This document shows positions 1-32,000 of a stretch of DNA of 32,000 nucleotides, one piece after another. This DNA is from Erysipelotrichaceae bacterium (lineage in GTDB: Bacteria; Bacillota_I; Bacilli_A; Erysipelotrichales; Erysipelotrichaceae). The stretch spans positions 720,001 to 752,000 of the forward strand of contig OY781039.1 of the NCBI GenBank assembly GCA_963676105.1, written 5' to 3'. The notes under the pieces were generated by a model. It was not told the DNA's origin. It saw only the letters and a program-made list of their open reading frames with translations, and did not search any database. The number at the start of each line of letters is the position of its first letter. Positions within the stretch are counted from its first letter, which is position 1. The translations under genes and the position numbers were made by a program.

Positions 1-1
1 T

Positions 2-259
2 CACGCGCAACAAACTGGGCAACGACTAGAAGGCATGATCTTTGCGACTCAAACCTTTACCACTAAACTACAATCCGCCTTGGGTTTGTATACCATCGGC
101 TTAGTTTTACATTACACAGGTTTTGTAGAAAACGCAGTACAAAGTGCCACTGCGGAAGCAGGTATCTTCTCACTTGTTTCACTACTTCCTGCGATTGCCT
201 GTTTATTAAGTTTAATTCCAATGTTCTGGTTTAAACTAGATGATAATATTCATGTTTAA
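2..259 (+). CDS. Sugar:cation symporter (GPH/MFS-like), C-terminal fragment cut by the window edge
   Basis: The frame is open from base 2 (HAQQTGQRLEG precedes the listed Met at 35). It has hydrophobic helices and a G-x-R-x-EG loop resembling MelB/YicJ-type carriers. Family call is by motif recall only. Confidence 0.45.
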   Translation, partial: HAQQTGQRLEGMIFATQTFTTKLQSALGLYTIGLVLHYTGFVENAVQSATAEAGIFSLVSLLPAIACLLSLIPMFWFKLDDNIHV

Positions 260-1071
260 ACTTCTTTATTCTTTTCTAAAATAAGCTGGGCAAATTCAGA
301 TACTCCAGCTTTTTTTGCGTCTGAGACAACGATATCTGCGACTTCTTTAATAAAGTCAGCTGCGTTATTTACGGCAGCGCTATAGCCTACTTCACTTAAC
401 ATGATGCGATCATTCACTGAATCACCGATTGCGGCTACAGATGATAAATCGTGATTATGAAGTTTTAAGATTTCCTGAATGCCAGTCAGTTTAGAATGTC
501 CAAAAGGCATTAAATCCATATAGGAGTCACTAAAACGTTCACAGTAAGCTTGATCTTGGTGTTTTTCAATAAAGGCATCAAAAAGTTCAGGATAATTATT
601 ATTTTCACGATGTAAACATATTTTAGGAAATGCTTTGGTCGCATGTCTTTTTGTAAAATCCATTGGAGCCACATTAATCTTACAATGCTCTTTTTCATAA
701 AGAACTGAATGATCTAAATGTGAATAATACAGTGTGCCATCTTGTTCAATTGAAAAATGCAAACCTAGATCAATCGCATCTTGTATATATCGATTAATAT
801 CTTCCACACTATGATCATATTGGGCAAAAGGTTTATCATCAATAGCACGTTGAACCATGGTTCCATTAGCACCAATTAGATAACCCCCATATTTTTCAAG
901 CTGAACAGCTTCTGCGACAACCATTAAAGATGAAATTGTTCGTCCTGAAGCTAAAATAAGTTTTACGCCTGATTCTTGTAACTCGATTAAAGACTCTATG
1001 TTTTTAGGGTGTATCCCTACTTCAACATCAAACAAAGTATGGTCGATGTCGGTAACGAAATATTTGTACAT
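256..1071 (-). CDS. Cof-type HAD-IIB sugar-phosphate phosphatase
   Basis: N-terminal DIDHTLF (DxDxT), SGR motif and C-terminal GDSVNDRIML (GDxxND). 271 aa, a typical Cof/YidA size. Confidence 0.85.
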   Translation of the reverse strand: MYKYFVTDIDHTLFDVEVGIHPKNIESLIELQESGVKLILASGRTISSLMVVAEAVQLEKYGGYLIGANGTMVQRAIDDKPFAQYDHSVEDINRYIQDAIDLGLHFSIEQDGTLYYSHLDHSVLYEKEHCKINVAPMDFTKRHATKAFPKICLHRENNNYPELFDAFIEKHQDQAYCERFSDSYMDLMPFGHSKLTGIQEILKLHNHDLSSVAAIGDSVNDRIMLSEVGYSAAVNNAADFIKEVADIVVSDAKKAGVSEFAQLILEKNKEV

Positions 1072-1121
1072 ACAAGAGATATTCTAACATGATTAAAGCT
1101 AGCATGTTATAATTGTGCGGT

Positions 1122-1907
1122 ATGAAAAATCTACCTAAAGCTCTATTCTTTGACTTCGATGGAACCATCGTAGATCCAAAGACTCACGAAGTGCCACAAA
1201 GCGCACTCGACGCCCTCCAACAACTCCATGAAAACGGCTATCATATTTGTATCGCTTCTGGTCGTGGTTATCCACTTCTAAAAGCTACGGGTATTATGGA
1301 TCGCTTCCCATGGGATGGTTATGTTTTAAACAATGGTCAACTGATTAAGGATGAAAATGAGAATACACTTATCCACCACTTCATTGAACATGATGTTGTC
1401 TTAAAAATTATTGAAGAAGCCAATAAATTGGATTTGAACATTCAATTTGGCTCAACTGAAGGTGACTTCATGAATAAAGAAGCCAATGACTATGTTCATG
1501 CAGCTCATGAATTCTTCCATGAACCTATTGCGCCACTAGGAGAATATACTGGTCAAAACTGCGATAAAATATTGGTCTACAATGAATTCGGCTATGATTA
1601 CGCTCCTTTTAAAGCCATAAAAGGTTTGGCAGTCTTCCCTGCTCGTAGTTCTTATGCTGATCTAGCGTGTGAGGGTATCTCAAAAGCCAGTGCCATCATT
1701 GAACTATGCAAACATAAGGGATGGGATGTACACTATGCAGCCTTTGGCGATTCTTTAAATGACATGGAAATGTTAAAAGGCGCAAGTTTAAAAGTTGCGA
1801 TGGGAAATGGTGATGATGATCTTAAAGCCATTGCCAATGTCATCGCCCCTGAAGTTTGGGACAATGGTCTAGCACGTGTTTTAAAAGAAATTGGATATAT
1901 TAACTAA
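1122..1907 (+). CDS. Cof-type HAD-IIB phosphatase (second, divergent copy)
   Basis: FFDFDGTIV, ASGRG and GDSLNDMEML motifs. ATG 1122 is preferred over the TTG at 1113 listed in the ORF track. Confidence 0.85.
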   Translation: MKNLPKALFFDFDGTIVDPKTHEVPQSALDALQQLHENGYHICIASGRGYPLLKATGIMDRFPWDGYVLNNGQLIKDENENTLIHHFIEHDVVLKIIEEANKLDLNIQFGSTEGDFMNKEANDYVHAAHEFFHEPIAPLGEYTGQNCDKILVYNEFGYDYAPFKAIKGLAVFPARSSYADLACEGISKASAIIELCKHKGWDVHYAAFGDSLNDMEMLKGASLKVAMGNGDDDLKAIANVIAPEVWDNGLARVLKEIGYIN

Positions 1908-1932
1908 AAAGCTGAAATTGTCTCAGCTTTTT
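1906..1932. terminator. Bidirectional rho-independent terminator between convergent genes
   Basis: AAAAAGCTGA (1906-1915) pairs with TCAGCTTTTT (1923-1932) around a 7-nt loop. A/T runs lie on both sides. Confidence 0.65.
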
Positions 1933-2610
1933 TTATACATCGTTTAAACTTTTGTCACCATACATAGCTTTCCAATCAGTATTGAAATCTTTAACAGCTT
2001 TGTCTATGTTTGGATTATTAAACACAGCCATTAATAAGTCATAAGAAGCTGTAATACTATTGGCTCCAGCATTAAAGGCATCTTTGATTTGTTGAAGATT
2101 CTTAAAACTAGCCGCTACAACTTTGCAATCATAATTATCTGTCGCAATTCGATAGGATACGTTATCAATTAAACCATACGGATCAGTCCCTAAATTAGAC
2201 ATACGGTTGACGTAAGGTGCAATATAATCTGCTCCAGCCTCAAGCGCTAAATAGGCTTGCATCAAATCATAAACTGCTGTGGCAGTTACTTTATAGCCTT
2301 CTGCTTTTAATGCTTTAATGGCTTTTAAGCCCACTTTGTTAACAGGCACTTTAATATAGACATCTTTATCAATTGCTTTGTGAATATTTTTAGCTTCCGC
2401 TAAAATACCTTCATAATCTGTCGCAATCACTTGAATATGTACGGATCTCTTCTTACCTATAATCTTACGGATTTCACGCATATGATCATAAAAGTTTGCA
2501 GGTGAAACTTTTTTAACAATACTAGGATTAGAGGTTACACCTACCAGTGGCAAATACTCGATCGCATCTTTAATTTCTTCTAAGTTAATGGTATCAATAA
2601 TAAATTCCAT
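1933..2610 (-). CDS. Transaldolase-family protein (short TalC/Fsa type; fructose-6-phosphate aldolase or transaldolase)
   Basis: 225 aa. MEFIIDTINLEEIK...GVTSNPSI N-terminus and a Schiff-base lysine context YIKVPVNKVGLKAIKAL. It lies directly downstream of the GRE on the same strand. Confidence 0.8.
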   Translation of the reverse strand: MEFIIDTINLEEIKDAIEYLPLVGVTSNPSIVKKVSPANFYDHMREIRKIIGKKRSVHIQVIATDYEGILAEAKNIHKAIDKDVYIKVPVNKVGLKAIKALKAEGYKVTATAVYDLMQAYLALEAGADYIAPYVNRMSNLGTDPYGLIDNVSYRIATDNYDCKVVAASFKNLQQIKDAFNAGANSITASYDLLMAVFNNPNIDKAVKDFNTDWKAMYGDKSLNDV

Positions 2611-2619
2611 GTCACACTC

Positions 2620-5043
2620 CTAAATACTTTGTTCTGTTCTTTCAATGATATCATCTTGTGTCGCTTTTGATAAAACATTAAAGAAAGCTGAATAACCCGC
2701 CACTCGTACAATTAAATCACGATGCTTTTCAGGATGATTTTGAGCATCAATTAACGTTTCTTTTGATACCACATTATATTGAACATGATAGCCTTTTAAA
2801 CGATTAAAGAAAGTTCTAATTAACATTTCTAACTTCAATTTATTTTCATCAGTCGACAACATTTGTGGTGTTACTTTTTGATTGAGAAGTACACCACCTG
2901 TAATTTCATGGGTTGGTAATTTAGAAACCGTTTTAAAGACTGCGGTTGGTCCTGACTTATCCATTGAATGGGCAGGTGAGCAACCTTCAGCCAAAGGTGT
3001 ACTTGCATGTCGACCATCAGGTGTTGCTTTAGTTTTAATCCCTTGTCCCACATTGGCAGAAATTGATGAAGTACCGGCATATCGAAGTCCACCAATCGGA
3101 CCACGATTATGACGCGTATTTGGATACTTCTTCATTTCACTAATATAAGAATCATAAGCATCAACCACCAATTGATCGACATAATCAATATCATTTCCAT
3201 ATTTAGGTGATTCCATAATTAATAGTTGTTGAATCTTTTGTGATTTCTCGGATGTAAAATCATCTTCTAAAGCTTCCCATAAATCTTCTGTACTTATTTT
3301 ATTTTGTTCGAAAACAAGTTTCTTAATAGCTGCTAAACTATCGGCAGTATTGGCAATACCCACTTGTAATCCAGAGATAAAGTCATAAACTGCTCCACCT
3401 TCTTTGATCGTTTTACCACGTCCAATACAGTCTTGCGTAAGTGTTGAACATAAAATATCTGGTACATTTCTTTCTAGTGCTAAATCAACAGTATTTTCAA
3501 CAATGACTGACATACGTGTAAGTTCTCGCACTGTTTTATCCCAAGCATTAGCTAATTCTTCATAGGATTTCATATCTTTGAAATGACCATAACCCTTTGT
3601 AAAGCGTTTACCACTGGTCACATCAATTCCATCGTTCATGGTGATTAAAAGAATACGTGGGAAATTCATATAACTCATACCCGTACAACGATATCCCCAT
3701 TTACCAGGTACCGCTGTTTCTACACAACCAATCGCTGAGTAATTATAGGCATCCTCTTCTGATACCCCTAAATTAATGAAGGAAGGAATTATGATTTCAT
3801 CACTGTTAAAAGCAGGCATACCAGTTCCCAACTTCATAACTTCTATACACTCATTCATAAACTTTTTATCTAACCCGGCATAGTATCGTACTGTTAAATT
3901 AGGTTGAGGAAGTCGTGTTTGCGCAACGGATCTTAAAACTAAATAAGACAAAGGATTTACTGCATCTTGTTTATCTGAAGTCTGTCCACCAATCGTAACG
4001 TTTTGATAAAGAGGTGAACCAGCACTTGAATACGTATGTGCTTGAGATCGAACTTTATTTACTGTATATGTTTTAATCCACAGATTCGTTAAAAGTTCTA
4101 CAGCTTCATCTTCATCAATACGTCCACACTCATTGTCTGCTTTATAATACGGATAAATATATTGATCAAAGCGACCATAGGATAATGAGTGTCCATTCGA
4201 TTCAATTTGTAGTATTAATTGTATAAACCAAGTCGCTTGAACAGCTTCTTTAAAAGATGACGCTGCCTCATAAGGTACCTTTTTACAAACATCTACAATT
4301 TCTAACAATTCAGCTTTACGTTTTTCATCTGCTGTTTTTGACATTTCAAGCGCAAGTTTCGCATATCGATGCGCAAAGTTTTTAACTGCTTCAATGGTAA
4401 TTAATACTGAACGATAGAAATGATATTTATCGATGTTTTCAGGTATCGTTAAATCAAGTTCTTCTTTTAGTTTTAAGGTTTTTTCTTCATAACCTTTTAA
4501 CCCTTGTTTGAGCATTGAATCATAATCAACTGCCAAGTGAGCATCGCCTGAGTTCAACTTACCTTCCATACCAAAGAAACCAGTTTCCATAAACACAGAA
4601 ACTTCTTCAGGCAACATCGCACCACCTTTCGCTCTTAAATTGTTATTTTCCCAAAATGGCGCAATTGATCTAAGGTCTTCTTTAGTCTTTTCAGTAATGT
4701 AGAAGACATCACCATCTCTTTTTTCAAATAGATCAAGTTCATTCATGACAAACTCTAATGTGTACTCTGGAAAAATGGGTGCATCTTTATTAGATTCCGC
4801 TTGATTACCAACTAAAAGTGTTTCATCTTCAATATAAATTGTCATTTTATCTAAGATATTCTTAAGCATGAGTGCTCTTTGCATAACAACAGGCTCATGT
4901 TTGGCGAGTTTATAACTTTCTGTCGCAAGCAATGCTCTTTCTGCACTAATATAAGGTTTCTTTTCTAAAACCGACTCACGATAGTCATTCATTCTTTGTG
5001 TTAGATCACCAAAATACGCAATATTCTTCATAAAATCCTCCAT
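2620..5043 (-). CDS. Glycyl radical enzyme, PFL2/dehydratase-lyase clade
   Basis: 807 aa. C-terminal glycyl-radical signature DLIVRVAGYSAFF. A single catalytic Cys in AIGCVETAV (Cys-x-Glu rather than the CC of true PFL). The SD GGAGGA lies inside the first codons, so the real start may be ATG 5031. Confidence 0.9.
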   Translation of the reverse strand: MEDFMKNIAYFGDLTQRMNDYRESVLEKKPYISAERALLATESYKLAKHEPVVMQRALMLKNILDKMTIYIEDETLLVGNQAESNKDAPIFPEYTLEFVMNELDLFEKRDGDVFYITEKTKEDLRSIAPFWENNNLRAKGGAMLPEEVSVFMETGFFGMEGKLNSGDAHLAVDYDSMLKQGLKGYEEKTLKLKEELDLTIPENIDKYHFYRSVLITIEAVKNFAHRYAKLALEMSKTADEKRKAELLEIVDVCKKVPYEAASSFKEAVQATWFIQLILQIESNGHSLSYGRFDQYIYPYYKADNECGRIDEDEAVELLTNLWIKTYTVNKVRSQAHTYSSAGSPLYQNVTIGGQTSDKQDAVNPLSYLVLRSVAQTRLPQPNLTVRYYAGLDKKFMNECIEVMKLGTGMPAFNSDEIIIPSFINLGVSEEDAYNYSAIGCVETAVPGKWGYRCTGMSYMNFPRILLITMNDGIDVTSGKRFTKGYGHFKDMKSYEELANAWDKTVRELTRMSVIVENTVDLALERNVPDILCSTLTQDCIGRGKTIKEGGAVYDFISGLQVGIANTADSLAAIKKLVFEQNKISTEDLWEALEDDFTSEKSQKIQQLLIMESPKYGNDIDYVDQLVVDAYDSYISEMKKYPNTRHNRGPIGGLRYAGTSSISANVGQGIKTKATPDGRHASTPLAEGCSPAHSMDKSGPTAVFKTVSKLPTHEITGGVLLNQKVTPQMLSTDENKLKLEMLIRTFFNRLKGYHVQYNVVSKETLIDAQNHPEKHRDLIVRVAGYSAFFNVLSKATQDDIIERTEQSI

Positions 5044-5045
5044 TT

Positions 5046-5060
5046 ATATTTCATTTGAAA
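5046..5060. promoter_or_regulatory. Operator-like palindrome TTTCATTTGAAA within a 15-mer repeated at 6889-6903
   Basis: ATATTTCATTTGAAA sits immediately upstream of the GRE start in the divergent GRE/activase promoter region. Confidence 0.5.
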
Positions 5061-5117
5061 CTTTTTAATGTTTCTTTTACAAGTTTAGTTTATAATATTT
5101 AAGAATTATGTCAATCT

Positions 5118-5135
5118 TTATTTCATATGAAATAA
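5118..5135. promoter_or_regulatory. Perfect 18-bp palindrome TTATTTCATATGAAATAA (same TTTCA-N2-TGAAA core)
   Basis: All 9 base pairs of the dyad checked by eye. It lies 20-50 bp upstream of the activase start. Confidence 0.5.
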
Positions 5136-5154
5136 TGATATATTTCAGTTATAA

Positions 5155-6084
5155 ATGATAAAATTTAAAAAGAAAAGTGAGTTGCAAATGAAACAAGGTG
5201 TTATCTTCAATATTCAAAAATTTAGTATTCATGATGGTCCAGGTATTCGTACAACCGTTTTTTTTAAAGGCTGTCCACTTAAATGTGAGTGGTGTGCGAA
5301 TCCAGAGTCACAGAAATTTAATGTTCAAATCTTATGGGATGATCGTAGATGTGATAAAAATTTAAAATGTGTTGATATCTGTGAAGAGGACGCGATACAT
5401 GAAATCAACGGACAAATTGTCATTAACCAAAATAAATGTACAAATTGTTTTAAATGTGTTGAAGCCTGTCCTACACAAGCTTTAAACATTACTGGTGATA
5501 CAAAAGAAGTACAAGAGATTGTTGATATCTGTCTACAAGATAAAGACTTCTATGAAGAATCCGGTGGAGGCGTCACCATCTCTGGTGGTGAAGGCATGGC
5601 TCAACCTGAATTTCTAAAAGAACTTGTTCATGAACTAAAAAAAGAGAATTTACACCTAACAATTGAAACAACCGGTTATACAGAAACCGAAACATTCAAA
5701 GAATTAGCACCATTATTTGACCTAGTTTTATTTGATGTTAAACATCACTCATCCAGTGTCCATTTCAAATACACACATGTTAATAACGAATTAATTTTAG
5801 ATAATCTAGAATGGGCTATTCAAAACGAGATTAATGTCTTAGTCAGAATTCCTGTCATTCCAAAAGTGAATGATGATATATACGATGCTTTAGAGTTCTC
5901 TAAGTTGTTTAATAAAATAGGCATACAAAAAGTGCAATTACTACCTTTCCATCAATTTGGTGAAAAGAAATATGAGATGTTAAATCAAGAGTATCTCTTT
6001 AAAGACACAAAAGCCCTCCATCAAGAGGACTTAGTAGATTATCAAAAAATATTTCTCGATCATAATATCGATTGCTTCTTTTAA
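5155..6084 (+). CDS. Glycyl radical enzyme activating enzyme (radical SAM)
   Basis: CPLKCEWCANPES (CX3CX2C), two ferredoxin-like Cys clusters (CVDICEEDA, CTNCFKCVEACP) and ISGGEG. An alternative start is ATG 5188 (MKQGVIFNIQ). Confidence 0.9.
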   Translation: MIKFKKKSELQMKQGVIFNIQKFSIHDGPGIRTTVFFKGCPLKCEWCANPESQKFNVQILWDDRRCDKNLKCVDICEEDAIHEINGQIVINQNKCTNCFKCVEACPTQALNITGDTKEVQEIVDICLQDKDFYEESGGGVTISGGEGMAQPEFLKELVHELKKENLHLTIETTGYTETETFKELAPLFDLVLFDVKHHSSSVHFKYTHVNNELILDNLEWAIQNEINVLVRIPVIPKVNDDIYDALEFSKLFNKIGIQKVQLLPFHQFGEKKYEMLNQEYLFKDTKALHQEDLVDYQKIFLDHNIDCFF

Positions 6085-6836
6085 CTTAATATGACTTGGA
6101 TACCTTTGGCCTCTAAGTCTTTTTTAATATCTAAGTCTATTTCATCATCTGTCACAACTACAGATATAAATTCTGAATTAATCAGAGGAACAACACCTGT
6201 TTGTTTAAATTTAATTGAGTCTGTTACTATAATCACTTTATTAGCTTGTAGTGCCATATCACGAACCGCTTCAGTTCTCATCAAATCATTTCCAGTAAAT
6301 CCTACCTTAGAAGAATAACCATCTGTTCCCACAAATAACTTATCTACAAAGAAATTAGAGGCACAACGCTTAGTCATCGGTCCAACCATAACCTGAGATT
6401 CTAATTGATACTCACCACCTAATAAAATAATTTTTGTTTGGTTCACTTTACGCACATAATCAGCCACAAAAGCAGAGTTAGTAATAATGGTGATATCTTT
6501 ACGATGATTCGCAAGTTCTAAGGCAACTAATGCACAAGATGATCCTGATTCAATCATCACGGTTTCTCCATCTTTAACAGATTCAATAGCTTTTTTCGCA
6601 ATCTTTAACTTTTTATCATAGTGATAAGCCAAGCGTGTATTAATGTCATCCTTGGCATTAAGTGTCGCAAAACCATGTTCGCGCTTAATTAATCCTTTTT
6701 CCTCGAGTTGGATTAAATCTTTACGTATGGTTACTTGTGAGACATTAAAGGCAGCTGAGAGTTCTGTGACTTCAACTTTCTTTTTATCAGTGATCATTTC
6801 TAATATTTGAGTATGTCGTGTTTCTAGCTTTTTCAT
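6081..6836 (-). CDS. DeoR/GlpR-family transcriptional regulator
   Basis: N-terminal HTH (VTELSAAFNVSQVTIRKDLIQLEEKGLIKREHG) and a C-terminal sugar-phosphate-binding DeoR_C-like domain. 251 aa. Confidence 0.9.
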   Translation of the reverse strand: MKKLETRHTQILEMITDKKKVEVTELSAAFNVSQVTIRKDLIQLEEKGLIKREHGFATLNAKDDINTRLAYHYDKKLKIAKKAIESVKDGETVMIESGSSCALVALELANHRKDITIITNSAFVADYVRKVNQTKIILLGGEYQLESQVMVGPMTKRCASNFFVDKLFVGTDGYSSKVGFTGNDLMRTEAVRDMALQANKVIIVTDSIKFKQTGVVPLINSEFISVVVTDDEIDLDIKKDLEAKGIQVILS

Positions 6837-6876
6837 CTAAATTAAGAGTAGCACAAAAACTTTCATAACAAACAAA

Positions 6877-6920
6877 AATAACTTTCGAATATTTCATTTG
6901 AAATGTTTTCGAAAGTTATT
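6877..6920 (-). terminator. Terminator of the 566-aa gene with an operator-like palindrome in its loop
   Basis: ATAACTTTCGAA (6878-6889) pairs with TTCGAAAGTTAT (6908-6919). On the minus strand it is followed by TTTTGTTTGTT. The loop carries ATATTTCATTTGAAA (6889-6903). Confidence 0.6.
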
Positions 6921-6927
6921 ATTTAAA

Positions 6928-8628
6928 CTATTTTGAATTAATTAAAGTTTCTAGTAATGCAGTTGCGGTTAATTCTAAGTGATTCTTAGCCGCATCTTTA
7001 ACGCCTAATCCTGAGTAAACTTCACCTACTTGTACACCTGAAGCATCGAGTGCATCAAAGTATTTATCAATCAGTGGATCACAGGTAGCTTGATCTTGCA
7101 TTGGTCCAAATGGATTTGCGAAGTAAGTGACTGAGATACCTGTTTCATGCGTCGTAGCCATCGCCATACGTTTACCGTTAACAAATGTATCCTTGACTTC
7201 ATTTGCACTCTTAACAAGTTTAACACCTGTTTGATTTTCATAGTTATTCGCATAGAAGAAATAATGAACAGGATGGGATGTTGAAATTGTTTCATACGTT
7301 GAAACTGGAATAATAACACGTGCATTGGTACGTTCAGGATTCATAAAGATTGAACGGTCCATAGTTTTATATGGTGTTCCGTTATCTAAGTCATCTAAAC
7401 GGATAAAGGCACCGATTTCAGTTCCTTGGGCAACCACTTTTCCATTTTCAATTTGGAATGTTCCCATATCATCAAAGATAATATCGAAACCTAAGAGGTC
7501 TTCATGACCAAGTAGTTGCATTGCTTCGATGGTTTCTGATTTACCAGCACCACTATCACCCATGAAACATACACCGATTGGATCACGTCCTTTTAAGTGA
7601 ACATTGATCATCGCACCGTGAATTGGTAACCAACCACGCTCCATAACAATCGCATTATGCATGGTTAACATCATTTTCTTCATGTATCCAAAGTATGAAA
7701 TACGTTCGTGGTAAGCTACTTTAGCTGTCCAGATATCATTTTCTTTATCATGGAAATAAGATGTATCTTCTGAACCATCGTTATAACCAAACATCACGAT
7801 TCCATCGACTTTTTTGGTTAAGATTTCCTCTTTAGTCGCAAGTTCAAATAAGTTTGCATTCGAAATGCCAGAGAAAGAGAAATCTTTATGGACATAGACA
7901 TAGATTAATAATTGACCTACTTTTGCAGGATAAACAAAGAAATCATCTTTACTGATATTTAACCCAGCCATTGGATTGTCTTTAACAAGTTGGAATGATC
8001 CAAAACGTTTAGTACCCTTTGGTCTTAAGATTAATGGTGCACGAACCAACATTTGATCAATAAAAGGAACCCCTTTTAAATATTCATAACCTGTTGGAAT
8101 TTTCCATTTAATATCACGTAAAACCATTGATGCGTTTGTGCCAGCTTGAAGTTGACGATAAACGCGATTTTTACTTCCTTGTAGTTTTTCTTGAATACCA
8201 CGATATAGATTTAAAACAGTTGCGTTATAACGTGTATCCATTTCAACAAAGTTATCTGCATGTCCAGACATAGATGTTGAAACTTTTAGGATTGAAACAC
8301 GGGATAGATTACGCCATGTGTTATAGGCATTTTCAACCACCGCCATTAAGCGTTTTGGTTCTTTAACAAGTTCTGAATCAATATCATCTAGTTCTAGTAC
8401 ACTAATTAATTTTAATGTACGAATCAAAGTGATCACGGCTTTAGATTGACTTTCACCTTGTAATAACCACTTATATGTTTTATTTTCTGAGACTTTTAAT
8501 TCATCTAAGAATGTGTTTAAAAAAGTTTTGAAACTGTCATGTGACATTAACTCATCGGCATCTTTTGGGAAGAACGCAGAGAAGTTAACAATCGCTGTAC
8601 CATCATGTATATATAATGCTTCTTTCAT
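6928..8628 (-). CDS. Uncharacterised P-loop protein with an HPr-kinase/PEPCK-like nucleotide-binding core
   Basis: IHGAMINVHLKGRDPIGVCFMGDSGAGKSETIEAM...FDDMG parallels the HprK segment HG..v...G.GvLitGdSGvGKSEtAleL...DD. Downstream, GAFIRL and NARVIIPV are reminiscent of PEPCK. The roughly 330-aa N-terminal region is unrecognised. Confidence 0.5.
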   Translation of the reverse strand: MKEALYIHDGTAIVNFSAFFPKDADELMSHDSFKTFLNTFLDELKVSENKTYKWLLQGESQSKAVITLIRTLKLISVLELDDIDSELVKEPKRLMAVVENAYNTWRNLSRVSILKVSTSMSGHADNFVEMDTRYNATVLNLYRGIQEKLQGSKNRVYRQLQAGTNASMVLRDIKWKIPTGYEYLKGVPFIDQMLVRAPLILRPKGTKRFGSFQLVKDNPMAGLNISKDDFFVYPAKVGQLLIYVYVHKDFSFSGISNANLFELATKEEILTKKVDGIVMFGYNDGSEDTSYFHDKENDIWTAKVAYHERISYFGYMKKMMLTMHNAIVMERGWLPIHGAMINVHLKGRDPIGVCFMGDSGAGKSETIEAMQLLGHEDLLGFDIIFDDMGTFQIENGKVVAQGTEIGAFIRLDDLDNGTPYKTMDRSIFMNPERTNARVIIPVSTYETISTSHPVHYFFYANNYENQTGVKLVKSANEVKDTFVNGKRMAMATTHETGISVTYFANPFGPMQDQATCDPLIDKYFDALDASGVQVGEVYSGLGVKDAAKNHLELTATALLETLINSK

Positions 8629-8738
8629 TTTGTACCTCTTTCTTTCAGTTCAGAGTTCATAATATCAAATATAAAGATAAAATGAAACTATTTTTGTAAA
8701 TTAATGAAAACAAATTATGTAAATAAATGTAACAAAAC

Positions 8739-9329
8739 TCAAGACATTGCCTGAGTTTTAATAAACTTCTTAATCCAAGTTTCAATTTCTTCTAATCCAC
8801 TCTTATCAAGGGAAGAAAAAATAACCACTGGATGACCATATTTCGCTTTGAGTTCTTTTTCAGCTTTAAGTTTTTGCGAAAAAGATAACTTATCACTTTT
8901 CGTCGCAACCATGAGTAATGGATAACCGACTTCTTCAACAAACGCTAACATATCTTCATCATCTTCAGAGAGAGGATGGCGAATATCAATCACTTGAATC
9001 ACAGCCATAATTTGTTCTCTTTCTGAGAAATAGTCTTCCATGAGTTTGCCATAAGCAATGAGTTCTGATTGAGATCGTTTGGCATAACCATAACCAGGTA
9101 CATCCACAAACATCACTTGATGAGGCACTTCATAGAAGTTTATGTAACGTGTCTTACCTGGTCTTTTACCCACATAAGCTAGAGCTTTTTGATGGGTAAT
9201 TGAATTGATTAAGGAAGACTTTCCCACATTAGATCTTCCCGCTAAGACTAGCTCAGGAAGATCTGTTTCTGGGAATTGTTCTTTTTTGACAGCTGTGGTG
9301 ACGAAGTTAGCGCTTTGAAACAAAGCCAT
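8739..9329 (-). CDS. engB: Ribosome-biogenesis GTPase EngB/YsxC/YihA
   Basis: GRSNVGKSSLIN (G1), DVPGYGYA (G3) and TKSDK (G4). Its start overlaps the lon stop by 1 nt. Confidence 0.9.
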   Translation of the reverse strand: MALFQSANFVTTAVKKEQFPETDLPELVLAGRSNVGKSSLINSITHQKALAYVGKRPGKTRYINFYEVPHQVMFVDVPGYGYAKRSQSELIAYGKLMEDYFSEREQIMAVIQVIDIRHPLSEDDEDMLAFVEEVGYPLLMVATKSDKLSFSQKLKAEKELKAKYGHPVVIFSSLDKSGLEEIETWIKKFIKTQAMS

Positions 9330-11641
9330 TACTTCACCAAGGCTTCTTTTAGAACCTGCATCACATTGGTTACAGGGACAAATTTTATCGCATCCTTAAC
9401 CACTTGTGGTACATCATCTAAATCTTTTTTATTTAAATTTGGAATTAAAATCTTTTCAATACCAACTCTGTGAGCCGCTAATGATTTTTCTTTTAATCCA
9501 CCAATTGGAAGTACATTGCCACGTAGGGTTACTTCACCTGTCATGGCTAAGTTAGCGTAAACCGGTGTATGGGTTAGTGCAGACACTATCGCGGTAGTCA
9601 TGGTGACCCCAGCACTTGGTCCATCCTTTGGCACTGCCCCTTCTGGAACGTGTAAGTGAATATCGTGTGTTTCAAAGAATTTAGGATCAATCTCAAATTC
9701 TTTGGCATGTGATTTCACAAAACCTAAGGCAATTTCAGATGATTCTTTCATAACATCACCTAGTTTACCGGTAAGGATTAATCTTCCCTTACCTTCAAAG
9801 GTCGTAACTTCTACTGGTAATACATCTCCACCAAAGGAAGTATACGCAAGTCCTGTGACAACACCGACTTGGTTTTCACCCTCTTTTTTGCCATACTCAA
9901 AGATTTCTTTACCCAGGTATTCCATCATGAGCTTATCAGTGACAGTGATTGATTTCTTACCATCTTTTAAGATCGCAAGTACTGATTTACGGCAGAGTGC
10001 TGCAATATGACGTTCAACTTGTCGAACCCCTGCTTCACGTGTGTAATTACGAATGATATGTAAGATGACATCATCACTGACTTTAAATTGTGATTTCTTT
10101 AAACCATTTAAAGCCATTTGACGTGGAACTAAGTGATTGCGCGCAATATTAACTTTTTCATCTTCAGTATAAGAAGAGAGTTGAATAATTTCTAAACGAT
10201 CTTTTAAAGCAGGTGGAATATCTTCTAGATAGTTCGCAGTTGCGATAAACATAACTTTGGATAAATCATAAGGTTCTTCTAAGTAGTGATCTGAGAAAAG
10301 TGCATTTTGTTCAGGATCTAAAACCTCTAACATTGCAGAAGAAGGATCCCCTTTATAATCAGAAGCCATCTTATCAATTTCATCAATTAAGAAGACAGGA
10401 TTTACAACTTGAGCTTTTTTCATCCCTTGGATAAAACGTCCAGGTAATGAACCTAAATATGTTCTTCTGTGACCTCTAATTTCAGCTTCATCTCGAACAC
10501 CCCCTAAGGATGCTTTGACAAAGGTACGATTTAAGGCACCCGCAATGGATTTAGCTAATGATGTTTTACCAACCCCAGGAGGGCCAACTAAACATAAGAT
10601 TGGGGCATTCAATGAACCCGTCATCTTTTTAACCGCTAAGTATTCCATAATACGATCTTTTACTTTTTCTAAACCATAATGTTGTTGGTCTAAATGAGCA
10701 CGAACTTTTTCTAAGTCCCCTTCATCAGTGGACTCTTGCCACCAAGGAATATTGAGTAACCAATCTAAGTAAGTACGAATAACACCTGATTCACCAGAAG
10801 AGGTAGGCAACATTTCATAACGTTGAATTTCTTCAAGGGCTTTTTGTTTAATATTTTCAGGATATGGATTTTCTTCAACTAAGCGTCTTAAACTATCCAC
10901 ATCATCAGTTGAGTTAGGGACATCCCCTAATTCTTCCTTAATCGCTCTCATTTTTTCACGCAAGTAATATTCACGTTGATTTTGTTCAATGGATTCACGA
11001 ACTTTTTCATTAATCCCTTGTTCAATGGATGAGAGTTCTTTTTCTTTCTTAAGTGAACCAATGATTAAAAGTAATCTAGCATTTAGATTAAACTCTTCTA
11101 ACATCGCTTGTCTTTCATCAAGAGGCATTGGGAAGTATTGAGCTACTTGATCAGATAACTGAGTGGCGGATACGCCTTTAGTTAATTGTTGGAAGACATC
11201 AGGTGGAAAGGAATTACCAATATTGGTAATGCTTTCTAAACCTTTTGCGATTTGACGAACTAATGCGGTTTCTTCTAATTGATCACCTAAAACATCTTCA
11301 TGGGTTTCAATCGCCGCAAACAACATGCGATCATCTTCACTTAAACGAGCCACTCTTGCACGTTTTAAACCTGTGAAAGTGACACGCATAAAGCCCTCTT
11401 TCTTACGAGAACTTTTTATTTTACAGAGGGTACCAACTTGATAAAGGTCATTTTCGTGGGGTTCATCTACTAAGACATCTTTTTGAGAGACTAAGAAAAC
11501 TTGTCCATCAAAGTATGCCATTGCTTCTTCTACCGCGTTGACGCTTTTCTCACGACCAACTTCAATCATGATGTCTTGATTAGGGAAAATTAAGACCCCA
11601 CGGGTTGCGATCGCTGGTACATTTATTTCATGTTTTTCCAT
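9329..11641 (-). CDS. lon: ATP-dependent Lon protease
   Basis: 770 aa. Walker A GPPGVGKTSLAKS and the protease serine motif PKDGPSAGVTM. N-terminal LON substrate-binding domain. Confidence 0.95.
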   Translation of the reverse strand: MEKHEINVPAIATRGVLIFPNQDIMIEVGREKSVNAVEEAMAYFDGQVFLVSQKDVLVDEPHENDLYQVGTLCKIKSSRKKEGFMRVTFTGLKRARVARLSEDDRMLFAAIETHEDVLGDQLEETALVRQIAKGLESITNIGNSFPPDVFQQLTKGVSATQLSDQVAQYFPMPLDERQAMLEEFNLNARLLLIIGSLKKEKELSSIEQGINEKVRESIEQNQREYYLREKMRAIKEELGDVPNSTDDVDSLRRLVEENPYPENIKQKALEEIQRYEMLPTSSGESGVIRTYLDWLLNIPWWQESTDEGDLEKVRAHLDQQHYGLEKVKDRIMEYLAVKKMTGSLNAPILCLVGPPGVGKTSLAKSIAGALNRTFVKASLGGVRDEAEIRGHRRTYLGSLPGRFIQGMKKAQVVNPVFLIDEIDKMASDYKGDPSSAMLEVLDPEQNALFSDHYLEEPYDLSKVMFIATANYLEDIPPALKDRLEIIQLSSYTEDEKVNIARNHLVPRQMALNGLKKSQFKVSDDVILHIIRNYTREAGVRQVERHIAALCRKSVLAILKDGKKSITVTDKLMMEYLGKEIFEYGKKEGENQVGVVTGLAYTSFGGDVLPVEVTTFEGKGRLILTGKLGDVMKESSEIALGFVKSHAKEFEIDPKFFETHDIHLHVPEGAVPKDGPSAGVTMTTAIVSALTHTPVYANLAMTGEVTLRGNVLPIGGLKEKSLAAHRVGIEKILIPNLNKKDLDDVPQVVKDAIKFVPVTNVMQVLKEALVK

Positions 11642-11678
11642 ATGTTTTAACTCCTTATAAGTTTAAGGGACATAAAAC

Positions 11679-12944
11679 TTAGGCAAAAATTAAATCGTAA
11701 GCTTTTCTTAAGCGTAGATCATAAGAGATTGTTTCTACACTTGCGAGTTGTTTAATTTGTTCAATATCCATTTGATATTGTTCGGATACATTCTTGTATT
11801 CTGCTTCGATTTCTTCAGCACTTACTTCAATTGCTTCTTTTTCAGCAATCGCGTGTAGTACTAAACGAACTTTTACTTTGCCTAAAGCATCCATACGCAT
11901 TTGTTCACGTAGAGCTGCCATGTCTTGTCCTGTGATTTGAGAATATTGTTCTAAGCTGAAGCCTTGTTGTTGAAGACGAGCTTGGAAGTCTTGAACCATG
12001 GTGTCTGTTTCTTGATCAATTAATACATCAGGAATTTCAACAGTCGCATTGTCCATAACTTTTGTAAGAACTTCATTCTTGTAATCTTCTTCAACTTTAG
12101 TTGCTTTTTCTGCTTTTAGTTCTTCTTCAAACTTAGCTGTAAGAGCTTCTAAAGTATCTGTTTCTTTATGGTTAACTTCTTTGGCGAAATCATCGTTAAG
12201 TTCTGGAAGTTCTTTAACTTTGATTTCATTAACTTTAACTTTAAAGATAACTGGTTGACCAGCCAAATGCTCAGCTTGATAATCTTCTGGGAATGAAACT
12301 TCAACATCTTTTTCTTCACCAGATTTCATACCGATAAGTGCATCTTCAAAGCCAGGAATGAATGTATTTGAACCGATTTCAAGTGAGAAGTTCTCACCTT
12401 TACCACCTTCAAAAGCAACACCATCTTTAAAGCCTTCAAAGTCGATGACAGCTGTATCTTTAGCTTCAACTGCACCTTCTTCTTTTAAAACGAGTTCTGC
12501 AAATTGTTGACGAAGTTCTTCAAGTTTAGCTTCAACTTCTTTCTTCGTTACTTTTGCGCTTGCTTTTTTAACTTTTAAATCTTTATAGTCACCTAAAGTT
12601 ACTTCAGGATTAACTGCGAAAGTGAATTTTAAAACTGTTTTATTAACATCAACAGATTCAACACCTAACTCAGGACGTGAAATTGGTTCTACTTTTGTTT
12701 CATCTAAACCAGCTTCAAGAGCTTCTTGAGCCACATTTTGAACAGCTTCAATTAAAATTTCTTGTTCAGAAATTTGTTTTTTAACCATATCTAAAGGGGC
12801 TTTCCCTTTTCTAAAACCTTTGATATTTACATTTTGAGCTAATTTTTTAAATGCTTTATCTTGAGCCTTTGCCCAAAGGTCTCCTTCTACTTCTACTTTC
12901 AACTCTCCGGTTGATTTTTCAATTACTGTCCACGTACTTTTCAT
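11679..12944 (-). CDS. tig: Trigger factor
   Basis: Ribosome-binding signature GFRKGKAP and a central FKBP-like domain. The SD AGGAGG lies inside the first listed codons, so ATG 12944 (MKSTWTV) is preferred over 12959. Confidence 0.95.
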   Translation of the reverse strand: MKSTWTVIEKSTGELKVEVEGDLWAKAQDKAFKKLAQNVNIKGFRKGKAPLDMVKKQISEQEILIEAVQNVAQEALEAGLDETKVEPISRPELGVESVDVNKTVLKFTFAVNPEVTLGDYKDLKVKKASAKVTKKEVEAKLEELRQQFAELVLKEEGAVEAKDTAVIDFEGFKDGVAFEGGKGENFSLEIGSNTFIPGFEDALIGMKSGEEKDVEVSFPEDYQAEHLAGQPVIFKVKVNEIKVKELPELNDDFAKEVNHKETDTLEALTAKFEEELKAEKATKVEEDYKNEVLTKVMDNATVEIPDVLIDQETDTMVQDFQARLQQQGFSLEQYSQITGQDMAALREQMRMDALGKVKVRLVLHAIAEKEAIEVSAEEIEAEYKNVSEQYQMDIEQIKQLASVETISYDLRLRKAYDLIFA

Positions 12945-12998
12945 GTGAGACCTCCTCATATTGCTTAATCATTATAGCATAGCCCTTAGCACTGTCAA

Positions 12999-13733
12999 CT
13001 AATGAGTGCTAGAAGGAATACTTTCTTCTTTTAAACTGCCTTTCATGGCTTCAAAAGCCTTACTATCATACAATGCAGTGACCATTTTTTCCATGATTGT
13101 GATTGCCAAATCATAGCCTTCTTCTGCTTCATAGACCAGTGGTAATTTCAATAAGGATTGAAGATGTAATTCTTGAAGACATAGTTGGTATAAACTTGGT
13201 TCTTTCATACACCATTTTTCTAAATAGTCTTCAGCAATTTCAAAGCCATCACTATCTTCTGGCAACATTAAACTCATTGGGATAATTTCAAAGTGCATCC
13301 CATTCATTTCAAATTTAAACTCTTGTGCTAAAGCTTGTTCAATACAGATACGTATAAGTAATGCTTTCATTAGATCATCACTTAGTAAATCAAATGCTTC
13401 TTGAATCAAATCAATATGTTGTCTTAGGTTTAGTTTACTTAAAGAATCTAGCGCAAAGATGATTTGTTCATCATCCCCTTTTAAGGCTTTTAAGATGGCT
13501 TGTGGATCCGTTAAACTCGTCTGTATCTTTTCATTGGTTTTAAGTTCATTACGAATCTCTTTTTCTAAACGTTCAATCTCAGTTAAAAAAGCTTTAGGTA
13601 CATATGGCATAGCTAACTCTTCTGAGACACGTGCATACGCTGCTTCTAATTTGTTTTCATTCATTAATTTCTCAATATCAATTAGACATTGTTTATAGTA
13701 AGTATCACTCATACAAAACATTATGCCATACAC
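12999..13733 (-). CDS. Hypothetical helical protein
   Basis: Long ORF with coding-like composition and no motif I recognise. The start is ambiguous (M1, or M8 at 13712). Confidence 0.5.
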   Translation of the reverse strand: MYGIMFCMSDTYYKQCLIDIEKLMNENKLEAAYARVSEELAMPYVPKAFLTEIERLEKEIRNELKTNEKIQTSLTDPQAILKALKGDDEQIIFALDSLSKLNLRQHIDLIQEAFDLLSDDLMKALLIRICIEQALAQEFKFEMNGMHFEIIPMSLMLPEDSDGFEIAEDYLEKWCMKEPSLYQLCLQELHLQSLLKLPLVYEAEEGYDLAITIMEKMVTALYDSKAFEAMKGSLKEESIPSSTH

Positions 13734-13779
13734 ACATCTTTATGTGTGAAGTGATTTGTCTATGGTAAACTTTTAATAG

Positions 13780-14787
13780 ATGAAACAGATGATATTTATT
13801 TTAGGACTTGCCCTTAGTGGAGCTGGTCTCTATATTGCCTATTTAGGCTTTACACAAATTGATGCATTAGACACTTTAATGTTAGGAGTTTATTTAGGTG
13901 GATCTTTCATCTTGATGACCATTGGACTTTATATGTCTTTAGTGGTCTTTATGAAAAAGAAAACAGTCAAACAGGATGAAAAAGATGAAGAAGAAACACT
14001 AGAAGAAGTTCTTTTAGATTTAGATGAAGATGAGGATGAAGTTCTTGATTCTGAAATTCTTAATATGAGTGAGTCTACCACCATGATTGAAGATACAATG
14101 GTGCTTAATCTTTTTGAAGAAGAAAAACCAGTTGCTGAAGAAAACACTCAAGAACAAGTCATTGAAGATACTATCGAAGAAGAGATCATAGATGAAAAAA
14201 ATGATGACATTCAAACTGAAGATGATCTAGATGTTGAAGATCAATATCAAGAAGAAGAGATACTTGAAGAAGATGATGAGATTCAATTAGTTGAAGAAGA
14301 AGCAGTCATTGATGAGAAAGCTGAAATAAATGATAATGTAATCAAAGATGAAACGCTCGAAGAATTAGCTGAAGAACTTGAAGGAAAACCTTTAGAATCA
14401 CTTATCGATGAAATTGAAGCACCTGTGCTTGAAGATTCAATAGAAAAGACTTTGGTTTCAGATGAATTACATATCACGAGTGAACAAAAAATCTTTAATA
14501 CTGAATTTGTTGAAGCAAGACTCATTGGGATTGAAGGTTTTGGAAAACAACGAATCCTTAAAAAACTGACTGAAGGGACTGAACTGACCTTTAAAGAAAA
14601 CCAAAAACATGGTTTAAAATCATGTGAGATCTTTTATCAAAACAAATCCCTTGGTTACTTATCGAAAGTTGACTACAACAAAATGGTTGATAAATTAGCC
14701 AATGTCTATAAAATAACGATTTCAACCTTTGTTTATGAAAACAATAAAGTTGCGACTGTTATGTTGAATTTCATGTTTAAACAATAA
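13780..14787 (+). CDS. Membrane-anchored protein with a very acidic linker and a HIRAN-like C-terminal domain
   Basis: Two N-terminal TM helices and a roughly 170-aa D/E-rich low-complexity region. The C-terminal pattern is RLIGIEGFG...GTELTFKEN...KSCEIFYQNKSLGYLSK...MVDKL. The HIRAN call rests on that pattern only. Confidence 0.6.
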   Translation: MKQMIFILGLALSGAGLYIAYLGFTQIDALDTLMLGVYLGGSFILMTIGLYMSLVVFMKKKTVKQDEKDEEETLEEVLLDLDEDEDEVLDSEILNMSESTTMIEDTMVLNLFEEEKPVAEENTQEQVIEDTIEEEIIDEKNDDIQTEDDLDVEDQYQEEEILEEDDEIQLVEEEAVIDEKAEINDNVIKDETLEELAEELEGKPLESLIDEIEAPVLEDSIEKTLVSDELHITSEQKIFNTEFVEARLIGIEGFGKQRILKKLTEGTELTFKENQKHGLKSCEIFYQNKSLGYLSKVDYNKMVDKLANVYKITISTFVYENNKVATVMLNFMFKQ

Positions 14788-14810
14788 AAAACATCTCGCG
14801 ATGTTTTTTT
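14786..14810. terminator. Bidirectional terminator
   Basis: AAAAAACATC / GATGTTTTTT stem with a TCGC loop, between convergent genes. Confidence 0.7.
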
Positions 14811-14811
14811 C

Positions 14812-15393
14812 TTATACTTTATAACGAAAGCCAATATCAGCTTTCGTGAAGCGTTTATAGTTTTTAATCAAACGTTTAATTTTGAAACCTCTAAAGATAA
14901 TGATAGAGATAGCTTCCCATAAGAAGACCCATCCTCCAACAATGACAATCTCACTTAAGGTATAGGCAAGAATATGATCTCTATGCCCTACGCCTAGATA
15001 GGATGAAGTCAGTAATACAACTGAGACAAATAAGTAAATCAGAGCGTTCTTCACAATGCGAATAAACTTATTCTGTTCAAGTTCAATATAGAAACTATAG
15101 AAGGTTTTAAACCATTGTCTTAAAACTGCTTCCCTAGTTTCATTCTTTATTTCATCTGAGAAATAAAAACGAATGTCAATGGCTTCATTGATAGGAATAT
15201 CATCTATAGAATCTTCTAAAAAACTTAAAAGTTCAGGATGAATATCCTTGCGTTTAAAGGGTGCATGATCCCAGTCATTGAAGATGGCAGAGTAATTAGA
15301 TAATGAGATTTCAATGATAAAATTGCCATTATCTGGATTACGATCATATAACTTTTCAACTAAATGCTTGGTTTTGCTCATTGTGGTACACAC
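14812..15393 (-). CDS. Hypothetical membrane protein (soluble N-terminal part, two C-terminal TM helices)
   Basis: ORF with coding-like composition and hydrophobic segments LIYLFVSVVLLTS and IVIVGGWVFLWEAISIIIF. The start is GTG 15393 or ATG 15381. Confidence 0.55.
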   Translation of the reverse strand: MCTTMSKTKHLVEKLYDRNPDNGNFIIEISLSNYSAIFNDWDHAPFKRKDIHPELLSFLEDSIDDIPINEAIDIRFYFSDEIKNETREAVLRQWFKTFYSFYIELEQNKFIRIVKNALIYLFVSVVLLTSSYLGVGHRDHILAYTLSEIVIVGGWVFLWEAISIIIFRGFKIKRLIKNYKRFTKADIGFRYKV

Positions 15394-15973
15394 CCATCTC
15401 TTCTTCTATTTCATCGCTTGCATATTCATATTGTTCTTCATAGAAATAAGAAACATCTAATCCTTTGAAGAAGATCACTATCATTGATTAATATCTTTCT
15501 TAAACTTTCAATCAATAAAGTACTATCAACCATAGATGTCTTCAAATGTCTCGTTTAGCAGTTGTTCTAAATGCGCACAATTTTCCTTAATAAAAGCGGT
15601 AATCGCAAATTGAAATCCAGACTTTGATAAATTAATTTATCTTATTTTTCAGCACAATCAAAGTTGTCTATAAATTATATTTCATGAAGCGTAAAAAGTG
15701 CTTGAATTTTAGCGAAATAAATCTTTTTTATAGTTTTATTTGGCCAAAAGCGAACCACATTTTGCTTACTAACTCGCTCTTCTTCTTTTTTTAGGACGGC
15801 ATTTTTTCAATGACTAATTTATTATTTATCATTATGATTTACCTATATTTAAAGTATATCATGTCTAAAATCATCTGTTTGTCATTACATTTTGGTTGAC
15901 TAAATATTGAAGATAACATATCATTCATAAGATTGTATTTTTATACAAGGAAAGGATTTGATCTAGATCAGCT

Positions 15974-18097
15974 ATGTTTAATCCAAAAAAAATCTTATCT
16001 AAATTTTCAAATTTAAATACACATTCATCAAAAGAACAAATACTTAAAGAAATACTCATGAACGCCATCATTATCCAATTGATATTGGAAATAATGAATC
16101 AACGCTCATTCCTTTTAGGTTTAGCAACACCCCTTTACAACCCAATCATGTTTATATGTAGTGTAGCTTTACTATCTGCATTTTTATCTTTTGGCTTATT
16201 ACTGCCTAAACGACACTTAGGTTATTTAATCGTGGATGCGATTTGGTTATTACTAGGTATCATTAACTTTATTCTATTAAGTTCACGTACAACTCCACTT
16301 ACGGCTATGGACTTTAAAATGTTGACATCTGTCTTCACCGTTATTGGACGTTATTTAAATATATTTGAATTATCCTTATTCTTTATCTTTGTATTAATGA
16401 TCATTCTTTTAATTGGTTTAATCGGCTTTAAAATGCCACGTACTAAATGGAATCCTCATCATGGCGTGATTGGGACAACCCTTTCCTTTATGTTGATGTT
16501 TACAAGTTTCAATTTTGCAGAAGCAACCGGAAACGTTTCAACAAACTTTGGGAATATCGCAAATGCCTATTTAGATTATGGATTAGCTTATAGTTTTGCG
16601 ACAAGTGTTGTTGATAAAGGAATTAATAAACCAGCTAGTTATTCTAGTGATCAAGTACAATCTGTTCTAAATTCTATGAATAATAATGATATTGATACGA
16701 CCGATCTTTCAAACACAGCTGTGAATGGTACGCCAAACATTATTTTTGTACAATTAGAATCTTTCTTTGATGCGAAACGTATTAAAGCTTTATCTTTTAG
16801 TGAAGATCCCATTCCTAACTTAACAGAGCTACAAGAAAACTACTCTTCAGGTTATGTTACGGTTCCATCCATTGGGGCTGGGACAGTAAATACAGAATTT
16901 GAAATCATTACGGGTATGAATCTTGACTATTTTGGAGCTGGTGAATACCCATATAAAACAATTCTATCTGAAACAACCGTTGAAAGTTATGCCTATGATT
17001 TATCAGAATTGGGTTATCATACACAAGCTCTGCACAATAATATGGGAACCTTCTATTCACGAAATACCGTCTATCCTAAATTAGGTTTTGATGGCTTTAC
17101 ATCCATCGAATATATGGAAAATATTGAATATAACGAATTAGGTTGGGCAGATGATAGTATGCTTGTCCCTGAAATCATAAAAACACTTGATTCAACCCAA
17201 GAACAAGACTTTATCTTTGCGGTAAGTGTACAACCACATGGTAAATACCCTGATTATCCTGTCATTGAAAACCCGGCAATTGAAATCTACGCAAGCTCAT
17301 CCATTCCACCAATGAACAATATGGATTCTATTGGATCTTTACCAACCATTGAAGTTGAGGATGCTGTCACAAGTGAAGAATTCTCAATGGAAGAGGCAAC
17401 GTACTATAAATATTTATATTACGTGAATCAAATTCACGAAGAAGATGAGTTTGTCGGTGAACTCATTGAAAGTTTAAAAGATTATGCAGAGCCAGTGGTT
17501 GTCGTATTTTATGGTGATCATCTTCCAACATTAGATATAACCGAAGAAGATCTCACAGATGGATCCCCTTTCCAAACTGAATATGTGATTTGGGATAACA
17601 TAGGTCTAGAAAGAATTGAAAGAGACGTTAATGCTTATCAATTAAGTTCAATCCTTATGGAACGCTTAGGTTACACGAATGGTCTCATTAACAAATACCA
17701 TCAAGAAATGGTTGATAATATTGATTATGAAGCTGAACTTGAACTTCTACAATACGATATGTTATATGGAAACAAAGATGCCTATAATGGTGTTAACCCA
17801 TACGAAAAAACTAAAATGATGATGGGTATTTCTCCTATTAGTATTACTGATGTTGAGCCAATGGGCGAAGCTATATTTATACATGGTGAGAATTTCACCA
17901 TGTGGAGTGAAGTCTATTTTGACAATCATCAAAAAAACAGCGTATTTGTTGATGAAAAAACCTTAATCGTCACTGATGGTGAATATGAAGATGGACTAAG
18001 TGTCAAAGTTAGCCAAGTCACAGATACAGGACGAAAACTAAGTAGCACAGAAGCGTATATCGTTGGTGATGTTGCTTATATTGTTGAAGAATCTTAA
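15974..18097 (+). CDS. LTA synthase (LtaS)-family sulfatase-domain membrane protein
   Basis: Multi-TM N-terminus. NIIFVQLESFFD and GAGTVNTEFEIITG (nucleophilic Thr context) are typical of LtaS/phosphoglycerol transferases. It has an extra C-terminal beta-rich (IPT-like) extension. Confidence 0.8.
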   Translation: MFNPKKILSKFSNLNTHSSKEQILKEILMNAIIIQLILEIMNQRSFLLGLATPLYNPIMFICSVALLSAFLSFGLLLPKRHLGYLIVDAIWLLLGIINFILLSSRTTPLTAMDFKMLTSVFTVIGRYLNIFELSLFFIFVLMIILLIGLIGFKMPRTKWNPHHGVIGTTLSFMLMFTSFNFAEATGNVSTNFGNIANAYLDYGLAYSFATSVVDKGINKPASYSSDQVQSVLNSMNNNDIDTTDLSNTAVNGTPNIIFVQLESFFDAKRIKALSFSEDPIPNLTELQENYSSGYVTVPSIGAGTVNTEFEIITGMNLDYFGAGEYPYKTILSETTVESYAYDLSELGYHTQALHNNMGTFYSRNTVYPKLGFDGFTSIEYMENIEYNELGWADDSMLVPEIIKTLDSTQEQDFIFAVSVQPHGKYPDYPVIENPAIEIYASSSIPPMNNMDSIGSLPTIEVEDAVTSEEFSMEEATYYKYLYYVNQIHEEDEFVGELIESLKDYAEPVVVVFYGDHLPTLDITEEDLTDGSPFQTEYVIWDNIGLERIERDVNAYQLSSILMERLGYTNGLINKYHQEMVDNIDYEAELELLQYDMLYGNKDAYNGVNPYEKTKMMMGISPISITDVEPMGEAIFIHGENFTMWSEVYFDNHQKNSVFVDEKTLIVTDGEYEDGLSVKVSQVTDTGRKLSSTEAYIVGDVAYIVEES

Positions 18098-18104
18098 TTA
18101 ACGA

Positions 18105-18129
18105 GTCATCTAGAAATAGATGGCTTTTT
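18105..18129 (+). terminator. Terminator of the LtaS-family gene
   Basis: GTCATCTA-GAAA-TAGATGGC hairpin followed by TTTTT. Confidence 0.65.
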
Positions 18130-18154
18130 ATTATCAAGCGTTTATTTTTTTCAT

Positions 18155-18178
18155 AAAAAAACCCATATTAAATGGGCT
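18155..18178 (-). terminator. Orphaned tRNA terminator left behind at attL
   Basis: On the minus strand, directly after the orphan tRNA 3' fragment: GCCCAT-TTAAT-ATGGGT followed by a T7 run. Confidence 0.6.
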
Positions 18179-18186
18179 TAGTGAAC

Positions 18187-18206
18187 TAATGGCGTCCTCA
18201 GAGGGA
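18187..18206. repeat. attL core: TAATGGCGTCCTCAGAGGGA (orphan copy of the tRNA-Arg 3' end)
   Basis: Identical 20-mer at 28508-28527. The flanking bases differ on both sides. Confidence 0.9.
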
Positions 18207-18311
18207 AACAAAAAATACGTTATATTAAAGTTCACCAAATTACATAAAACGTTATTTTAAGCCATTTTAGGACATTATCTTTTTTTAAAATTTATAATAA
18301 TTTAAAAATTT

Positions 18312-18334
18312 TGCTAGACTTTTGCTAGACTTTT
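18312..18334. repeat. Tandem 11-bp repeat TGCTAGACTTT x2 (candidate integrase arm-type site, P' arm)
   Basis: The 23-nt string TGCTAGACTTTTGCTAGACTTTT is identical to 28441-28463 and lies 105 bp inside the attL core. Confidence 0.6.
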
Positions 18335-18344
18335 AATAAAGTAT

Positions 18345-18959
18345 TTACTTTTCGTTCATTACCTTATTAGGATCTATTGTTTGTATTTTGGATTTTAAAA
18401 ATTTTGTTAGATCATCTCTATCAATCAATTCAACAAAATTTGATTCTGCTAATTGTATTGCACTTTTGCTAAAGTAGTTATTAGTAACTACAATCGCATT
18501 ATTACATTGATAATGTTTTTTACCAGCAACAACTTCTTGAACAGCTTTCAAGTTTACTTTAGAGTTAAATCTTTTACACTGAATCGCATATTTCAAACCA
18601 TCTTTGTAAGCAATTATGTCAACACCAAAATCACCAGAATATTTAGTTCCCTCAACATCTTCATAATCATTATTTCTAAGATAATCTATGATTAACTCTT
18701 CAAATTCATAACCTGACATTACATCGATATTTTCTAACGTTAATTCTAAAGCATGATAGTAGATTAATTCTTTATTATTAATAAAACTATCTTGACGACT
18801 ACTATTTTTGATTCTATTAAAAATAAAAATAATTATTTCTTTTATTCCATAGTAGATAAAATTTGCTAACGCTACTAATAATGCTCCAAATATCATTAAT
18901 AATGCAGTTATAATGTTTTCAGCAGCTTTATTATTTGGTTTTCTTCCCTCAATACCCAT
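18345..18959 (-). CDS. Membrane-anchored Mrr_cat-type restriction-endonuclease-domain protein
   Basis: N-terminal TM helix (ITALLMIFGALLVALANFIYYGI). The C-terminal half GYEFEELI...GDFGVDIIAY...AIQCKRF...AIVVTNNYFSKSA matches the Mrr/PD-(D/E)xK D...D..QxK core. Confidence 0.7.
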   Translation of the reverse strand: MGIEGRKPNNKAAENIITALLMIFGALLVALANFIYYGIKEIIIFIFNRIKNSSRQDSFINNKELIYYHALELTLENIDVMSGYEFEELIIDYLRNNDYEDVEGTKYSGDFGVDIIAYKDGLKYAIQCKRFNSKVNLKAVQEVVAGKKHYQCNNAIVVTNNYFSKSAIQLAESNFVELIDRDDLTKFLKSKIQTIDPNKVMNEK

Positions 18960-19258
18960 AATTTCTCCTTAAAGTAAATACTACTTCATTATTTACTAAA
19001 ATCTTAACAAAATATGATTAACATATCTAAATATTTTTTTACTACCATAAATTTTTATAAAACTAATTTTTAATTATGAAGATTTAGCAAACTAATATCA
19101 TTGTTTGCTTTGTATTTAATAATATCGTTTATATCCTCCGACAATTTATAAAAATTAAATCAATTAATTTACTGATTAAAATTTAAACTAAAACTTTGAA
19201 TTTAAGAAGGATCACAATAAACCAAAAATTTGATAGTAATACTTTTTTCATTAATTAA

Positions 19259-19302
19259 ACTAGTGTTCTACTAGTGTTTTACATATGTTCTACATATGGA
19301 AA
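19259..19302. repeat. Four 11-bp-phased units (ACTAGTGTTCT, ACTAGTGTTTT, ACATATGTTCT, ACATATGGAAA), followed by GAAAAT x3
   Basis: Read directly from the sequence. An inverted, reshuffled copy of the same unit types lies at 25262-25305. Confidence 0.8.
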
Positions 19303-19456
19303 ATGAAAATGAAAATATAATTATTATTTATTATTAAGCATTTAATAATAAAGACTAAATAATATAAGGATAGAAAAATAAAACATTTTATTATTGTCTA
19401 ACTAAAATGGACATTTAAGTTTTAGTCATGTAATCTTAAAGTGTAATGAGGTATAT

Positions 19457-19873
19457 ATGGAAACAAATCAAAAAGGTAAAGTCTTAGTTACATATAAAAA
19501 TGATAAACATGAATATGTTGAGTTAAATTCCGAAATGGAAGAAGCACTTGCTGGTTTAGAAAAAATTAAAGAAGATATTATAAAACTTAAGCTACTACGC
19601 AATGAGTTACAAGAAAGTCTAAAACAATCAGAAAAAAACATGGTAGCTGAATTATTAAAAACTAAACAGTTTAATTTGAATGGTAAAAGCAAATCAAAAA
19701 GACTTAATCTATACATTCAACCAGAAACACTTGAAGATATTAGAATTGCTGCAAATTTAATGAATATAAGTATCAATGAAATGGTTAACATTCTATTAGA
19801 AGATCGATTAACAGCAATAAGGAATATACCAAGTTTTATAAATGCCAAAAATGAACTAATTGAAAAAGAATGA
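19457..19873 (+). CDS. Coiled-coil protein with a C-terminal ribbon-helix-helix-like DNA-binding domain
   Basis: SD GAGG 7 nt upstream. The C-terminal RLNLYIQPETLEDIRIAANLMNISINEMVNILLEDRL has a strand-helix-helix pattern like CopG/Arc. Confidence 0.55.
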   Translation: METNQKGKVLVTYKNDKHEYVELNSEMEEALAGLEKIKEDIIKLKLLRNELQESLKQSEKNMVAELLKTKQFNLNGKSKSKRLNLYIQPETLEDIRIAANLMNISINEMVNILLEDRLTAIRNIPSFINAKNELIEKE

Positions 19874-19908
19874 TTAAAATTCTTTTTTTTTGTTATTTTT
19901 AAATTTAG

Positions 19909-19966
19909 TGTTGTTTTGGCACTATTATAGTGCTACAATGGCACTATAAAAGAAGTGATAGTTATA
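19909..19966. promoter_or_regulatory. Operator-like dyads upstream of the 63-aa RHH gene
   Basis: GCACTAT-T-ATAGTGC (19909-19923), a third GCACTAT half-site (19931-19937) and a perfect 12-bp palindrome TAGGTATACCTA (19955-19966). Confidence 0.5.
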
Positions 19967-20038
19967 GGTATACCTAAAATTATTTGGTTTTAAAAACATT
20001 CTACTTACTTTTCAAAAGAATCAAGAGGTTTAATAACA

Positions 20039-20230
20039 TTGAAAAAAAACAAACAAATTGGTAGACCAAGAAAAGATCCAAATTTAAGAAGAAGTAATAG
20101 GCTTGTAGTTAAATTAGATCGTTTAACATATGAATCATTTATTAAGAAGTGCATCCATGATGATATTCCTATTAATAAAAAAATGACTTATTTGATTCAT
20201 AGTTACTTGGACGAAGACATAAGCGAATAA
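20039..20230 (+). CDS. Small ribbon-helix-helix (CopG-like) protein
   Basis: 63 aa with a TTG start. GRPRK basic tail, then a beta-strand (RLVVKLDRLTY) and two helices. Confidence 0.5.
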   Translation: MKKNKQIGRPRKDPNLRRSNRLVVKLDRLTYESFIKKCIHDDIPINKKMTYLIHSYLDEDISE

Positions 20231-20346
20231 CAGGAGTGTTATTTACACTAGTCAGAGGATTAGATGTCGTCGTAAAACTGGTTATCATTCCTAAAAAAAA
20301 TGAAAAGTTCTTCAGAGTTATTTATTAACTCAAATTCTTCGTAAGT

Positions 20347-20498
20347 GGTTAAAGTTCCACACAAAAACTATCTTTTAAGTTCATAGTTCCTTTCTATGAT
20401 GGTTAGTATTCCAGTCAAAAATACAAAATTCCATAAGCTAATAGTTCCATGTTACTTATGGCATTACCCCCTTAATGGTTAGAGTTCCATTCAAAAAC
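20347..20498. repeat. Three 22-bp iteron-like direct repeats GGTTArnkTTCCAnnCAAAAAy plus TTCCA partial copies
   Basis: GGTTAAAGTTCCACACAAAAAC (20347), GGTTAGTATTCCAGTCAAAAAT (20401), GGTTAGAGTTCCATTCAAAAAC (20477). Partial copies are at 20381-20390 and 20427-20452. All lie within a 358-bp non-coding gap. Confidence 0.75.
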
Positions 20499-20588
20499 TC
20501 AACTATTCTATTTAAAAGGTAAATGATCCTTTAAATCATTAGTGGATAACCACTTAAAAGCTTTGAACAAAGCAAGAAAGGCAATTAA

Positions 20589-21515
20589 ATGCAAAAAAGT
20601 AAATATGGTATTCAACAGTTTCTAAAAGAAAACAATCTTACCGAAAACGAATATAGACAAATTTTCAAAAAGATTGTTCACAATGAACCTCTAAACGTTC
20701 CGGAAACAAAATCAATGATTAATTTCATTGATAATAAAAACAACCCTGTAATGCTCCCGAATGAGCAGTCAGATGAATTAATTGATTCATCAAATAATAG
20801 TAGTGAACTAATAAGAAATTTAGATCATCTATTCAACATTAATAGTAAAGATACTAGATTCAGTTTCCCTGTTGCTGTTATTGAAGAATCTGAAAACACA
20901 TTAAAACAATTAGAAGCAAGTTATAAGACAAGTGGATTATTTATCAAAATCTCAGAGTCATATGCTTTAACTCCTAATATTGATGACATTATCTTTATTG
21001 GATTAAAAAATCAATTTGTTAGTTTTATCGATTCAAAGGTTATTACAGCTGATGGTTCTGATTTATCACACTATGGGTTACCAGTTGCTGGTAGCGGAAC
21101 AGATGGTGCTTATGTGCTTGATACAGATTTAGTGCAAACAACATCAATTACAGAAGCAAATTTAATAAGTTTATCAAAAATGGTAAAAGGACATCCAAAA
21201 TCAAAATACATTATGAATGAAACTACATTTTTAGATAATGTCTTACCACTAATGGCAACAAGTAACTTCATCACACAAAACAGTGATGGGAAATACTTAA
21301 TTGGGCAAAAAGAAATTATTTTAAATGAGAATGTACCAAGTGATGTTATTTATGCGAGTGATTTATCTTACTTAGTTGGTGATTACTCTTTAGAGTTTGC
21401 CGCAAGAAATCTAATTAAAGAATTTATGAATGAGTATAGATTACTTGTAAAAAGTGTTCTATTACCAGCTGCTGGTTATGGTGCATTTGCGAAATTAGAA
21501 ATTGTTGCTGAATAG
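20589..21515 (+). CDS. Putative HK97-fold major capsid protein
   Basis: 308 aa. Its C-terminal third (YLIGQKEIILNENVP...LVGDYS...EYRLLVKSVLLPAAGYGAFAKLEI) follows the Phage_capsid pattern l.G.pv..s..v...vGDf...r...r....AFakL, as in staphylococcal 80alpha-type capsid proteins. Confidence 0.6.
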   Translation: MQKSKYGIQQFLKENNLTENEYRQIFKKIVHNEPLNVPETKSMINFIDNKNNPVMLPNEQSDELIDSSNNSSELIRNLDHLFNINSKDTRFSFPVAVIEESENTLKQLEASYKTSGLFIKISESYALTPNIDDIIFIGLKNQFVSFIDSKVITADGSDLSHYGLPVAGSGTDGAYVLDTDLVQTTSITEANLISLSKMVKGHPKSKYIMNETTFLDNVLPLMATSNFITQNSDGKYLIGQKEIILNENVPSDVIYASDLSYLVGDYSLEFAARNLIKEFMNEYRLLVKSVLLPAAGYGAFAKLEIVAE

Positions 21516-21556
21516 CAAATAATATTCATTATTAGCTGAAAGGCTTGGAGGGAAAT

Positions 21557-21820
21557 ATGAATACAAAATCGTTAGAAGTGATTCTTAATCAATTAGAGGA
21601 AGTAAGTTTAGAAATGGATAATCTCAAAGGTGTTCTAGATAATCTAAGTTTACATAATGCAATTAGTTTAGATGGACTTAATGAAATTAACGCTAAATCT
21701 TTCGATAGTGCTGCATTTGTAATTAAAACACTTAGAAAAGAAATTGATAATGTTACAGACACAATGAGACATGAATATTCTTCTAGATTTGATCAAGATA
21801 CTTTATTAGAAATCAAATAA
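21557..21820 (+). CDS. Hypothetical coiled-coil protein (between the capsid-like and tape-measure-like genes)
   Basis: The SD GGAGGG precedes ATG 21557, so the TTG at 21545 in the track is unlikely. No recognisable motif. Confidence 0.5.
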   Translation: MNTKSLEVILNQLEEVSLEMDNLKGVLDNLSLHNAISLDGLNEINAKSFDSAAFVIKTLRKEIDNVTDTMRHEYSSRFDQDTLLEIK

Positions 21821-21939
21821 AGAAAGGAAGTGTTAATATCGAACTATTTAGATTATTTGGATCAATTCTTATTGATGACCAAGATGCAATTGATACTTTA
21901 AAAAAATCTGAAAAAAATGCTAAAGCATCAGCTAATGCT

Positions 21940-23319
21940 ATGAATGATTTATCCAAAAAAGCAAGTGCAATGGGTAAAGCATTAGCAATTGGCGTTGGTG
22001 CAGCTGTTACATCACTTGGTGGGTTAGTGGCAAAATCTATTGATACAACAGATCGCATTGATAAATTATCTCAAAGTTTGGGAATGTCTACCGAAGGTTT
22101 TCAAGAATGGGATTATATTTTAGGACAAAATGGTGTTTCTATTGACTCTATGACAACTGGCATGAAAACACTAACAAACATGACTGATGATCTTAAAAAA
22201 GGTAGTAAAACAGCAACTGATGCATTTAGTCGTTTAGGAATTAGTTTTGATGATGTAGCGGGTAAAACACAAGAAGATATTTTCAATCTAACTATTGATG
22301 CATTGATGACTGTTACTGATGAAAGTGAAAGAGCTGCATTAGCAAATGATTTACTTGGCAAAAGTGGAGCTGAATTAGCACCATTATTAAATCAAGGTTC
22401 TAATGCTGTTGAAGAATTAAGACAAAATGCTCATGAACTTGGATTAGTTATTGACGAAGAAGCTATTAGTGCTGGTGTAGAGTTAGGTGATACTTGGGAT
22501 GATGTAACAAGGTCATTTGGTGCTATTGCTACTAGAATTGGTACTGAAGTAATGCCAATCGTACAAGACTTTTCAAATTGGATTTTAGACAATATGCCAA
22601 CAATTCAAGAAGTAACTAGTAATGTATTTAATTCAATTTCTAACTCAATTAAATGGGTTACAGATAATTCAAAATGGCTTATTCCAGTATTAGGTGGATT
22701 AGTTACTGGATTCATGGCATTAAGCATAATTGGATCTGTTACAGCATGGATGCAAAAATATGGTGAAGTTACAACATTTACTCAAATTGCATCAGCATTA
22801 CTTAATTCAACTATGTTAGCCAATCCATTTGCATGGGTAGCGTTGGCTATTGGTGGATTAGTAGCAGCAGGTATAGCTCTATGGATGAACTGGGACACAG
22901 TTAAAGTAAAAGCAACTGAACTATGGGAAAGCATTAAATCAGTATTTGGTAAAATTAAAGATTTTGTATCGAGTGTTTGGGACACAGTTAAGTCAGTTGT
23001 TAAATTACCAAAGATAAATATTCAAGGAAGTTTAAATCCTTTAACATGGCTTACACAAGGAATGCCAGAGTTTAGTGTTAGCTGGAATGCTGATGGTGCA
23101 ATATTCAAGAAACCTACAATCTTTGATACACAATTTGGTTATCAAGGTGTAGGCGAAGCAGGACCGGAAGTTGTTATGCCTTTAGATCGTTTAGATTCAA
23201 TGTTGAAAAACAAAGGTGGTAATCAAATTACAGTTTATTTCCAACCACAAACAATGAGCGATCAAGAGCTTGATAATGCATTTAATTATATTAACAGACG
23301 ATTTGGAATGGAAATATAG
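21940..23319 (+). CDS. Short phage tail tape-measure-like protein
   Basis: FSRLGISFDDVAGKTQEDIFNLTIDAL...ERAALANDLLGKSGAELAPLL core, central hydrophobic helices, and a C-terminal GVGEAGPEVVMPL motif typical of Firmicute phage tape-measure proteins. The frame is open and tape-measure-like back to 21793 (see finding). Confidence 0.7.
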   Translation: MNDLSKKASAMGKALAIGVGAAVTSLGGLVAKSIDTTDRIDKLSQSLGMSTEGFQEWDYILGQNGVSIDSMTTGMKTLTNMTDDLKKGSKTATDAFSRLGISFDDVAGKTQEDIFNLTIDALMTVTDESERAALANDLLGKSGAELAPLLNQGSNAVEELRQNAHELGLVIDEEAISAGVELGDTWDDVTRSFGAIATRIGTEVMPIVQDFSNWILDNMPTIQEVTSNVFNSISNSIKWVTDNSKWLIPVLGGLVTGFMALSIIGSVTAWMQKYGEVTTFTQIASALLNSTMLANPFAWVALAIGGLVAAGIALWMNWDTVKVKATELWESIKSVFGKIKDFVSSVWDTVKSVVKLPKINIQGSLNPLTWLTQGMPEFSVSWNADGAIFKKPTIFDTQFGYQGVGEAGPEVVMPLDRLDSMLKNKGGNQITVYFQPQTMSDQELDNAFNYINRRFGMEI

Positions 23320-23322
23320 AAC

Positions 23323-23655
23323 ATGGAAAAATATTACTTATTCCTAATCGATATGACTAAAGGTAAACCAAAAGAAATACCAATTCCAATGAATGAAGAA
23401 CAAATCATTAAATTCATTAACAAACAAGATGAAGAAACACTTAATAAAAATTTCATTTATGGATTTAGATTAGGTAAAAATGGAATACAAAACGTTAAGT
23501 GTTTCCATTATGCAAAACATAGCTATGCTTTTGTAAATGACTTCATTGATTCAAAGGTAAACGAACTTTTAAAAAATCATAAAAAAAATAATATGTTTAA
23601 GTTTATAAAACATCAAAAGGAATCATCTAATGAAAAAAATCAGAAGCATCGCTAA
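23323..23655 (+). CDS. Hypothetical protein
   Basis: 110-aa ORF packed tightly after the tape-measure-like gene on the operon strand. No motif recognised. Confidence 0.45.
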   Translation: MEKYYLFLIDMTKGKPKEIPIPMNEEQIIKFINKQDEETLNKNFIYGFRLGKNGIQNVKCFHYAKHSYAFVNDFIDSKVNELLKNHKKNNMFKFIKHQKESSNEKNQKHR

Positions 23656-23863
23656 AGAAAACAATACTGAGATTTTGTATAAACTCTTATACATCAATAA
23701 AGTAACTGGTGAAACTAACATGAGTAATCGATATGTTTCAGAAGCTAGAGCAAAGCTTATTAGCGAAATAGATGAACACAAGAACACAAGGATCATTGGT
23801 ATTCCAAATGTAAGTGTTGCTAGTGGTGATGGTGATAATAATTTCATTGTTTTCAAAAATTAA
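23630..23863 (+). CDS. Hypothetical protein
   Basis: 77-aa ORF on the operon strand, overlapping the previous ORF's end. It is mirrored by an antisense ORF, so coding status is uncertain. Confidence 0.35.
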   Translation: MKKIRSIAKENNTEILYKLLYINKVTGETNMSNRYVSEARAKLISEIDEHKNTRIIGIPNVSVASGDGDNNFIVFKN

Positions 23864-23876
23864 TTAGAACCTTAAT

Positions 23877-23932
23877 ACCTGCCCCCATGTAACATGGTAA
23901 TGGCAAAAGCATTCCACCGGCCGGGTACAATC
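23877..23932. other. GC-rich palindrome-bearing patch upstream of terS (candidate cos/packaging site)
   Basis: CCTGCCCCCATGTAACATGGTAATGGCA...CCACCGGCCGGGT contains the CCATG-TAA-CATGG hairpin and the CCGGCCGG palindrome. It is the most GC-rich non-coding stretch in an otherwise AT-rich element. Confidence 0.35.
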
Positions 23933-24087
23933 ATCTAACTCAATAAAAAATCGTTTAGGGTGGTGTGGTTAAAGCATCAAAAGAAAGAAACATTTAAACC
24001 GATTTCAAAGGATTTTGAGTGATATTGAAAAAGTTCAAAAAAGAAAACCCATTTAAAAAAGAAATTGAATGATTAATAATTTGAAAT

Positions 24088-24582
24088 TTGAAATCACACT
24101 CCCCTATCAAATTTATTGATAAAAAAACAAATAACAGGAAACGGACTATAGCTATAACTCTAGAGAAATATTCAAACTCTCACATGATAAGGGGTTATAG
24201 AGAAAGGATAATAACAAGAATGATTAAAATTGAGCAAACACATAAAGAAATGCTTATTGAAAATTTAAATAATACTTTATTAGAGATATTCTCAACTATC
24301 GATGATAACAAGCTTACGATCATAAAACCATTAATCAACAAAGCTGCATTTATGTCAGTAACATTGGATGAATTGCAAGACAACATTTTAAAAAGTGGAA
24401 TTTCTGAAACTTACAAAAATGGTGCAAATCAATATGGTAATAAAGAATCAACAGAAATTAGAGTCTATAACTCTATGATCAAAAACTATCACAATGTTGT
24501 TAAACAACTTCTGGATCTATTACCACCAGATTCAAGTGAATACGTTGTTGGGACAAGTTTATTAGAATTTGCAAACAGATAA
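24088..24582 (+). CDS. terS: Phage terminase small subunit, P27-like family
   Basis: LINKAAFMSVTLDELQDNILKSGISETYKNGANQYGNKESTEIRVYNSMIKNYHNVVKQLLDLLP fits the P27-family pattern (l.e.l...G......ng.....np......n........l..elgl.P). The start is uncertain: TTG 24088, ATG 24184 or ATG 24220. Confidence 0.6.
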   Translation: MKSHSPIKFIDKKTNNRKRTIAITLEKYSNSHMIRGYRERIITRMIKIEQTHKEMLIENLNNTLLEIFSTIDDNKLTIIKPLINKAAFMSVTLDELQDNILKSGISETYKNGANQYGNKESTEIRVYNSMIKNYHNVVKQLLDLLPPDSSEYVVGTSLLEFANR

Positions 24583-24719
24583 TAAGTTAAATAATAACAA
24601 GCCTGTAATGGCTTAAAAATGGCTAATAATAGCAAAATAATTATCAACCACTAATGGGTGCGTGAAAATAAAAATAAGAAACAAACGCACTCATTATAAA
24701 TAGAAAGGTGCGTTTTAAA

Positions 24720-24965
24720 ATGCAATACAAAACTACAAGAAAAGAAATGATTAGAAATACTATCATTCAGAGAAATATATCAAATAATGATTTTGAAATT
24801 ACAAGATTATCTGAAATCATTGTTAGATTCTCACCAAGCAATTATGAATTAAAAAAAGGTCTAGATTTAATAATCAAGTACAAAGATAAGGTAGATAATC
24901 TAGCTGGATACACACATAAGATTTTTACAAATATAAAAAAGAATAGAGAAATGTATCATGGCTAA
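24720..24965 (+). CDS. Hypothetical protein
   Basis: The SD AGAAAGG precedes ATG 24720. Its end overlaps the next gene's start by 8 nt (24958-24965). No motif recognised. Confidence 0.45.
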   Translation: MQYKTTRKEMIRNTIIQRNISNNDFEITRLSEIIVRFSPSNYELKKGLDLIIKYKDKVDNLAGYTHKIFTNIKKNREMYHG

Positions 24966-25632
24966 AGATCCTGCATTTCTATTCTATAGTTCTGATTTCC
25001 TCGTAGGTACTTATGGAATGTCAAACGAAGAAGTAGGACAGTATATAAGATTACTTTGTTTACAACATCAAAACAATGGGAAACTGACTCAAGATATTGT
25101 TGAAAGTGTTGGCATAGAAGAACATTCTAAAGTTCTTTCAAAATTTAAATTTGAAGACGGCTTCTATTTTAATGAAAGATTACTTCAAGAAACTGAAAAA
25201 AGAACTAAGTTCTCTGAAAGCAGAAGAAACAACAGATTAAAAAGAGAAGAAAATAAGAAATCTAACACTAGTAAAACACTAGTAAAAGATATGTTAAACA
25301 CTAGTAACAATAATGATAATAAAGAATTAAATCAAAATAAAGATTTGATTAAAGAAATCATTCAATATCTAAATGAAAAAACAAACAAGAACTTTAGATA
25401 TGTAAAGAAAACTAGTGATCTAATAACAGCTAGAATTAATGAAAAATTTACTTTAGAAGATTTTAAAACAGTAATTGATAATATGACTGATAAATGGCTT
25501 AAAGATAATAATATGAATCAATACCTAAGACCAGAAACATTGTTTGGCACAAAATTTGAATCATATTTAAATGTAAAAACTACAACAAGTAAAAACACAT
25601 CCAATTACGGGGAACTAGGGAGAATTGTATGA
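24958..25632 (+). CDS. Phage replisome organiser-like protein (DUF1376/YdaU N-domain plus Phg_2220_C C-domain)
   Basis: N-terminal DPAFLFYSSDFLVGTYGMSNEEVGQYIRLLCLQ. C-terminal IIQYLNEKTNKNFRY...ARINEKFTLEDFKTVIDNM...YLRPETLFGTKFESYLN. Confidence 0.75.
   Translation: MAKDPAFLFYSSDFLVGTYGMSNEEVGQYIRLLCLQHQNNGKLTQDIVESVGIEEHSKVLSKFKFEDGFYFNERLLQETEKRTKFSESRRNNRLKREENKKSNTSKTLVKDMLNTSNNNDNKELNQNKDLIKEIIQYLNEKTNKNFRYVKKTSDLITARINEKFTLEDFKTVIDNMTDKWLKDNNMNQYLRPETLFGTKFESYLNVKTTTSKNTSNYGELGRIV
25262..25305. repeat. Four 11-bp-phased units inside the organiser gene (reverse complement: ACTAGTGTTTA, ACATATCTTTT, ACTAGTGTTTT, ACTAGTGTTAG); candidate origin iterons
   Basis: CTAACACTAGT AAAACACTAGT AAAAGATATGT TAAACACTAGT, read directly. 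The array lies in the linker between the two protein domains and has the same unit types as 19259-19302, on the opposite strand. Confidence 0.75.
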
Positions 25633-26597
25633 AAAAAATAAATGAATTAATGAATAATGAATTAGATAAAAAAGAAATAAAAACAGAAAGTATTGATATA
25701 GCTAGTTTGAAACCATTTTTAGGGCATATCCCTTTCACAGTTGAACATGAAAATGGTTTGTGTACAGCTGGAATTTCAATAAATGGTAAAGCTGGAATTT
25801 ATAACTTATTCACAGATGAAGAAATGATGATAAATCATAATTACGTACATTTGAGATCATTTCATGACAATATAAACGAAAAATTTATGCAAGGTAAAGT
25901 GAAATGTCTTGTTTGTGGTGATACAGGATACCAGCCTATTGCACTAAATGAATTAATACATATTAAAGGTACTGATTATTTAGTTAAACAAGGAGCATTA
26001 GAAAAAGTAAGATGCAAATATTGTGATATTAGCAACAGCAATCCATTAAATATGAATAATTTTAGGACAACATATCAATGGCAAAAGGATGCAAAAAATG
26101 TTGCATTATCATTTATAGAAGATTTAAATCACCTTAATTATTGGTTTTATTTCTCTGGACAAGTAGGATCTGGTAAGACTCATTTGAGCTATGCAATCGC
26201 AAATGAATTAAAACATAAATTTGGATATGAAATAGTAATAAAAAATTGGATGGAATTAGCAACATTTTTAAAAGAAAATACAAATACAAAATCATATAGC
26301 AATGAAATTAGTTATTTAAGCAAAGTTAAAGTATTAGTAATTGATGATCTTTTCAAAAACGGGAATAAAGAAAAACCAACTACAGCAGACAACAGAATTG
26401 CAATGCAAATCTTAAATAAGCGTTATGAAGCCAAATTAATTACAATTATTAATTCTGAATTTTCATTGGGTGAAATTATAAATAATTTTGATTCAGCATA
26501 TTCAAGGATTTACGAGATGTCTAAGAATGGTAGTTATATTTTTCATATAAATAATGATCCTAAAAAGAATATTAGAATGAACCCTATGAAAGATTAG
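25629..26597 (+). CDS. DnaC/IstB-like AAA+ helicase-loader ATPase with an N-terminal Cys4 zinc-ribbon-like segment
   Basis: Walker A GQVGSGKTHL, Walker B VLVIDDLF, and CLVCGDTG...CKYCD. Its start overlaps the organiser stop (ATGA). Confidence 0.75.
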   Translation: MKKINELMNNELDKKEIKTESIDIASLKPFLGHIPFTVEHENGLCTAGISINGKAGIYNLFTDEEMMINHNYVHLRSFHDNINEKFMQGKVKCLVCGDTGYQPIALNELIHIKGTDYLVKQGALEKVRCKYCDISNSNPLNMNNFRTTYQWQKDAKNVALSFIEDLNHLNYWFYFSGQVGSGKTHLSYAIANELKHKFGYEIVIKNWMELATFLKENTNTKSYSNEISYLSKVKVLVIDDLFKNGNKEKPTTADNRIAMQILNKRYEAKLITIINSEFSLGEIINNFDSAYSRIYEMSKNGSYIFHINNDPKKNIRMNPMKD

Positions 26598-26617
26598 GTA
26601 ACAATAGGAGGTTACTT

Positions 26618-27739
26618 ATGGTTAGAAAGAATAAGGAAGGTGTTTACTATTTTTATGTCAGATACACTGATAATCAAGGTAATTTAAAACAAAAATACTC
26701 AAAGAGCAAGAAATGGAAAACTAAAAAAGAAGCTTTAAAAGCTGAAAATGATTTCTTAGAATCAGTCAAAAAAGACATTGATTTAGTTTTTGATAACATT
26801 ACACTTGATAAACTTTATAGTATTTATTTTGAATCAAAATCACATCATCTTAAAAAGAAATCTTTATACACATTAGATCACGCATATAGGCGACACATAA
26901 GCCCAAAATTTGGCAAACAAATAATAAATACCATAACAAAGCAAGATATTATGATATGGCAAAAACATTTATTAGCAAAAGGTTTTAAAAATCAGTATTT
27001 AGAGAAGATACAAGCCAATTTAAGAAGTATTCTTATCTTTGGAGTTAAATATGACTATATTGAAAAAAACCCTTTTAAAATCGATTTTATAAAGGATAAA
27101 ACTGAAACCAAAAAAGAAATGTCATATTGGAACTTACAAGAATATGAAAAATTTATTAGTCATGTAGATGATGAATTGTATGCAGCATTATTTGCTACTT
27201 TGTATTGGGGTGGTTTAAGAATTGGTGAAGCATTAGCTTTAAGAGTAAGTGATATTAACTTTAAAACTAAAATCATAAACATTAATAAAACATATAATAG
27301 CGTTCACCAGATCGATACAACTCCAAAAACGCATAATTCAAATCGAAATATCATTATGACAGATGGACTTTGTAATCAACTTAAAAAGATTGTTGATTCA
27401 TATAAAAACTACGCTGGAATTGATACAGGATATGATCCAATTATATTTGGATATAATGGTAGACTTGCTCCAACGACAATAAAAAGAAAACAAAAAGAAG
27501 CTTGTGAAGAAGCTGGTGTTAAAGTTATCAGAATTCATGATTTTAGGCACTCTCACGTATCATTATTATTAAACTTAGGTGAAGATGCCTTTGTTATTGC
27601 AAAACGCTTAGGACATAGCGTAGAGATGGTAAACAACGTCTATGGACACTGGTTCTTAGACTCACAAAAGGAATTGGTAGATCGTTTGAATCAAGCTGAG
27701 AATAAAGCCAATAAATTAAGAGAAACTAGAATTAACTAG
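26618..27739 (+). CDS. int: Tyrosine integrase (phage integrase family) with an N-terminal arm-binding-type domain
   Basis: Catalytic context GLRIGEALALRVSDI (R), IRIHDFRHSHVS (HxxR) and LGHSVEMVNNVYGHW (H...Y). The N-terminal GVYYFYVRYTDNQGNLKQK resembles integrase Arm-DNA-binding domains. Confidence 0.9.
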   Translation: MVRKNKEGVYYFYVRYTDNQGNLKQKYSKSKKWKTKKEALKAENDFLESVKKDIDLVFDNITLDKLYSIYFESKSHHLKKKSLYTLDHAYRRHISPKFGKQIINTITKQDIMIWQKHLLAKGFKNQYLEKIQANLRSILIFGVKYDYIEKNPFKIDFIKDKTETKKEMSYWNLQEYEKFISHVDDELYAALFATLYWGGLRIGEALALRVSDINFKTKIININKTYNSVHQIDTTPKTHNSNRNIIMTDGLCNQLKKIVDSYKNYAGIDTGYDPIIFGYNGRLAPTTIKRKQKEACEEAGVKVIRIHDFRHSHVSLLLNLGEDAFVIAKRLGHSVEMVNNVYGHWFLDSQKELVDRLNQAENKANKLRETRIN

Positions 27740-27750
27740 TTTCTTTTTTT
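27722..27750. terminator. Bidirectional terminator between int and the convergent membrane-protein gene
   Basis: GAAACTAG-AATTAA-CTAGTTTC followed by T7. The hairpin includes the int TAG stop codon. Confidence 0.6.
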
Positions 27751-28348
27751 ATTCAAAAAAGTATTTCAATGTCATTTTAGTTTTTAAATAATATCTTGCT
27801 CCCACAGAATCAATTACATATACATCAATCTTTGCATTTAAGTCATAATCATCTTTTAACAAAAGCTTAAGATTTTCAATTGGAAAATATAGGTCATGCG
27901 ATTCTTCAGATAAAAGAGCTATTGGCATATTTTCAGTTGTTAAAGTCATTGGATTTTGTGGAAAAAGTAAAAAATGCTGTTTTTTTATAATTAATCTCCA
28001 CGATTGAATATTTACACTTCTGACACCAGTGTTAGATATACATAAATCTAAAAATTCCTTATTATATCCATTAGCATTAACAACAGTTGATTTATTCAAA
28101 GATAATTTTAATCTTTTAGAATTATTATAATTGTGTTGGAATAAGGCAACAAACACAGCTAAAAACGTAGCAGTAGATCCAATTGCACTCCATAATAATT
28201 GTCTATCAATTAATCCTGTTTCATTATCAATAAATAAAACCAACGCTAACTTTCTAGAAAATATTATAAATACTAACATTACTAAACATAAGATACTAAT
28301 ATTTATGTTTTTTTTGTTTCTTTCGTAAAATTGATTAATTTTTCTCAT
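27749..28348 (-). CDS. Hypothetical two-TM membrane protein (cargo between int and attR)
   Basis: 199 aa. Two TM helices (ISILCLVMLVFIIF, AIGSTATFLAVFVALF) followed by a beta-rich soluble domain. No family recognised. Confidence 0.55.
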   Translation of the reverse strand: MRKINQFYERNKKNINISILCLVMLVFIIFSRKLALVLFIDNETGLIDRQLLWSAIGSTATFLAVFVALFQHNYNNSKRLKLSLNKSTVVNANGYNKEFLDLCISNTGVRSVNIQSWRLIIKKQHFLLFPQNPMTLTTENMPIALLSEESHDLYFPIENLKLLLKDDYDLNAKIDVYVIDSVGARYYLKTKMTLKYFFE

Positions 28349-28440
28349 ATTTTTATCATCCTTTATTATTGATTTAATTATATAATTTTGCTTTTTTTTA
28401 ATGTATGAAAAACACTTACATTACTATTTTTAGTAAAAAC

Positions 28441-28463
28441 TGCTAGACTTTTGCTAGACTTTT
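28441..28463. repeat. Tandem 11-bp repeat TGCTAGACTTT x2 (candidate integrase arm-type site, P arm)
   Basis: Identical to 18312-18334. It ends 44 bp before the attR core. Confidence 0.6.
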
Positions 28464-28476
28464 TAATTTTTGTATT

Positions 28477-28499
28477 AAAAAACCCTTTATTTAAGGGCT
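28477..28499 (-). terminator. Element-borne terminator now serving the reconstituted tRNA-Arg
   Basis: On the minus strand just 3' of the tRNA: CCCTT-AAATA-AAGGG followed by T6. It resembles the orphan terminator at 18155-18178. Confidence 0.6.
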
Positions 28500-28507
28500 T
28501 TTAGAAA

Positions 28508-28527
28508 TAATGGCGTCCTCAGAGGGA
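28508..28527. repeat. attR core: TAATGGCGTCCTCAGAGGGA
   Basis: Identical to 18187-18206. Bases 28511-28527 are the last 17 nt of the tRNA, including CCA. Confidence 0.9.
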
Positions 28528-28587
28528 TTCGAACCCCCGACCGTGCGCTTAGAAGGCGCATGCTCTATCCAGCTGAGCTATGAGGAC
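28511..28587 (-). tRNA. tRNA-Arg (anticodon UCU), CCA encoded
   Basis: Manual cloverleaf: acceptor GTCCTCA/TGAGGAC, D arm GCTC-AGCTGGATA-GAGC, anticodon arm TGCGC-CTTCTAA-GCGCA, variable loop CGGTC, T arm GGGGG-TTCGAAT-CCCTC, discriminator G, CCA. Confidence 0.9.
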
Positions 28588-28628
28588 AAGTGCTTTACTA
28601 TAATAACAAACTCTAAACCATTTGAAAA

Positions 28629-29129
28629 CTAAAAGCGTGAAAAGAATCCTTTTTTCTTTTCTTTAGGTTCATCGATTGCTTTGCGTTCGACTGTAAACTT
28701 TCCATTTTGATATGTTATGAGTGCATAACTTGGTAAAGAATAATCACGATTATAGTAAATAGAACCTGGATTAACTAAAGTAATCCCATTCTTTTCTTCA
28801 ACATGAAAGATATGGGTATGTCCATATAACATTAATTGGCAGTTTTCAGCATAAGCATACTCACTTAAACGATCTGTTAAATGCATTGGAGATATGCGAT
28901 CACCGTGTTGAACTAAAATGCGTAAACCTTCAAGTTCAATAATTAAACGATGTGGATAATCAAAATACATATCATTATTGCCTTGAACACTCACAAAGCC
29001 ATCTAAGAGATCTTCTGAACATTCACTATCCCCACAATTGATATACGCATCGGCAGTTGGATGTAGTTCTCTAAGTTTGCGATAGACTTCATTGCGACCA
29101 TGCGCATCACTGACAACGACTATCTGCAT
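28629..29129 (-). CDS. YfcE/MJ0936-family metallophosphoesterase
   Basis: VVSDAHG, CGDSE, QGNND and YGHTH motifs. 166 aa. Confidence 0.85.
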   Translation of the reverse strand: MQIVVVSDAHGRNEVYRKLRELHPTADAYINCGDSECSEDLLDGFVSVQGNNDMYFDYPHRLIIELEGLRILVQHGDRISPMHLTDRLSEYAYAENCQLMLYGHTHIFHVEEKNGITLVNPGSIYYNRDYSLPSYALITYQNGKFTVERKAIDEPKEKKKGFFSRF

Positions 29130-29870
29130 TTAAAACACCACCTTTTCAAAGATTTCATCAATCCCAAATAAGGTTTTAGCTTGTGCCTCAGCATGGTTTT
29201 TATCACCGGTTGTGATACATCTTGATTGACCTTCGTCAAAGGGTTCATTTTTTAGTGAATTGACCATTGCTTGCTCAGAATCATAGACTTTGACCTGAAA
29301 CTCTTTTTCAATGAGTTTTGAAATTAAAGGATAATGGGTACAGCCTAAAAGCATCGCATCATAAGATAAGTCTTTGATTAAGCTATGAAGATAGTCTTTA
29401 ATGATTGATTCATCATCCATATCTTCGATGTAATTAACCAATTTTGGACAAGCAATCCCTTCTACTTTTGTATCAGGTAAAAGTGCTTCTAAACCTTTTT
29501 TATAGATTTCTGAATTGGTTGTGGCTTGAGTTGCTAGCACACAAAGAGATTCATGTTTTGTATTTTTTAAGGCATCAATGGTTGGCTTGACTAACTCATG
29601 GAATGTGATCATTTTAAACTCATTTTTGAGTTGATCTAAGATCATCGCATTCATGGTATTGCAGGCAATTATAACCTGATGGATATCCTGGCTTAAAAAC
29701 CAGTTCATATTTGCTCTGGCAACATTTAATAATTCATCCCGTGTCTTATTACCATACGGAGCATTCTTTTGATCCGCTAAAAAAGTAAAGGCAGCTTTAG
29801 GGTACGCTTTATGTAAGGCTAAATAGATACGATAACCGCCTAAGCCTGAGTCAATAATTCCATAAGTCAT
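29130..29870 (-). CDS. murI: Glutamate racemase
   Basis: IDSGLGG, ACNTMNA and GCTHYPLI catalytic-Cys motifs. Confidence 0.9.
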   Translation of the reverse strand: MTYGIIDSGLGGYRIYLALHKAYPKAAFTFLADQKNAPYGNKTRDELLNVARANMNWFLSQDIHQVIIACNTMNAMILDQLKNEFKMITFHELVKPTIDALKNTKHESLCVLATQATTNSEIYKKGLEALLPDTKVEGIACPKLVNYIEDMDDESIIKDYLHSLIKDLSYDAMLLGCTHYPLISKLIEKEFQVKVYDSEQAMVNSLKNEPFDEGQSRCITTGDKNHAEAQAKTLFGIDEIFEKVVF

Positions 29871-29888
29871 ATGTTGTATTATACCATT

Positions 29889-31643
29889 CTAAAGTGATTT
29901 TAAGGCGTCTTTTAGACCTTTAAGTACAGATTCTGGAACGATTTTTAAAAGTTCTTCATCACTCGCTTCACGCATTGCTTTTAAAGACTTAAATTCTTTG
30001 CGTAGTGCCGCTTTTCGCTTTGGTCCTAAACCAATCACATCATCTAAAATTGAAGCTACCTGGCCTTTAGATCGACGTTTCTTGTGATGTGTAATGACAA
30101 AACGATGAACTTCATCTTGCATACGTGTCAGTAGGAAATATAATTGAGGTTCATCACTCACTTCAATACGATTACCTGATGGATCCATTAAAGCCGACGT
30201 ATTATGTTTACTGTCTTTAACTAAACCAAAAACAGGTAAAGATACATGTAAACTTTCTAAGCTTTTTAGCGCAGCTTGAATTTGCGTATAACCGCCATCA
30301 ACCAGTAAACAATCAGGTAAATCTTGTTGTTCTTTGATTTTTCGTAAATAACGTCGATAAATCGCTTCTTCCATATTGGCGACATCGTTTGCACCATTCG
30401 ATACATTGTATAAGCGATAATCTTTTTTAGAAGGACTTCCATCTTTAAAGACAACCACCGCACTTGAGGCATACGCCCCTTGGATATGTGAGTTATCGAT
30501 CAGTTCAATGGTCTCAACGGATTCTAGATGTAATTTATTTCTTAATGAACTTAAGGCTTCTTCTTGAGCTGATTCTTTAAGTTTAAAGATCTCAGCTTTT
30601 TGTTCAAGCTGTTTTAAAGCATTGGTTTGTGCCAGTTCAATCAGTTTTCTTTGATTGCCACGTTGAGGTTGATGAATCTTAAGTTCTAAGTGTTCTTCTA
30701 ATAAGGAGACATCAATTCCATATGGTAATAAGAGTTCATCAGGTAAATCATTTTGACTATAGAGCTGTGCTAGAAAACTAATGAAACTCTCATCTGCATC
30801 ATCCACAAGTATTTGTAGCGCAAAAGATCGATCTAATATTTTTCCTGCACGTATCATTAAACCTTGTATCGCAATGACTCCATTTTTTTCAGCATAGGCA
30901 AAAACATCACGATTATGTTTGGATTCTGAAGCCACCGCTTGTTTATCTAAAATATAATCTAAAGCTTTTAAATCATCACGATATTCAGCAGCTCTTTCAA
31001 AATTTAAAGATTCAGTTGCCTCATTCATCTTTTTCGTTAAACGAAGTCTTAAGTCTTTATCGTCCCCTTTTAAAACACGGGTTATTTCATCAACCATTGA
31101 TTGATAGTCTTCTTCTTTGACGTCAAACTCACACGGACCTAAACATTGACCTAAATGATAATACAAACAAACTTTTTTAGGCAGTGTTTCACATTTTCTT
31201 AAAGGATAGAGATGATTCATCAATTTTCGCATCGTATGAGCGGCTGAGGCATCAGGATAAGGCCCAAAGTATAAAGACTTCTTATCTCGTTTTTTATCTC
31301 TGACGACCTTTAAACGGGCATATTTCTCATGTGTAAGTTTTAGATATGGATAAGACTTATCATCCATAAACATAATATTGAAACGTGGACGATATTTCTT
31401 GATTAAATTAATTTCTAAAATTAAAGCTTCCTTCTCAGTGTGCGTCAAAATGTAATCGAAATCGACAATCTGAGAAACAAGCTTTGTTGTTTTATAATTA
31501 TGAGCACCACTAAAATATGAACTCACACGATTCTTAAGTTTCTTGGCCTTACCTACATAGATAATCTTACCTTGCTTATTCTTCATCAAATAACAACCAG
31601 GCTCTAAAGGTAAAGTTTGTAGTTTAAGCTTTAAGTCAGTCAT
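29889..31643 (-). CDS. uvrC: Excinuclease ABC subunit C
   Basis: GIY-YIG N-terminus (GCYLMKNKQGKIIYVGKAKKLKNRVSSYF), a UVR domain and a C-terminal (HhH)2. 584 aa. Confidence 0.95.
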   Translation of the reverse strand: MTDLKLKLQTLPLEPGCYLMKNKQGKIIYVGKAKKLKNRVSSYFSGAHNYKTTKLVSQIVDFDYILTHTEKEALILEINLIKKYRPRFNIMFMDDKSYPYLKLTHEKYARLKVVRDKKRDKKSLYFGPYPDASAAHTMRKLMNHLYPLRKCETLPKKVCLYYHLGQCLGPCEFDVKEEDYQSMVDEITRVLKGDDKDLRLRLTKKMNEATESLNFERAAEYRDDLKALDYILDKQAVASESKHNRDVFAYAEKNGVIAIQGLMIRAGKILDRSFALQILVDDADESFISFLAQLYSQNDLPDELLLPYGIDVSLLEEHLELKIHQPQRGNQRKLIELAQTNALKQLEQKAEIFKLKESAQEEALSSLRNKLHLESVETIELIDNSHIQGAYASSAVVVFKDGSPSKKDYRLYNVSNGANDVANMEEAIYRRYLRKIKEQQDLPDCLLVDGGYTQIQAALKSLESLHVSLPVFGLVKDSKHNTSALMDPSGNRIEVSDEPQLYFLLTRMQDEVHRFVITHHKKRRSKGQVASILDDVIGLGPKRKAALRKEFKSLKAMREASDEELLKIVPESVLKGLKDALKSL

Positions 31644-32000
31644 TTTGTGTGACCTTTAAAATAAACGACGGTTGCGCCATGACCACCCTCACCTTGATCA
31701 CCTAAGCGATAGGATTCCACAAAGGATGCTTTATTTAAAAAATTATGAACGGCTGATCTTAATGTCCCTGTCCCATGGCCATGAATGATTCGACAAAATG
31801 GATACTTGGCTAAGATACAATCATCTAAGTATTGATCAATTAAAGGGAGTGCTTCATCAACGCGTAAACCAATACAATTAATCTCATGAGGAACCGAGGC
31901 AATCGGAGCTGTTTTAACGGTGAATTTCTTTTTCTTAATGGGTGCACTAGCGGCTTGAAGATCTTCTAGTTTGACTTCCATTCGTATACCATTGATGGAC
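31640..32000 (-). CDS. mutS2: Endonuclease MutS2, C-terminal Smr-domain end (5' part beyond the window)
   Basis: Smr motifs LRVDEAL and IIHGHGTGTLRSAV. The frame remains open upstream of the listed Met to base 32000. Its stop overlaps the uvrC start (ATGA). Confidence 0.8.
   Translation of the reverse strand, partial: SINGIRMEVKLEDLQAASAPIKKKKFTVKTAPIASVPHEINCIGLRVDEALPLIDQYLDDCILAKYPFCRIIHGHGTGTLRSAVHNFLNKASFVESYRLGDQGEGGHGATVVYFKGHTK

Follow-up and report, generated by a model that had tools for sequence, protein, structure and literature searches.

In bacteriophage lambda, the replication origin is located in gene O, where iterons (18-19 bp inverted repeats) and then an A/T-rich region are found in the linker between the N-terminal DNA-binding and the C-terminal loader-binding parts of the protein; this origin is single and the loader gene P follows O. 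In TP901-1 and Tuc2009, temperate phages of lactic acid bacteria, the origin is inside the replisome-organiser gene. An additional control array, of which P1 incA is an example, is found in some iteron plasmids, and handcuffing takes place in R6K, RK2 and P1. [quoted passage not shown] Of the two regions, oriL is the one that fires, and a role in fork stalling has been proposed for oriR (PMC5737612, PMC6316719, PMC3485210). In the Francisella phage KIRK, an origin is predicted within the gene fhv_0043, whose product is a Phg_2220_C protein (PMC7924643).

The window analyzed here, the whole stretch of 32,000 nucleotides from an Erysipelotrichaceae bacterium, contains an island of 10.3 kb integrated at tRNA-Arg. 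The island carries an integrase, att sites, a replisome organiser, a loader and a tape-measure-like ORF. The coordinates of its main features, including two repeat arrays, A and B, are given in Table 1. Terminase, capsid and recognisable interference genes were not found in the island, and no close relative of the island was found. The orphan protein p138 has no homologue anywhere and its match with CopG_antitoxin is weak (E 1.5e-4, below threshold).

Table 1. Features of the island, numbered from the first letter of the window
Feature	Coordinates	Strand	Description
att core, left end of island	18188..18206	+	AATGGCGTCCTCAGAGGGA; repeats 3' end of tRNA-Arg
Array A, 4 units	19259-19302	+	ACTAGTGTTCT, ACTAGTGTTTT, ACATATGTTCT, ACATATGGAAA
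Array A iterons	19259..19298	+	ACTAGTGTT at 19259 and 19270; ACATATG(TT) at 19281 and 19292; 11-bp phase; intergenic
(GAAAAT)3 tail of array A	19299..19316	+	Conserved 6-mer repeat that trails the iterons in family members
Candidate DNA unwinding element	19308..19407		Least stable 100-bp stretch of the island, 88% A+T
p138, 138-aa orphan protein	19457..19873	+	Just downstream of array A; ribbon-helix-helix-like C-terminus
Replisome organiser, 224 aa	24958..25632	+	DUF1376-like N-domain, disordered linker, C-terminal Phg_2220_C
Array B, 4 units	25262-25305		Reverse complement reads ACTAGTGTTTA, ACATATCTTTT, ACTAGTGTTTT, ACTAGTGTTAG
Array B iterons	25262..25305	+	AACACTAGT at 25264, 25275 and 25297; AAGATATGTTA at 25286; residues 102-116
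A/T-rich tail of array B	25306..25345	+	AACAATAATGATAATAAAGAA...; 18/21 identical to SPP1 oriL tail
DnaC/IstB-like AAA+ protein, presumed helicase loader	25629..26597	+	IstB_IS21, AAA and Bac_DnaA matches
Tyrosine integrase of island	26618..27739	+	
att core, right end of island	28509..28527	+	Overlaps 3' end of tRNA-Arg(tct)
tRNA-Arg(tct)	28511-28587	minus	

Anatomy of the two arrays

The two arrays of the original prediction were recovered with their sequence and coordinates: both consist of four units phased at 11 bp, and Tandem Repeats Finder returned a period of 11 in array A and in array B. The 9-mer ACTAGTGTT has five exact matches within the 32-kb window, whereas 0.25 are expected from shuffles (maximum 2; a count of five was reached by 0 of 100). 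As these five matches are all confined to two 11-bp-phased clusters, the array repeats are non-random. The two unit types differ in three central bases only (AC-TAG-TGTT versus AC-ATA-TGTT), and a repeat finder paired 19269-19293 with 25282-25306 (25 nt, 88% complementary). The derived 9-mer is common to five units of two arrays lying 6 kb apart, which argues for one binder selecting both. ACTAGT had been described as over-represented, and nine sites are indeed present in the window, all inside the island, against about 3 expected; but the excess is made of the five array copies and the four remaining single sites correspond to the expected number. The arrays had also been assigned to opposite strands, which is right for the 9-mer, but the ACTAGT core is a palindrome and the polarity of the modules is the same in A and B, with repeats on the left and the A/T-rich tail on the right along the gene direction. 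The announced single near-copies exist at 19896-19902, 20244-20252 and 25408-25419.

Array A is located between an Mrr-like gene and p138, in a 497-bp divergent intergenic region upstream of p138. An exact TATAAT, devoid of a -35 partner, is present at 19316-19321 directly after its iterons, and a better promoter/operator candidate than array A was noticed at 19906-19949. The element does not end at 19302, as first proposed, since the (GAAAAT)3 repeat is part of it. Positions 19282-19320 are identical at 38 of 39 nucleotides to the in-gene linker of a distant relative, P0023 (L097, 411-449), and in 14 loci the coding-strand linker shares 31-37 of 40 positions with array A, compared with a maximum of 27 for shuffles. 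No protein similarity was found in the flanks of array A, indicating that it is not a gene remnant. By its sequence, array A is a complete family origin module, composed of iterons and the canonical (GAAAAT)3 tail and lying outside any gene. The least stable 40-bp stretch of the whole island (19312-19351) adjoins it. On account of this complete module and of the adjoining unstable DNA, array A looks like a second origin module, the putative counterpart of SPP1 oriR, and as a predicted unwinding site it is at least as good as array B.

The organiser, its linker and its relatives

The C-domain of the organiser was assigned to Phg_2220_C (residues 134-205, E 1e-28). Its N-domain matches DUF1376 weakly (residues 9-78; 24.6 bits versus a Pfam cut-off of 30.1), and the other Pfam match, DnaB_2, is also weak. 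The model of the N-domain displays helices and a beta-hairpin; a fold search with it gave no significant match (best E-value 0.7, winged-helix proteins appearing only among the weak ones), and nothing was found by a profile search of the organiser against solved structures. In the phage collection, this N-domain is present in one metagenomic record only. The nearest relative of the island's initiator is 56% identical, and the N-domain shares 55-61% identity with CATATG-type relatives versus 37-46% with ACTAGT-type relatives. The loader gene start (25629) overlaps the organiser gene stop.

Array B lies between the DUF1376 and Phg_2220_C matches and coincides with residues 106-122, the sole disordered internal stretch of the AlphaFold model. 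Within the coding sequence of the island, no DNA is less stable than that following array B; over the whole island, 25280-25379 ranks sixth among the least stable 100-bp stretches. The array is colinear with the linker array of the relative L006, the differences being confined to the cores, and does not carry the (GAAAAT)n tail typical of the closest relatives. A single repeated peptide, named by the original prediction as the explanation that would overturn it, does not account for the in-gene repeats because translation of the three ACTAGT units uses two frames (NTS, TLV, NTS). At the fourth position, ACTAGT would give an in-frame TAG stop. The homology with SPP1 G38P and oriL (PMC5737612) is in agreement with the proposal of array B as the origin and makes it a credible candidate.

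The survey of the family covered 84 fetched loci, a cluster being defined as at least three CATATG. Clusters were detected in 18 of 35 non-redundant loci with the same N-domain versus 0 of 48 sharing the C-domain only (Fisher p = 6e-9), and 15 of the 18 start 5-56 bp past the N-domain end. Same-N-domain relatives carry 2-6 phased CATATG repeats and a (GAAAAT)n tail directly after that domain, with a spacing of 11 bp in 33 of 60 intervals. In 23 of 27 loci, the CATATG hexamers are spread over two or three reading frames (frames 39/33/15), and in L011 the whole module is found upstream of the gene, in non-coding DNA. Judged from these loci, the constraint on the repeats acts on DNA, since the family repeats fall in different reading frames. 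The linker position claimed for array B is thus the rule in this protein family; the phased repeats, whose retention in homologues had been suggested as a check, are kept there (clusters in 18/35 loci), in different frames, and the comparative data support the view that the repeats are predicted initiator-binding iterons of a lambda-O/Firmicute-phage type organiser.

The iteron class varies among relatives (CATATG, which is the majority class, GCCACGG, ACATCGTACG and AAACCTAC) and the 6-mer tail is constant. Two CATATG units and the tail form the complete module in L001, L016, L022, L023 and L040. In relatives such as L060, a second array, in the N-domain coding part, switches class together with the linker array. 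Two other relatives, L093 and L153, have ACTAGT-type units at canonical positions, beside the canonical tail, and the 9-bp step of these units avoids an in-frame TAG. No second, distant array was found within 10 kb in any of about 35 other loci.

Proposed paired origin modules and alternative readings

With a probability of about 0.6, we consider that arrays A and B are iteron sets bound by the island's own organiser and that each constitutes, with the A/T-rich DNA on its right, an origin-type module. After excision as a 10.3-kb circle, the N-domain of the 224-aa protein would bind the 11-bp-phased units on one helix face, the A/T-rich tail beside the bound iterons would melt, and the Phg_2220_C domain and the adjacent DnaC-like protein would recruit the host replicative helicase. 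Array B would be the ancestral in-gene origin of the protein family; ACTAGT has replaced CATATG in three of its four cores, and a replacement in the fourth is precluded, since it would create an in-frame TAG. Array A would be a second complete family module, combining two new-type and two old-type units, (GAAAAT)3 and the island's most easily melted DNA. One module would be the firing origin, and the other either a further origin or a region of high-affinity binding, through which replication would be controlled by array pairing, by initiator titration or, as has been proposed for oriR, by fork arrest. For the firing origin, our estimate is about 45% for B, on SPP1 homology, and about 35% for A, on sequence quality, the remainder going to both. 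The observations behind this reading are the way the repeats are built, their conservation at the DNA level, their association with the N-domain, the homology with G38P and the A/T-rich flanks; what we infer is initiator binding, unwinding and the choice of the firing module.

In the original prediction, array B is the only origin, and the initiator would use array A as an operator to repress or sense the promoter of the leftmost operon, made up of p138 and the genes that follow it. Iteron-plasmid initiators often autoregulate, which would be compatible with such a role. The situation of array A in the divergent region upstream of p138, the TATAAT straight after its iterons and the in-gene position of B, canonical for the family and for the firing SPP1 oriL (PMC5737612), point in the same direction. 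However, scanning the + strand from 18960 to 19456 gave no sigma-70-like promoter above the threshold, the TATAAT stands without its -35 partner and the candidate at 19906-19949 is better. Furthermore, array A would control p138 and not the initiator gene 5.7 kb away, and a full origin module with the island's most meltable DNA would be needless for a pure operator. The operator role found no specific support and this reading is unlikely, though initiator binding at A may have a putative regulatory side-effect.

Two binders have also been envisaged: the island initiator would recognize the ACTAGTG units, and a co-resident or helper phage of the same family would supply the initiator for the CATATG units, or vice versa. 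Array A, in that case, would act as a dual-specificity origin and let the island fire when the phage replicates. The 2 + 2 hybrid nature of array A, though free of coding constraint, the majority status of CATATG with its complete two-unit modules in the five relatives cited above and the satellite-like character of the island (10.3 kb, integrase and tape-measure-like gene, no capsid or terminase genes) are compatible with this proposal. We find it quite improbable, both for the binders and for the dual-specificity origin: no helper phage is known, the organiser and the loader are encoded by the island itself, one protein may accept both unit types, which differ in three central bases only, and the stop-codon constraint suffices to explain the GATATG unit in B. 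The precise version, in which ACTAGTG is used by the island initiator and the CATATG beside the tail by a helper-phage initiator of the same family, is highly improbable; if true, island replication would start when the helper phage replicates. Linked to this version is the idea that, with every third ACTAGT iteron at 11-bp phase reading TAG, such iterons would be incompatible with a reading frame; this conflict may have driven a full module out of the gene. The tandem sub-sites to which ribbon-helix-helix (RHH) proteins bind are spaced by one helical turn, and the spacing of the ACTAGTGTT units, together with the RHH-like C-terminus of p138 155 bp downstream of A, would suit operators of an island RHH regulator (p138 or a 63-aa ORF, 20039-20230) rather than initiator sites. 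There is only a slight chance of this, given that ACTAGT-type units replace CATATG in register in array B and that L093 and L153 carry such units at iteron positions beside the canonical tail and encode no p138 homologue, p138 being without homologue anywhere; a site inside the initiator-gene linker would have no obvious rationale either. It is very unlikely that one or both arrays are functionless relics, either a decaying in-gene array or a stray recombination fragment of a relative's gene. Array B does lack the (GAAAAT)n tail and array A is closer to foreign linkers than to the island's own gene, but the same derived 9-mer is exact in five units of both arrays, B holds the exact 11-bp phase and avoids the stop frame, and A has an intact tail beside an extreme A/T tract with no gene remnant flanking it.

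Comparison with described replication systems

The reading of arrays A and B as paired origin modules was compared with the other systems. Lambda ori resembles array B by its iterons and A/T-rich DNA in the initiator linker and by the loader gene that comes next, but differs by its single origin and by its 18-19 bp inverted iterons instead of 11-bp units. The statement that the placement mirrors lambda is correct for the linker position and does not extend to the protein sequence, as no lambda-O-type match of the organiser was found in Pfam. TP901-1, Tuc2009 and KIRK are like array B in having direct repeats, needed or predicted for replication, inside the initiator gene; their N-domains and repeats are different, a second distant array is not reported for them, and the KIRK origin is a prediction only. 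Plasmids of the P1 incA type share with the island a second set of initiator-binding repeats outside the firing origin. Their initiators (Rep_3/RepA type) are unrelated to the organiser and array pairing is hypothetical in the island, but the incA/handcuffing precedent suggests what the non-firing array might plausibly do.

SPP1 gives the closest layout. G38P matches Phg_2220_C at residues 157-233 (E 2e-20) and its C-domain is homologous to that of the organiser (38% identity over 100 aa, E 3e-18), whereas the N-terminal origin-binding domains are unrelated, BLASTP showing no similarity between the N-terminal halves. In both genes, 11-bp-period direct repeats and a short-period A-rich tail directly precede Phg_2220_C: gene 38, within which oriL lies, contains 4.6 copies of period 11 and then an A-rich 9-mer x 3.6, and array B contains 4 copies of period 11. 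Both replicons possess a second, intergenic copy of the module with the same polarity, which in SPP1 is oriR (4870-4960, between genes 7 and 8, same strand) and in the island array A. The loader gene is directly downstream of the organiser in both, but belongs to different families (G39P in SPP1, DnaC/IstB-like in the island), and unlike SPP1 the island has no helicase gene. The iterons also differ (AGAAACGACAC versus ACTAGTGTT/CATATG), the intergenic module of the island is, unlike that of SPP1, a hybrid of two iteron classes, and SPP1 is a 44-kb lytic phage whereas the island is a 10.3-kb integrated element. By analogy, the island layout can be read as that of SPP1, with an oriL-like array B in the initiator gene and an oriR-like array A in intergenic DNA. 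The mechanism would not be new, and the island should represent a new example of the known SPP1-style paired-origin design.

The two arrays and their island

Direct reading of the window confirmed both arrays with the positions and sequences originally described (Table). On the + strand, array A reads ACTAGTGTTCT, ACTAGTGTTTT, ACATATGTTCT and ACATATGGAAA, and the reverse complement of array B reads ACTAGTGTTTA, ACATATCTTTT, ACTAGTGTTTT and ACTAGTGTTAG; Tandem Repeats Finder gave a period of 11 in both. The exact 9-mer ACTAGTGTT is present in five copies in the 32-kb window, all within the arrays, for 0.25 expected from shuffles, and none of 100 shuffles reached five. When one mismatch was allowed, 11 copies were observed for 8.6 expected, which is not above chance, so that the signal resides in the clustered exact copies. 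The predicted excess of ACTAGT was found (nine sites, all in the island, for about 3 expected), but it is made of the five array copies, the four single sites being at expectation. The inverted orientation is likewise true for the 9-mer, but its core is a palindrome and A and B share the same polarity at the module level. In the 21.7 kb of host DNA (1-18187 and 28528-32000), no ACTAGT was detected for 2.7-4.2 expected, a weak hint that this site is avoided in the host. One protein encoded in this host DNA, a glycyl-radical enzyme, shares 92% identity with its counterpart in a 1.95-Mb genome and 82% with those of Candidatus Stoquefichus and Clostridium butyricum, which points to a host among the Bacillota. 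A scan for DnaA boxes revealed no enrichment and none near arrays A or B, and the tRNA was the sole match in Rfam. GC skew was left out of the evidence because it is confounded by gene orientation.

The island spans 10.3 kb, has a low GC content (22-30%, versus about 35% outside) and, apart from a tape-measure-like ORF, its gene set contains no capsid, tail or terminase genes. The two genes of opposite strand, coding for the Mrr-type endonuclease and the 199-aa membrane protein, are cargo that may have a defence function. Array A lies in the 497 bp that separate the Mrr-like gene from the gene of p138, a 138-aa protein. Array B codes for residues 102-116 of the replisome organiser and coincides with the one internal stretch that AlphaFold models as disordered (residues 106-122). 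The domain matches, a weak DUF1376 (9-78) and Phg_2220_C (134-205), bear out its predicted location in the linker between them. Other repeats were also observed: an 11-bp tandem repeat in direct orientation just inside both island ends, probably arm-type integrase binding sites, and, within the gap of 715 bp ahead of the 308-aa ORF, a 24-28-nt repeat that could be a further array for protein binding or even serve as an alternative origin.

Table. Features of the island, in window coordinates, and second iteron sets in relatives, in coordinates of each locus
Feature	Position	Strand	Remarks
att direct repeat AATGGCGTCCTCAGAGGGA	18188-18206 and 28509-28527		island boundaries; repeats the 3' end of tRNA-Arg(tct)
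11-bp tandem repeat TTTTGCTAGAC / TGCTAGACTTT	18307-18338 and 28436-28463		2.1-2.4 copies
Mrr-type restriction endonuclease	18345-18959	-	one island end; E 1e-30
Array A	19259-19302	+	intergenic
(GAAAAT)3	19299-19316		continuation of array A
p138, 138 aa	19457-19873	+	orphan, RHH-like end; then several unknown proteins
22-bp tandem pair TAGTGTTGTTTTGGCACTATTA / TAGTGCTACAATGGCACTATAA	19906-19949		holds palindrome GCACTAT-ATAGTGC (GGCACTAT) and TACAAT hexamer
63-aa RHH/MobC-like ORF	20039-20230		TTG start, good RBS
24-28-nt repeat TGGTTA(A/G)AGTTCCAnnCAAAAAnT	20278, 20346, 20400, 20476 (span 20278-20502)		3-4 copies
Tape-measure-like ORF, 459 aa	21940-23319	+	similar to phage tape-measure proteins in their N-terminal part (phrog_8462, E 2e-55)
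Replisome organiser, 224 aa	24958-25632	+	after tape-measure-like ORF
Array B	25262-25305		inside organiser gene
DnaC/IstB-like AAA+ protein		+	start overlaps organiser's stop
Tyrosine integrase		+	after DnaC/IstB-like gene
Membrane protein, 199 aa	27749-28348	-	other island end; without Pfam or PHROGs homologues
Second iteron sets	L010 7120-7148; L024 5190-5207; L029 10144-10166; L038 5548-5576; L060 470-490; L093 1825-1870; L153 about 215-250		in N-domain coding region

Linker repeats in the organiser family

The organiser belongs to a very large family (more than 7,800 matches), its closest homologue being 56% identical. In the alignment, the linker is of variable length and often reads '..DM.N.SNTY.xHMENEN..', the 'HMENEN'-like motif being present in 60 of the 120 closest homologues. 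This pattern is explained by the underlying DNA repeats: two to six (A)CATATG, spaced by 11 bp and in some cases by 12 or 22 bp, precede a tail of 6-mer repeats, (GAAAAT), (GAAACT) or (ATAAAT). Exactly 11 bp separate the hexamers in 33 of 60 intervals. Of the 27 loci whose linker contains two or more CATATG, 23 have them in more than one reading frame (frame counts 39/33/15), so that the same hexamer is read as HM, TY(V), IC or SY. A repeated peptide, named in the original prediction as the competing cause of the in-gene repeats, is ruled out since the units stand in different frames in the window and in these 23 relatives. The constraint in the linker acts on the DNA.

The repeats track the N-terminal domain and not Phg_2220_C. 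Three or more CATATG are clustered in 18 of 35 non-redundant loci whose N-domain is of the window type, irrespective of their C-domain, versus 0 of 48 loci sharing only the C-domain (p = 6e-9), and 15 of the 18 clusters start 5-56 bp past the end of the N-domain. Some members keep the canonical tail behind other iterons (ACATCGTACG, AAACCTAC, GCCACGG or GCCGTGGCA), and in one locus (L011) the entire module is found in the non-coding DNA that precedes the gene. This pattern is the one expected for initiator-binding iterons beside an unwinding element, the N-domain acting as putative reader. The AlphaFold model of this domain, of good confidence like that of the whole protein (pLDDT 85.9 and 80.5, respectively), consists of helices and a beta-hairpin. 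Foldseek comparison of the N-domain and organiser models with the PDB gave no significant match, winged-helix proteins appearing among the weak matches only, and a sequence-profile search of the PDB gave none for the organiser, so that a winged-helix fold is only suggested.

Many members have, about 140 bp ahead of the linker array, a second iteron set within the sequence coding for the N-domain. Its class is always that of the linker iterons (CATATG, GCCGTGGCA or ACTAGT/ACAAGTGTT), as in L060 where GCCGTGGCA is found in both arrays, and the N-domain peptide 'DM..IC..YDE' is probably shaped by the DNA.

Arrays A and B as candidate origin modules

On the coding strand, array B reads AACACTAGTAA, AACACTAGTAA, AAGATATGTTA and AACACTAGTAA, colinear with the linker array of a relative, L006 (AACATATGTAA, AACATATGAAA, AAGATATGTTA and AACATATGTAA), with differences in the cores only. 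This colinearity with the canonical linker arrays indicates that B is the orthologous in-gene array, in which ACTAGT has taken the place of CATATG in three of the four units. These three units occupy frames 0, 2 and 0 (T-S, L-V, T-S); at 25289, a hypothetical ACTAGT would fall in frame 1, where cAC-TAG gives a stop codon, so the fourth unit is kept from this class by the reading frame. ACTAGT-type units are present at canonical positions, abutting the canonical tail, in two other members, L093 (..AACACTAGTTAAACTAGTGGAAAATGAAAATG) and L153 (AACACTAGTAAAACACTAGTAGAACTAGTGGGAAATGGAAAT), in which a 9-bp step, staying in frame 2, avoids the stop codon. Such units form a genuine class of iterons in this family. 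The tail of array B (AACAATAATGATAATAAAGAA...) differs from the (GAAAAT)n of the closest relatives and is identical to the SPP1 oriL tail at 18 of 21 positions.

Five to six perfect 11-bp tandem copies of AAAACACTAGT, the array B unit, were also observed in two metagenomic contigs (L107, 8064-8118; L147, 459-525). These arrays are necessarily non-coding, TAG occurring in every third frame, and no organiser-family protein was found near them.

Array A runs on through (GAAAAT)3 to the island's least stable DNA (40-bp window 19312-19351; 100-bp window 19308-19407). In the segment 19281-19320, 31-37 of the 40 positions agree with the coding-strand linkers of 14 loci (27 at most for shuffles), and 19282-19320 is identical at 38 of 39 positions to the linker of P0023, a protein 47% identical to the window organiser. 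The right half of array A corresponds to the canonical family module. When 120 homologues were compared with the window by tblastn, the array A spot was the best match outside the gene, covering 13-24 linker residues (19275-19352). A gene remnant or pseudogene is ruled out because the match is restricted to the linker, neither flank retains a domain and the frame is closed by a stop codon directly upstream. Array A is best read as an origin module standing on its own, whose two ACTAGTG units arose by addition to a four-unit array or by conversion from one.

Taken together, these sequences make it rather probable (about 0.6) that the island's organiser binds both arrays, each forming an origin-type module with its A/T-rich flank. 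The original prediction placed the origin in array B, a reasonable proposal since homology with SPP1 favours B as the firing module; the intact tail and extreme A/T tract of array A would favour A instead. The operator role proposed for array A with respect to the early promoter region found no specific support: the promoter scan predicted no + strand promoter there, and the 22-bp tandem pair between p138 and the 63-aa RHH/MobC-like ORF looks like the real early promoter/operator, more convincing than array A. Binding of the arrays by an RHH regulator, as its operator, is weakened by the ACTAGT-type units of L093 and L153 and by the orphan status of p138, for which the homologue search found nothing. 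Non-functional relics are unlikely in view of five identical derived units across two arrays. A dual specificity, in which the array units are read by both the island initiator and a helper initiator, is a further rival reading, of low probability.

Relatives and comparison with known systems

An IMG/VR scan for AACACTAGTNNAACACTAGT returned 8 loci, all unrelated, and L153 was the sole organiser-family member among the 94 loci of a metagenome pattern scan. No relatives of the DnaC-like protein or of p308 were found in viral contigs, and the full architecture was present in no cultured phage searched. The N-domain matches one unannotated metagenomic record in the phage collection and is virtually absent from sequenced cultured phages.

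The design is already known from SPP1 and lambda. Three points seem to be new and of moderate interest to phage-replication specialists: the 'HMENEN' linker motif of a large uncultured family as a DNA element, natural iteron-class switches within the organiser family, and the limit set by a stop codon on ACTAGT iterons inside a gene. Since this motif of a very large uncultured phage organiser family consists of phased CATATG iterons with a (GAAAAT)n tail, sequence alone could be enough to place the origin in many metagenomic phage genomes. As the switches (CATATG, ACTAGTG, GCCACGG and others) go together with a single small N-terminal domain, the family offers a compact system for studying the evolution of initiator specificity and the frame constraint on an embedded origin. 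For the island itself, the analysis yields two origin candidates of precise position that can be put to the test, and a putative initiator-loader pair.

SPP1 G38P also carries Phg_2220_C (E 2e-20) and is 38% identical to the window organiser over the C-terminal 100 residues (E 3e-18), whereas the N-terminal halves are unrelated. The linker of SPP1 gene 38 contains 11-bp repeats AGAAACGACAC (4.6 copies), then 9-bp A-rich repeats AACAATGAT (3.6 copies), followed directly by '..VVEYLNEKT', where the shared domain begins, and an intergenic copy of this module lies on the same strand between genes 7 and 8. According to the literature (PMC5737612; PMC6316719; PMC3485210), the in-gene and intergenic modules are oriL and oriR, each made of 'direct repeats plus an AT-rich DUE' and bound by G38P with similar affinity; a 356-bp fragment with oriL alone supports theta replication in vitro, and G38P bound to oriR is proposed to stall the fork, leading to the switch to concatemeric replication. 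The window repeats the SPP1 layout, with an N-domain and iterons that differ from those of SPP1.

Follow-up and report, generated by a model that had tools for sequence, protein, structure and literature searches.

A putative phage satellite with capsid, tape-measure and small-terminase homologues in a tRNA-Arg gene of an Erysipelotrichaceae bacterium

Analysis of a 32-kb window (the whole stretch of DNA examined) from an uncultured gut-type Erysipelotrichaceae bacterium revealed a compact island which, judged from its genes, can with moderate confidence be regarded as an integrative helper-dependent satellite of HK97-like siphophages. It combines homologues of a major capsid protein, a tail tape-measure protein (TMP), and a small terminase (TerS) with replication genes and an integrase. 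In contrast, inspection of ORFs and profile searches detected no portal, large terminase (TerL), protease, connector, tail tube, baseplate, or lysis genes in the island, and none of its genes emerged as a candidate for a tail assembly chaperone, a head-tail adaptor, or a scaffold.

Boundaries and gene content of the island

The G+C content of the island was 27.6%, compared to 34.5–35.3% in its flanks. Since the integrase carries an Arm-DNA-bind_4 domain, the tandem GCTAGACTTTT repeats, of which an extra copy was detected near the opposite island end (28441–28463), may serve as its arm-type binding sites. All 14 ORFs were intact and closely spaced, 12 of them co-oriented on the plus strand. An earlier sequence-only reading had placed these 12 correctly and left out the two minus-strand genes. 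As it had claimed, no other ORF is large enough for TerL or a portal: besides the 12 plus-strand ORFs, none on either strand of the 18.2–28.5 kb region exceeds 204 aa, so that neither gene can be hidden there. The proposed replisome organiser, DnaC-like ATPase, and integrase were likewise confirmed, while the label of two RHH regulators is weak, as the 138-aa protein matched CopG_antitoxin below the curated cut-off (E 1.5e-4) and the 63-aa protein, whose homologues sit upstream of the capsid-like gene in relatives, revealed no family match. The Mrr_cat protein, for which PADLOC gave matches to the ZorD nuclease domain, PDC-S02, and a type IV REase, is accessory, defence-like cargo. All four exact matches of TGGTTANNNTTCC(N)CAAAAA lie in the spacer that precedes the capsid-like gene; allowing one mismatch, eight were found, a total equalled in 0 of 100 shuffles, and the array is a candidate operator or regulatory array.

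Table 1. Features of the island and its borders (positions in the window)
Feature	Position	Strand	Remarks
Original tRNA terminator	18141-18186		directly before attL core
attL core	18187-18206		20-nt exact copy of tRNA-Arg 3' end
Island	18207-28527		10,321 bp, inserted in tRNA-Arg gene
Tandem GCTAGACTTTT repeats	18309-18334	+	candidate integrase arm-type sites
Membrane-anchored Mrr_cat restriction-endonuclease-like protein	18345-18959	-	204 aa; Pfam Mrr_cat 1e-30
Putative CopG/RHH-like regulator	19457-19873	+	138 aa; homologue L010_142 in related locus L010
Basic DNA-binding-like protein	20039-20230	+	63 aa; homologues in L009, L010, L003
Four direct repeats TGGTTANNNTTCC(N)CAAAAA	20279-20499	+	spacer upstream of capsid-like gene
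HK97-fold major-capsid-protein homologue	20589-21515	+	308 aa; AlphaFold2, Foldseek, family profile
Helical protein	21545-21820	+	91 aa (87 aa from first ATG); conserved beside capsid-like gene
Tail TMP	21838-23319	+	493 codons from ATC 21838, or 459 aa from ATG 21940
Unknown-function protein	23323-23655	+	110 aa; weak kinship to L002_111, L009_75
Unknown-function protein	23630-23863	+	77 aa; conserved in L009, E 3e-10
Spacer upstream of terS	23864-24087		G+C above surroundings; candidate cos/pac site
TerS homologue	24088-24582	+	ORF of 164 aa from TTG
Unknown-function protein	24708-24965	+	85 aa; no family match
Replisome organiser	24958-25632	+	224 aa; DUF1376 N-terminus, Phg_2220_C
DnaC/IstB-like AAA+ helicase loader	25629-26597	+	322 aa
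Tyrosine integrase	26618-27739	+	373 aa; arm-binding (Arm-DNA-bind_4), SAM-like, catalytic domains
Predicted membrane protein	27749-28348	-	199 aa; no family match; accessory cargo
attR core	28508-28527		overlaps 3' end of intact tRNA-Arg(TCT) gene
tRNA-Arg(TCT)	28511-28587	-	intact; last 17 nt included in 20-nt direct repeat

Capsid-like protein and its relatives

AlphaFold2, Foldseek, and the family profile agreed with the earlier assignment of the 308-aa protein as HK97-like capsid protein. Its model (pLDDT 89, pTM 0.86) matched capsid proteins of P2/P4, HK97, RcGTA, and cf-PICIs with a Foldseek probability of 1.0, and the family profile matched the capsid proteins of RcGTA (4e-24) and phi12 (7e-18), the latter being the capsid chain of PDB 7RWZ, of which no other chain was matched. 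The delta (scaffolding) domain is truncated N-terminally by about 87 residues, residue 10 of the island protein aligning with residue 97 of the capsid protein of the phage at locus L017; no more than about 40 residues are left ahead of the mature fold, and the EYR...ExRA motif that ends phage delta domains is kept.

This family is extremely rare: 1.84 billion representatives yielded about eight short relatives, and neither 185,579 species genomes nor IMG/VR yielded any. The relatives of about 300 aa form five clusters, located among small genes or genes for replication or partition and in no case adjoined by a portal or protease gene, and have homologues of w63, w91, w77, and w138 (the island proteins of 63, 91, 77, and 138 aa) in common. 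Besides the island, at least four small contexts outside phages contain the shortened capsid gene with the same small partners, and their conservation there at 33–39% identity points to long-term selection on this architecture. Locus L002 even repeats the order of capsid gene, w91-like gene, and TMP, with a capsid protein merely 38% identical to that of the island. Homologues of the 91-aa helical protein adjoin the capsid-like gene in L002, L009, and L010, and our guess is an assembly or size factor; similarity to the delta domain was rejected. The complete element was found in one genome only; since the capsid-like relatives all lie on short contigs, a second one was not seen.

Tape-measure protein and small terminase

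The island TMP matched phrog_8462 (2e-55) and was 59–71% identical to TMPs of 466–500 aa from complete siphophages with full tail modules. The earlier description as a miniature TMP was correct regarding its identity, but not its size, which is normal in the donor phage lineage. Profile and structure searches, which had been suggested as a check, returned capsid homologues for the 308-aa protein and TMP homologues for the 459-aa protein. The frame is open for 34 conserved codons 5' of ATG 21940, up to an ATC codon that aligns with the ATG start of phage TMPs and has a Shine-Dalgarno sequence at 21823–21830; this ATC is probably the start, giving 493 aa, but the exchange could also be an inactivating lesion. 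Homology to phages at the DNA level covered the TMP gene exactly, ending at its borders, and the terminal branch of the island TMP was as long as those of phage TMPs. For the best 120 TMP relatives, the island's own excepted, every recorded contig was shorter than the 1.96-Mb chromosome of the island, which is weak evidence that this chromosome lacks a close helper prophage.

For TerS, alternative starts are ATG 24184 (132 aa, as in the NCBI/ENA record) and ATG 24220 (120 aa, with a Shine-Dalgarno sequence), and its true length is likely 120–132 aa. It matched phrog_1066 (9e-29), and its homologues immediately precede TerL in L004, L014, L015, L017, L019, and L172. For the P27 type assigned earlier there were only weak Terminase_4 matches in 14 of the 20 homologues, with no Pfam match for the island TerS itself. 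One 34.6-kb phage contig holds both genes, with TerS 57% and TMP 62% identical to those of the island. The motif CCGGTGG has its single island copy in the spacer upstream of terS and is conserved upstream of terS in related phages; an alignment of the spacer to the phage regions was not convincing.

Satellite, remnant, or other element

The related siphophages (L014, L015, L017, L019, L172/173) share the module HNH-TerS-TerL-portal-S78 protease-capsid-...-TMP. In a related bacterium, whose trigger factor is 69% and whose Lon is 81% identical, a full prophage of this lineage was found at the orthologous tRNA-Arg site, with an att arm homologous to that of the island. Both facts would fit a cryptic, rearranged remnant of a siphophage lineage using this site, with capsid, TMP, and TerS as leftovers without a role, as would the ATC in place of the phage ATG and the single occurrence of the complete element; helper dependence and packaging are, moreover, predicted from gene content. 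We regard such a remnant as rather unlikely. Relative to att, the structural genes of the prophage and those of the island run in opposite directions, so that a simple deletion cannot have produced the island; nor can the island order of capsid gene, TMP, TerS, replication genes, and integrase be derived from this prophage by deletions alone. Intact, tightly spaced ORFs, a TMP branch that is not raised, phage DNA homology confined to exactly one gene, and the conservation of the short capsid gene with its partners outside phages also speak against decay. Gene order and orientation, the one-gene homology, and the recurring shortened capsid gene thus bear out the earlier preference for a helper-dependent satellite.

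Improbable, though overlapping with the satellite, is an unpackaged defence or interference island that uses its homologues of capsid protein and TMP as dominant-negative decoys to poison the virion assembly of infecting siphophages. Satellite or prophage blockers of tail or capsid assembly are known, e.g., Rta (PMC12987554), with Tai (PMC11364771) and Tab (PMC10884400) as further reported cases. An Mrr-type nuclease is among the island's genes, and the truncated delta domain could give a capsid protein that co-assembles but is unable to complete a shell. However, a TerS homologue, replication module, and integrase are needed by a mobilised satellite and not by a pure defence island. To our knowledge, interference and self-packaging go together in every satellite studied, so that decoy activity would add to the satellite reading rather than replace it. 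Very improbable is a role of the 308-aa protein unrelated to the hijacking of tailed phages, be it as the shell of an encapsulin-like nanocompartment or as the coat of a mini HK97 virus that lacks a portal. Family 1 and family 2 encapsulins did match its model with similar Foldseek scores, a preprint reports mini HK97-fold genomes of 5–11.6 kb that lack portal and terminase (bioRxiv 10.1101/2025.06.18.659913), and L011 couples a capsid-like gene with ParA and replication genes. Sequence profiles, however, group the protein with RcGTA, phi12, cf-PICI, and HK97 capsid proteins and not with encapsulins, the delta-domain motif is retained, the gene shares its transcript with that of a bona fide TMP and lies near terS, and no cargo-type gene lies beside it.

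Comparison with known satellites and proposed mechanism

The strategy had been called undescribed, yet there are precedents: EPIPs (PMC12822802), PLEs and tmp-carrying cf-PICIs (PMC12987554), and Ccm (PMC8569155). EPIPs (Extracellular Prophage-Inducing Particles) of Mycolicibacterium aichiense, e.g., Alyssa1 (OR387110; bioRxiv Dec 2025, PMC12822802), likewise have an integrase in a genome of about 11 kb that is devoid of genes for TerL, portal, tail tube, and lysis. Their short capsid protein (274 aa) has no delta domain, a TMP gene comes directly after the capsid gene, and TerS follows when the gene order is read as a circle. Sequence similarity is not meaningful, as hhalign gave 78% probability for the capsid proteins and nothing elsewhere. 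Moreover, the integrase is of the serine type in EPIPs, whose host is an actinobacterium, but of the tyrosine type in the island. EPIPs further encode a head-to-tail adaptor and a stopper, in some cases also a scaffold, whereas replication genes of the DnaD/DnaC type are a feature of the island. The EPIP TMP measures 651 aa and goes with tails exceeding those of the helper; the island TMP matches those of the helper lineage in length.

The PLEs of Vibrio cholerae build their own TMP, also related to the helper's, into chimeric, otherwise helper-made tails, and deletion of tmp lowered transduction by about 99.9% (Nature 2026, PMC12987554); incorporation is demonstrated for PLEs, whereas the island is known from its genes. 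PLEs differ in encoding a tail assembly chaperone and, in some cases, a baseplate hub, in using the helper capsid protein with the external scaffold TcaP instead of an own capsid homologue, in a TMP only about 20% identical to that of ICP1 and 95 aa shorter (island: 59–71%, equal length), and in their myovirus helper and Gram-negative host. Ccm of SaPIbov5, an HK97 capsid-protein homologue, resizes helper capsids by occupying pentamers and forcing small T=4 capsids (PMC8569155; PMC5052747). It resembles the island protein in its shortened delta domain and the lack of a portal or protease gene, but this domain comprises 87 aa in Ccm, and SaPIbov5 is cos-packaged with PICI-type regulation and replication modules. 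We know of no TerS or TMP carried by SaPIbov5. Like the island, cf-PICIs encode a capsid protein and TerS of their own; they take their tails from the helper (PMC10085698), and some carry predicted tmp genes (PMC12987554); their complete head module of portal, protease, head-tail adaptor, connector, and often HNH and TerL (NAR 2023) is absent from the island.

Upon helper induction or infection, the island would excise and replicate. Helper TerL (and HNH) would be brought to the satellite DNA by the island's TerS, and the spacer upstream of terS may be the site of this recruitment. The orphan capsid protein, together with helper capsid protein, portal, and protease, might yield small capsids in a Ccm-like manner as in SaPIbov5, or build the shell itself, as proposed for EPIPs; the 10.3-kb island amounts to about 30% of the 34.6-kb related phage contig. 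By analogy with PLEs, its TMP may substitute for that of the helper inside otherwise helper-made tails. Since it is as long as the TMPs of the presumed helper lineage, it is unlikely that the satellite sets its own tail length, as once suggested, and the benefit lies more likely in the identity of the TMP; one may speculate that a TMP of this kind is compatible with the helper, evades superinfection exclusion or interference directed at the TMP, or itself interferes with the helper. The combination of capsid, TMP, and TerS genes was first reported in other satellites just in 2025–2026, and the island would represent a new Bacillota variant of this strategy, unrelated in sequence to the known ones.

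Borders, composition and cargo of the island

Based on a 66-nt direct repeat that terminates in an exact 20-nt core including the last 17 nt of a tRNA-Arg(TCT) gene, an island of 10,321 bp was delimited, which has a G+C content of 27.6% in flanking DNA of 34.5–35.3% G+C. All twelve co-oriented plus-strand ORFs of an earlier sequence-only reading were recovered in place, and the ORF block stood as described; the whole element proved larger than the coordinates given there, reaching out to the two repeat copies. As all other ORFs of the island have at most 204 aa, genes for the large terminase (TerL) and the portal are truly absent, as that reading had also stated. The integrase, a tyrosine recombinase with an arm-binding domain, is encoded by the final gene of the co-oriented block, and its relatives, only about 41% identical, are located on prophage-like contigs. 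Tandem repeats of GCTAGACTTTT, which lie inward of attL by about 100 bp and of attR by about 50 bp, are candidate arm-type sites of this enzyme. For replication, the island has genes of the DnaD-like organiser and DnaC-like loader type, and no primase was found. Satellites typically carry defence cargo at the element ends, where the two minus-strand genes of the island are also located; PADLOC analysis of the island revealed nothing beyond the Mrr-type nuclease.

Rfam matches in the window were limited to tRNA. In the host region, UvrC of this uncultured Erysipelotrichaceae bacterium was 90% identical to that of the MAG OY760660.1, and two ORFs of 566 and 335 aa gave no Pfam match at E 1e-5. 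A homologue of the latter adjoins the prophage end in L017, a contig from a related host.

Coordinates of features in the window and in compared loci, with gene content in the order given for each locus
Feature	Sequence	Position	Strand	Description
Host-region ORF	window	6928-8628	-	566 aa
Host-region ORF	window	13780-14787	+	335 aa
Direct repeat, attL	window	18141-18206		66 nt
GCTAGACTTTT tandem repeat	window	18309-18334		inside attL
Nuclease gene	window	18345-18959	-	membrane-anchored Mrr_cat nuclease; PADLOC matches ZorD nuclease domain, PDC-S02 and type IV REase
TGGTTANNNTTCC direct repeats	window	20279-20499		four exact copies
Homology to related phages	window	21813-23318		tape-measure gene
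ATC aligned with phage start codon	window	21838	+	seven bases past AAAGGAAG
Tape-measure ATG	window	21940	+
Spacer upstream of terS	window	23864-24087
Alternative TerS start (ATG)	window	24220	+	120 aa
Membrane protein gene	window	27749-28348	-	199 aa, two helices; no family match
GCTAGACTTTT tandem repeat	window	28441-28463		inside attR
Direct repeat, attR	window	28462-28527		66 nt
tRNA-Arg(TCT)	window	28511-28587	-
Short-capsid locus	L002			capsid, w91-like gene, 456-aa TMP, SSB, w77-like gene
Short-capsid locus	L009			w63-like gene, capsid, HTH gene, SSB, w91-like gene, w77-like gene
Short-capsid locus	L010			w138-like, w63-like and w91-like genes, capsid last
Short-capsid locus	L011 (Logan ERR3839023)	226-4467		replisome organiser (Phg_2220_C), DnaC-like gene, 314-aa capsid, ParA ATPase
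Short-capsid loci	L012, L013 (JGI 3300031485; Logan SRR34859213)			two cold-shock-domain genes, 313-aa PF05065 capsid, 82-aa gene
Terminator, tRNA fragment and inner att arm	L017	16540-16740		aligned with window attL, 18141-18260
Capsid gene directly followed by TMP gene	L175 (OR387110)	7458-10310		EPIP Alyssa1; 274 aa and 651 aa

A capsid-protein homologue without most of the delta domain

Searched alone, the 308-aa protein revealed no matches in Pfam, PHROG or NCBIfam. An exhaustive HMMER search connected 54 proteins to it, among them proteins of 370–400 aa, which are ordinary HK97-type capsid proteins and whose alignment begins only at about residue 80–95. The alignment with the capsid protein of the L017 prophage pairs residue 97 of the latter with residue 10 of the 308-aa protein, and about 87 N-terminal residues are absent in comparison with it and with the 370–400-aa relatives. 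An AlphaFold2 model from 46 sequences (pLDDT 89, pTM 0.86) matched the capsid proteins of HK97, P2/P4, RcGTA and a cf-PICI with a Foldseek probability of 1.0, in agreement with an HK97 fold (N-arm, E-loop, P domain with spine helix, A domain). The family profile hit PDB sequences of RcGTA (4e-24), phi12 (7e-18), cf-PICI (1e-13), and HK97 (1e-9), and PF05065 was detected in the relatives P0002, P0004 and P0008. Based on the alignments, the predicted structure and the PDB profile matches, the 308-aa protein is to be regarded as a genuine HK97 capsid-protein homologue lacking most of the delta (scaffolding) domain. The HK97-like capsid assignment of the sequence-only reading thus withstood the profile search, which had been named there as its check.

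Neither a full delta domain nor a separate scaffold gene was found, and protease and portal genes, which would be expected to adjoin a capsid gene, are present nowhere in the island. The small protein w91 (91 aa) was considered as a detached delta/scaffolding domain and was rejected (hhalign probability 1.3%). The TGGTTANNNTTCC repeats are confined to the spacer that separates the 63-aa gene from the capsid-like gene, and a comparable GGTTACCGCACC..TAACAAAA pair is located upstream of the capsid-like gene of L010. Immediately ahead of the capsid gene start, the window, L009 and L010 each have a short hairpin with a YAAAA run behind it.

A tape-measure protein as long as those of related siphophages

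The tape-measure protein (TMP) of the island matched phrog_8462 (2e-55), and its nearest relatives have 466–500 aa and 59–71% identity, a range that spans the TMPs of the related siphophages L014, L015, L017, L019 and L173. All six TMP relatives that were inspected lie in canonical modules consisting of HNH, TerS, TerL, portal, S78 protease, capsid protein, connectors, tube, chaperones, TMP and Dit. Residues 380–418 match the RcGTA_tape motif, and Pfam PF10145 was hit with a score of 30.3, slightly below the cut-off of 33.2. In addition to the homology to siphophage tail modules, central hydrophobic helices and the C-terminal GEAGPE..PL motif were found. The tape-measure identity proposed earlier was therefore borne out by profile and tail-module comparisons; the protein is also complete, as had been claimed, but in view of the length of its relatives not a miniature. 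Since its length equals that of the TMPs of the putative helper lineage, a change in tail length, which had been suggested as its role, is not expected.

The nucleotide homology to related phages covers exactly the TMP gene. Over 34 codons 5' of the ATG, its frame remains open and is conserved, and the phage start codon aligns with an ATC seven bases past a AAAGGAAG Shine-Dalgarno sequence. Judging from this alignment, the TMP either starts at the ATC, which would be a non-canonical start giving 493 aa, or has a damaged start codon. Its terminal branch in the TMP tree measures 0.16, compared with 0.05–0.18 for phage TMPs. In IMG/VR, TMP relatives were found in ordinary tail modules wherever upstream sequence sufficed, and satellite-like neighbours in no case.

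A putative small terminase and a candidate packaging site

The 164-aa ORF assigned to the small terminase (TerS) matches phrog_1066. The NCBI/ENA entry for this gene (P0177) gives 132 aa, and an alternative ATG with a Shine-Dalgarno sequence would yield 120 aa. Homologues are genes of 105–130 aa immediately 5' of TerL in six phage loci; the island does not have terL. Of 20 homologues, 14 weakly matched Terminase_4 (P27 family, PF05119; best E 8e-5), and the window protein revealed no Pfam match even at E 10. Its structural model was confident (pLDDT 86), with no significant fold match and no sequence match in the PDB. Both TerS and TMP have counterparts in a 34.6-kb phage contig (L172/L173; 57% and 62% identity, respectively), and likewise in L019 (47% and 64%).

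In the spacer upstream of terS, the G+C content rises up to 38%, compared with about 25% around it. The spacer contains the sole CCGGTGG of the island, a heptamer that is conserved upstream of terS in phages L014, L015, L017 and L172. Alignment of the spacer to this conserved phage region was unconvincing, with only the one heptamer shared. As a weak lead from base composition and this motif, the spacer is a possible candidate for a cos or pac site.

Relatives of the short capsid gene

Five clusters of relatives of about 300 aa (P0002–P0005, P0008) were identified, none of which has an adjoining portal or protease gene, and no head module was found at L012 and L013. Homology of the small partners w63, w77, w91 and w138 was demonstrated across the relatives' loci. 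L002 repeats the order capsid, w91, TMP, with only 38% identity to the island in the capsid protein and 39% in the N-terminal half of the TMP. In L009, the TMP is absent from the corresponding position, and its presence in one locus and absence from the other within a conserved backbone indicate that it acts as an exchangeable cassette. The organiser and the DnaC-like loader of L011 are 47% and 35% identical to those of the window, respectively. The position of the L011 capsid gene between these genes and that of the ParA ATPase suggests that this member of the element family may be plasmid-like and not integrated.

Overall, public data contain very few members of the capsid-like family. Scans of 185,579 species genomes and of the JGI metagenomes confirmed no relatives, and the capsid proteins retrieved from IMG/VR were solely those of ordinary phages, accompanied by genes for portal and protease.

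Prophage remnant or satellite

L017 (JGI 3300003660, a contig of 117.8 kb from a related Erysipelotrichaceae host) harbors a complete siphovirus prophage at the orthologous tRNA-Arg site, organized as TerS, TerL, portal, S78 protease, capsid protein, a 500-aa TMP further on and an M23 peptidase thereafter. It ends at a tRNA-Arg 3' fragment beside the same genes for h244, trigger factor (69% identical to that of the window) and Lon (81%). Across the terminator, the tRNA fragment and the inner arm of att, L017 shows about 71% identity to the attL region of the window. The island and its presumed helper lineage accordingly share attB.

The same prophage permits a comparison with the view, named in the sequence-only reading as its refutation, that the island is merely a prophage that has lost its middle part. 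In L017, the structural genes point toward the attL-type end, with TerS first and capsid, TMP and lysis following, whereas the genes of the island point away from this end and are arranged as capsid, TMP, TerS, replication genes and integrase. Whole-gene DNA homology to phages is restricted to the TMP gene, to which blastn adds a short terS stretch and the att arm. Gene order and orientation rule out a simple-deletion remnant, so that the preference for a satellite over decay in the sequence-only reading was upheld in this comparison. Together with the gene-exact homology and the recurring short-capsid contexts, they argue for a selected architecture instead of decay. Judged from its genes, the island is plausibly, and in our opinion rather probably, a helper-dependent satellite.

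Comparison with known satellites

The combination of capsid homologue, TMP and TerS had been considered an undescribed strategy, which was true until recently but is now preceded by EPIPs, PLEs and the Ccm protein. EPIPs are 11-kb satellites of Mycolicibacterium (PMC12822802). In EPIP Alyssa1, the TMP gene directly follows the capsid gene and TerS opens the genome, resulting in the same cyclic order of capsid, TMP and TerS as in the window. However, tblastn between the two gave nothing below E 0.03, and only the capsid proteins matched, weakly (hhalign probability 78%), so that sequence relatedness was not apparent. The EPIP gene set of TerS, adaptor, stopper, serine integrase, HTH protein, optional scaffold, capsid protein and TMP was not found in full, since the island encodes a tyrosine recombinase and neither adaptor nor stopper was detected. 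The TMP of PLEs enters chimeric tails, and deletion of tmp lowers PLE11 transduction by about 99.9%; tmp genes also occur in some cf-PICIs (PMC12987554). Ccm of SaPIbov5 is a capsid homologue with a shortened delta domain, which provides the pentamers in T=4 capsids and is unable to assemble on its own (PMC8569155).

PICIs lack phage structural and lysis genes, and SatelliteFinder treats tail profiles as 'forbidden' components (PMC10085698). Their own att site, unshared with prophages, is among their 'unique and specific' features (PMC6092414). The island differs, as it possesses a capsid homologue and a TMP, its orthologous tRNA-Arg site carries a full prophage in the L017 host, and the PICI layout of an integrase beside divergent regulators followed by a primase-replicase module was not found. 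Compared with cf-PICIs, which have a complete head module (capsid protein, portal, protease, head-tail adaptor, connector and TerS, with or without TerL/HNH), the island has only the capsid homologue and the TerS homologue, with no protease or connector match and no portal-sized ORF. By its architecture, the island belongs to neither PICIs, cf-PICIs nor EPIPs. Altogether, it appears to be a sequence-unrelated variant of a recently recognised kind of satellite in an uncultured host.

Proposed mechanism and significance

The island harbors an integration apparatus, its own replication initiator and loader, a TerS homologue, the delta-truncated capsid protein and TMP, and all other virion and lysis functions are missing. 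An HK97-like siphophage helper of the HNH-cos type would supply TerL, HNH, portal, protease, connectors, tube, baseplate and lysis, and the island TerS would divert packaging to island DNA. The capsid homologue might co-assemble with helper proteins into small heads. With 10.3 kb, the island has about 30% of the size of the 34.6-kb related phage contig, a ratio close to that of P4 (11.6 kb) to P2 (about 33 kb). In the tails, the island TMP would replace that of the helper. More plausible than an effect on tail length, though speculative, are roles that depend on TMP identity, i.e., compatibility with chaperones or tube, escape from TMP-targeted exclusion, or interference with the helper.

A broader joint reading is offered only tentatively and seems to us somewhat doubtful. 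The island, L002, L009, L010 and possibly the plasmid-like L011 would represent a hitherto unrecognised satellite family of Bacillota, whose minimal gene set would subvert helper phages at three points. The delta-truncated orphan capsid protein and a conserved helical partner of about 70–100 aa would set a small capsid, TerS would redirect packaging, and an exchangeable TMP cassette, taken gene-for-gene from the current helper lineage, would be built into helper tails.

As tail genes are 'forbidden' in SatelliteFinder, elements like the island are predicted to be systematically missed or rejected, and the case flags a blind spot of current satellite finders, in which tail genes disqualify (PMC10085698). 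If the island is a working satellite, two very recent discoveries, the own TMP and the lone capsid homologue, extend to gut-type Bacillota and are joined with TerS in only 10 kb. The capture of a TMP exact to its gene borders, with 59–71% identity to helper-type TMPs, would offer a clean system for studying why satellites need their own TMP, be it for compatibility, for evasion of TMP-directed exclusion or for interference with their helper.
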